Below, one piece after another: positions 1 to 64,000 of a stretch of DNA of 64,000 nt. This DNA comes from Okamejei kenojei (taxonomy: Eukaryota), in assembly GCA_035221665.1 (NCBI GenBank), contig CM069142.1, positions 58,094,001 to 58,158,000 on the forward strand, read 5' to 3'. Numbering within the stretch: position 1 is the first letter of the stretch; the number at the start of each line of letters is the position of its first letter. The notes beneath the pieces are model-generated. The model worked only from the letters and a program-made list of their open reading frames with translations. It ran no database searches and was not told the DNA's origin. Position numbers and translations under genes: made by a program.

Positions 1-329
1 TGCTTTAGTGTAGCCATTACATTTGTTGCCTTGGCTGCAACACTGTGAATGAGTTGTCCTCAACGTACATGCATGATATCTTGAGCATTCAATCCCACCC
101 TTCTGAGCATTCAATCCCAGTATTTCTGAGGTGTCAGCGCAGGCAGCCAGAGGGTGAGAATTTTTTTAATTTAAAATAATCTTTTGCCCTTATGCTACCA
201 GCAATTACTGAGAGCGTGCATCAGAATATCTAACACAGGTGCTTAGAGTAGTGTCCTCCATGCACTAACTGAAATGTCTAGACAGTTCAATGGGCTGCAT
301 AATGGACACATTATCTATTGTGTCCAACA

Positions 330-630
330 GGACGGCACGGTGGCGCAGTGGCAGGATTGCTGCCTTACAGCGCCAGAGACCCGGGTTCGATCCTGACTGC
401 GGGTGCTGTCAATACGGAGTTTGTACGTTCTCTCCAAGCCTCCATGGGTTTTCCGCAGGTTCTCCGGTTTCCTCCCACACTACAAAGACATGCAGGTTTG
501 TAGGTTAATTGGCTTTGGTAAAAACTGTAAATTGTCCTCGAGGGTGTAGTGTGTGCTAGTGTAACGGGTATCGTTGGTTCGAAGAGCCTGTTTCCATGCT
601 GTATCTCTAAACTAAACTGAACTAAACTAA
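330..630 (+). mobile_element. tRNA-derived V-SINE (HE1-like)
   Basis: A-box tggcgcagtgg, B-box gggttcgatcc, V-domain ctccggtttcctcccaca, CR1-like tail and (ctaaa)n. Confidence 0.88.
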
Positions 631-1139
631 TTTTAGACATGTACTACTTGTAGGCACTGTTTTTTGCCAAGTGGGGAAATATGGATGTTTTTGCTTCTAC
701 TGCTTAATGTCCAGTCAGTCTATCAATACATTTGTTTTCAATGAAAAGAAAAGTTTATTTCACCAGCTGATTCCCAAGTGCAGAAAGAGTAATTTGTAAC
801 CATTTTATCTTATGCAATCAAATATTTTTACTATTTTAGGAAATGCCAAATCTAGTTATAATGATGGCAAATGTGTATAGTGTAGTTACACATGTTCTTA
901 GGTAGGCACATGCCAATGGAGTTGTTTCCTGTTGCAATATCTGCAAGTCACTTCACACATACATCATACATTACTGATAGTTGACGTGTGTAAAGTGTTG
1001 ATACTTGTGCAACTCTGCTCAAACCGTTTTATATGCAGAACAAAGCAATTACTGTTGCACATGGCAAAGAATATTATCTGGGTACTTTTATAGGAACCAC
1101 TGCGACATTTGCAAGGATCGAAGGGTGAAATTATTTGCA

Positions 1140-1412
1140 AAGGAGGAATGTTTGAGATGAGGAAAAACTTTTTCAGTTGTAAACCTGTGGAATTCTCTGC
1201 CACAGCAGGCAGTGGAATCCGATTCACTGGATGTTTTCAAGGAAGAGTTAGATATAGCTCTTAGGGCTAACAGAATCAGGGGATAAGGGGAGAAAGCAGG
1301 AATAGGGTACTGATTTTGGATGATCAGCCATGATCATATTGAATGGCAGTGCTGGCTCGAATGGCCGAATGGCCTACTCCTGCACCTATTTTTTATTTTC
1401 TATGTTTCTATG
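1140..1412 (+). mobile_element. CR1 3' end
   Basis: gagatgaggaaaaactttttc...ggccgaatggcctactcctgcacctatt followed by a ttctatgtttctatg tail. Confidence 0.85.
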
Positions 1413-1880
1413 TTCTTGTGTTGTCTTTCTGCTGACTGCATAGCACGCAACAAAAGCTTTTCACTGCACCTTGGTACTCGTGACAATGAATTAAACTAAA
1501 CTAAACTTCTTTCAATGGCTTTTGTTTTATATGCAGCGTGTTAATTAGGAAAAGGAACTGCATTTATATCAATGCCGCATGTAGTTGTGAATGGATATTC
1601 AAATAGTTTGTTGCTGCATGGGTCCCCATCTTCTTCCTAGGCGGTCTTTAGGGGATGACTTGCTTCCGCTTCATTTGTGTGAGGCTAAGGTTGCTGAAGA
1701 ATTTTTTGCGGAATCTGCAGACTTTGCCTACAGGCTGATCATGTTGGACGAGTGGGTGGGTCGTTCTGCACTCCTGATGTCGGTGCCTGGGCCTCTGCAC
1801 TTTCCTGTCAAACAGACTCAAGCTGCTTTGCACTTTCCCATTTTGTGAATACTGCTTCCCACGTGCCAGTGAGAGTCTTA

Positions 1881-2173
1881 TGGGCCTGTCCCACTGTACG
1901 AGGTAATTCAAGAGTTCTCCCGAGATTCCCCTGATTCGAACTCGGAGATTTACGGTAATAGTTGCTCGTAGGTACTCGGGGCTCTCATGGACATTTTTCA
2001 AGATGTTGAAAAAACTTCACAAGCTTACCGCATTTCCCGAGTACCCGCTGTTAGCGTTACGAGCCCCTAAGAGACGTCCCGAGCTCCGACGTGCCTGCTA
2101 CGTACATTCTATGTACTTACCACGAGTTTGATTTTTTTTTTAACTCGGGAGAGCAGTTAGTGGGACAGGCGCT
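1881..2173. mobile_element. PIF/Harbinger-type MITE
   Basis: TIRs tgggcctgtcccact / agtgggacaggcgct, flanked by a TTA target duplication (1878-1880 and 2174-2176). Confidence 0.8.
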
Positions 2174-2201
2174 TTACTCACTGTCAGTGGGAGTCACTGA
2201 G

Positions 2202-2475
2202 AGCGGCACAGTGGCGCAGCAGTAGAGTTGCCAGAGATACGGGTTTGTTCCTGACCACAGATACTGCTTCTATGGAGTTTGTACATCCTCCCTGTGACCT
2301 GCATGGGTTTGCTACAGGTACATCAGATTCCTCCAACACTCCAAAGATGCACAGGGTTGTAGGTTAGTTGGCTTCAGTAAAATTGTAAATTGTCCCTAGT
2401 GCGGGTAGGACAGTGTTAGTGTGTGGGGATCGCTGGTCGTGCAGACTCAGACGGCCAAAGGGCCTGTTTCTGCCT
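2202..2475 (+). mobile_element. V-SINE (HE1-like)
   Basis: Same family as 330-630, more diverged. Confidence 0.8.
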
Positions 2476-2654
2476 CTTTGCCTTTCTAATTTTGGCTCTT
2501 AATTTCTTCAAGTGCTTACATATTCACCCTCTCCCTAACATGAGGAGAACAGCACAATTTAATCTAATCTGAATCTGAGCTCATACAGGCTCGAAATTAA
2601 AGCTATTCGGAACCTGGTTTGCCTGTCTACACAAGCCCTTCTACTGTTTACTTT

Positions 2655-2950
2655 ACTTTACCTTAGAGATACAGCGCAGTAAAGGGTCTTTCGACCCACC
2701 GAGTCCATGCCGGCCTGCGATCACACCATACACTAGTCTAGACACTGGGGACAAATATATAATTTGACTGAAGCGAAGTAACCTACAAACCTGTATGTCT
2801 TTGGAGTGTGGGAGTAAACCGGAGCACCCGGAAAAAACCCACGCATTCACAGGGAGAACGTACAAGCTCTCTACAGACAGCTTCCGTAGTCAGTATCGAA
2901 CCCAGGTTTCTATCACTGTAAGGCAGCAACTCTACTGCCGCGCCACCATG
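2655..2950 (-). mobile_element. V-SINE (HE1-like)
   Basis: Reverse complement of the family consensus. Confidence 0.85.
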
Positions 2951-3639
2951 CGGCACCATCACCCTTCACCAATATTAACCTCATTCTGTACTCTTTGATG
3001 ATAAATTGGAACAGCATCTCGACAAATGTGTTTCCCACATAGGCTATGAAAGAGAGTAACAGGAAAAGGAAGTTGGAACAAGACCAGCCCAGTGTGAGAC
3101 TTCCTGTAATAGCTTCCATTTGTTTTCATTTTAGTGTTTATTCACTTCATATGTTCTTTAGTTCCTTATTTCTGTTTCTTTTTTTCTTAACTCTTTGATT
3201 TTCCATCTTGCCAGGTCTGCTCCTTTTCTCTTATTTATTCCCTTACTTTAAGGGGAGGTCAGGCCAGCATTTATTCTCCACTCTTATTTGGTCTTGCGAA
3301 GTGCTGGTAGGCAACCTGTAGAGGTGATGATCCCATAAAGTTGTTGGGTTAAAGAGGAGCTCCAAGATACAGACCCAGTAACGAGGACTGATCTCCAGGG
3401 CAGGATGTAGTGCACCCTGGCTGGGAAACGTCTGGGTCGTGGTGTTTCCAGTGTCTGTGCCCTTCTTGATAGTAAAACCTTTAGATATGGGAGCTGCTGT
3501 GGAAGAAACCTTGGTGAATTCAATACACACTACGTGTGCTGGCAAATGTGTGGAATGGTAAAGTGCTTGTGGCAATGAAGCTAACTACTTTTTTTCTGGA
3601 TGGTGTCAAATCTGCTGAATGTCATCAAGGCCAATGGAG

Positions 3640-3860
3640 AGTCATAGAGTCATAGAGCGATACAGTGTGGAAACAGGCCCTTCGGCCCAACTTGCCCACA
3701 CCGGCCAACATGTCCCAGCTACACTAGTTCCACCTGCCTGCATTTGGTCCATATCCTTCCAAACTTGTCCAATCCATGTACCGGCCTAACTGTTCCTTAA
3801 ACGTTGGGATAGTCCAAGCCTCAACTACCTCCTCTGGCAGCTTGCTCCATACACCCACCT
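3640..3860 (-). mobile_element. CR1 3' end
   Basis: (gagtcata)n tail; WSKLPEEVVEA.TIPTFK.QL on the minus strand. Confidence 0.85.
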
Positions 3861-4334
3861 CCCTATTCTGCCACTGTGACTTGCTGTAGGTTACCCAACC
3901 TCTCACACCTTCATGTGGGCACAATAACTATATGGCTGGTTCACTTACATTTCTGATCGGTGGTGACTCTTAGAATCACCAAGATAAGGGACTCGGTGAT
4001 GGTCATGTCAATGAATGCCTCAGCCTTGTGGGGCAAGACGTTTGCTTGGCACTTGTGTGGGAGAAATATTATGCCACTTTACCAGAGAGGTCTTGCTGCT
4101 TGCAGGTGTGGAATATGTCATTTTTAAAGAAGGTTACATAGAATTAAACATTATTAAACGGCCAGCAAGCAATTTTTTCATTCTTGTATTCTCATTTTCA
4201 AATTTGTTTTGATTCCCTTCCGATCTTTCTCCCCATTCCTACTTCAGTCATCATATTTTTCGGAGTTTCCTGTCCACGATTTTGTTCCTAGCCATGATTC
4301 CCTCTCTCAACCATTGCTGTTTCATTTCTGTTTA

Positions 4335-4680
4335 GAGTCAAAGTAATACAGTGTGGGAACATGCCTTTCGGCCCGACTGGCCCACACCAGCCAAGATGTT
4401 CCAGCTACACTAGTCCCACCTGCCCGCGTTTGGTCCACATTACCTGAAAACCTGTCCTATCTGTGTATCTGTCTAACTGTTTCTTAAATGTTGGGATGGT
4501 CTCAGCCTCAACTACCTCCTTGGTCAGCTTGTTCCATGCACCCACCACCCATTGTGTGAAAAAGTCACCCCTCAGATTCCTATTAAATCGTTTCCCCTTA
4601 AACGTATGTCCTCTGGTCCTCGATTCACCTACTCTGGTCAAGAGACTGCGTGCATCTACCCGATCTATTCCTCGCATAAT
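4335..4680 (-). mobile_element. CR1 3' fragment
   Basis: MRGIDRVDA...RTRGH...FFTQWVVGAWNKL. Confidence 0.85.
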
Positions 4681-4769
4681 CTGTTTACGTGTTCCTCTTT
4701 TGCGATCCACGCCCAATCCTGAGTACATCGTTAATCATTAACTTTAGGCCATTCTTCAATCTTTGGACA

Positions 4770-4990
4770 AAAGGACACAAAGTACTGGAGTAACTCAGCA
4801 GGTCAGGCAGCATGTCTGGAGAATATGCATCGGTGATGTTTTGGATTGGGAATGGTGAATTGGTCTCCCCCCAAAACGTAATCTATCGATGCTGCCTGGC
4901 CGGATGAGTGACTACTGCACTTTGTGACCATTTGTGCACTAACCAGCATCTGCACTTTGTGCACTAACAGCATCTGCAGTTCTTTGTTCC
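4770..4990. mobile_element. Fold-back PLE-terminal short element
   Basis: Inverted arms ggagtaactcagcaggtcaggcagcat / atgctgcctggccggatgagtgactact, flanked by a near-duplicate tcaat...tttggaca. Confidence 0.65.
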
Positions 4991-6479
4991 ATCAATTTTT
5001 GGACACTGGATACCTCATCAACATGGTGCTTCTTGTCAAGTTTCGAATGACTGCAACAAAGCAATAATTAACACAGATGTTTATCTCTGCAATTGCTTTG
5101 AAATAGAAGTTTATTCCATAATGACGACACACGATCGGAGATCATCTGCCTGTTTAAAGTGCAAACCACTGGTTAAAAGGCGATGACTCAATAGAGAGTG
5201 AGGAAGTGTTCGTCAATTTATCTCAGAAGGGGCATGGATCATTTACAAAAATAACTTAAAGATAGGGCAAAGATGACGCATCTCACCGCATTGCGAGAAC
5301 ATGTTTAAATGAATTAAGGCTTTCAGAAGAAAGAGTTAAGCCACTCGTTTATTCAATAATCTGCATGATATTGGTTTCTGAAACATCTATTCAAGAGAAA
5401 AAAATGAGAGACAACTTGTACATAAATGTATTCAGATGGCAGTGGAAATTGTTATGAAAAATATACTTTGTGACTGATGGACTAAATAAGGATCAATATA
5501 CATTCCTCTACCCAAACAACCAGATTAATACGTTAGTATTCCCAGTTGAGATTTCACATCATATGTTCATCAGTTATAAGAGCAGAATTAGGCCATTCTT
5601 CCCATCAGGCCTACTCTGCCATTCAATCATGGCGGATCTATCTTTCCCTCTCAACCCCATTCTCCTGCCTTCTCCCCGTAATCTTTAACACCCTTACTAA
5701 TCAGGAAGCTGACAATCCCTGCTTTAAAAATGCCCCATGATTTAACCTCCACAGCCATCTGTGGCACTGAATTCCACATCACTGGTGTTCAATGGTTTCT
5801 TATTGCATGGACTTGACTGCCCACTAGCACAGAGAATGTGTTTAAAACTCAATTCTACTAATGTAAAAGTGGCAGTCCTGTTAAATCCTTGCCACAAGTG
5901 AATCAAATAAAGAGCTTACTTTCTGTAATTTCTCATCGGATGTGCATCTTTCTGCAGTGGATAGTGCTGAATCACTTCCGGCCCAACTAGTTCTTCAAAG
6001 TTTACATTCCAACTGAAAGAAAGGCATGTCTGTTCATTGTTGTGAGATGCAAGAGACAGACGGCAATTTTGTTGACTCATGACAGTCACCAGCCTCCTCT
6101 CCCCCCAACTAAAAGACGTATTTTGCATAAGGTAATGCTTTCTATTGGTGTTATTGAAATAGTGTCTCTGTGATTAAGTGATGCATAAAATCCCTAAGGG
6201 AATTTTTGGGTGTACTTTCTGCGATCATTGCAATCATATTTTCAGCTTCTTGCGGAGGCCAAGTAATTTGGGTAATTTTAAGGTAGAGATTGACAGATAC
6301 TTGATTGGTAAGGGTTATGAGGAGAAGGCAGGAGACTTGATGGGCCAAATGGCCTACTTCTGCACCTATGACTAATGAGCTTTTGAACTCATTCTTCTAA
6401 ATTTTACAGAGCATAGAACCAGTTTGCTTATTAATTCTATGCACAACAAACCTGCTATTTTAGGTATGAATCTGATGCA

Positions 6480-6940
6480 TTCTTTGCTGTAGTCTTTCTA
6501 TTTTAAGGGCATCTTTACTCAGGTAGAGATTCCAAACCTGTGCCTAGTAATTCAGATGTTGTCTCACATGGCTCTATAATAGGAACAAGATGTTACTGGT
6601 CCTGCACTCAAATCTTTTTGCAATAAAACAAAGATCTAATTGCTTTCTCTACAGACTAATTAACTTTTGGTAATTTAACTACAACAACATCTTAATCCTT
6701 TTGGTGGCCAACGCCTTTCAATCACTCACCATTTAAAAAATATTCTGCAATTATATTTTCCTACCAATGTGGATGATCACACGTTTCCCCATCAGCCATG
6801 TTCATGCCCATTCAATTGGCCTATCTACATACCCTTGATGTCACTACATCTTTTTCACAGCCCACAAAGTTACCCAGCTTCGTATCTTCAGTAAACTTGG
6901 ATATATTTAATTTGGTTCCCTCATCCAGGTCACCAACGTA
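6480..6940 (-). mobile_element. Old, diverged CR1 RT fragment
   Basis: The minus strand gives a degenerate ISKF.EDTKL-like region and downstream CR1 ORF2 similarity. Confidence 0.55.
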
Positions 6941-7299
6941 GCGTTCCAAGTCTAATTTACATCTATTGGATATTGACTGCAAGAAGAGTTGCTATTCAGG
7001 ATAGCAATGAGATTCCTGACCTTGCTTTGGGAAAAGTGGCTGCAAATGCTTGTGGGTGTGGTAGCTTTAATTTCTGAAAAGCATTGGAGTGGAGTTGACG
7101 CACCATCTCTGATCTTTGCATCAATCTCAATGGGTAAAGGTGGAGAAGCTAGCATAGGAGAGGGCAAAGTGTGTGATATCGGGAGGACTGGGTCTCATAT
7201 CCGGAAGGGATTTGTCCACGTGAATCCAAACCAGGTTCCTTCAGGGATTTCCTCTACATAGAGAGGTGGATCGGAATACAGTGCAAGTGGTGGATATAA

Positions 7300-7485
7300 G
7301 TTCATAAGTTCATTAGTTCACAAGTTATAGGAGCAGAATAAGGTCATTCGGCCCATCAAGTCTACTCTGCCATTCAATCATGGCTGATCTATCTCTCCCT
7401 CCTAACCCCATTCTCCTGCCTTCTCCCCATAACCCCCGACACCCATACTAATCAAGAATCTATTGATCTCTGCCTTAAAAATATC
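7300..7485 (-). mobile_element. CR1 3' tail
   Basis: (aagttcat)n tail followed by ggagcagaataaggtcattcggcccatc. Confidence 0.8.
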
Positions 7486-8355
7486 AGTATATTCTCTGCA
7501 AATGTATCAGTATATATCTGCAAACTTCACCACTTTGAATCCAAATCACCGCAAGTTATCCATGCTGCAGCATCTCTTCTAAAAAAGACCCAGGAGAACA
7601 TAAAAGATTTTGCTGCTCAGTCCAATGGATACATTCAAGTGGCTGCAATCCTGGGATAGGAATCGAGCATAAATTGATCGTTCCCCACAGAGAATATACC
7701 CTAATTTGGCAGCGGGTGGAGGTTTGGCCTGTATAATATCGCAATGGAAAGATAAGAGATATCAGACAAACCTCCCTTGGCTGGAAGCAGATGTCTAGAT
7801 CTGAAGTTGATTTGTATCAAGCCAGACTAAATAATGATGAGAGGCGGGAGGGGGGGGGGGTTCACACTTGTTTCTGTCTTCAAGGTTGTCTAGAAGAACA
7901 CCTGAATTCTGGCACCTGTGTAAACCGTCTGAACCATCAATCAGTGCATTCCCTTTCTCATCTCATGACACCAGCTGCTGCCTTGACTTCAGTGGGATAT
8001 GGGCGCGGTGGGCGAGGTGGGTCTTGCAAGGTTGCAGTGAGGTGGGCTGCCAGTTAGCTTTTACCACATCCCGATATAAAAATTAGCGCAAGCACCAGTG
8101 CTTTCCTTTATGTTCGAAAGGGTCAGGAAGGTGTTAAAAGTGCTAACGAATGCAGAAAAAATTCAGGGGTGTCAGATCCAGACATCCCAGTGAGAGGTGG
8201 GAGAATCAAAGAGTGAAAAGAAGAAAGGGGGAAGTGAAAAAATAAAATTCTCAGCAAAGTCTTGATTTGAAGTTCTAACCCTGCAGCAGAAAATGATCGA
8301 GACGTTCTTTCCTTTTCCTTTGAAGTAAGACGGAATGTTTTCCTGTGTCCTGCAG

Positions 8356-8547
8356 GACATAGACAGAAGTTGGAAGAGCAGAGTAAGAGTGCCGGCCTGG
8401 CCTTCTCAGAACGGCTCAGTGAATTAGAGCAGCTACGTCGCTCGGCCATGAGGCTCAGCCCTCATCACCCCACTACCGCTCCCAACCCACGGCCCTCACT
8501 CAACCCCACCGCCGTCTTTAACCCTCAGGCACAGACCCAAATGCAAG
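8356..8547 (+). CDS. RUNX1: RUNX1 internal coding exon just after the Runt domain (192 bp)
   Basis: Acceptor tcctgtgtcctgcag|G and donor CAAG|gtaggt. Translates (R)[63 protein letters not shown], matching human [39 protein letters not shown]. Length and phase 1-1 match the mammalian exon. Confidence 0.96.
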
Positions 8548-8741
8548 GTAGGTACACGAGAGCTATACAGAAAGAGGCATGGCAAGTCTAGCTTCGTTGC
8601 TAATTTTTTAAAAAATTGCTATATTGAACTATTTCTTTTAAGTAGCTATGCGATCTGTTATGATATCTGCTGCTTTTTCTGAGGTATCTAGTCTGCAGTA
8701 TTCACGGAGGGGGACTTTGACAATGTCATTTGCTGTTTCAT

Positions 8742-9030
8742 TTAGAGAAATAACCCCTTTGGACCCCAAGTCCACACCGACCGTTGATCACCCTTTCACA
8801 CTAGTTCTACGTTATCCCACTCCCAACACAATTGGAGCTATTTTTACAGAGGCCAATTAACCTACAAACCTTCACGTCTTTGGGATGTGGGAGGAAACCA
8901 GAGAACCCAGCGGAAACCCACACAGTAACAGGGAGAACGTGCAAACTCCGCACAAACAGCACCCGAGGTCAGGACCGAAGCCGGGTCTCTGGCGCTGTGA
9001 GGGCAACAGCTCTGCCAGCTGTGCCACCGT
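8742..9030 (-). mobile_element. V-SINE (HE1-like)
   Basis: tgtgggaggaaaccagag...tctctggcgctgtgag. Confidence 0.85.
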
Positions 9031-9899
9031 GCAACCCTAATCAGAGATGAATCTGTTGTTGGTTTCAAACAACAATATTCTTCTGCTTGTTTAATCCTTC
9101 TGCCATAACAAGGCATGATCAGACGGTAGAAATATGATAACACATGGCCTTGCAGTGGGGCGCTGAGAATTAGCTGGCAGACTGAAGGATTCTGGTCTAC
9201 AACCTGAATCCACTTTACAACACACACATGATAGTTTAACCATCAGAGTCATTGTCCAACATCCAGTCTAATGTAGATGTGTATAAGTCAAACCTTTAAC
9301 GTAAGATTAAGGACCTGCGTAGAAAAGGGCAAAACACTGTGTGATATGGATATTAATAGGTTTGTAATCTGTATTCAGTACCAGCAGATATTTTTCATCT
9401 CAAAACCATTTATCATTAATGTCGAACTGAGCCATTAGTTTTGTGATTCTAATAAAATAACATGGCGCAACTACAGGACGAGGGTTACATACAGAATAGT
9501 CTTTGATTGATACATGCTCAGGCAAATAAGCCCTGCACTAAATGCCAATCCTTTGTTTCTTCTAATCCGTCGAAGTGAAAGCACCTGTTCTTTCAGTAAG
9601 TTACCCAAACATGTTGTTACCTGGTAGTGGCCCCAATTGTCACCACTTCACACAAATTGACAGATGAAAGGTCACCTTTGTTCCAGAACCACACAAACAT
9701 TTTCTTTTCATCACAATTATGTGATTTAATCTGATAGCTCATTTCCCTGGACTAAAATGGGCAATTTCCAATGAAGCCATGTGTCACAAAGTTCAGGCTG
9801 TTTAATATTTCATCAGTTTATCAACATCCCCATTCAAGTGTAATCAAAATGTAAGCATGTGGGTTCTGGACAACGGAGATTCAAGTTACACATTATCTT

Positions 9900-10210
9900 T
9901 TAGACTTAATCACACAGCATGGAAACAGGCCTTGCGGCCCACCGAGTCAGCGCCGACCAGCGCCCCCCCCCCCCCCCCCCCCGCACCCACCCCCCCCAAC
10001 CCCCCCCACCCCCCGCACAACACTATCCTACACAACAGGGACAATTTACAATTTTACCAAAGCCTACAAACATGTGGGATGAAACCAGAGCACCCAGAGA
10101 AAACCCACGCAGGTCGCAAGGAGAACGTGCAAGCTCCGTAAAGATAGCTGCCGTTGTCAGGATCGAACCTAGATCTCTGGCGCTGTAAGGCAACAGCTCT
10201 ACCACTGTGC
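9900..10210 (-). mobile_element. V-SINE (HE1-like) with internal poly-C
   Basis: Family match. Confidence 0.8.
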
Positions 10211-10879
10211 CGGCCTAAGGTTGATTATGTTCTTCTAGTGTGCGGATTGAAAATGCGCTTAACTGAGTTGTCAGTGAAATTCCACCAACCTTCTCTGGAA
10301 CCCTTATGTTCTTGCCGTGCTCTCTTGATGGTACTCTGCTTTACCAGATGCAAGAAGATGTACTGATTCCCCTGGGCTTAAATCTCCCTCTCCCTCAGTT
10401 ACCAACATGCTGTCCTTATGTGGAATTGATGTGACAATTCATCATTTCTTTGCTATGCAATATCTTGTCTCTATTCAACAGTTTCTGATTTTAACACTCT
10501 TTGACATTAGCCCATTCGACCCATTGACTCGGCTCTGCCATTCCAACAAGGCTGATCTATTTTCCAATGCTGTGCACATAACTGCAACAATCCCCTTCTT
10601 CCTGTACAACTCCAGTCTCATGAACAATTGCACATCCCCTCTCGTCTATCAGCTGCATACTTTTCATCTGGCTCATCTTTGTTTGTAATCTTTCTAAACA
10701 CCAACATGCCATTGATAGCACTAACAGTCACTGCATGGAAAGACTACTTTAACGAAGAGGCATTTTAAACATTGAAGCATTTCTGCAACATCTCCTCATG
10801 TGACTACGAAACGAAGGATCTTTATCACAGTAACTGAAACAATAGCACCCGAATCATCTACATATTATCTATATGCTTT

Positions 10880-11143
10880 GTTTAGTTTAGTTTAGTTTAG
10901 AGATAGGGCGTGAAAACAGGCCCTTCGGCCCACCGTGTTCATGCTGACCAACATTCACCGCACGCCAACACTATCCTGCACTCACTAGGGACATTAACTT
11001 GAGGGCTAATTGACTTGGTATCATTGAAAATTGTCACTGTTGTGTGTAGGATAGTGACCAACGTGTGCAGGGATCGTTGGTCGGCACGGACACAGTGGGC
11101 CAAAGGGCCTGTTTCCATGTTGTATCTCTAAACTAAAACTAAA
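10880..11143. mobile_element. Two V-SINE 3' halves in inverted arrangement
   Basis: (tttag)n...aggcccttcggcccac on the left; gtgggccaaagggcct...(ctaaa)n on the right. Confidence 0.8.
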
Positions 11144-12879
11144 TCTACTGATTTTGTTATTTTGGGTCATCTTGCTCTCAGATGTAACTCGTAGCCCAAA
11201 GAAAATAGTTGATTCTCCTGTAGTGTTTTTGGATAGCCTAGTCAAACATTCTGAGACTGCAATATTTAATATTGGAAGTGCATCATAGATCTTACTTTGA
11301 TTAAATCAATTCTGAGGGAAAGGAATTACTTAACTATACTTGGTGTGCCATACATAGTGAACAGGCAGTGAGAATGGTTGCTATTAAAGCTAGGATGATC
11401 AAACTTGAAATTTTCATCCATATATATTTTGTCAGCATGTACTAAAAGGGATAGTACTTTAGGCAAGGATTTAAAACCCAGATTAAATCATAAACGGTTA
11501 CAAATCTAGGCAAGGAGGGAAAACTTGGAGATAACTTATTTTAATTCCAATAACCCAAGTTCACACCATCCTTTTATTATACTTATCCAAAATCAATGTG
11601 TTTTGAGTTTCATAAAATATTTAAAAAATGTCTTCATAAAATCATTCAGATTTTATCTGCAGGGATTCTTTTCTATTTAAACCGGAAAAGCAGTTTTTGA
11701 AGCTATGCTTTTTTTCACTGGACTGACTTCAAATTGGATAATTTAAATCATATGTAAAAAGAGAAATGGGAGCAACTTTTATTATCAAGCCTCTAATGTC
11801 TTTTTATGAATGGACTTGCAAGTGCCGGCTAAACTAATGCAAGCTACTCCAACAAGTCATATTTATTTGCTGATTAAATTAATCACATCTCTACTGCAGA
11901 ATCACAGGAAATTCACGTGTCGGTGATTCTTACATCAGTGCGTGTAACTGGAGTGCTGTGGTTACTGTGTATTGTTTCTTCAAGGGGGGAAGAGAGGCAA
12001 CATCTGAAAGCATGCTGTCCTCCTAAATATTTTCTTCCCAATTCATTTCCTCGCCTTGCCTCCCTACAGAGATGGTCTATACCAGGGTGTTGTCTCCTGC
12101 CTCTCACCGTCCTCAGAGACCACTTTCCAAACATCATTTCTCAAACAACAGTGAAGGTTGGCGGGCTGTTTAATCAGAGAGGGCATCATCACCGAGACTA
12201 ATCCCGTCCACACATGTGTTCCCCAGAAGAGATTTGGATTGCAGCCTAGGCAAAGGGAATAAAAACTAACTTTTTATTTAACCCCTGCCAGCACAAAAGC
12301 ACTGAGGCTGAGGTGTAGCGCCAACCCATGCACGCCCACCCCCACCCATTTTGTGGCTGGAAGTTGAGTGTATTCAGGGGTAATATCAATGCTTCTTTTG
12401 ACATTAAGGGAAGCGGAGGAAATGGGAGTTGATTGGGAGAGTTGACAAGGAACAAAACCAGGCACAATCTTACTGAATGGAGCCCCGGGCTGGGAAAGTC
12501 ATGTGGCCAACTCCTTCTTCGAGTCTCATGTACCTGTTTTTGATTTTCCGTGCAAATACATTATTTAGCCCAAGTAGAAAGTTTGCCATTGTCTGCATTA
12601 AACACATGAAGAAGTAATATATGCCTTTTGAACTCTGCTTCTGAAGTACAGCTGCCGACAGCACTGAAACCAAATTTCAGGAACGCGGTGCAACGCGGCT
12701 GAGCGAAGAGGCAAACTTCGACCCCAATACATCAACTCTTGGGATTTCAGAAAGCCATTTTTATCAATGCAATGTACTATTGGGTTTAAAATAGGTGTTC
12801 ATTTGCCTTGGAAGGAAGGCTGAAGCATAACTGGCATGATGCCTGGTGTGATTATTGCAGACAGTCGGCAGATATTAGC

Positions 12880-13445
12880 CCAGTGTTTGTGAGTGTGTGA
12901 GTGAGTGTGTATGTCTGTGAGAGTGTTTGTGTGTTGCTGCGACTGAGTGTGTCGATCTCTGTGTGTGCCTGTGTAAATGTACTTGTGTGTTTATGTCTGT
13001 ATGTGTGTGTGTGTGTGTATAAGAAGGGTTTCGGCCCAAAACGTCGCCTATTTCCTTCGCTCCATAGATGCTGCCGCACCCGCTGAGTTTCTCCAGCATT
13101 TTTGTCTACCTGTGTATATGTGAATGTGTGTATGTGAGTGTATGTGGTTGTAACTGAGTGTGTTTGTGACTGTCTTTGTGTGTGTGCCTATCTGACTGTG
13201 TGTCTGTGTATGTGTGTGTCTGTGTTCTGTGTGTGTCTGTGTTCTGTGTGTGTCTATGTTTGTGTGTGTGTGTTGTGTATGAGAACAGATGTGCCAGTGT
13301 GAGTTAATGTGTGTGTATGTGAGTGTGAATAGTGATGGCGAGTGTGCTTATGACCATGAGTGTATTTCTGAGTGTGTTTGTGTGTGTGCTTGGCTGAGTG
13401 TATGTGTCTGTGTTGGTGTATTTCTGTGTGTATGTGTGAGTGAGA
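12880..13445. repeat. Degenerate (TG)n microsatellite field containing a PLE terminal repeat at 13020-13110
   Basis: Visible TG repeats. Confidence 0.9.
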
Positions 13446-13727
13446 GAGATGAGCTTTGATTTGCTGACTCCTCAGCTGACTGGAGCAACATTACAGGATG
13501 GCTGCTACATGTTTTTTGCTCAACAATTTGGCTGAGATCCACGTCTTGGCCCGGTGTCAACTCAAACCTAACACCTGTCTGAGACAATGAGCAGCTTGTG
13601 TTGGTTGCTTGTGTCATGGGGGTCATATTTGGCAGCTAAAGGAAATGGGGATTCAAAAACAGAATTTTAAGGTAGGTGGCTGTATTAGGTAGACTTTTTA
13701 ATGCTGATTCACGAGTTTAGCATGCAT

Positions 13728-14030
13728 TAGACAATAGACAGTAGACAATAGGTGCAGGAGTAGGCCATTCGGCCCTTTGAGCCAGCACCGCCATTCACTG
13801 TGATCATGGCTGATCATCCACAATCAGTACGCCTTTCCTGCCTTCTCCCCATATCCCTTCACTCCTCTATCTTTAAGAGCTCTATCAAACTCTCTCTTGA
13901 AAGCCTCCAGAGAATTGGCCTCCACCGGCCTCCTGAGGCAGAGAATTCCACAGATTCACAACTCTCTGTGTGAAAAAGTTTTTCCTCATCTCCGTTCTAA
14001 ATGGCTTACCCCTTATTCTTAAACTGTGGC
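13728..14030 (-). mobile_element. CR1 3' end
   Basis: (agacaat)n tail followed by ggtgcaggagtaggccattcggccc. Confidence 0.85.
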
Positions 14031-15249
14031 ATTCTGGCACATGCTAACCTCGAAAGTCATCATGGTAGCTTCTTGGCACCATCTTTGTTAGCACTTTTGT
14101 TCAGTTCCTAATTATTCGGGGCAATCTTTCTCAACCCAAGAAATAAATTATTTGGCCACTCATTTCTGTGGCTAGTAGACTTGCACAAAATGGTCGCCAC
14201 AGCATCTCAGACTCATTCACTGCGTACAGGGTTATGGGGAGAAGGCAGGAGAATGGGGTTAAGAGGGAGAGATAGATCAGTCATGATCGAATGGTGGTGT
14301 AGACTTGATGGGCCAAATGGCCTAATTCTGGTTCTATAACTATGAACCTATGTATGTGGCAGTCCAGGGTGTTTGTGGCAAATGTCTTAAATACAATGTT
14401 TCCTTGACCAGCAAAGTCTTTGGTTATTCTCCTGGGTCGAGGAGAGGGCTGTAGGTGGAAGATTGTGTTTGGAAGAGATGCTGCACCATGGACCTAGCTA
14501 TGATTTGGGTTCAAAGCGATGAAGTCTGCAGAGTAAGGATGGAGAATATATGATTTTTAAGGGAGAGATAAATAGATCCTTGATTAGTATGTGTGTCAGG
14601 AGCTATGGGGAGAAGGCAGGAGAATGTGGTTAGAAGGGAGAGATAGATCAGTCAATGCTGAATGGTGGAGTAGACTTGATGGGCCAAATGGCCTAATTCT
14701 GATCCTACACCTTATGAACCTATGTACATGGCAGTCCGGGTGCTTGTGTTAAACACAAGGTTTCCATGTGGCCTGACCAGCCTACTGCCAAAGACGACCG
14801 CCACCTGAATATGACTCTAATGTCTTCCATTCTAGTCAGGAAACCAGATACGGTTGTGCTTGAGCCCCAAGCAATAGTTTGAGGATGTTGTTGCTGTTAC
14901 TAAATAACCCTTCAGAATTACCACAGTCTATCATTAAAATAGTGGGTGTTGTTAAATTAGCTCTAAAAGAATTTTAACCACAAATTAAGAAAATATATTT
15001 TTTATATTTCCTGGAAACTTTGTCCTGACGAATTACAGGCGCCAGGAGGAGATCACTCTTTCGCCCACACAGATTTTTTAATTGGAGATACTTAACGTTA
15101 GACCATAGCTACTCCCTTGTCTCATACACACACACACCCTGATGCTGGATAGTAGTGACAGGCCTATCAACCGACATGTCCAGGCTTACTGACTGCAGGC
15201 TACTCAGGTTATATACCAGGGTCTCCGAAATCAGGACGTCAGTTTTTTT

Positions 15250-15505
15250 AGTTTTAGAGGTACAGCATGGAAACAGGCCCTTCAGCCCATCGAGTCTGCA
15301 CTGACCAGCAATCACCCGTACATTAGTTTATCCTACATACCAGGGAAAATTTAGAGAATCCAATAAACCTGTGGAAACCTTTGGAATGTGGGAGGAAACC
15401 GGAGCATCCGGGGAGAACATACAAAATCTGTCCAGATAGCACCCGTAGTGAGGATCGTACCTGGGTCTGGCGCAATAAGGCAGCAGCTCTACCGCTGCGC
15501 CACCC
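15250..15505 (-). mobile_element. V-SINE (HE1-like)
   Basis: Family match. Confidence 0.85.
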
Positions 15506-15724
15506 TGCCCCCCCTTCCTTATGCCAAGCTCCCTCAGCAGTGTAGAGGTGCCAATATTGCACAACTTGTGAAAACATGAGGATGGACTAACATGTTCAAC
15601 ACAATACAATCTTGGGGCTCGTTTTCAGACTGGATGATAGATCAGGACCACTCTCTAAATTGATGATGGGATGGTTCCGTTGCCTGATAATAGCTGGAAA
15701 GAAACTGTCCTTGAATCTGAATAA

Positions 15725-16062
15725 TGGTTTGCGAGGGATAGATCAGGTCAGCACACAGAGTCTCTTGCCCAGATTAGGGAAATCAAGACCAGAGGACATA
15801 GTTTTAAGGTGAGGGGGGGAGGAGATTTAATAGGAACCTGAAGGGTAAATTTTTCATGCAAAGGGTGGAGGGTGTATGGAACGAGCTGCCGGAGGAGGCA
15901 GTTGAGGCAAGTACTATCGCAACATTTAAGAACATTTAGACAGGTACATTAATAAAGTAGGTTTAGAAGGATATGAGCTAAATGCAGGCAGGTAGTGTAG
16001 ATGGGACATGTTGGCCAGTGTGGGCAAGTTGGGCTGTAAGACTCTATGACTCAATGACTCTA
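15725..16062 (+). mobile_element. CR1 3' fragment
   Basis: RGIDQV...RPEDIV, tggaacgagctgccggaggag, and a (ctctatga)n tail. Confidence 0.8.
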
Positions 16063-17011
16063 TTTGACAATGAACAGTGCATATTCAGTGTCTCTACTGT
16101 TCATCATCACTCTGTTTAAAATGTTTCCAGTCAGGCCTTTGGTGGGACAGTTGAGAACAGTTGAGTCAGATTTCAACTTTAGTTAACTTAAAGTTCTGAA
16201 CTTTATTTGACAACCTGAAACAAAAGCTGGTACCAACTGCACAGCCAGAGTTCAGCAGTAGAATTGCGACAACGAGAGACATCAGGATAGATCCACAGAC
16301 ATTCTCACACGGTGCATGGGAATGTTTCTTTATGTTCAGTAATTTATTAATGCCAGAATCTAGGTGTGGTATTTTATTAGATTACAAGGATTAAGCACTT
16401 TTCCCAAGGCATAATTATATTCCCATTTTGGCAGCAAATTACGTTTTTAAACTATTTGGTATTGATTGCTTGCATAGTTTGAATAAGGTTTGGTTCTAAC
16501 TGCAGATGTGAAAGATAGGCAGGATACATCTTGGTATTGGCTCTACTTGTCAGCAATTCACACAGCAGTGTAGAAAGCGATCTCAATTGTTTTAAGTTTT
16601 AAGAGGGAAAATCAGTCAGTTTGGTGAACTCTTGTCGCTTTGCCGGCAAAATGTGTGTACTGCCGGGATGATGTCTGCTACACGATTTTACTGGGTTGTA
16701 TGCAAAACAAAGCATTGCGCTGTACCTCGGTGCACGTAAAATAAAGTATCATCCAATCATTGTTGAACTTATGAGTCTGGCTGGCAGGAGAAGACTACAC
16801 TTCCCTAATGAATGGAGGATGTACAAATAAAGTTACGCCCCCCGCCCTGTGAACTGCTGCAATGAGTAATTTCCGCAATTGGCTCCTGGGTTGGTTCATG
16901 TGTTACAACTAGCTTAGATGGCCCAGCGAACGTGGATGTGAGGGGTTATAAGGGCTCCTTGGCTTGTCTTGCCTCATCAGTGGGGGGTTGTGTCGGTGTT
17001 GAATATTGGAG

Positions 17012-17250
17012 GGGACAGAATGGCGCGGCCAGTAAAGCCGCTGCCTCACAGCGCCAGAGACCCGGGTTCGATCCGGCTGCTGTCTGTGTGGAGTTTGCAT
17101 CTTCTCCCTCTGAGCGCGTGGGTTTCCTCCGGAAATGCTCCCTTTTCCTCGCACATCCCCAAAATTTGTAAAAAAAAAAAAAAAAATGCTCTCAGAGTGC
17201 AGGGAGTGAATGTGAATGTGGGATACTGGTGTGAACGGGTGATCGATGAA
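17012..17250 (+). mobile_element. V-SINE (HE1-like)
   Basis: cagcgccagagacccgggttcgatcc. Confidence 0.8.
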
Positions 17251-17269
17251 CGGCTTGGAGCCCATATTG

Positions 17270-17650
17270 GCTCATTGTTGGCTGGGGAAGTGGAGATAAC
17301 GAAGGGATACAAGGATGCGAACAGTGGAACTAGTAAGACGACTAGAGTGGAGTAGTAGTGTGGTGTGGGGGAAAAAAGGGGGGGGGGGGGGGGGGGTGTT
17401 GAGGGGAGAGAGAAGGTGTTACTTAAGATAAATCAATGTTCAAAGCGCTGGGCTGTAAGCTGCCAAAGTGAAATATGAGGTGCTGTCTGTTCCATTTAGC
17501 ATTTTTCCAGCTTTATCGTTCTTGCTACAATCAGTCTGAAGAAGGGTCCCGACCCAGTCTATCCACTGCCTCCCCAGATGCTGCCTGACCCGCTGAGTCA
17601 CTCCAGCGTTTTTGTGTTTTGCTCAAGAATCCGGAGCCTGCAGTTTCTTG
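17270..17650 (-). mobile_element. Penelope-like ORF C-terminus fragment with adjacent terminal repeat
   Basis: The minus strand at about 17425-17485 reads QHLIFHFGSLQPSALNIDLS. A terminal repeat lies at 17531-17650 in the opposite orientation. Confidence 0.6.
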
Positions 17651-17979
17651 TGACTCCCGGGAAAATACATTGCTCACTAGGGAGGTCCGGGGTGGATGTA
17701 TTGGCTCAGAAGGCATTTGGGGAGTCAATTCGCGAAGCTCCCTACCCTTTGGTGTCTAATGCAGACTCCATAGCCAGACATTTTAACAAATGCCTCCAGT
17801 GCAGTTACTGCACGCACCTTGCCGCCAACCGTTGAATATCCAACACTTGAATGTGGAATAAATCACCTCCGGTCGGTTGTGGACTTGGAGGGTGTCCGAG
17901 CAAAGTGTTTTGGAGTTCCCCAGTCACGTCCCCTGCCTGATGTTGGAGTGCAGCCCTTTCAGAGGCAACAACTGCAAGA

Positions 17980-18256
17980 GGGCGGCGCAGCGGCAGAGTC
18001 CCGGGTTCGATCCTGAGTGCGGGTGCTGTCTGTACGGAGTTTGTACGTCCCCCACCCGTGACCCGCGTGGGTTTTCTCCGGGAGCTCCGGTTTTCTCCCA
18101 CACTCCAAAGACCCACGGGATCTTGGCTTTGGTAAAATTGTAAATTGTCCCTAGTGTGTGTGTGTGTGTGTGTGTGTGTAGGATAGTGTTAGTGTGCGGG
18201 GATCGCTGGTCTCCGTGGGCCTACCGCTTTGTTTCCGCGCTGTATCTCTAAACTAG
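17980..18256 (+). mobile_element. V-SINE (HE1-like) with (TG)n expansion
   Basis: Family match. Confidence 0.85.
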
Positions 18257-18489
18257 ACTTTAAAAAAACGATTATCGCAACATGAGGTGTTCAACGACGT
18301 ATCATTGCCCCCGGGTCTTGAGTTGCGTGAATAGTGAATCAGTAAACCACCGTCTATAGCTGACAAAGTGTCAGACACGTGGGCGTGCATTGCGAAACGA
18401 GAACATGTGAGTGTCAGAATCGTTGAGAACTACATTGGGAATGTCCTGCTGGGCGCAATTATATCTGGAAACAATTTCTATCACACTAT

Positions 18490-18685
18490 GCGTGGGAGGG
18501 GACTGCAGATGCTGGTTTACACCGAAGGCAGGCGCGGAATGCTGGAGTAACTCAGCGGCTCAGTCAGCATCTCTGGAGAAACGGAATCAGGTGTGAAGAA
18601 AGGTCTCGACCCGAAACGTCACACGTCCTTTTTCTCCAGAGATGCTGCCTGACCCGCTGAGTTACTCAGCATCTCGTGTCGATCA
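18490..18685. mobile_element. Fold-back PLE-terminal short element
   Basis: Inverted arms around gtgaagaaaggtctcgacccgaaacgtc. Confidence 0.7.
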
Positions 18686-19039
18686 TAATCTACCCTGGGT
18701 TAACTAGGTTTGTGCGTAAAAATCGCACGTTCGACGCAGCCATGTAGACCTGGGGGTGCGGATTGGAGCAGAACTAGACCCTTCGGCCCATCGACTCCAG
18801 TCCGCCATTCCGTCAAAGCTGATATATTGTTTCCTCTCAACTCTCGTCTCCTGCCGTCTGCCCATAACCTTTGATGCTCTTAACAATCAAGAATCTTTCA
18901 ATCTCCTCTTTAAAAATGCCCTTGTATTGGCCTCCACCGCCGTCCCTGGCAGAATTCTACGGATTGGCCGCCGTCTGGCTAAAGAAATTCCTCCTCCTCT
19001 CCATTCTAAATGCACATCCCTTTATTCTGAAGCTGTGCC

Positions 19040-19316
19040 CTCGCGTCCAAGACTTCCCCTTCTTCCCAGCTGTTAACTGGCAACTGAACCACCCTACCAA
19101 CAACTAGAGAGCGGCCCTGAGATACAATCTACTTCTCTGGAGACCCTGGAACTATCTTTAATCGGACTTTATCTTGCATTCAACGTTACGCCCTTCATCG
19201 TGCATTTGGACATTGTGGATGGCTCGATTGTAATCATGTGTAGTCTTTCCGTTGACTGGTTAGCACGCAACAGTAAGCTTTTCGCTGTACCTCGATACTC
19301 ATGACAATAGACTAAA
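19040..19316 (+). mobile_element. Rex1-like LINE 3' end
   Basis: ttcttcccagctgttaactggcaactgaac...gcacgcaacagtaagctttt...gacaata. The same tail type occurs at 1412-1505. Confidence 0.6.
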
Positions 19317-19319
19317 AGC

Positions 19320-19905
19320 GTCACCCAATATTTCTCTCCAGAGATGCTGCCTGTCCCGCTGAGTTACTCCAGCATGTTGTGCCCATCTTCGGTGTAAACC
19401 AACATCTGCAGTTCCTTCCGACAAAACTAACTTCCACTACTGGAACCTTCCTTCCCACGTCCACTTTATCTGGGCCAATAGCTGTGGTGAGACTTGTTTC
19501 TCTTCTCCCAGTGGAGACGAGCAAGCAGATAGAAGAGGTGTTGTGGAGGTGCACTGCACAGCGCCGCTTAATATCCCGTCTACAAATCCCGTCTGACGCT
19601 GACTGCCCTTGCCCGATACAGCATTGAGAGGCATTATCGCATATAATGTATGCATATTAGTATCTCTCCATCCTAAACCAAACTGTGAGATTTTATGTGA
19701 GTCTGAAGAAGGGTCTCGACCCGAAACGTCACCTATTCCTTTTCTCCAGAGATGCTGCCTGTCCCGCGGAGTTACTCCAGCTTTCTATGTCCATCTTCGG
19801 TTTAAACCAGCACCTGCAGTTCGTTCCAACAGATTTTGATGTGCCATTGTGGACACAAAATGCTGGAGTAACTCCGCGGGACAGGCAGCATCTCTGGAGA
19901 GAAAG
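19320..19905. mobile_element. Cluster of PLE terminal-repeat copies
   Basis: Copies at 19320-19420 (+), 19700-19830 (+) and 19850-19905 (-). Confidence 0.7.
19702..19733 (+). ncRNA. Minimal type I hammerhead-ribozyme-like motif in a PLE terminal repeat (representative intact copy)
   Basis: gt-CTGAAGA-a-GGGTC-tc-GACCC-GAAA-CGTC-ac: CUGANGA core, stem II, GAAA, palindromic ACGT stem III and GUC cleavage triplet. Confidence 0.65.
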
Positions 19906-20242
19906 AATGTTCCATTTTGTTTTAAAGTGAAGCATAAAGTGGGTATCAACGAACAGGTGGGGAAAAGTAGCTAATCAATGTTGACTAATCGGGGCTCGGA
20001 TGATTTTGCACTCTCGCTATGTAATTTAGTTCATCCAGGATCTCTCATGCTGTAAATGAACTGTTGTGAACTGCAGGGAATTTAAAAAAAAAAAACCAGT
20101 AGAAGATGTGCACTACACAAACAAATCCTAGTTTGTTTTGGTGGTTTTGTGGGCTTTTTGTGTTTTTATTTTCCTTTTCAGAAGGTTTCAGTTGTTAAAA
20201 AAAAAAGCCCAACACTTTCTACCCTCCTCTCTCCCTGTACAG

Positions 20243-20404
20243 ATACAAGGCACGTCCAGCCCTCGCCGCCATGGACCTACGATCAGTCCTACCCTTATCT
20301 CGGGCAGATAACAACACCCTCTGTTCACCCTGCAACTCCCATCTCCCCCGGCCGGGCAAGCGGCATGCCGACAATCACAGCAGAAATTTCCAGCAGGCTT
20401 TCAG
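20243..20404 (+). CDS. RUNX1: RUNX1 penultimate coding exon (162 bp)
   Basis: Acceptor ctctctccctgtacag|AT and donor TCAG|gtgagc. Translates [54 protein letters not shown], homologous to human [42 protein letters not shown]. Confidence 0.96.
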
Positions 20405-20489
20405 GTGAGCGGTGAATCCCGAGCGGTTATCCCGGAATGATCTGACGGAGGGTCTCGACTCGAAATATCACCCGTTCTATCTCTGGCTA

Positions 20490-20760
20490 GAAGTTGCTGC
20501 CGTACAGCGCTTGCAGCGCCAGAGAGGCGGGTTCGATCCCGACGATGGGTGCTGTCTGTACAGAGTGGCCTGCGTGGGTTTTCTCCCACACTCGAAAGAC
20601 GCACAGGTTTGTAGGTTGATTGGCTTGGGTTCCTATACCTGGTATAAGTGTATGTATACACTTAGTGTATGTATGTAGGATGGTGTTAATGTGTGGGGAT
20701 CGCTGGTGGGCCGAATGGCCTGTATCCGCGCTAAATCTCTAAACTAAACCAAACTAAACA
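20490..20760 (+). mobile_element. V-SINE (HE1-like)
   Basis: Family match, about 85 bp downstream of a RUNX1 splice donor. Confidence 0.8.
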
Positions 20761-21734
20761 AAAAAAAAATGCTGCCTGTTACTCTAGCATGTTGTGTCCA
20801 TAACCGGGAATTATTTTTGGGAAGAAATAAAGACCCAGCCGAGGCTGCCACCTTGAGCTGATTGCGGGTATTGCAGGTTGCATATGTATAATCGGAGTGA
20901 ACCGCGGGCGGGTGCAACAGCTTAAACTCAAATCAATCAGTGTGACCCGAAGCTGCACCTATCCATGTTCTCCAGACATGCTACCCGACCCACTGATTTT
21001 TTTTTTAGATTAAATTCTACACTTTCTGAAAAGACAGCTGAACCACAGCGCTTGAGTAGTGATCGGTGTGATGTATGCCTGCTCTAATACCTACGGTGTA
21101 AGACACGAATTAAGTTAGTACCTTCAAGACAAACTAAATTGAATAGCCTTTAAATCTGAAATATACGAACAAATAGTCGTTAATGAAGGCGAACATCGGT
21201 GGTATGTAACGTTTCGTACCTCTATTTCCCTCTCTACCAGGACTTTCAGTCTGAAGAAGGGGTTCGACCCGAAAAGTCACATATTTTATCTCCAGATATG
21301 CTGCCTGACCCGCTGTTACTCCAGCATTTTGTGCCTATCTAAGGGGGTGGGTTTGATGGATGAGCGAGGAGTTGGCAAACTGAGGTCAATTGCCCTGCAC
21401 TGGGTTAACTGAGGTTAATTGCCCTTTATTTCATCCCAATTAATCTGCACTCCAAATAGTGCCTCGCTGTTGCCTGAACGAACGGGCCGGCCCGCCTGAT
21501 GTTGCCGAGTGCGTCAGAGTTTGGCTCGCCCGCCTGTGCCTGTTTCCACAGTCTGGCTCTTCTGATACAGAGAGACACACCTTGTCTGGTAGACTTTGTC
21601 ACGACTTGTCACCTGAGTAATATTTCCAACTCCCTGCCAAAGCATCATTGTGGAGGATCGCTTAAATTTTGAGACACGTCGAGATTCTGTCGAGCTGGTA
21701 GCTACAGGCAAAAAGTAGTGTGGGTTAGTTCCGT

Positions 21735-22020
21735 TTGGTTTAGGGCAACTATGCGGATACAGGCCATTCGGCCCACCGAGTCCACACCGACCTGCGATCC
21801 CTGCACACTAACACTGTGGTGTTCCCAGCACATTAACCTACAAACGATCCCAGCACATTAACCTACAAACCTGTATGTCTTTGGAGTGTGGGAGGAAACC
21901 GGAGCCCCCGGAGAAAACCCACACGGTCACAGGGAGAACGTACAAATTCCATACAGACATCATCCGCATCCAGGATCGAACTCGGATCTCTGGCGTTACC
22001 GCTGCATCACCGCGCCGCCC
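21735..22020 (-). mobile_element. V-SINE (HE1-like)
   Basis: Family match with an internal duplication of tcccagcacattaacctacaaac. Confidence 0.8.
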
Positions 22021-22736
22021 AGTAAATGAAGGGTGGGGGGAAAAACTGCAGATGCTGGAAATATAACATAGCACTGGAAACACTGGACGGGTTAGGCAGC
22101 ATCTCTGGCGAAAAGGAATAGGTGACGATTCTGATCGAGACGATTCATGTTCTTGTGTTTGATTACACTTGATGGGCCGAATGGCCTAATTCTACTCCTA
22201 TTCCTTATGACCTTACGTGGACTCCGCCATTCAATCATGACTGGTCCATCTCCCCCTCCTAACCCCATTCTCCTGCCTTCCCCTCATAACCTCTGATACG
22301 ACGTATATATCCAGAGATACTGCCTGACCCGCTGAATTACTCTAGCTTACTTGTGTCTATATTCGGTGTAAACCAGCATCTGCAGTTCCTTCCTACACAC
22401 TTCACTGGCCAGTTGTGCGCTCCTGGCCCCTGTCACACACTGCGAACACCATGCCAGAACACCAATTACTGCTCAACGGGAAGTGCTGGAGAAACTCAGC
22501 TGGTCAGGCGGGAGTTGGACAGACGACGTGTCGGGACGGGACCCATCTTCAGACTGGAAGGTCCAGACCCGAAACATTATCCGTCCTTTTTTTTTTTACC
22601 CCAAATATGTTGGTTTTTTTTCAAATATAAAACAAGATCACAAATGGACAGACAACGTTTTGAGTCGGGACCCTTGAACAATCTGAATTGCAGTAAATGA
22701 GGCCACAGATTTGCAGCTAGCAAATATGTTTACCAT

Positions 22737-22921
22737 ATAAGACAAAATTGCTGGAGAAACTCAGCGGGTGCGGCAGCATCTATGGAGCGAAGGAAATAGG
22801 CAACGTTTCGGCCCGAAACGTTGCCTATTTCCTTCGCTCCATAGATGCTGCCGCAGCCGCTGAGTTTCTCCAGCAATTTTGTGTACCCTCGATTTTCCAG
22901 CATCTCCAGCTCCTCTTGAAC
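22737..22921. mobile_element. Fold-back PLE-terminal short element with 11 bp TSD
   Basis: Near-perfect palindrome centred on aacgtttcggcccgaaacgtt. TSD atgtttaccat at 22726-22736 and 22922-22932. Confidence 0.85.
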
Positions 22922-23399
22922 ATGTTTACCATGAATATATATTTCTATAAAACGCAGCGCTGGAGGAACTCAGCGGGTCTGGCAGCTTCTGGGGGAGGGA
23001 ATGAATAGGAGACGTTTCGAGTCGGGACCCCTTTTAATGATCGTCCGTTGATTCCCCCCACAGATGCTGCTTGGCACGTTGAGTTCCTCCAGCACTTTGT
23101 GTTTTGCTTAAGATTCCAGCATTGGCAGTCCCTTGCGTCCCCTTGTAATTTGTGTTGGCAACCGTTGCGAATAAGCGAGCGCGTGTAAATGTACAGCGAT
23201 TGACAATGGCGAGCGAAAAACGTGGATTGTTAGCGAAACACAAAGCGCGGGGGGAATTCAGCGGGTCAGGAAACGTCTGTGAATGAAATGGACAGACAGG
23301 TCGGGACCCTTCTTCAGTCTGACTGCAATGTGGTGTGGAGTGGACCTGGGAAAGAGAGATGAGGCGGGACAAATTTGGCAAGTGATAGGTGGATACATA

Positions 23400-24085
23400 A
23401 GATTATAAGAACATACGTGATAGGAGCAGAATTAGGCCATTCGGCCCATTAAGTCCATTGAATAGAATAGTGAAAGGCATGGATAGAGTGGATGTGGAGA
23501 GGACGTTTCCACTAGTGGGGGTGTCTCGGACTAGAGGTCATAGCCTCAGAATTGAAGGACGTTATTTTAGGAAGATGAGGAGAATTTTATTTTGTCAGAG
23601 GGTCATGGAGGCCGTCAGTGGATATTTTCAAGGCAGGGATAGACAGATTCTTGATTAGTACGGGTGTCAGGGGTTATGGGGTGAAGGCAGGAGAATTAGG
23701 TTAGGAGGGAGAGATAGATCAGCCATGATTGAATGGCGGAGTAGACTTGATGTGCCGAATGGCCTAATTCTACTCCTCTTCCTTATGACCTTACGTCTAC
23801 TCCGCCATTCAATCGTGGCTGATCCTCCTAACCCCATTCTCCCGCCTTCTCCCCATGACCTCTGATACGACCTATTTCTAAGCCCTTCGAGCCTGCACCG
23901 CCATTCAATATGATCATGGCTGATCATCCAACTCAGTATCCTGCACCTGCCTTCTCTCCATACACCCTGATCCCTTTAGCCACAAGGGCCACATTTAACT
24001 CCCTCTTAAATATAGACAATGAACTTGCCTCAACTACCTTCTGTGGCAGAGAATTCCAGAGACTCACCACTCTCTGTGTGAAAAA
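23400..24085. mobile_element. Cluster of CR1 3' fragments in both orientations
   Basis: KGMDRVDVER.FPLVG.SRTRGHSLRI on +, plus minus-strand tails. Confidence 0.8.
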
Positions 24086-24426
24086 TCTATGGTATAAACC
24101 AGCATCTGCAGTTCATTTCTACACATTAAAGTATGCCGAAATCGCGGATACGTACTGGGAAGAAGTTCAAATGATGATTTGTCTTTAAAAAAAAGTGAGT
24201 TTAGCAATGTCTCTATTAATACGCAGCTCATGACTGACAGCCGCGTGTCTGCAGAATGCAGGCGGCCCCGAGAGTTGTGGTCACTTTGTGGCGGGACGCT
24301 GAGGTTTCATGTGGTTGTGATCGACTGGCCACACAGAGTTTCATTATTTGAAATCCTATCACAACCGCGACGAATTATGATTATCCCTGGTCTGGCACCA
24401 GCTTAAATAACATGAAACCTGCCCGA

Positions 24427-24606
24427 CGAAGATCGACACAAAATAGTAACTCAGTGGGACAGGCAACATCTCTGGAGAGTAGAAATGGGTGACGTTACGG
24501 GTTGAGACCCGTTCCTTCTCCCCAGAGATGCTGCCTGTCCCACTGAGTTACTCCAGCATTGTGTGTCTCTCTCCGGTTTAAACCAGCATCTGGAGTTCCT
24601 GCCTGC
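24427..24606. mobile_element. Fold-back PLE-terminal short element with 17 bp TSD
   Basis: TSD acatgaaacctgcccga at 24410-24426 and 24607-24623, with inverted arms between. Confidence 0.85.
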
Positions 24607-24924
24607 ACATGAAACCTGCCCGATTCAGATTTACTGCCGCCTCGCATTGACGAGTCCCACGTCTAACCTAGGCTACAAGCACTAAACAAAGTGCTGGAGA
24701 ATCTCAGCGGGTCAAGCAGCGACTGTGGAGGGAGATGGACAGACGATGTTTCAGGAAGGCCCCTTCTGAAAGGTCCCGACCCGAAACCTTATCCGTCCAT
24801 ATACGTCTCGAGATTTTGTTATAACATTTAAACAATGTAAAAGAACCGTGTAAAACACTTGATTATTAGTGTATGTACATTAAATATTGCTCGTGTTGAA
24901 CCCTTAGCGCCCCTTTTCGTTCGG

Positions 24925-25195
24925 GTTAGAGATACAGCATAGAAACAGGCTCTTCGGCCCACCGAGTCCATGCCGACCATCGATCACCCGATCACATTAG
25001 TTCTACGTTACCCCATTTTCTCACCCACTCTCTATACATTAGGGGCAATTTGACGGAGGCCATTTGGCTCACGTCTTTGGGGATGTAGGAGGAAACTGGA
25101 TCGGTCACAGGGAGAACGTGCGAACTCCAGCCAGACAGCACCCGAGGCCTCTAGCGCTGCGAGACTGTAGCTCTTCCAGCTGCGCCATTGTGCCG
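24925..25195 (-). mobile_element. V-SINE (HE1-like)
   Basis: Family match. Confidence 0.8.
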
Positions 25196-25779
25196 GCCTT
25201 AACACCTAACGTCATTGCCCCTTATGCGTTCCCCTGGAATGATATCCCTTCCCCTGTTTGAGGGGTGTCCAGCACCCCCATTGTCCAGCCGCGGAAGGAC
25301 CCCAGACTGCAGCGCTTTGCAGTATTTTTGCTCAAGATTCCAACATCTCTGGGACAACAAGTGACTGGAGGCGCCCAGTCACTGCTCCCCTGCGGCCTTC
25401 TCCTGAATGTAATCGTCAGTCGGCCTCGTATCGCTCTCCACGCATTACGATGCTCCTTTCTTCACACACCCCTCCTCTCCGCCCACACACCCTCCCACTC
25501 CGCCCCCTCTCACCCGCTTTGAACAAGCTTCTGTCATGAAACTCAATTTCCTGTTGTGTGGCTTGGTGCCACTTTCTATTAGATACAGCAGCCGGTACGC
25601 TGTTTTGGGTATTCTTGTTGCTGCTTTAAAAATACACGTCGCCATCGCTAAGTTTTATATATAACTTTTACATTGTCAATACAATTACATTGTGCACAAA
25701 ATATTGACAAATGTAACGTACATAACAACAATGGCGATGCGTATTTATAAGATGGCTTTATTAGCGATAAATTCAATGC

Positions 25780-26150
25780 ATATATATCGTGTATATATAT
25801 ATATATATATATATAACGAATCATTCACTTTATCGTTAAATTTTAACTTTATAAATACATGTCCATGTTTAATATACAATGTAATTGATATTGTATTCTC
25901 TATACAATAAACCAATCTATCCTATATATATATATAACGATGCGTTAACTTTTATCGTTAATAAATTCATGTTATATATATAAATATATCCTATATATAT
26001 AAATATATCATATAAATATATAAATATATCATATGTGTGTGACGATGCATTAACTTTATCGTTAATAAAGTTATATATATATATAAATATATCATATATA
26101 TAAGATTACATTATTAACGATAAAGTTTATATATATAAAGTTATATATAT
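25780..26150. repeat. AT-rich (TA)n low-complexity region
   Basis: Visible TA repeats with recurring taactttatcgttaat. Confidence 0.85.
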
Positions 26151-26407
26151 CCAATCTCGATCTACGGTTTGTTTCCTCATTGATAGTTGATACAAAAGAG
26201 GAAATCCGTCATGTTGAGCGTTTGCAAATAGCACAAGGCAAGTGCTGAACCAGCTGAAGAGTTATGCAGCATTAATGTTTCTTGTCGGAGTTCTTTGCTC
26301 GCTGCGGCTAGTTCGGAGCAAAAGATGGTCCCAATTTTCTGCTTCGCCGCCTTGTTTCATTTCCTTTTCACGATGCGTGCAGCAGAAATTAAACGGAAGG
26401 CCTTTTC

Positions 26408-26780
26408 ATAGAGCATAGAGAACCGCACCACACAGGAACAGGCCCTTCCGCCCTCAATATCCAGGGCGAACATGATGCCAAATGAAACTGTTCTCCACAG
26501 CCCGCATTCCATCTATATTCCGCCATTCCCTACATAATCATGTGCCTATCGAAATGGCTCTTCAAACTCCCGATTGTATCTGCCGCCACCACCACCCCAG
26601 GTAACGCGTTCCAGGTGCCCACCACTCTCTGTGTAAAAAAAAGTCCCGCAGATCCCTTTTATGAGGCAACAGTTGCCTCTTTCATCTTAAAGCTATGTCC
26701 TTCAGTCTTTGACATTTTCATCCGGGGGGAAGGAGATTGGGAAGTCTACCCTATCCACGCCTCTCATCATTCTTTAAACT
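26408..26780 (-). mobile_element. CR1 3' fragment
   Basis: catagag tail; accactctctgtgtaaaaaa. Confidence 0.7.
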
Positions 26781-26944
26781 TTTCCCTTTTGGCTTTTTAG
26801 TAAAACGATATCTGGTGTGTTTATGCATGATGTACCAAATGCACGAAGTTTCAAAGATTCAGCATGTCCGGGTGAAGTTGTCTGTTGTAATGGTTAAATG
26901 GTTTTAAAGTCACACAGCCTATCCATGTCCTCTAGTCTCCTCGC

Positions 26945-27621
<677 letters not shown>

Positions 27622-29530
27622 CAACCCGTCCGGCTAGTAACACCTTTCATCGGCGAATTTACCAAACAGACCCAATGGGCAAGGCAAGAGCTTCGATTGG
27701 GAAAGGGACATCATCGCGTTGATTGGTTACCGTCCCTTTATTTTATGTTGTTCCCAATTTGTTTCGCGTCTGATGGCATCTTTCGTCGCGCACCTTATCT
27801 TGAAGCAAAAGTTTTCAGTTGATTTCAGCCGATTTGACACGCGCCCTTGTTGTCCTTTCGGCATTAGAGATAAACAGACTGAGGTCGCTTCCAGCCAATG
27901 GATTGGAACAAATTTGAACTGCAGAGAATTTCCGTGTCAATCAGTTAGTGATTTTTTGTTTTGTTTACTAACCCGCCGCATTTGGACAGGCAGTCACTGC
28001 TACGCACGGGCCAGGGGCACTAACGTGAAAGTGTATTTTTGTATGTTTTCCAAGCATCTTTGGGGTTTTTTTTTTTTAAAAACTAAACGTTAACAACACC
28101 GGCATTCTCTGTGTCCCAAGTACCTCCAGGTTATTTGGGAGAGCAGAGTTCCAACCCCCCGCACACACAATGCCTTGAAACACGCCCATCTCGTCGAGGG
28201 AAGAGAAAAAAACACTCACATTGATTTGATCTATGATCGGATAGCGGTTGCTTCGTGCCTGTTTGATACAGAGCAGACTTACCTAAGTGAGATGGAGAGG
28301 GGAGGAAATGGATTGGGGGTCTTGTGCCTTGCACGACCGTTCACAGGTTGAGGCGGTGTTGATGCTAAACCAAGAGACGCCGATGTCGGTACATCTTAAG
28401 TCAGTAGCTTTTCTTCCTCGGCCGGCAGCTCCCCCAAAGAGGCACAGCATGCAAATATTGAGCTCTGCTCGTTCGCACCACAAATGGTCTAAAAACTACC
28501 GGTGGAGTCGAGTAAATAACATTTCCAGATGGTCCCCGACCGAACCACAGTCGATCTGTTGTGTTTGCAGACGTGTACACGAAATGGGGAAAAGATGGAC
28601 AGATAACATTGCAACATCAACAAGTTCCAGGTGCGCCAGACACCAGAGGACAGACATCCCTGAACCACGCACATTCTGGGAGTCCACTTCCAAGACAAAA
28701 GGTCGCGGCTTTTATAGATATCGGTTGAATGTTATTTAATTTGCATTGTGAGTATCGTTTCATTTGCTGGTCAACACAGAGAGAGAGAAAAAAAAAAAAG
28801 ATGATGGCAAAGCGGGACTTTAAATCAGTGTTTCAAAGAGTGGAACACGATTGCGAAGAGGAAGATGTTGGGCTGCAGGCAGCAAATTAGCTGGATTTGT
28901 TATTTAAAGCTTGGGTTTCCAAGAATTCCTTGTTTGTTCTTTAAAACAATATCGAAGGAGCACCTGTGTCTACTTGCTACCTTACAGAATTAAAATGTCA
29001 ACTGTCTTCTACGTGTGTGCAGTGTGCTGTCGCACGAATGGACCATTTACCCGATTCTGATGAACTATAAATAGTATCACTTTCTCGAGTCAAGCTTATT
29101 ATTGTACTTATATTTGTAAATAAGCAAGAGGTTTTTTTTTAAAGAAACCTCCCAGCACCTCATTGCTAGTAAATATACAGACATCACTCCGCTTCACACT
29201 GCTCTCAAGTGTCTCTTTTTTGGTCAAATAATTTTTCAATGCCATTCGCAAAACTCTATAGATTTTTTTTTTAAATTCTTGTTGTTTTCTGAATCTAGAT
29301 ATTGTGGGTATAACATCACACGCATTGTGAAAATATCTCCCCTGATCACTGCAAATCACCCATTAGATGCCTTTCCTTTCCGTTCAGCAGATGACTACCG
29401 CGGTAAATGATACCCAGAGCGGCTGGACTGCTGCAGGTTTTTCTGATGAACATTCATACTCTTTGTACGAAAGTTTCTTGAACGATTTAATAGTTCTGTG
29501 GCTGGCTAATAAATTAGTTTGTTGGACAAG
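27622..29530 (+). other. RUNX1: Putative RUNX1 3' UTR with candidate polyA signal AATAAA at 29508-29513
   Basis: About 1.9 kb with no recognisable repeats directly after the stop codon, in an otherwise repeat-saturated window. U-rich; AATAAA is followed by GT-rich sequence, and a LINE tail begins at about 29553. The true 3' end cannot be proven from sequence. Confidence 0.6.
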
Positions 29531-29552
29531 TATTGACTTGCATCTGTTTATT

Positions 29553-30125
29553 AGTCAAGAGTCAAGAGGGGTTTTATTGTCATATGTCCCAGATAGAACA
29601 ACGCAATTTGTACTTGCAGCAGAGACAACAGAATATGTAAACATAGTACACTGTAAACAATGTAATACATTAGAAAACAATGTTCAGTGTGTGTATATGC
29701 ACACATGTGCATATGTACACGTAAAAAACAAACAATAATAGTGCAATAATAACAGTAATAGTCTATGTAGTTCTGAGCTTATTTGAGGTTATAGTGTTCA
29801 ATAGCCTAATGGCTGTGGGGAAGAAGCTGTTCCTGAATTTGGATGTTGCAGTTTTTAGGCTTCAGTACCTTCTTCCGGATGGCAGGGGTGAAATGAGTGT
29901 GTGGCCAGGGTGCTGTGGGTCTCTGATGATGCTGGCTGCTTTTTTGAGACAGCGACTCCGGTAAATCCCTTCAATGGTGGGGTGGTCAGAGCTGCTGATG
30001 GACCGGGCAATGTTCACAACTTTTTGCAGTCTTCTTCACTCCTGGGCATTCAAGTTGCTGAACCAGGCCACGATGCAACCAGTCAACATGCTCTCTACTG
30101 TACACCTGTAGAGGTTCAAGAGAAT
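29553..30125 (-). mobile_element. Rex1/Babar-like LINE 3' end
   Basis: (gtcaaga)n tail, tttattgtcat and aagaagctgttcctgaa; the minus strand encodes SFFP.AIRLLN. Confidence 0.75.
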
Positions 30126-30469
30126 CTGGTATTTGATTTTTTCCCCCCACCCATTTAACCCTTCCCTTCTCACCATTGCCTCCTTGTCGTTAGGTTCCCC
30201 GCCACCTTAAAAAGTAGTTATAGAAGTCAGCCGATAACCTCAGATATAAAAGTATTGACTTGCATAAATTCTAGTGATAGGAGCAGAATTAGGTCATTCG
30301 ACCCATCAAGTCTACTCTGCCATTCAATCATAACTGATCTATCTTTCCCTCTCCACCCCATTCTCCTGCCATCTCCCCATAACCTTTGACACACGTACTA
30401 ATGAAGAATCTATCTATCTCAGCCTTAAATATATCTATTGACAGCCTCCACAGCCTTCTGAAGGAAGGA

Positions 30470-31430
30470 TGCAAGGAACAGCGCCCCATATTCTGCTTGG
30501 ATAACTCACAGCCCAACGGGATGAACATTGAATTCCCCAATTCTGAGTAACGCCCTCCTCCCCCTCTGTCTTTTCTGCCACCCCCACCCCTCACCCCCCA
30601 TTGCACCCCGGTATGCAGCCTTCAGACTTTCGAGATATAGCTTGGAAACAGGCCCTTCGGCCCACAAATCCGCGCCAACCAGTGATCACGCCGTACAATA
30701 GTTCTACACGGTAGGAACAATATACAGAAGCCATTTAACCTACAAACCTGCACGTCTTTGGAATGTGGAAGGAAACCAGAGCACCCGGAGAAAACCAAAG
30801 CGGTCACAGGAAGAACGTACAAACTCCATACATAGAGCACTTTTATTCAGGATCGAACCCGAGCCTCTGGCGCTGCAAGGCACAACTCTGCCGCTGCACG
30901 AAAGTGCCGCCCATTTCTCCAGCCTTTCCCCTCCAGTCCCCTTCCACCTCTGTCCTTCACTCTGAGAGAAAAAGCTCGTCTCCCAGACGGAACGAGATAA
31001 ACGCTTCATTCAAATCATTCTTCTTCTCCTCTTATCTGATACCCTTTTGTCTCCGTTTCACTTATCGCCTTTGTTCACCCATCAGACAATCAAACCCCCC
31101 CCCCCCCCCCCACCCACCCCTCGTCACTTGTATTCACCTATCACTTGCCAGACGTCGTCCCGCCCACGCCTCGCTTTTTCAGCTCCCCCCCACTGCCCCC
31201 CACTGCCTACTATAATCCAAAGATCATAGACAGCGGAGCTCTTTGATCTTTGCTATAATCAATCTGAAGGGTCCCATCCTTAGAGGTCGCATTTCCATCT
31301 CCCAGAGAGGGTCTGAAGAACGGTCTCGACCCGAAACGTCACCTGTCCCCTTCTTCAGAGAGATGCAGCCTGACCCGCTGAGTTACTCCAGTTTTTTGTG
31401 TCTACTTAACACCAGCATCTCCAGTTTCTA
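30470..31430 (+). mobile_element. Penelope-like element 3' region (ORF C-terminus, C-rich UTR, terminal repeat), interrupted by a SINE
   Basis: EQRPIFCLDNSQPNGMNIEFPNF at about 30476-30545 resembles a PLE ORF C-terminus. It is followed by C-rich sequence and the terminal gtctgaagaa...cgaaacgtcacc repeat at 31311-31430. Confidence 0.65.
30625..30910 (-). mobile_element. V-SINE (HE1-like)
   Basis: Family match. Confidence 0.85.
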
Positions 31431-31809
31431 CCTACACCTCCAGTGACGGTGCCCGACCTGTTTTCAAGTGTTATGCCTGCACTTTGTGGTTTGCTCAAGG
31501 CTTTTCGACATGCTGTGTTGCAGCGTGCACAATGTTTGAATGCACTTATGAATGCTGATCCTCGTCCTTGCAGAGTGCACAGCTTCAAAAGTGGAGCCAC
31601 ACCTCCAGTGCTTTGTGCCCGGTGTGGGTTGGATAAGCCACTAACGAGTGCATATTCCAGGACTCTCCTGTTATCGATGCTGCTGCGTATTACGCGAAGC
31701 TACACTAGGGGGCGCGGTGGCCACATTTCTAACCCCGCCCACCAGGAGTGATTACGTCAGCGGGACGATGACATCACCGCCCGCCGTCTCTCCCACAATG
31801 CATTGCGGC

Positions 31810-32008
31810 AGAGCCCAGGTACCTTTCCTGCAGCCACACCTGTCCCTTTACCTCCCCCCTCGACTCCATCCAAGGACCCCAACAGTCTTTTCAGGTGAGA
31901 CAGAGGTTCACTTGCACCGTCTCCAACTTCATCTACTGTATCCGCTGTTCCAGGAGTTGGCTCCTGTATATCGGCGAGACCAAGCGCAGGCTCGGCGATC
32001 GTTTCGCT
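31810..32008 (+). mobile_element. Penelope-like element GIY-YIG endonuclease fragment
   Basis: Frame from 31862 reads DSIQGPQQSFQVRQRFTCTVSNFIYCIRCSRSWLLYIGETKRRLGDRFA, the PLE GIY-YIG signature (IY.I.C..C...YIGET.R.L..R). Confidence 0.88.
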
Positions 32009-32361
32009 GGCTATAACCCCGGATAGATTCCAGGGTCAGCTCTGGTCTCACACCAGGAAAGATGTCAAGAGTTCGTAGGGAAACCAGATAGGGTGAGCAA
32101 TGAAATGTCTCAGTCATGTGTAGACTCTCGGGCTATTTATGTTGCAGGGGAGGGGAGTAGGGGACTTAGAGCATGTTCACAATCCCGTGGTGGAACAAAC
32201 AAGGAGAAGTTGTTCCAAGAGACGTACAACATGGACTTCGGTGATCACACCAGAGGCAACGGCAGTCGACAAACTCGGCAGAAAGTGGAGGGATAGCGTT
32301 TCAGGAGACCCTTCACAAAGAGGACTGGGCCTAGCACTGAAGGGGAAATTTTGTAAGGGGA

Positions 32362-32535
32362 GATAGATACTAAATGCTGGAGTAACTCAGTAAGGCAACA
32401 TTTCTGGAGAAAATGAATGGGTGATGTATCGTTTGGGGTCGGGACCCTTCTTCAGAGATGCTGCCTGATCCACTGAGTTACTCCAGAATTTTGTTTCTAT
32501 TTTCGGTATAAACCAGCATCTGCAGTTCGTTCAGA
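32362..32535. mobile_element. Fold-back PLE-terminal short element
   Basis: Inverted arms ctggagtaactcagt / actgagttactccag. Confidence 0.7.
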
Positions 32536-34394
32536 CACAAGGTAAAAGGGGACCCAGGAGGGTGCTCGTTCAAAGAGACTAGCTCGGCTCAATGGGCCAA
32601 ATGGCCAGCACCCACTGCACCCATTGATTCCAGCAGCAATATTGGTGCCAACTCCACACCTCCCTGCATGCCAACATCTCCAGCGCAACACAACCCCTCT
32701 TGCCCAACACCACCCTCCCGCTCCAACACCCCTCTCTACCCCCCCCCCAACCATGGCGTACCCCACCCACCCGGGGCGCTCTGCCCTCCCTCGGGTCATG
32801 GGCCCGCCACCCCCTCACCTTGTAGTAGGCCAGTGAAACAGCTTGATAAAGCTCAAAAATGTCTTATCTCGGAAGTGATCATCTTGATCAAACTCATTCT
32901 CATTCCTTCGACCAATGCTGTAGGAGAGACAGCGAGACGATTAAAGACATGGCTTACTTGGCTGTTCTTCATGTCCACAAGGAACGCACATCTTAGTTAG
33001 ACTTAGTCACAGTAGTAAATGAGTTTGTTTTGAAAAATGACAGTAGGAAGAAGAACCTTGGTGTGTTCACCCAACAAGACTTCAGGAAAAACATGTTGTT
33101 TCGTCAAAACGTAATTGGACCGTAGCACACTTCAAGTAAGTCCTTCACTCTTTCTAATCTATATTTCCTTTTTTCCTTTTTACACCAAACACGTACAGGT
33201 AAACCAAACCCTGTCGCAGTCTGAAGAAGGGTCTCGACTCGAAACGTCACCGATTCTATCCAGAAATACTGCCTGTCCAGCTGAGTTACTCCAGCATTCT
33301 GTGTCCATCTCCAGCCATCGATAGAGCGGTTTCCCCGCGCCGTGCATTCTGGGAAAGTATGACTGCCATCGCTGCATTTGCAGGAATGGATTCCATTGAA
33401 ATTCCCAAGAGTCCTAACCGAAACGTCAACTATCTATGTTCTTCGTTAGTTTTGCTTAATGTCACTTGTACCAAGATACAGTGAAACACTTTTTTTTGTT
33501 GCTTGCTATCCAGTCAGGGGAAAGACTGCAAAGTAAACCCTCATTATAATGGACCATAGTGGGGAGGAGAGGGTACAGTATTATCATCGTATCTAATCGA
33601 AACAATGAACTGCAGATGATGGATAATGCACAAAGGGACACAGGGTGCTATAGGAACTCAGAGAGTCAGGCAGCATCTCTGGAGGACATGGATAGGTAAC
33701 GTTGGAACCCTTCTTCAGACTGATTCTATCTGCTGAGTCACCCCATTATTCTGTGTTGTTTCAACTTAAAACTAAGTGACGATGCCACTAGTGTGCACCA
33801 GCGAGCCCTTCTCCACCCCCCCCCCCCCCCCCCCCCAACACGGTCCGGTGACGCGGCTGTGGTTACGGCTCACCGTGTAGCCACTGGAGACAGCGCCTTC
33901 TTCAGGCCTTCGCTAACGACAAGATCAACAAATGCAACAATATTCATCATGGGGCTCCCTCCCCTCTCACCTGCTGCTGCTTCCAAGGTGGAGTACGTTA
34001 GTGACTCCAGGGGAGATGGAGGAGATGGGGGAAGGAGGCCGAGTAGACAGAGCGATGGGAGAAGGAGGCGACGGCAGCAGGGTGGGGGGGGCAGATAAAG
34101 CGACAGGCCGACAGGAAAAAGCAGCAGCAGGTGGGAGGGGATGGAGCCCCACAGTGACCAAGCTCGGAGAATGAGCTGTCCCCAGGGGCTCCAACGTGAG
34201 CTGCAACAAAAGCCGTGTCAACGTGACCATGGTGGGTGAAAAAGGCCTCGCTGCTTCACCTTGCGCGTCTGAGAGGGTCGTCGGAATCCAGGGCTGTAAG
34301 CCGAGGGGAGGCAATGCAAGCCGGGGATGGCATCAGCAGATCCATCCGCTATATCCAAAATCCATTTTAAAGGTGTCCATTAAAACAAGGGTTT

Positions 34395-35600
34395 ACTGTG
34401 CATGATTACAATCAAGCCATCCACAGTGCACAGATACAAGATAAAGGGAATAAAGTTTAGTGCAGGACGCAGTTCAGTAATGTCCAAATAAAAATAGTCC
34501 AAGGGTCTCCAATGAGGTAGATGTTAGGTTAGGAGTCACGACTACTCGAGTCGGTGATAGGATGGTTCAGTTGCCTGATAACATCTGGGAAGCTATTGTC
34601 CCTAAATCTGGAGGCAGGTGTTTTCACGCTTCTGTAACTCTGAGCTGATGGGAGCGGGGAGAAGTGGAAGTGTTCAGAGTGAGACTCATCCTTGATTATG
34701 CCATGGCAGCATGAGGTGTAAATGGAGTCAATAGAAGGAAGATGGTTTGTGTAATGTTCTGGGCTGCGTCCACAATTCTTTGCAATTTCTTGCGGTCTTG
34801 AATAGAGCTGTTCCCAAAACATGCTATGATGCATCCCGATAAAATGCGTCCTACGACGCGTAGAAACATAGAAAATAGGCCATTTGGCCCTTCAAGCTGG
34901 AGAAGGCCTGCACCGCCCTTCAAGCTGGAGAAAGCCTGCACCGCCATTCAATATGATCATGGCTGATCATCCAACTCAGTATCCTGTACCTGCCTTCTCT
35001 CCATACCCCCTGATCCCTTTGGCCCCAAGGGCCACATTTAACTCCCTCTTAAATATAGCCAATGAACTGGCCTCAACTACTTTCTGTGGCAGAGAATTCC
35101 AGAGATTCACCACTCTCTGTGTGAAAAATGTTTTTCTCATCTCGGTCCTAAAAGACTTTCCCTTTATCCTTAAACTGTGACCCCTTGTTCTGGACTTCCC
35201 CAACATTGGCAACAATCTTCCTACATCTAGCCTGTCCAACCCCTTAAGAATTTTGTAAGTTTCTATAAGATCCAATAGAAACTTACAAAATTCTTAAGAG
35301 GTTGGACAGGCTAGATGTTGGGGACATTCTGTAGAGTTGTTGGGGACATGCCAAACCTCTAAGAAAGTAAAGGCATCGTGCTTTTTTGCTTCAATATGGG
35401 TGGTCCAGGACAAGTTGCTGGTAATATTTACTCCTAGGAATTTGAAGCTTTCAATCATCTCTACTCCGGTGCTATCAATGCATACCCGGGTTTGTGTACC
35501 TCTTTGCTTCCTGAAGTTAATCACTATCACTGTTGTCTTGTTAACATTGAGATAAATTATTGGCTTGACACCAGATTTCGGGACCACCAAATCCACCACA
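34395..35600 (-). mobile_element. Rex1/Babar-like LINE fragment interrupted by CR1
   Basis: LNVNKTTVIVINFRK...VEMIESFKFLGVNITSNLSWTTHI and ILSGCIIACFGNSS...RKKLQRIV. Confidence 0.8.
34861..35317 (-). mobile_element. CR1 3' fragment with an inverted 5' segment, inserted in a Rex1-like LINE
   Basis: [15 protein letters not shown]...FFTQRVVNLWNSLP. 35224-35263 is inverted against 35276-35317. Confidence 0.88.
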
Positions 35601-35862
35601 CCATTTGATAGATAATGTTTGCATTTAACCTTAAGGGGAATTTTACAGCGGCCAATTAACATGCATCTTTGGCATGCCTTTGACAAGGTATTCCAAAGAT
35701 TCGCAAACCATCCAGAGGAAAAAACATCTACCTCGCCTCGGTGATTTACGGACATCCTGTAACATGCATTCTGGTTATGGACTATTGCACGAGGACAAAA
35801 CTCCTCCCAGCAATTGGGCCAGCAAGTCACCAAAGCATCTTATATATTTCAATAAGATCACC

Positions 35863-36046
35863 AGTAGACAAAAGTACTGGAGAAACTCAGCGAGTGCAGC
35901 AGCATCTGAAGAAGTCTGAAGAAGGGTTTCGGCCCGAAACATTGCCTATTTCCTTCGCTCCATAGATGCTGCTGCACCCGTTGAGTTTCTCCAGCACTTT
36001 TGTCTACCTTCAATTTTCCAGCATCTACAGTTCCTTCTTAAACACA
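35863..36046. mobile_element. Fold-back PLE-terminal short element with 14 bp TSD
   Basis: TSD tcaataagatcacc at 35849-35862 and 36047-36060. Contains gtctgaagaagggtttcggcccgaaac. Confidence 0.85.
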
Positions 36047-37609
36047 TCAATAAGATCACCTTCTGGTTAATACGCAACAACTTTTCACTGTACACATGAC
36101 AATAAACTAAACTCCAACTTAGTCATTGGAAAAAAGAGGAGCAGATGTGTTGGTAAATCAGGGAGAAGTGTAAAAATAACAGGGTAATAATGATGGGCGA
36201 TTTCAACTACCATTGTGAAATGTTTGCCCAGTTAAAGACTATATGTGAAAGGCTGTTGCTGAAGACCAGCATGTTCGCTGAAAGAGGAAATTACTTTTAC
36301 TTGCAATATTATTTATTCCACAAGGGGACAGCAGAAGGCCAAGGACAGGCGAGATCCTTGTGTTCATGTCCACAGACTCATCAAACTACTTCAATATAAT
36401 GGGTGGCATTGGCAATTTGGAAAATGAATTTCTTTTTAAACCAGAGTGCAAAAAGCTTATGTGCTGGTGTTGATGAGCAATGGTATTTTCTGTAGCATTA
36501 ATAATAAAATCTAACCTACAGATCCCAACCTGCCAGTTCGCCTACAGCTGTCAATAACTGAGGGTTCCTCATTACGTTCAGTGTCATTGCTGAGTTTTGA
36601 ATTCCCAGTCGAATAGCCTCACACGGGATACACGATGGTTTGATTACAACTTCAAATCAATTTTGGTTCTGATGGTGCTGGAGTAACTCAGCGGGACAGA
36701 AGGAATATTTTGTTACTTTTTTGCATACAGTATATTTCATTCATTTGTTCTGTATCTCTATATCACTATCCATAACTTTTGTTTCCCTTTCTCCTGTCTG
36801 TCAGTCTGAAGAAGGGTCTCGACCTGACACGTCACCCATTCCTTCTCTCCAGAGATGCAGCCTGCCCTGCTGATTTACTCCAGCATTTTGTGTCTATCTT
36901 TGGGTTCAACCAGCAACTGCAGTTCCTTCCTACACATTTGTTCTGATAATATGTGTTCTCACCACTGAATGGTGGTAGATTGCAACCTTCACGTGACCAC
37001 CCTATTTCGACGAATGCAATCAACCTGGCTTGCACAATCAAATAAGATCAAATAGAACAAGACCAGTGGATGGCACCAACGTTCCAATCGGCAAGAATTG
37101 GCCGTGGAAGTAAAGACTCACCTTTGTAGCATGTAGGGAGGGTCAGAGGCAAGACCGAACCTCTGATATATTATCATTGGCATTGATAGAAAGATATTTG
37201 GTTACATTAAGATGTGCGCTACATCATATAACAAGCTTCCACAAGGGAGACACAAGAGTGCAAGGGTGGAAGAGTTACAAGGGCCAATGGTGAGAGGAAT
37301 TGACAGATACATCAATGCTTGTAGAAACAAGGAACCACAGAATTAATCGCAGGTTAATACACAGAAGGACGCAAAGTACTGGAGTTAGGTTAGGCAGAAT
37401 AGGCAGAATATGCGGAGAACATGGATAAGTGACGTGATAAGACACATTGGAGGAACGCAAGGGTAGATTACATCCAGGCACGTGTCGTCAGGGTAGGCAA
37501 TGTAGTCAATGCCTACCCTGACTAAAATGATAAAATGGTAATTATTAAATATAAATTGTAAAGGCATGGGAGAATTATGCCTATCTAAGAGATCGATCTC
37601 TTAGGTAGA

Positions 37610-39075
37610 AATATAGAAACATAGAAAATAGGTGCAGGAGTAGGCCATTCTGCCCTTCGAGCCTGCACCACCATTCAATATGATCATGGCTGATCATCCA
37701 ACTCAGTATCCTGTACCTGCCTTCTCTCCATACCCCCTGATCCCTTTAGCCACAACGGCCACATCCAACTCCCTCTTAAATATAGCCAATGAAGTGCTCA
37801 ACTACCTTCTGTGCCAAGAATTCCAGCGATTCACCACTCTGTGTGAAAAATGTTTTTCTCATCTCGGTCCTAAAAGATTTCCCCCTTATCCTTAAACTGT
37901 GACCCCATGTTCTGGACTTCCCCAACATCGGGAACAATCTTCCTGCATCTAGCCTGTCCAACCCCTTAAGAATTTTGTGTTTCTATAAGATCCCCCCTCA
38001 ATCTTCTAAATTCTAGTGAGTACAAGCCGAGTCTATCCAGTCTTTCTTCATATGAAAGTCCTGATATCCCAGGAATCAGTCTTGTGAACCCTCTCTGTAC
38101 TCCCTCTATGGCAAGAATGTCTTTCTTCAGAATTGGAGACCAAAACTGTACGCAATACTCCAGGAGTGGTCTCACCAAGACCCTGTACAACTGCAATAAT
38201 ACCTCCCTGCCTCAACACTCAAATCCTTTTGCTATGAATGCTAACATACCATTCGCTTTCTTCACTGCCTGCTGCACCTGCATGCCTTCAATGACTGGTG
38301 TACCATGACACCCAGGTCTCACTGCATCTCCCCTTTTCCTAATCATATAACCATATAACCATATAACAATTACAGCAGGGAAACAGGCCATCTCGGCCCT
38401 TCCAGTCCGTGCCGACCATTTGTTTTCCCCTAGTCCCATCTACCTGCACTCAGACCATACCCCTCCATTCCTTTCACGTCCATATACCTATCTGGATCGG
38501 CCACCATCCAGATAATAGTCTATGTTCCTGTTTTTGTCCACATTTGTCCTCACATTTACCCACATTATACTGCATCTGCCATGCATTTGCCCACTCACCC
38601 AGCCTATCCAAGTCACCTTGCAGCCTCCTAGCATCTTGGAGATGTTGCATTCAATTCCCTCGTCCAAATCATTAATATATAATGTAAATAGCTGGTGTCC
38701 CAGCACTGAGCCTTGCGGTACCCCACTAGTCACTGCCTGCCATTCTGAAAAGGACCCGTTTACTCCTACTCTTTGCTTCCTGTCTGCCAGCTAGTTCTCG
38801 ATCCACATCAATACTGAACCACCATTACCGTGTGCTTTAAGTTTGTATACTAATCTCTTATGTGGGACCTTGTTGAAAGCCTTCTGAAAGTCCAGATATA
38901 ACACATCCACTGGTTCTCTCTTATCCACTCTACTAGTTACATCCTTGAAAAATTCAATAAGATTCGTCAGACATGATTTACCTTTCGTAAATCCGTGCTG
39001 ACTTTGTCCAATGATTTCACCACTTTCCAAATGTGCTGCTATCCCATCTTTAATAACTGACTCTAGCAGTTTCCC
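37610..39075 (-). mobile_element. CR1 LINE fragment (RT), frameshifted, with a nested CR1 3' tail at about 38345-38490
   Basis: QHGFTKGKSCLTNL, DVLYLDFQKAF and GVPQGSVLG motifs on the minus strand. Confidence 0.93.
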
Positions 39076-39095
39076 CTCTTCTGATGTTCGACTAA

Positions 39096-39400
39096 AACCC
39101 TTGTCTCACGGTGCGAGTTGACCCACGGGGTACCCCAATTTTAAAACAAATTTAACTTGTGGTAATCACATACAATTAACGTAGCGAGAACGCCGGAACT
39201 CGTGGACGCAACTTAGCGACTCGCGGAGCTAACGGCAGGTACCCGTGAAACATGTTAACTCTTGAAAAAATTCAAACATGTTTAAAGTTTTCCACGAGTA
39301 TAATGTACTGTTGAAGTTAAAAATGTAAACATTTAATCTCGTTGTAAGAACTTGGTGGCCCGTGAGTTAAACTTAGAGACTCTTCAGTCTACCGTGGGCA
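39096..39400. mobile_element. Degenerate Harbinger-like MITE
   Basis: cccttgtctcacggt at the left end and accgtggg at the right; internal similarity to 1881-2173. Confidence 0.45.
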
Positions 39401-40471
39401 CTCTGAACTTGGCAGCTGGACAGATAATTTTTTTAAAATTCAGATTAAATCACTATTCTGTAACTTGCAGTTGATGCAGAGAGCACTGTGGGGAGGAATT
39501 TGCAGTAAGCGTGATGTGCTGAAATTAGTTGGTCCAGGCCTTTGTCTCACCTTTCCACCCCCCCACCAACCCATGATCATAATAAGCCCTTGCGATTTGG
39601 AACTTCCAGAGGTCCTTGTTGAAGACGGAGGGGATTGTCAGCAGAAACTGGGACAAAGGCAGCACAAAGCTCCACCGCCTGCTGTCCTGTTAACTATAGC
39701 CCACTGACCCGCTCTGCTCTATGATCTTTGCTCTTGAGCTGGTCCCCTCACTGTCCAGTCTACATTGAAAGACACGGACTGGGCAATGAATGCCATGCAG
39801 TGTCACCCAGCGCAGCAAGTGAGCCCATGTCCTGCTCCCGGCGGCTGCCGTCACCCTCCACTCCCCCAACCATTCAGTAATTCAGAATGGAGGAGATTTG
39901 GAAGCCTTGGGCAAATTGAGTTGTTACTTTCTTCATTATTATTATTATTATTATTATTTTGAGTGTTTTTTATGTCCCGCCAGCCTTCCTTCAAAATTTA
40001 GCAACTCAAAATGGGGGCGAGTCTTCATTGCCGGGAAATACGGTACTTTATTAAGAGATATGGCTTTTGAAGACAAATTACTTTATAAAAGTCGACTGAC
40101 ATCTTACGGAGAGGAGAACAATCTGCGCATGTGCAGTTTAAGATTTTTTTAAAGCCGACTGACTGCCTACCCTGAGTAATTACTCGCGGCACATGCCTGA
40201 TTACATCTATCTTAATACAAGGAATCTGATACATAAGACAGAAGAACGAAAGATGTTGATCAACACATAGGAATATTGCAACAGCAAAGACATGATTGTA
40301 AACGGTAAGACTAGCAACTCAATATTCCAGGCTGTGGAACCAACAATATAGGTGAGATCAGAAGGGGGACGTAATAATGGAAGTGACATTGAAATATGTA
40401 TAGGAATCCATTCCTGCAGAAGGCTTTGCAAGAAGAAGTATATGGATTGAATTGAGAAACAAAATAAGGGT

Positions 40472-41764
40472 TTGAAGAAGGGTCTCGACCCGAAACGTCA
40501 CCTATTCCTTTTCTCCAGAGATGCTGCTTGACCCGCTGAGTTACTCCAGCATTTTAGAAACATAGAAACATAGAAATTAGGTGCAGGAGTAGGCCATTCA
40601 GCCCTTCGAGCCTGCACCGCCATTCAATATGATCATGGCTGATCATCCAACTCAGTATCCCATACCTGCCTTCTCTCCATACCCTCTGATCCCCTTAGCC
40701 ACAAGGGCCACATCCAACTCACTCTTAAATATAGCCAATGAACTGGCCTCAACTACCCTCTGTGGCAGAGAGTTCCAGAGACTCACCACTCTCTGTGTGA
40801 AAAAAGTCTTTCTCATCTCGGTCTTAAAGGATTTCCCCCTTATCCTTAAGCTGTGACCCCTTGTGCTGGACTTCCCCAACATCGGGAACAATCTTCCTGC
40901 ATCTAGCCTGTCCAACCCCTTAAGAATTTTGTAAGTTTCTATAAGATCCCCTCTCAATCTCCTAAATTCCAGAGAGTATAAACCGAGTCTATCCAGTCTT
41001 TCTTCATAAGACAGTCCTGACATCCCAGGAATCAGTCTGGTGAACCTTCTCTGCACTCCCTCTATGGCAATAATGTCCTTCCTCAGATTTGGAGACCAAA
41101 ACTGTACGCAATACTCCAGGTGTGGTCTCACCAAGACCCTGTACAACTGAAGTAGAACCTCCCTGCTCCTGTACTCAAATCCTTTTGCTATGAAAGCTAA
41201 CATACCGTTCGCTTTTTCACTGCCTGCTGCACCTGCATGCCTACTTTCAATGACTGGTGTACCATGACACCCAGGTCTCGCTGCATCTCCCCTTTTCCTA
41301 ATCGGCCACCATTTAAATAATAGTCTGCTTTCCTGTTTTTTGCCACCAAAGTGGATAACCTCACATTTATCCACATTATACTGCATCTGCCAAACATTTG
41401 CCCACTCACCCAGCCTATCCAAGTCACCTTGCAGTCTCCTAGCATCCTCCTCACAGCGAACACTGCCCCCCAGCTTAGTGTCATCCGCAAACTTGGAGAT
41501 ATTGCCTTCAATTCCCTCATCCAGATCATTAATATATATTGTAAATAGCTGGGGTCCCAGCACTGAGCCCTGCGGTACCCCACTAGTTACTGCCTGCCAT
41601 TGTGAAAAGGACCCGTTTACTCCTACTCTTTGCTTCCTGTTTGCCAGCCAGTTCTCTATCCACATCAATACTGAACCCCTAATACCGTATGCTTTAAGTT
41701 TGTATACTGTGTCTTTTGTGTCTATCTTTGGTGTAAAACCAGCATCTGCAGTTCCTTCCTACTC
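40472..41764 (+). mobile_element. PLE terminal-repeat insertion with 14 bp TSD, split by a nested CR1
   Basis: TSD aacaaaataagggt at 40458-40471 and 41765-41778. Repeat halves lie at 40472-40555 and about 41715-41764. Confidence 0.8.
40556..41707 (-). mobile_element. CR1 LINE, 5'-truncated and young (RT C-terminus plus 3' UTR)
   Basis: ORF 40652-41668 contains VTSGVPQGSVLGPQLFTIYINDL...ISKFADDTKL. (TTTCTATG)n-type tail. Confidence 0.95.
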
Positions 41765-42154
41765 AACAAAATAAGGGTGATCAGTGTGTTTGGGATATAT
41801 CACAGATCTCCTACCATTCACTGGGTGAAAAGAAGAGCAGAGAGCCAAATAAAGCTACGTAAAATGTGTGAAAATAATAGATAAATAGTTGAAGGGGACT
41901 TCCACAATATTAACAGACATCAATTTAGTTTGAAAGGCTTTGAGTGGGGTAGAATTATTTTAATGTGTGCAGGGGAATTTTTTGAAACATGTGGATAATC
42001 CTGCAAGACTATGCAAGGTACAGGAGCTGTTATTTAAGAATGTAACCAGGCAAGTCAAGCATTGATATAATGGTGGTAGATTTCAAAGAAAGTAACTATA
42101 AATCAGTGAGTATTGTGAAGAAGGACAAGTTAGACTGGAAGTTAAGGTCCTGAA

Positions 42155-42462
42155 TTTAGTTTAGTTTAGAGATAACAGCGCAGAAATAGGCCCTTCTGCC
42201 CATCAAATCCATGCCGACCAGCGATCACTCCGTACACTTGCACTGTGCTACACACTAGGGATCATTTACAATTTTAGTGAAGCCAATTCACTTACAAACG
42301 TACATCTTTGGAGTGTGGGAGGAAACCGGAGCACTCGGAGAAAACCCACACGGTCACAGGGAGAACGTACAAACTCCACACAGACCGCACCCATAGTTAG
42401 GATCGAACCCAGGTCTCTGGCGCTGTGAGGCAGCTGCTCTACTGCTGTGCGACTGTGCCACC
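42155..42462 (-). mobile_element. V-SINE (HE1-like)
   Basis: Family match, full length. Confidence 0.88.
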
Positions 42463-42974
42463 CAGTTACATGCAAGTAAGTTTGCATATAACCAGCAGGA
42501 TTCTGTACCAACTTGTTCCTATTATAGTGAAAGACATGGTCATTGTTGTATTCAACCGTGGAGTAGGCACAATGGTCTGAATGGCCTGCTATTTATATTT
42601 AATCGATTCCTATCTTTATTGTTTCTTTCATTGTTAATGGTGACTGACTCATTTTCATTAGAACTAAAGTGCATTTGCCAAAAATAAATTGTCATCATGC
42701 CAAGTCTTAGTTGCACATGATGACACCATATAATTTAACTTGATTTTGTACAACTTTGTGAATCACTCAAGGGCTCGAAACAAATTAAAAATAAAGGAAG
42801 TCTTTTCATTCCACATACATTTGCATATTACTGCGCATTCATTGGAATGTAAAGTTGCACAAAAAACCTATTGACCACAATTTTCTGGAACATTTGGTGA
42901 ATATTTCAAATACTATTGCCTGCACCAAAGCACAAAGGTGAATATCTATTCTGGAGTAATCATGCTGGGTAAAG

Positions 42975-43282
42975 TTTAATTTAGTTTAGAGATACAGCAT
43001 GGAAACAGGCCCTTCGGTCCATCAAGTCTATACCGACCATCCATCACCCATTCACTAGATCAATGTTATCACACTTTCCCACTCCCTACACACTAGGGAC
43101 AATTTACTTAGGCCAATTAACCTACAAACCCGCATGTCTTTGGGAAGTGGGACGAAACCGGAGCACCCAGAGGATTCACTCACAAGGAGAGCATGCCAAC
43201 TCCACACAAACAGCACCCGAGGTCAGGATGGAACCCGGGTCTCTGGTGTTGTTTGGCAATAGTTCAATCAGCTGCGCCACTG
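42975..43282 (-). mobile_element. V-SINE (HE1-like)
   Basis: Family match. Confidence 0.85.
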
Positions 43283-43849
43283 AGTCGCAAAAGCTTGCAG
43301 TAACCAGACTGGATCTTTGCCATGTTCATAAGGGAACCAATCTCTTGAATGTTTCTCAGCCTGAAATGTTAATTGATTTTCTCTTTGCACAGATTATCTC
43401 TGCAATGCTGGGTACTTTCCAGAGTTAAAACAATTATTGTTATTAATAATGCAGTTTTACAAAAGTACAAATTGGCAGAATGCTGAAGCAGAGCAAAATA
43501 GATTGGTTAAACATTGATCAAAGAAAAATCAATGTGAAATAGGTTTCCGTGAAAGAGAAATAGTGTTAATGAATATAAGAAATAGATTTGTTTCTGATGA
43601 GAGAATGAGTTGAGAATTTCAAGCAGAGTCATGGTAGAAGGTGTTAATTTTACTTCAGAGTCACGTGAGTGACTACGTGAAGAACCCCGTACAGCCGTTC
43701 GTGCGTCATTACGTCAGACGCTTTCGTACAGACGACTGTGGAGCAGCGCAGCTCCTCCAACGCTGAGTCTAAAAAAGTTTCAGGTAAGTGCTATTTCTTA
43801 CCTGTTCTAGGTTTCCTTCAGGAACCTCCAGGGTTCTTGCGGGATGGTC

Positions 43850-44245
43850 GCCAGCGGTGCTCCAGCAGCGGCCCGGCTTCGGCGCTCCAGCGGCTCTCCA
43901 GCGGTGCTCCAGCGGCGGCCCGGCTTCGGGGCTTCGGCGCTCCAGCGGCTCTCCAGCGGTGCTCCAGCAGCGGCCCGGCTTCGGCGCTCCAGCGGCTCTC
44001 CAGCGGTGCTCCAGCGGCGGCCCGGCTTCGGGGCTTCGGCGCTCCAGCGGCTCTCCAGCGGTGTTCCAGCAGCGGCCCGGCTTCGGCGCTCCAGCGGCTC
44101 TCCAGCGGTGCTCCAGCGGCGGCCCGGCTTCGGAGCTCCGGCAGTTGCTCCAGCGGCGGCCCGGCTTCGGGGCTTCGGCGCTCCAGCGGCTCTCCAGCGG
44201 TGCTCCAGCGGCGGCCCGGCTTCAGAGCTCCGGCGGCTCCAGCGT
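43850..44245. repeat. GC-rich minisatellite with alternating 47/55 bp units (102 bp higher-order period)
   Basis: Repeated ctccagcggctctccagcggtgctccagc(a/g)gcggcccggcttcgg. The 34-aa period is visible in the ORF track. Confidence 0.9.
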
Positions 44246-44299
44246 TCCCGTGGTCGATCCTGATTGGGAGCTGTGGTGGTGTTCCGGCATTCCGGCAAC

Positions 44300-44600
44300 G
44301 GCGGCGGTGACGGCCTGGCTTCGGAGGCTCGGCCGCGGGCCTAGTGGACGATGACATCGAAGGCCTGGATTGCCTCAGTACAGAGGGGGAACAAGTAGGG
44401 GAAAAAGACAAAGACTTTAAGACTTTTGCCTTCCACCACAGTGAGGAGGTGCCTGGTGAACTCACTGTGGTGGATGTTAAATATGTGTTTATTGTGTGTT
44501 TTGTTTTAATTTATTACATGTTATGACTGCAATGTAACAAATTTCGTTCAGACCGAAAGGTCTGAATGACTATAAAGGAATCTGAATCTGAATCTGAATA
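44300..44600 (+). mobile_element. 3' end of a non-LTR element nested in DIRS copy 1
   Basis: Terminal stem-loop cgttcagacc-GAAA-ggtctgaatg (44545-44568), then tataaa and an (AATCTG)n tail at 44579-44600. Confidence 0.65.
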
Positions 44601-44746
44601 TGAATCCTAGGGCTTTGGGGGGAAAACCCTGGTCTGACCGCGGGAGCGGGGAGCTGGCGAATGTCGGGTTTGCAATCGGAGTCACTGATAACACGGTCAG
44701 TGACTCCACATGTTGGGTTCCCGGGGAGGGGATACCCGAGAATAGT

Positions 44747-44958
44747 GCGGTTCCAGACCGCAGTAGTCCCTAGGGGATGGGGCTTACCGGACCTGAACAG
44801 TCAGCCTAGGTTCCCGGTGGTGGGGAAACTTAACTGTATGCGGTTCCCAGACCGCAGTAGTCCCTAGGGGATGGGGCTTAACAGACCTGAACGGTCAGCC
44901 TGAGTTCCCGGTGGTGGGGAAACTAAAGTGTATGCGGTTCCCAGACCGCAGTAGTCCC
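44747..44958. repeat. Tandem repeat of about 93 bp, 2.2 copies, inside DIRS copy 1
   Basis: gcggttcc(c)agaccgcagtagtccc recurs at about 44747, 44840 and 44934. Confidence 0.85.
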
Positions 44959-47900
44959 CAAGAAATGCGGTTTAATTCACGTAAATGAGTAGCCCGGGTG
45001 CCCGGGGATTGATTCCCGGGGAGGGGAAATTCACTTATAGGGTTCCCTACCCACAATAATCCCCAGGATATGGGGACAGCTGCCAAATAAAGAAAGATTT
45101 GGTAGGTTCATCTCTGGGAATGAATTTAGAGAAAATCCTTTAGGCAGGTGGTGGATCAGTAGTAAAGTTTATGGCAATGGCAGCCTATGGCAGAAGCTGA
45201 GCCAGCAGCACCTTTGGGAAGGGCTGCATCATGGGAATGCCAAGTTACGGCAGGCTAGCCTATTGGAGAGGCTGTGCCAGCAGCACCTTTGCTCAGGGCT
45301 GCTTCATGAGAACGCCAAATCTATGGCAAATACTGGCCTATGGGAAAGGCCGCGCCAGCAGCACCTTTGTTCAGGGCTGCTTTATGGGCGCCAGCGGTAC
45401 CTACTTCAGGGCTGCTTTATGGGAATAGCTGTTTAGTAGGGTATTCCCATTTACAGTGATCATGGGGGATGAGGGGTCATTGTTAGGATGAGGCAATATA
45501 ACAGAATCTGTTAAGTCTTAAACTACATTTGAGAAATTGGGCTCCTCCATCCAGCTAGATTAAGTCTATCAAATAGACTTGTAGGATGTTGGGATTCACT
45601 TTTAGGTATTCAATTGGCTGTGATGCTGGCCTGGGCAACAGATGGCAGTCAATAAACTCTGGTAACAGGTTTACTAGTCGTTAGATTAATTGTTAATAGT
45701 ATAGATGTGATTCAGCTGTGCAAGTAAGACAACTTATCGTGTTAAATGGTTAACTATTAAGTGCCTTATAGGTCATTGTTAACACACCTTGTTTCTCCAG
45801 GTGAAATTAATAAAGTCACAAGGATGGACAAACAGTATTTGTTACTGCTCCAGTTGTTGTTAAGTAAATCTTTAATTATATTACAAAATGGTGCTAATGG
45901 CCCTAAATAGGAAATTGTGTCAGCAGTGCTTTTAGCAGGCCTGCGTAAGGTCTCCCTCATGTAGGAGGAGAGCATGCTGTGTCAGTATTATTCTGACGCT
46001 GGGGCCATGGCAAAGTCGGCGTATTGCTGAAGCTGCGCCAGCAGCACCTTGTATCAGGGCTCCTTAATGGCTCCGTCATGTAAGAGGAGAGCATGTGGGA
46101 TAGGTATAGTCTAATGCCGAGTCTGAGGGTATAGCCATAGAGAATGCCCAAGGGATTCAGGGCATGTGCCCAGAGGTCTATGCCTGGCCAGAAAGTTACC
46201 ATCCCAAACACATATGCAGTGAATACCGCTCTAAGGGGGACATTACAGTTGGCCGTCGAATCTTCTATTCAGGTAAGACCTTTCCATAGGCGAAACCTGG
46301 AGGACAAAGCACAAGCTATTGGAACGAGCAAGTTTTCATAGTTTTGGTGATAATGCACCCCACGTCTTTATTGACAGTAAGCGGTTCACTGAAGTTGGTG
46401 GCAGCATGAAGGCTGGCCACAGGTTCCACGCACTGTACCTGTGCTACTCTACAATTAAGGGACCACTTACAGCTTGGTAAGGTGTACAGTTAGTTATACA
46501 TTACGAATGATTGAGACATTCTCAGCTAATTTGAGGGGTCTAATCATGTAAAATGGTCTGTTCTAGCTTTTCAAGCAGGTTAGAATTGCGCAGGTTCAGT
46601 AGAAGGACCAAGATTGTCTTACAAGACCGGTTCGGAAATCGGGCCACAGTTGCTGTTTACGGCAGATACCAAGTTGCAAATATCATCTCAAGTTTGGAGG
46701 TGGAGCAGATTTGCATGATTTGCAAAAAAATGTCTGTTGTGGGTATCAACTATCTATAGACCCTACGGGCATCGTATGGGTTAAAGAGTGATTGGACAAA
46801 TGTGCATATTGTGATGCTCAGGTTGATACATTATGATGATGGCATATGTTAGTCACGAGGGTGCAATCAGTTAAAGACCCACGGAATGGTTACATATCTT
46901 GTTGTCACAGGAGAATCAGAAGTATAGGTTAATGGCAACACAGAATTGGTGTTGAATTACACTATATTATGAAATTCTGGTTAATGGAGCACCTAACATG
47001 GTTTCATGTTTATTTCACTGGTTGCAAAATATGTGGCATTACAGTGGCGAAACATACATTTTCGCTAAAAGGAGTAGGAAGGACTTTTATGACTCCCTCC
47101 ATTTTGTTTATCAATTGAGGTTTCAAATAAAGTCATTAAGAGGCCACTTAAGGTTCCTATTGAGTGATTATGCAAATTGATTCCTGATTTGTCGCAAATA
47201 ATATAACCTTATTTGGTTATTTTAAATGTAATTTGCTGGTTCAGCCCGAGACTTGGAAAATCAGTTGTTGCATGATAAACTCAAATTATGTTCTGCAGGT
47301 TTAATAAACTGCCCTAAGGTTTTGGTTGTTACATCTATCCTTCTATGTGTTCAAAGTGCTTGCATAGCACCAAACTGCAGAATTTTCTTTTCCAGGAGAT
47401 GAAAGAGTTTGTTATGCTTATGTTCCATGGAAAATGTTATTGATTGCTAATGTTTCGGGTTCATGCTAAATGATTGTTTGTTAATTATGGAGTTACACGG
47501 CCATTAATTGGGTTATCAAGGGGTAGGATATCTTCAACATGGTTCCCAGGACCAATATAATGCCATATGCGATGTTGACATTTGTGAACACTATTTCACC
47601 AGGAGGCTGCAGCTATATCCTTAAATTTGGCTAGAGTTTATTAGGTAGTTATCCTTCTGGCACTGGTTTATGCAGCAGGTTCAGTCGCTACATAATTGTG
47701 ATGGTACAGGATGATAATGTCTGTAAATTATAATATATAATATTATGTTATAAATACTTGAGCAGACCAGAAGGGGGTCAGGTCTCAAAATAGTCACAGG
47801 CACACCAGGGGACCTTTGATAAGGTAAGCACACATATATACAACAATATGTCAAGGTCATCAAGAGCCTTGGAGTTCTGGACTAGCAATGTTGTTAGTCA

Positions 47901-48660
47901 CAAAAGATAAATAAATAATTTGGGAGATTATTGTTCAGGCCATTCCAGATGATAAAAACAGATTTGTGTTATGTACTAATGGATTCTGATTCCATATCTC
48001 ATTACACCAGGGCTGCTACAATATCAGCAGCAGGGGTATTTATGTTCCGCTGGGTCACATTGTTACAGCTGCAGCATGGTCAAATGAACGAATCTCCAAA
48101 CATCTGTAATGACCCATTGCTGAACCAGGGTTATTTGTTAACTCTGTTCTGGTTATGTTTTCCATCTGGGTGAGAGATGGAAATATTATTGTTTCATTTA
48201 AACAGCATCAGCATGTTTTACATCTATGTTATGCCTGTATGCATTATGAATGTTTTCCCTTCATTTGTCAATGAAGCAGGTGTGGTTGTGTACACTCGTT
48301 TCACATGGCATGAAATCACAGAGCTTCGAAGTCTTCACGAAGTCACTCACATGACTCCGAAGTAAAATAATAAGATTAAATGAGAACTTACCAGTTTGAA
48401 GTTTGATCTTCATTTTATGAGGAGTCGAGTTGAGGGACTACGTGCCCTCCGCTCTCAGCCCTCATAGATCTCATCTGGTAGTTCTAGTCTTTGTTATCTT
48501 ACCATTATACTTCAGTCATTATTATCTGTGATTTCACACCATTGCTATGAGGATTGACGCACGAATGGCTGTACGGGGTTCTTCACGTAGTCCCTCAACT
48601 CGACTCCTCATAAAATAAAGATCAAACTTCAAACCGGTAAGTTCTCATTTAATCTTACTA

Positions 48661-51581
48661 TTTTACTTCGGAGTCACATGAGTGACTACATGAAGAAGGC
48701 CGTCAGCCCACATGTGCGTCATTATGTCTAGCGCATTGCGCAACGACTGACTGGCTGGCGCGCTGCTCCTGCCAGCGGTAAGTTTAAACCGGCAAGGTAA
48801 GTTTAAAACTTATTTCTAGGTTTTGTTTTTTGTGTTGCAGGAAGCTCCTTATAGAGTTTGCCTGCTGGATTCGGGACTAAGTCGGACGGGCCGCGGGGAA
48901 ACCGGTTATGGATCGTGGGGAGATCCCGGACAGTGGAAACGCGGGTAGCCTGCGGCCTTCGGGTTTGTTTCCCAAGTCGCTGACAAGGAGGTCAACGACA
49001 CCCAGAAGGGGAGTGCGAGTGGTGGTTCCCCAAGAAAGGGGGTAGACCAAGAGAAAGCTATGGTTCCCCCAGAAAAGGGGTAAAACTGGTAGTAAGCCGG
49101 TCTCGCCACCGAGTCACTGACAGTGCGGTCAGTGGCTCCCAGACAGCTATGGTTCCCCAGAGACGGAGCCAAACCATGTGGAAGCCGGTCAGGCCTTGGG
49201 ACTCGGGCGAGTTGGGCCAGGAGGGTTCCCCTCCTTCAATGGGTAGCATCTACGGACGCCTAAACCCACATGGAGCACCTGATGGAGCGGTGTTCCGCAA
49301 TGTTTTACTCCAAAGGAGGGAGTTATTAGCGCGAGTCTCCTCGGGGGGTCCCGCGGCAGCGGCACCTGTTTTCAGGGCTGCACAATGTCTCCCTCTCTGA
49401 GGAGGGGAGCATTCGGGGTCAGTTTCAGTCTGACCCAGAGCAAAAATCCTGATATAGGTCCGAAGGATGGGCCATGTCAGCGCAGGTATCCTCGGGTAGT
49501 GGAGGGGAGTGTGAATAAATACTCGCAAGCGAAGGGGTTACTGCCAGAAGAATTGGTTCCAGCCGTATGCAGAAAACCCAGAAGGGACCAGAGTTTCCCT
49601 CGTGCTACAAGTGCCGGTAGTGAACAGAGCTATCAGGGGTAACATTGGAGGGGGCATGAAATCCAGGAAATGAAACCAGCGCCGAATCTTCTCTTCAGGT
49701 AAGACTTATCCAACAGGTATACCTGGATGAGGAAGCAAGCTTCATTGTATCGGCGACGACACCCCCCACGCCTCATCAGCAGTAAGCAGTTCACTGAAGC
49801 TGGTGGCAGCTTGGAAGCTGGGCAGAAGTCTTTCAGGCCAAGGCCCAAGCAGGTCTCAGGAAATATGGAATCCACATACACTACCATTCCTACTCTCCAA
49901 TCAAGGAGGGGAATAAAACCCACATCAGGGGCCTTTGGGCTTACCATAAGACTACCGGTAACCATGGAGGTAGGTGGGTCTGGTTCTTCCGAAACATGGG
50001 ATAAGTGGACCATTTACAAGTTGGTAATATTTACACTTGTTTTTGTACAAATGACAATGATAACATGAGATTCAGATCAATTATATACTAAAATATATAT
50101 CTCGGACTGGAAGGGCCGAGAGGGCCTGTTTCCGTGCTGTAATTGTTATATGGTTAAAATGATAACATGGGATGGGTTATTATTGCACCCAGAAAAAAGC
50201 AGTACATTGCCTCTTCAGGAGATGGGAAGCGTTCTGTTTAAATGCTATGTTACATATAATACGGCATTGACACTGACATCTTAGAGTTAATTTTCTGATG
50301 GGTCCTTGACAATAAATTCATGTTAGAGTCCCATTAACTGTGCCCAACGTGCTTCTCATCATATTTGCTGCAGCGAGCGGGACCCGCTCTGCCGGGTCTC
50401 ACCCTCTGATGTCCAGTTTATTAAGGATATCTTTACCACAAGATCTCCCAGACCCAAGTACACGGAAGTATGAGATATTGACATTGTGTTAACACTTCTT
50501 CACCACGGGGCTCCAGCTGTATCCCTATCTTTGGCTCGGTTCTCATAAGGTAGTTATCCCCCTGGCGCTGTCCTCAGCGCACAGGTCCAGTCATTACATA
50601 AATTGCAACTGGACAGGATGGTTATACCTGCTGTATATAATATTTCATGTTTACGATTTAGTTAACCTGGCAGCCCAGGGGTGTCGGGTCTCAAGCTAGT
50701 TCTCATGGCATACCCCATGCACCTTCGGTTATGTGTGGTCACACATTTACAACATTGCGTCAAGGTCATCTAGAGCCTTAGAGGCTCTGATACTAGCTAT
50801 GTTAGTTAGTTACAAAAAACCTCATAAGAAGGTATCAGTTCAAACCATCTCCAGGTGGTTAATACGGGGTTTTGGCTTATACAGGAGTAGATACTAATTT
50901 TCTAATCTCACTCCACCAGGGCTGCTACAACATCAGCAGCAAGGGTTATGTGCGGTCCTCTGGACCACATCCTGCCGACTGCAGGATGGTCTAACGAGGT
51001 TTCCAACATTTTATTTTAACCCATTGCCAGACCAGGGGTATTTGCCAAGTCTATTTTAGATTCTAATTTGTAGTTTCCCCTCGGATGAGAGGGGTACTGT
51101 TATTATTATTTGTTCATTTATCAGCAGCATGTTTTAAATCTATGTCATGTCTGAATGCATTATGAATGTTTCCCTTATATTTGGTCAACTGATGCAGTCG
51201 TGCTTGTGTGGACTCGTTTTTCCACAGCATGAAATCACAGCTTTAAAATCTTCACGTAGTCACTCACGTGACTCCGAAGTAAAATAGTAAGATTAAATGT
51301 GAACTTACCAGTTTGAAGTTTGATCTTTATTTTATGAGGAGTTACAATGAGCGATTACATGCCCTCCACTCCCAACCCTCGTATCATAAAGATCATCTGG
51401 TAGTTCTAGTCATCTCTAATCGTACTATATTAGTTCAACAACTGTTATCTATGATTTCACACCGCTGCTTTGAAGATTGACGCGCATGCGGGCTGACGGC
51501 CTTCTTCACGTAATCGCTAATCGTAACTCCTCATAAAATAGATTGAACTTCAAACTGGTAAGTTCTCGTCTAATCTTACTA
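48661..51581 (+). mobile_element. DIRS1-type retrotransposon, internally deleted, second subfamily (copy 2)
   Basis: Left ITR 48661-48721, ICR about 51249-51361, right ITR 51478-51581. YR motifs: GSHPLM..., PRPKYTEV, LALSSAHR, SYKKPHKKVSVQTISRWL and HSTRAATTSAA...LDHILPTAGWSN (from 50909). Confidence 0.88.
50380..51020 (+). pseudogene. Decayed tyrosine recombinase ORF of DIRS copy 2
   Basis: Catalytic-region motifs R...HSTR...GW typical of DIRS YRs, disrupted by stops and frameshifts. Confidence 0.8.
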
Positions 51582-52076
51582 TTAATGATGAATGATAGGT
51601 TTCATCAAGTTCAATCAATGGGACCTAAACAGGCCAGCTATCAAAATTGTAAAAAAACATTTTTTTTCCTGACATTTAAGAATGTTCTTAAGCTAGGGAT
51701 GTGGGGAAAATATGAGAATTGAATTTTAGCTTTGTACAGGAAAGTATTGAACTGTGGAACTGTCTTGAAGAGTTGACTGGCTGATCTCGGACAACTAGGG
51801 ACTGTGCCCATTCACAGAGGCAAAGACTGAGAAGTGAGGTGCTGCCTCTTCAAGCCCAAAGCTGAGCTGCTAGGATAAGCCTGAGACTGCCATCACCTGC
51901 TCTCAAGGCAAGGGTGAACTGCAGGGAGAAAGCTGAAGTTCCTCCTTCAAGACCAGGACTGAGCTGTCGCCTGCCGGGACAAGCCTGCGATCACCAACGT
52001 CACCACTCGTGCACTCTGACAATGAGAGACCGTTCCCCCACGTGGTCCTGGACTCTTGTCACTTTAAATAAAGCAT

Positions 52077-52312
52077 GGGTGGCGCAGTGGTAGAGTTGCT
52101 GCCTTACAGCGTCAGGGACCTGAGGTCAATAATGACCACAGGTGCTATCTGTACAGAGTTTGTGTGTTCTCCCTGTGAGATGGGGGTTGGTTAATTGTGT
52201 TTGGTTAGATTATAAATTGTCCCTTGTGTGTAGGATAGTGATAGTGCCAGTGATCAATGGTCCGTGTGGTCTCGGTGTGCTGAAGGGCATGTTTCTGCAC
52301 TGTCTCTCTAAA
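52077..52312 (+). mobile_element. V-SINE (HE1-like), internally deleted
   Basis: ggtggcgcagtggtagagttgctgccttacagcg. Confidence 0.8.
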
Positions 52313-52735
52313 GTCAGATCATGTGAGTTCACTCTACTGCGAGCGTCGGTGTGGTCATTGCCAAACTTGGCGTCACCCCCAACACCATAGTTGTAACAAT
52401 TATATAATTATGTAGAATGGAGGCTTCTGATCCCAACAGTCAAGGACTTATAGATTTGCAGTAGGTTAAGTGTGGAAGTTGAATTAAGCAAAAACAAAGA
52501 AAAGGATGGAAGATCTGAGGAATATTTGTCTCAGAACAGCTTCTCTTCATTTTCCAAATGTACAACAAGAGACATCAGATTGACTGGATTAGCAATAAGG
52601 CGTCAAACTAATCTGTCAGAAGACTCAAGAAAAAATGATTAAAGTGTTGCAAATTGTGAAGGTGGGGGTTTGATGAGGTGTGAATTGTATAGCTAGGGAA
52701 GGAGTGAAGGGGAGAGATAGTTACAAGGTCAGCAG

Positions 52736-52798
52736 CAAAGATCTTAGAGCGGAGCTTTTTCACGGAGTGAACCATCTTGCTCCACTCTAAGATCTTTG
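52736..52798. mobile_element. 63 bp miniature TIR element (CAAAGATCTTAGAGCGGAGC termini)
   Basis: 20 bp inverted termini with one mismatch. A related end in reverse orientation lies at about 58636-58680. Confidence 0.6.
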
Positions 52799-52928
52799 GG
52801 TTGAACATTGAATTCTGCAACTTTAATTAACATCGACAAAATTCCCTCCATTCCCTTTCTCCCCAATAAACCCCCCTCCCCACCCCCCCTTCCTTTATTT
52901 CATATGCCCCTCCCTTCCCTGAGCCCCC

Positions 52929-54364
52929 NNNNNNNNNNNNNNNNNNNNNNNNNNNNNNNNNNNNNNNNNNNNNNNNNNNNNNNNNNNNNNNNNNNNNNNN
53001 NNNNNNNNNNNNNNNNNNNNNNNNNNNNNNNNNNNNNNNNNNNNNNNNNNNNNNNNNNNNNNNNNNNNNNNNNNNNNNNNNNNNNNNNNNNNNNNNNNNN
53101 NNNNNNNNNNNNNNNNNNNNNNNNNNNNNNNNNNNNNNNNNNNNNNNNNNNNNNNNNNNNNNNNNNNNNNNNNNNNNNNNNNNNNNNNNNNNNNNNNNNN
53201 NNNNNNNNNNNNNNNNNNNNNNNNNNNNNNNNNNNNNNNNNNNNNNNNNNNNNNNNNNNNNNNNNNNNNNNNNNNNNNNNNNNNNNNNNNNNNNNNNNNN
53301 NNNNNNNNNNNNNNNNNNNNNNNNNNNNNNNNNNNNNNNNNNNNNNNNNNNNNNNNNNNNNNNNNNNNNNNNNNNNNNNNNNNNNNNNNNNNNNNNNNNN
53401 NNNNNNNNNNNNNNNNNNNNNNNNNNNNNNNNNNNNNNNNNNNNNNNNNNNNNNNNNNNNNNNNNNNNNNNNNNNNNNNNNNNNNNNNNNNNNNNNNNNN
53501 NNNNNNNNNCCACCTTCCCTCCCCCCCCCCCCCCCCCCCCTCCCTCTCCCCCCCTCCCTACGCCCTCCTCACCCATCCCCCCCCTAACCCCCCCCCCCTC
53601 CCCCCTCCTCCCCCCTGCCCCCCCATCAACCATCCCCCCCTCCCCCCCCCCCCCCCGCCCCCCCCCGTCCTCCCCCACTCCCTGTTCACCCTCCCCCCCC
53701 CCCGATACCCCCGCCCCCCCCCCCCCCCCCCCTCCCCCCCCCGTCCCCCCCCGCCCCCCCCCGCATCCCCCCGCCCCCCCCCCCACCCCCCGCCCCCCCC
53801 CCTCCCTCTCCCCTCCGCCCCCNNNNNNNNNNNNNNNNNNNNNNNNNNNNNNNNNNNNNNNNNNNNNNNNNNNNNNNNNNNNNNNNNNNNNNNNNNNNNN
53901 NNNNNNNNNNNNNNNNNNNNNNNNNNNNNNNNNNNNNNNNNNNNNNNNNNNNNNNNNNNNNNNNNNNNNNNNNNNNNNNNNNNNNNNNNNNNNNNNNNNN
54001 NNNNNNNNNNNNNNNNNNNNNNNNNNNNNNNNNNNNNNNNNNNNNNNNNNNNNNNNNNNNNNNNNNNNNNNNNNNNNNNNNNNNNNNNNNNNNNNNNNNN
54101 NNNNNNNNNNNNNNNNNNNNNNNNNNNNNNNNNNNNNNNNNNNNNNNNNNNNNNNNNNNNNCCCTCCCCTCCCCCCCCCCACCCCCCCTCCCCCCCCCCC
54201 CCCACCCCCTCCCCCTCCCCTCCCCCCCCTCCCCCCCCCCCCCCCCCCCCCCCCCACCCCGCGCCCCCCCACCCCCCCGCCCACCCCGTCCCGCCCCCCC
54301 ACCCTCCCCCCCCCCCCCCCCCCCATCCCCCCCGCCCCCCCCCCCCCTCCCACCCCTCCCCCCC

Positions 54365-54422
<58 letters not shown>

Positions 54423-55231
54423 CTCCACCCCCCCCCCCCCCCCCCCTCCCGCCCCCCCCCTCCCCCCCCCCCCCCCCCTCCCCCCCCCCCCCTCCCCCCC
54501 TCACCTCCCCCCCACCCCCCCCCCCCCCACACCCCCCCCCCCCCCCCCCCCCCTAAACACCTTCCCCCCCCCTTCGACCCCCCCCACCCCCCCCCCCCCC
54601 CCCCTCCCTCACCCCCCCCCCCGCCACCCCCAACCCTCCCTCGCCCCCCCCCCCTCCCCCCCCCCTCCCCTCCCCCCCCCCCCACTCAAACCCCCCCCCC
54701 CCCCCACCCCCCTCCACCCCCCCCCTTCCACCCCCTCCCCCCGACTCCCCCCCTCCCCCCCTCCCCTCCCGCCCGCCCACGTCCCGCCCCCCCACCCTTG
54801 CCCACGCCCCCCCCCCCCCCGCTCCATCCCCACCCCCCCCCCCCCCGCCCCCCCCCCCCCGACCCCACCCCCCCCCCCACCCCCACCTCCCAACCCCCCT
54901 CCCCCCCCCCGGACCCCCTCCCGCCCCCCCCCCCCCCCCCCTACCCCCCCTCCCCCCTCCCGCCCCCCCCCGACCTTCTCCCCCCCTCCCCCAATAAACC
55001 CCCCTCCCCCGCCCCCCCCCCCCCCCCCCCCCCAGCCCCCCCCCTCCCCGCCCGTCCCCCCCGCGCCCCACCCCCCCCCACCCCACACCCACCCCTCGCT
55101 CCCCCACCCCCCCCTATCCTCCTACCCCCCCCCCCCCTCACGGAACCCCCCACCCCCCGCCCCCCCCAATACCCCCCCCCCCCCCAGCCCCCCCCCCACC
55201 GCCCCCCCTACCCCGCCCCTCCCACGACCTC

Positions 55232-55263
<32 letters not shown>

Positions 55264-57826
55264 AACCCTCCTCAACCCCCCCCCCCCCCCCCCCCCCGCC
55301 CCTCCCCCCCCCCACCCAAACCCCCCTCCGCCCCCACGGTCACCATGCCACCCCCCGCCCCCTCCGCCTCCCCCCCCCCCCCTCCCCCCAACCCCCCCCC
55401 CTCCCCTCCCCACCACTCCCCCCCCCCGCCCCCCCCCCCCCCCCCCGCCCCGCCCCCCCCCTCCCCCATCGCCCCCACCTCCACCTACCTCCCCCACCNN
55501 NNNNNNNNNNNNNNNNNNNNNNNNNNNNNNNNNNNNNNNNNNNNNNNNNNNNNNNNNNNNNNNNNNNNNNNNNNNNNNNNNNNNNNNNNNNNNNNNNNNN
55601 NNNNNNNNNNNNNNNNNNNNNNNNNNNNNNNNNNNNNCCCCCGCCCTACTCCCCCCANNNNNNNNNNNNNNNNNNNNNNNNNNNNNNNNNNNNNNNNNNN
55701 NNNNNNNNNNNNNNNNNNNNNNNNNNNNNNNNNNNNNNNNNNNNNNNNNNNNNNNNNNNNNNNNNNNNNNNNNNNNNNNNNNNNNNNNNNNNNNNNNNNN
55801 NNNNNNNNNNNNNNNNNNNNNNNNNNNNNNNNNNNNNNNNNNNNNNNNNNTCCCCCCCCCCCCCCCCTCCCTCCCCCCCATCCCCCCACCCCCGCCCCCC
55901 CCCCCCCCCCCCCCCCCCCCCTCCCCCCCCCCCACCCCCCTCCCCCTCCCCCCCCCCCTCCCCCCCCACCCCCCCCCCCCCCCCCCCCGCTCCCCCCCCC
56001 CCCCCCCCCCCCCGCCCTCCTCCCCCCCCCCCTCCCCCCCCCCCCACCGCCCCCAACTCCCCCCCCCCCCCCCCCCCCCCCCCTCCCCCCCCCCCCCCCC
56101 CTCCCCCCTCCCCCCCCCCCCCCACCCCCCCCCCCCCCCACCACTCCCTCTCCCCCATCCTGCCTCCACCTCCCGCCCCCCCCCCTGCCTCCGCCCCCCC
56201 CCACCCCCCCCCCCCCCCCCTCCCCCCCCCCCTCCCCCCCCTCCATGCTCCACCCCTCCTCCCCTCCCCCCCCCCCCCCCCCTGTGAGCGCCCCCCCCCT
56301 GGTCACCGGCTCCCCCCACCCGCCCCCCCCCCCCCCCCCTCCTCCCCCCCCCCCCTCCCCCCCCCCCCTCCCCCCCCCCCCCCTCCCCCCCCCCCCCTCC
56401 CCCCTCCCCCCCCCTCCCCCTGCTCCNNNNNNNNNNNNNNNNNNNNNNNNNNNNNNNNNNNNNNNNNNNNNNNNNNNNNNNNNNNNNNNNNNNNNNNNNN
56501 NNNNNNNNNNNNNNNNNNNNNNNNNNNNNNNNNNNNNNNNNNNNNNNNNNNNNNNNNNNNNNNNNNNNNNNNNNNNNNNNNNNNNNNNNNNNNNNCCCTC
56601 CCGCCCCACTCCCCCCCACCCCCCCCCCTGCCCCCCTCCCCCCCCCCCCCCCTCCCCCCGCCCCCCCCCCCCCCCCCCCCTCCCCCCGCCCCCCCCCCCC
56701 CCCCCCCCCTCCCCCCCCCGCACCCCCCCCCCCCCCCATCCCCCCCCTCCTCCCCCCCCCCCCCCCGCCCCCCCCCCCGTCCCCCTCCCATATACGGTCC
56801 CCCCCCCNNNNNNNNNNNNNNNNNNNNNNNNNNNNNNNNNNNNNNNNNNNNNNNNNNNNNNNNNNNNNNNNNNNNNNNNNNNNNNNNNNNNNNNNNNNNN
56901 NNNNNNNNNNNNNNNNNNNNNNNNNNNNNNNNNNNNNNNNNNNNCCCCCCCTCCCCACTCCCGCCCCCACCCCCCCTCACCCCGCCCCCCCCGCCCCCCC
57001 CCCTACCCCCCCCCCCCGCCCCCCACCCCCCACCCCTCCCCCCGTTACGCCGCCCTCCCCGACCTCCCCCCCTCTCCGCCCCCCCCACCCCCTTCCCCCT
57101 CCCCCCTCCCCCCCGCAGACGCTCCCCCCCCGCCCCCCCCCCCCCCGGCCCCCTGCCCCTGGGGGGTGACCCCCCTACCCCCCAGCCACCCCCCCCCACA
57201 CCCTGCCCCGGGCCCCTCCCCCCCCAACCCGACCCCCCCCCCCCCCCTCCCCCGCTGCCGGGCGCCCGCCGGCCCGGCCCTCCACCGGCCGAGCCCCCCC
57301 TCTCATACCTCGCGCCCCCGGCCCCGCCCGCCCCCCCCCCCCCCACCTCCCCCCCCAGCCCCGCCGCCCCCCCCTCCCCTCACCCCCCAGGCCCCCCCCG
57401 CCCCCCCCCCTCCAATAAGAATAGCGCCCCCCCCCCCCCCCCCACCCCCCTAAGCACTTCCCCGCCCACCCCCGTGAGCCAAAAAACCCCCCCCCCCCCC
57501 CCCCCCCCCCCCAGCTCTCCCCCGCCCCCCCGAGGACCCCCTTGCCCCCGCCCCCCCGCCCCTCCAGCCACCCCCCCACCCCGGCCCCCCCACCCCCCCC
57601 CCCCCCCCTCCCCCCCCCCCCCCGCCCCCCACTGCCCCCGGCCCCCCTCCGCCCGTTACCCCCGCCTCCTGAACCTGCCCCCCCCGTGCCCCCTCCCCCT
57701 CCCACGCCGCCCCCCCCCGCTCCCTCCACCACCCAAGCTCCCCCCTCCCCCCGCCCCACCCCCATTCCCACCCCCCCGCCCCGCCCCTCCACCCCACCCC
57801 CCCACCCCCGCACCCCCCCCCCTCCC

Positions 57827-57863
<37 letters not shown>

Positions 57864-58590
57864 TACGCCCCCCTCCCCCCCCCCCCCCCCCCCCACCCCC
57901 CCCCCCCCCCCCCCCCCTCCCCCGACTCCCACCCCGGGCTCCCCCCTCCCGGCCCCCCTCCCCCCCGCCCCCACCCCCGCCCGCCCGTCGACCCCACACA
58001 CTGCCCCCCCCCCACCCCACCCCCCCCCCCCCCCCCTCCCCCCCCCCACCCCCCCCCGCCTCCCCCCTCCCCCGCCCCCCCACCCCCCACCCCGCCCCAC
58101 ACGATAGCCCCCCTCCCTCCCGCCCTCCCCGGCCCCCCCCACTCCCCCCCCCTCCCCGCCCGTCCCCCCCCCCCCGGGCCCCGCCCCCATCCACCCCCCC
58201 CCCTCACCACCCCCCCCCCCCCCCCCCCCGCTCCCCACGGCCAGCCCCCGCCCTCCCCTCCCCCGGCCTCCCACCGCCCCCCCCCGCCCCCCCCCCGCCG
58301 CACCCGCCCCCCCCCCCCCCCCCCCCCCCCCGCGCCTCCCAGCCCCAGCCCGCCCCCCCACCACCCCCCCCCCCCCCCCAGCGCCCAACCGCCCCCCCTC
58401 CCGTCCGCCCCCTCCCCCCCCCCCGCCCCCGGCCCCCCCCCTCCTCCCCCCCCGCCCCCCATCCCCCCGCCCCCCCGCGTCCCCCCCCCCCCCCGGCTCC
58501 CCCCCCCCTCCAAGCCCCCCCCCCCCCCCCCCCCCCCCCCTCCCCCCCCATCCCCCCCCTCCCCCCACCCCCCCCCCCCCCCCCCCCCCC
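52929..58590. other. Assembly gaps (N runs) and low-quality poly-C sequence
   Basis: Six N blocks separated by almost pure C. The same 36 bp sequence appears on both sides. Confidence 0.9.
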
Positions 58591-59116
58591 TTCCTTTATT
58601 TCATATGCCCCTCCCTTCCCTGAGCCACTGCTGACCAAAGATCTTAGAGCGGAGCAAGATGGTTCACTCCGCGAAAAAGCCGTAGTAGCTGATGGGTAAT
58701 CTTCAGCGACATTCCCGTAACCGGCTTCTGTCATGGCGGCGTCATCTACAAGCGGAGCGTACTGATCCGCTATAATGGCAGGGTTCTTCGTCATTCCATT
58801 TCGTAAATGCAGCAGTTCCACACTTTAATTCTTTGTTTTAATGTATAAGTGCTCTAACAATAGTAAGAAAGACTGCGGTAATTAAAACTATCGGAATTAC
58901 TTTGGCGGCACCTCTGCGATTCATCTCCTGTACATTCCACCCCCCCTGAATATTTTATCTGGGGTTTTAGACTGAGCTAATCTTGCAGAGGGTTGACGGA
59001 TTTTCCTTGCTAAAGGATTACCTGCGACTTAACAAAACCTCAAATCCTCTGTATGCTGGATCAGACATAACTCAGGGTATTTCTTCGATCTTCATGATGA
59101 TGTACCTTAATGTCAA

Positions 59117-59279
59117 GGATAGACACGAATAGCGGGAGTAACTCAGCGGGTCAGAAGAAGGGTCTCGACCCGAAACGTCGCCTGTTCCTTTTCTCCAGAG
59201 ATGCTCTCTGACCCGCTGAGTTGCTCCAGCTTTTTTTGTCTATCTTCTGTTTAAACCAGCATCTGTAGCTCCTTCCTAC
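59117..59279. mobile_element. Fold-back PLE-terminal short element with 13 bp TSD
   Basis: TSD accttaatgtcaa at 59104-59116 and 59280-59292. Confidence 0.85.
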
Positions 59280-59585
59280 ACCTTAATGTCAATATGTTTC
59301 CAAATTTATTGAGTGCAATGTTATCCATTCCCATTTTTTTGTTTCAAAGCTTCTCAGCGTGTGATTACCAAATTGCAGACAATTTTGCCAAATTTCAGGC
59401 TACCATTGTGTTGTGAACTTATGACTGTACTCTGTACCTGTCCGATCCATGTACCTGTCTAAATGTTTCTTAAAAGTTACGATATGCAAAAAAAGGTTGC
59501 CGACCCCTGGACTAAACCAAACCATTGATCCTGTCACGCCAGCCTTTGTGTTCATTGATATTTTATTCACAATATTAGGATTTCA

Positions 59586-61392
59586 CTAGACCAAGTGCAG
59601 ACCCACTGGGTCTGTTCCCCCCAACGCTCGGTGGGGGGGGGGGGGTTGCTGCGGCTTCACAGGCACACTGACCACCCCCCACACACACGGGGGGAGGGGG
59701 TAGGGGGAGATGGGGTGGGCGAGGGGAGGGAGGGGAGACTGCTGGGTCCCATTCCCTCAACGTGCAGTTGCTGGGGGGGGGGGGGGCTGCGGCTTCACAC
59801 GCACACTAACCCACCTGCCATACACATGGGGGGGGGGCGAGAGGAATGGGAAAGGGGGGAGGGAGGAGGAGGAGGAGGAAAAAGAGGGGGGAAGTGAGGA
59901 GGGTTGCAAGAGAGTAGAGGGGAGATAGGAGATGGGGAGGTGGGAGAGGGGGGGGAGAGATGAGAGGAGGGGGAGTGGGGAGAGCGGGGAAAAGGGAGGG
60001 GGTAGAGGGGAGGGTGGAGGAGGGGAGATGAGAGGGAGAGAGGGTGGTGGGGAGGAGAGCAGGGAGGGGGAGGGGAGGAGAGCAGGGAGGGGGAGGGGAG
60101 GGAGGAAGGAGCAGATGGGGAGAGGGGATTTGAGGAGAGGGGGAGATGGAAAAGGGGAAGAGAGGGGTGAGGAGAGAGGTGGAGGAGGAAGGGTGGACTT
60201 GGGGAGGGGAGGACAGGGCGAAGGGAGAGAGCGGGGGAGGGAGCAGGGAGGGGGAAATGGGGAGAGGGGGTAGGGGTAGTAAAGCTGGGGGAGGGGATAT
60301 GAGAGTGGTGGGGAGGGGTGGAGAGAAGGGATGGAGAGGGGAGAGATGGGAGGGGGAGGGAGAGAGTGGGGGGGGGGAGGGGGGTAAGAGGTGGAGAGAG
60401 ATTGGAGGGAGAGAGGAGAGAAGGGGGAAAGGCAGGGGGTGGGAGGGGAAGGGAGAGAGAGAGATTAGAGGGGACATTAGAGAGAGTAGAGCGGAGAGAG
60501 ATTAGAGGGGAGGGGCAGGATGGGGAGGAGAGGGGAGGGTGGAGAATAAGAGGGGGAGGGGGCAGATTGGGGTAGGGGTACGGAGAGAGGGTGGTAAAGG
60601 TGGGGGGAGAGGAGGAGAGGGGGAGGTGGAGAGAAATTGGAGGGCGAGAGGGGTGAGGGGGAGAGAGTAGAGGGGGGTAGAGGGAGGGGGTGAGGGGGAG
60701 GGAGGAGAGTGGAGGGAGAGAGAATATGGGGAGTTGGAGGAGGAAAGAAGAGGTGGAGGAGGAGGGCAGAAGAGGTGGTGGAGGGGGGAGAGAAGAGGAA
60801 GGGGAGAAGTGAAGGGGGAGAAGAGGAGGGTATGGAGGAGAGGAGGATGGAGAGGGGAGAATAAGAGTGGTAGAGGGGAAGAGGGAGGGGGTAGGACAAC
60901 TTGCTCCATTTGATCTTGATTGTGCGCCAGACCACGTGACGGCTCCAATCTCCCCACCTGTCCCATTGTGATGACATTTGTAAATGAGATCCATTGTGAT
61001 TGTATATCTGTGAGATGGCTCTGTGGCTCATGTCACTGTTTGATTTTAGTGGGGGCACCTGAAGGTTCCAATCTCCTAGCCCTGTCCCATTGTGATGTCA
61101 TAACATAGGTAAATGAGATCCATTGTGATTGGACATCTGTGAGATGGCGCTGTGACTCATGCAGCAGCTTGATTTTAAGTGTTTTGATGTTTTTTTACAA
61201 AAAAGCAGGGAAATTAATAACCAAATGTTCTAATTTTCAAAACAAAATGTGGAGGAGGAAAAACTCTACAGGAATATGAAAAAAATTCTCCATTACGGCA
61301 AAGGGTGGAGGAGTAAATGCACAAACAGCTTAAACTAATTTTCGTGAAATAGAACCCGTTACAAACCAACAAACCAAGGACAGCTTTAATAG
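59586..61392 (-). mobile_element. Non-autonomous Helitron-like element with an internal purine-rich tract
   Basis: On the minus strand the 3' end is hairpin cagaccc-agt-gggtctg followed by ...CTAG|T. The far end reads actattaaagctg. A second copy's 3' end begins at 61396. Confidence 0.6.
59830..60892. repeat. G/A-rich low-complexity polypurine tract
   Basis: About 1 kb of nearly all G and A on the + strand. Confidence 0.9.
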
Positions 61393-61704
61393 TTACTAGA
61401 CCAAGTGCAGACCCGTTGGGGGGGGGGGGGGGGGGGGGGGGTACTGCGGCTTCACACGCACACTAACCAACCCCCACACATTCTGGGGGGGAGGGGGTGG
61501 TGAGAGTGGGGGGAGATGGGGAGATGGGGAGATGGAGAGGGGGAGGTGATGGGGAGAGATTGGGGATGGGGAGGAGTGAGGGGAAGGGGGAGAGAGGGAG
61601 ATAGGGTGGGAGGCGGTGAAGGGGGAGGGTGAGAAGGGGGGGAGGGAGAGAGAGGGAAGAGAGGGAGAGATAGGTTGAATGAATTAATGAATATATATAT
61701 ATAT

Positions 61705-62650
61705 TTTATATATATATAAACAAAGTCTGATCTTGATCACTTCCTGTTCTGTATATTGAATTTGGAAAAAAAAAAGCTGCCACTTACGGCTGTGATGTTT
61801 GGCCATCTTACTCATTCCCCCTCGGCTGCACAGCACAAGAGGATTTTTCCCATCGATAAAATAAAAGAGTTATTAGTGTTTAAAAAATGTTGACATTCTA
61901 TCTCCTGAAGGTCACGCCCCTTCCGGAGGGACTATAAAACCCGGAAGTGTTGAGTGCCTCCGGCAGTCTCTGCAAGATGGGGGAGCGAGAAGGTCACGAC
62001 TCTCAGTCTACTAAACTGTGAGTGGTTTTACTGACCTGTCAATGCCCTTAATGTGGTTTGAAAATATAGTTTGGAAATGCTAAAGCTGTGTTGCCTTTGG
62101 TTTGGAAATGCTAAAGCTGTGTTGCCTAATTAAAGTTGCCTTGCCTTCTATATAATTAAAAGTCTAAACTTGACCACTTCCTATTTGCGCTTTATATTGA
62201 TTTTAAAAATAAACGCTACCACATACGGCTGTGATTTTTGGCCATCTTAATCAGAGTCCCCCTTCGCTCATCAGGTGCCGAGGATTTTTCCCATCAATGA
62301 AAAATAAAAGAGCTATTAGTGTTTAAACCATGTTGAGATTCTCTCTCCTGTCAATCACGCCATGGAGGCCACGCCCCTTCTGGGAGGGTGGAGGGACTAT
62401 AAACCCAGAAGTGTGGGCGTGACTCACTATGCAAGATGGAGGAGGGAGAGGTCACGACCCACTGTCTTTAGTGGTCTTGCACCCTGCTTGAAATGGTATG
62501 AAACTGCACTTGAATTTGGTGGCCATTGCACCCTGCTTGATTTGTTAAGAAACTGCACTTGAATTTGATGGCCATTTTGGTGGAATTTCAAGGAATAGCC
62601 GTGAGGCAACTGCCAGCCCACCAGCCATGAGTACGTGAGCTGCCAGCACA
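61705..62650 (+). mobile_element. Two tandem related Helitron-like 5' segments (about 61705-62146 and 62147-62650)
   Basis: TCTATATAATTAAAAGTCT start at about 62147. The blocks cacttcct, tacggctgtgat, aggatttttcccatc and gggactataaaaccc occur in both units. Confidence 0.55.
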
Positions 62651-63741
62651 ACACAGATACTCCAAATGGTTTTGTAACAGATCATCTTGTACTTGGATTC
62701 CCAGTTGTAGCTCACACTTAACCTACTGGGAATCTATAGGTACATGATTCATGACTGTTGGGATCAGAAGCACCCAATTTACAGAATCGTACAATTGTTA
62801 CAACTATGGAGTTGGGGATGAGGCCGAGTTCGTCAATGACTACACTGACACTCGCAGTAGAATGTACTCACTCGGGTTGTCTAATTGTGACTGCAGCCAA
62901 GTCTTCAAACTTTGTAAGATGTGTTTTGTTAAAAATTTGAAAGTTAAAAAGTATGTTGAAAAGATGAGCTCATGCCTTATCAAGTTTCTATCTCTCTTCC
63001 TCGCATTGAAAATTCAAGTGGACTGACTCCCAAATATAAATTACACACAAAGCTTTCCTTGAAATATATGTATATATATATATATTTTTTTTTTTTGAAA
63101 CAAAATGTTTTAATAATTTACAACATGCACTATAAAATACATTATATTCTGCAGTTTTCCACTGCCAAAGAAATAGCAACAGTTTAATGAACCCTATCAC
63201 TTAAATGTCTGTGTCATAAACAGGCTATACCTTTAAAATTACATTGTGAATATAACAGATATTAGAAAAAAGTTTGTGAACCATTGGATGTAACATTTCT
63301 GTTCAATTAATATGCGGAAATGGTCATAAAATGCTAAGGTGCAGAATTTCACTAGACTGTAACCAACCTTCCTGATCGATCCCGATAGTGCATCAAGAAA
63401 TATGTAAACATCAAGCAGCTTGGAAATTCTCTGCCGCATTTGAGATTCCTGAGGCTTTTTGGATTTCGGAGACTTAAAACCCTGAAGTTTATTTTGTCCT
63501 TTATCTGTCCCAGAAATCATGCCAATATCCGGTTGGATATATTAAGATTTTTTGCAGATGTCAAGCCTTTCAGATGGTAAGAGAATGCCCTCAGATATAG
63601 TTTCCGCTTACCGTTCCTTCATAGACACTAGGCCTAAAATCACTCCTCAAAAGTTTCATGATGGTAGGGAATTAGCAGAAACATCATGCTTCAAGACCTT
63701 TTTTTTGAAGAACCTTTTCAGGAGTGTGTGTAACGTTACTA

Positions 63742-63977
63742 CACACTAGAAGGCAGATAGAGCCTAAATTGTATCTTATATCCAACTGCAATGTCCTTTC
63801 TTAGGAGTGTCCTTAAATATTGCACAGTGTCTGCCTTGCCTTGGTCTGCAGCATAGAAGATTGTACATTTAAAGTGCCATTCCAGACACTGCAATATTTA
63901 ATTTAAGGGTACTCCTAAGATAAGACATTGCAGATGGATCGTAGATGGAATTTAGACCCTACCTGCCTTCTGGTGTG
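63742..63977. mobile_element. Tc1/mariner-type MITE (long fold-back)
   Basis: Imperfect inverted arms of about 90 bp starting CACAC(T/C)AGAAGGCAG, with TA on both sides (63740-41 and 63978-79). Confidence 0.75.
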
Positions 63978-64000
63978 TATTTAAAAAACACCAACATCAA

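Follow-up and report, generated by a model that had tools for sequence, protein, structure and literature searches.

The 64,000-nt window (the whole stretch of DNA that was analysed) contains two decayed DIRS1-like elements of different subfamilies arranged head to tail, E1 at 43647-48662 and E2 at 48660-51583, which have one ATT in common at a perfect circle-junction sequence. Each element has its own inverted termini, its own ICR and its own tyrosine-recombinase remnant, ATT cores are present at 43647-49, 48660-62 and 51581-83, and the 8 kb of the tandem do not contain any N. The first-pass annotation had described a precise head-to-tail tandem of two DIRS elements, which is borne out by the separate ITR/ICR sets and the shared ATT. 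The features of the locus are:

43224..43646, no strand: left flank, low-copy for most of its length and adjoining the right flank in the empty allele (X1 record 1, 0 differences; X16 record 9; X19 record 16; X8 record 23)
43647..43649, + strand: left ATT core
43647..48662, + strand: E1, a decayed DIRS1-like element of 5,016 nt, RT not detectable
43647..43708, + strand: E1 left terminus/ITR, its first 37 nt complementary to ICR1 and 43666-43708 complementary to 48555-48597
43851..44606, + strand: within E1, a minisatellite rich in GC (43851-44244) and a segment that has (GAATCT)n at its end (44578-44606)
47673..48151, + strand: strongly degenerate remnant of the E1 tyrosine recombinase, spread over two frames (profile E 3.8e-4 and 2.4e-4, against E 3 for the best control-region match)
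48332..48444, - strand: ICR1, the reverse complement of the E1 circle junction, with 6 differences in 113 nt
48555..48662, + strand: E1 right ITR and right extension, ATT at the end
48660..48662, + strand: shared ATT core, the head-to-tail junction
48660..51583, + strand: E2, a DIRS1-like element of 2,924 nt from a different subfamily, with an internal deletion, RT not detectable
48660..48721, + strand: E2 left terminus/ITR, with 48678-48721 complementary to 51478-51521
50056..50169, no strand: insertion of 102 nt in E2, flanked by a 12-nt target-site duplication (50056-67 and 50158-69)
50321..51064, + strand: remnant of the E2 tyrosine recombinase, in which HSTRA and AGW motifs are present along with stops and frameshifts
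51249..51361, - strand: ICR2, the reverse complement of the E2 circle junction
51478..51583, + strand: E2 right ITR and right extension, ATT at the end (51581-51583)
51584..51870, no strand: right flank, located after the one ATT of the empty allele (X1 record 6, 0 differences; X16 record 9; X19 record 16; X8 record 28)

Both copies have ITRs with a right extension and a tyrosine recombinase ORF, now a remnant, ahead of the ICR. ICR1 and ICR2 are complementary to both outer ends, with halves that overlap in AAT/ATT. At the outer ends the copies are very similar: the first 37 nt of all four left-end and ICR copies show at most 3 differences from the matching ICR, and the final 49 nt of the E1 and E2 right ends are 86% alike, so that one recombinase could bind both subfamilies. 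Further in, the left ITR of each copy is complementary to the right ITR of the same copy, at 95% for the subfamily-specific part of E1 (43666-43708) and at 86% for that of E2 (48678-48721). As each copy thus has a self-consistent ITR/ICR set, two separate founders are needed. The identity of E1 and E2 is only 73% across the 3' 1.2 kb, and therefore the tandem is not a simple duplication, as had already been argued from the distinct ITR interiors.

A 23-nt junction word was found exactly at 48651-48673 (+) and at 51272-51294 (-, in ICR2), and with 1 mismatch at 48355-48377 (-, in ICR1); three or more matches occurred in none of 100 shuffles. The boundary is therefore, as first proposed, the reverse complement of the centre of ICR2, with one mismatch in ICR1. 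Over 113 nt (48584-48696) the junction is complementary to ICR1 (94%) and to ICR2 (89%), both of which are complete, uninterrupted junction-like sites. A motif drawn from the window recovered 21 distinct junctions with the same layout from a set of 78 other DIRS loci, and the 23-nt word had 0 matches in metagenome contigs.

The recombinase remnant of E2 had 10 homologs (best E 6e-33, with PF00589 in 9 of them) and a profile match of E 4e-43. A direct Pfam scan of 15 frames gave 0 families, and a YR profile search of viral contigs gave no relatives. When 227 ORFs of related loci were used as tblastn queries for RT, RNaseH or methyltransferase, there was no match outside the YR region, the best match of a pol profile to the copies was E 0.038 across 27 residues, and one E1 frame gave no homologs. 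Nor was a gag-like ORF1 matched by ORFs of related loci, though the 5' parts of E1 and E2 are homologous to each other. We class E1 and E2 as RT-less derivatives of DIRS1-like elements and not as complete members; the DIRS identity given at first pass is thus confirmed as DIRS1-like by the ITRs, ICRs, recombinase remnants and ATT ends, with the addition that RT/RNaseH is not detectable.

Some further features of the locus were noted. Depth jumps within E1 in bin 44268-44584, and we infer that 43851-44606 is possibly a separate inserted repeat. Relatives skip the area of the 102-nt insertion in E2, with joints at 50043-50156 and 50088-50155, and 54 nt of this insertion match window positions 38356-38409. 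There were 0 Rfam matches in 40000-52800, and an exon-like stretch at 43392-43517 was rejected as a gene, its one weak match (E 5.5e-5) being to a five-stretch protein only.

In contigs of two related organisms, position 43646 is joined directly to 51581. The aligned segments are 43219-43646 and 51581-51804 for X16 record 9, and 43239-43646 and 51581-51804 for X19 record 16, in both cases with zero letters between. The trinucleotide that is present at both ends of the tandem is single in these contigs, and target duplication is absent. The empty site, which was found in two of the three other organisms compared, had previously been reconstructed from the flanks, with a single ATT and no duplication; alignment of the orthologous locus in relatives now reveals it directly, and this observation is the new element of our analysis. 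Because such an empty site is observed, recombinase-based integration at ATT is well supported. In organism B (X8), the left contig (record 23) stops at 43645 with 27 letters unaligned, the right flank in record 28 has 22 letters from a DIRS right end before it, and the locus is probably occupied there by a DIRS element. Both outer junctions are found in X1 with 0 differences (43224-43672 and 51556-51870), in contigs that reach only 26 and 28 letters into the elements, the bridging threshold being 31 letters.

From the anatomy, the ATT cores and the empty site, all of them observed, we infer that two non-autonomous DIRS1-like elements entered one site in two steps, the second with some preference for an end. 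This is our best explanation, and we give it an even chance of being right. According to the published DIRS model, from which the circle intermediate and the recombinase step are taken, each element would be copied to cDNA, its ends restored from the ICR, and the cDNA ends joined into a circle with ATT at the junction; the DIRS tyrosine recombinase was presumably supplied in trans by an intact relative. The first circle would recombine with an ordinary genomic ATT, giving ATT at both ends and no duplication, and each end of this insertion would then consist of an element arm on one side and host DNA on the other. A circle of the second subfamily, with almost the same outer terminal letters, could recombine with one of the regenerated ATT ends, the use of which was probably somewhat preferred because one recombinase-binding arm was already there, and a full circle junction would be rebuilt between the copies.

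Two ways of ordering the insertions were rejected. The termini differ from the ICR at 6/113 positions in E1 and at 10/111 plus one indel in E2 (Fisher p 0.31), of which 4/113 and 3/111 are non-CpG changes (CpG-type changes were classified by hand), and the ages of E1 and E2 are therefore equal within error. For abundance, the depth of the E1 body relative to that of E2 was 1.31, 2.6, 1.22 and 1.26 in organisms A, B, C and D, contig depth being no copy number, and on this ratio the apparent E1-type excess in organisms A and B vanished.

A pre-formed dimer, that is a two-element circle integrated once at ATT with its second junction left intact in the middle, would give exactly the same end state. 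The claim that one element integrated into the terminus of the other consequently fits that end state and does not single out the route to it. The dimer could have arisen by recombination between the junctions of two circles from different subfamilies, or by the copying of an older tandem as a single unit. The indistinguishable ages of E1 and E2 are consistent with this, as is the fact that no single-element allele was seen in the sequencing runs compared (X1, X8, X16 and X19, 4 of the 24 listed), and circle junctions with both arms should be the best partners. However, two different non-autonomous cDNA circles would be needed in one germ cell, and full-length DIRS-1 cDNA is mostly linear, circles being rare (available part of PMC7192593). 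Furthermore, X16 record 14 carries a copy-2-type left end that starts at 48660 after 53 unaligned letters, so that such ends exist without copy 1 and the halves do not always occur together as one composite element. On this evidence we consider the dimer rather improbable.

A less likely explanation still is that there were two steps and no preference, the end ATT of E1 or E2 being just one among the roughly 100 million ATT sites of the genome that could have been used. In similarity to the circle arms, the empty site does not stand out from random ATT sites (background fraction 0.12-0.82), for which reason we rejected it as a pseudo-att, and no arm was therefore needed for the first insertion. 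A rough chance model with assumed genome sizes gives about 1 tandem per genome at 10,000 copies and 6-10 at 30,000 copies, and depth is much greater in the terminal bins than in the bodies, which hints at many copies although it is not a copy number. Other DIRS loci supplied 40 distinct ends, of which 38 were non-tandem and 2 were mirror-image assembly artefacts, leaving 0 true tandems, but this sample came from short-read contigs of other hosts. Short-read contigs tend to break at tandems. Against an absence of preference, the chance for a given copy to become part of a tandem like this one is only about 0.01-0.2% (10,000-100,000 copies), and even a targeting rate of 1-2% would outweigh it. 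That neither ICR has been interrupted, although each offers a complete junction-like site, counts against our best explanation. The tandem is a single event from a scan that selects striking cases, and one case cannot show that DIRS elements seek each other's ends. Of the att-like self-targeting that builds arrays, as the first-pass annotation had it, the identity, circle junction, shared ATT and empty site stand; a preference for ends does not follow when about 1-10 tandems per genome are expected by chance, and for array building there are only two units here and no counterpart among the 40 ends.

Finally, an assembly artefact, in which the assembler crossed from the right end of one element at the site into another copy via ICR junction words, is very unlikely: 2 of the 78 related loci (L035 and L040) are >99% mirror-image contigs folded at the same node, N gaps are present in the window, as is a G/C-skewed stretch of low complexity from ~52.9 kb onwards, and the central junction is spanned by no contig among those listed, but in the empty allele the two outer flanks do lie next to each other, and X1 shows no difference at either outer junction, so that two wrong jumps would be needed, and whereas the artefactual contigs continue into the reversed ICR, the window continues, without an N, into the interior of a genuine left ITR, for which the matching right ITR is present.

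In the available part of PMC3266345, ATT is the commonest DIRS terminal trinucleotide and integration occurs without duplication; the DIRS1-like elements described there share with E1 and E2 the inverted termini, the right extension, ATT at both ends, the 3' tyrosine recombinase and the lack of target duplication. The ICR halves, which overlap in the 3-nt junction, measure 37 + 79 nt here and 36-60 + 56-89 nt in the animal elements listed. E1 and E2 differ in being decayed, with no RT/RNaseH/methyltransferase remnant and with E2 only 2.9 kb long, and an end-to-end tandem is not described in that part of the account. We found no description of exact end-to-end DIRS tandems in the literature searched, although earlier reviews may already have them.

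DIRS-1 inserts into its own copies (available parts of PMC7192593 and PMC5633606), 'without apparent sequence preference' (PMC5633606, same part). As in this Dictyostelium self-insertion and the 'homing' hot spots of fish DIRS1 (also PMC5941688 and PMC6387122), the second element here would have landed at or within a previous copy of the same kind of element. Those cases, however, are described as nested insertions or FISH clusters, whereas here the join is exactly at the terminal ATT and both copies, of two subfamilies, are whole; the Danio homing statement in PMC5941688 rests on a cited Dictyostelium paper and a review. The TATE clusters of Leishmania braziliensis (PMC6681497) are likewise tandems of a tyrosine-recombinase retroelement, but they have split direct repeats and a fixed position in telomeric hexamers, with no ICR junction and no unique genomic site. 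Alike in principle are tandem prophages and phage-ICE tandems at one att site (available parts of PMC8112680 and PMC13651849), where regenerated att-like ends can be reused to give head-to-tail heterologous tandems; these are bacterial DNA elements with long specific att sites, in contrast to the 3-nt core, first target without arm similarity and RNA passage here. It is tempting, although we lean against it, to suppose that DIRS termini are portable att sites recognised by more than one subfamily. The recombinase would be drawn by the conserved terminal arm to the ends of older insertions, and RT-less derivatives of different subfamilies would accrete in ordered head-to-tail arrays, as in prophages and ICEs.

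Nature provides here a clean example of the trinucleotide, no-duplication model, the empty allele being present in two relatives. According to the available part of PMC7192593, no experimental test of DIRS recombinase target specificity has been made. If termini are not enriched as targets, the tandem would be a rare by-product of a very abundant family. If they are enriched, DIRS clustering would gain a sequence-level explanation and the recombinase binding arm would become mappable; and should DIRS termini indeed act as portable att sites, this would provide a sequence-level cause for the vertebrate DIRS 'homing' clusters and a natural map of recombinase recognition.

E1 and E2 are alike in that each has its own left inverted terminal repeat (ITR), right ITR with extension, and internal complementary region (ICR), and the whole tandem spans 43647-51583.

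Features of the tandem (window coordinates)
43647-48662, + strand, DIRS1-like element E1
48660-51583, + strand, DIRS1-like element E2
48660-48662, ATT common to E1 and E2 (overlap)

The subfamily-specific ITR interiors pair with each other within E1 (95% over 43 nt) and within E2 (86% over 44 nt), whereas pairing across the copies is poorer (71% for E1-left against E2-right, 41 nt); the two elements are 73% identical over the 3' 1.2 kb. The junction region at 48584-48696 is complementary over 113 nt to the ICRs of both E1 (94%) and E2 (89%); three copies of its 23-nt core are present in the window, a number that none of 100 shuffles reached. The first-pass annotation had described this two-element structure accurately, and we conclude that the tandem of two copies lacking reverse transcriptase (RT) is real and precise.

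An E2 frame (50201-51100, with X at stops) returned 10 homologs (best E 6e-33), PF00589 being present in nine. With a profile built from the recombinase ORFs of related loci, a tyrosine recombinase was located in E2 at 50321-51064 (E 4e-43) and in E1 at 47673-48151 (E 2-4e-4); scanning 15 frames directly against Pfam matched no family. No RT remnant was detected in E1 or E2 by tblastn with 227 ORFs or by a pol profile, and a homolog search that used one frame of E1 gave none either. Both copies are best taken as non-autonomous derivatives without RT.

In E2, a later event inserted 102 nt and left a 12-nt target-site duplication (50056-50169); 54 nt of the insert match window positions 38356-38409 at 96%, so a non-LTR repeat tail is its probable identity. 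In E1, 43851-44606 comprises a GC-rich minisatellite (periods 47/55/102) followed by a segment with a (GAATCT)n end. Bin depth for the minisatellite is 226,000 in run X1 (organism A) vs 2,000-8,000 in the other three runs, a hint of lineage-specific expansion. Short tandem duplications with 94-nt and 75-nt units lie in the 5' part of E1, at 44746-45005 and 45182-45423. The SINE-like repeats in the flanks suggest a cartilaginous fish as the host. Just left of the insertion site, in a low-copy flank also found in relatives, 43383-43517 holds an open frame of 41 codons behind an acceptor-like AG; its single weak protein match is no evidence of an exon. About 1.2 kb to the right of the tandem, 52800-61500 is low-complexity with strong C/G skew and six N runs, and is probably a sequencing or assembly artefact.

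Region 43000-52500 was compared with the contigs of 4 of 24 runs, one each from four organisms. In X1 both outer junctions are present with 0 differences (43224-43672 and 51556-51870), the contigs entering the elements by 26 and 28 letters. Single contigs of X16 (organism D, 682 nt) and X19 (organism C, 1,188 nt) join 43219-43646 and 43239-43646, respectively, to 51581-51804 with 0 letters between; the pre-insertion site was therefore one ATT without duplication, and the empty site predicted in the first-pass annotation is seen directly. Flank substitutions are 5.0% in C, 5.3% in D and 3.6% in B. In organism B (X8), the right flank comes after 22 letters that belong to a DIRS right end, and at least one element is therefore probably older than the A-B split. 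Record 14 of X16 starts at 48660 preceded by 53 other letters; E2-type elements therefore occur without E1, and the halves are not always one composite. None of the pieces listed spans the central junction (there are 393,083 further pieces and 1,963 further joints).

Integration by recombinase at ATT is well supported. In the DIRS model, as set out in PMC3266345, the ICR serves to restore the two ends; a circle then forms, its junction 3 nt long, and recombines with the same genomic trinucleotide without duplication, and ATT is the commonest terminal trinucleotide. The first insertion fits this model. PMC7192593 reports that the ICR is required for retrotransposition, that cDNA is observed mostly in linear form, and that recombinase specificity is untested experimentally. 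The flanks of the first insertion are no more like the circle arms than are ~1,790 background ATT sites. A first circle would recombine with an ordinary genomic ATT, leaving ATT at both ends, and a second could recombine with either regenerated end, so that two whole copies meet at a perfect junction. A recombinase could plausibly act across subfamilies, given that the elements have almost the same outermost letters. Over their last 49 nt the right ends agree at 86%, and a window-derived motif picks out the same junction layout at 21 distinct junctions in a set of 78 related metagenome loci, where 19-30 of 37 positions match; as the motif was also the basis of selection, this part of the argument is partly circular. 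The layout (GGTAAG, then TTTAA, six letters, ATT) recurs in many DIRS families of this set, where left cores are ATT or GTT, mostly with A just before; this suggests an effective core slightly longer than a trinucleotide in these families.

Sequential insertion with a preference for the end is our leading reading, held at about even chances. The same end state would also arise if two circles joined first and integrated once as a dimer, which we consider a lesser but serious possibility. That a second element reached the end by chance seems to us unlikely. For assumed genomes of 2.2-3.5 Gb in which ATT stands at 4.2% of positions, both strands counted, ~1 tandem per genome is expected by chance at a copy number of 10,000 and 6-10 at 30,000; the probability per copy is 0.01-0.2% for copy numbers up to 100,000. 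A single case picked by a large scan is compatible with this, although even modest targeting would outweigh the chance expectation. Misassembly is very improbable because two wrong jumps would be needed at this locus, although assemblers do err at the DIRS right end/ICR node.

Such errors were met among the 78 loci, in which 28 left ends and 25 right ends could be resolved; after 5 ends with <20 nt of flank were dropped, 21 left and 19 right distinct flanks were kept. Thirty-eight of the 40 are non-tandem (their closest partner half agrees at 8-13 of 20), and two run through a perfect junction, yet their contigs are >99% identical to their own reverse complement and are assembly fold-backs through the ICR. 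The array-building proposed in the first-pass annotation found no support in this sample; the bound on the tandem rate is ~8% among these 40 ends, a sample from other hosts that is biased against tandems. These two metagenome contigs, L035 and L040, are mirror images over their whole length, with the fold at the DIRS right end/ICR, and in L020 (1760-2200) the ICR appears to run into a left-ITR interior; DIRS termini give characteristic misassemblies resembling circle junctions. Insertion order could not be taken from terminus-to-ICR differences (6/113 in E1; 10/111 plus one indel in E2; p 0.31), and a hint from contig depth vanished after re-normalising.

We found no published account of exact end-to-end heterologous DIRS tandems, and make no claim of their absence from print; the part of PMC9341512 available has nothing on them. 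The Xenopus DIRS, with TTT at both ends, are described without mention of tandems in the portion seen of 10.1101/2021.08.05.455354, and TATE elements form tandem clusters within telomeric repeats (PMC6681497). A functional analogue is provided by tandem prophages at one att site (PMC8112680, PMC13651849). [quoted passage not shown] The window tandem is a variant of this already known DIRS self-insertion.
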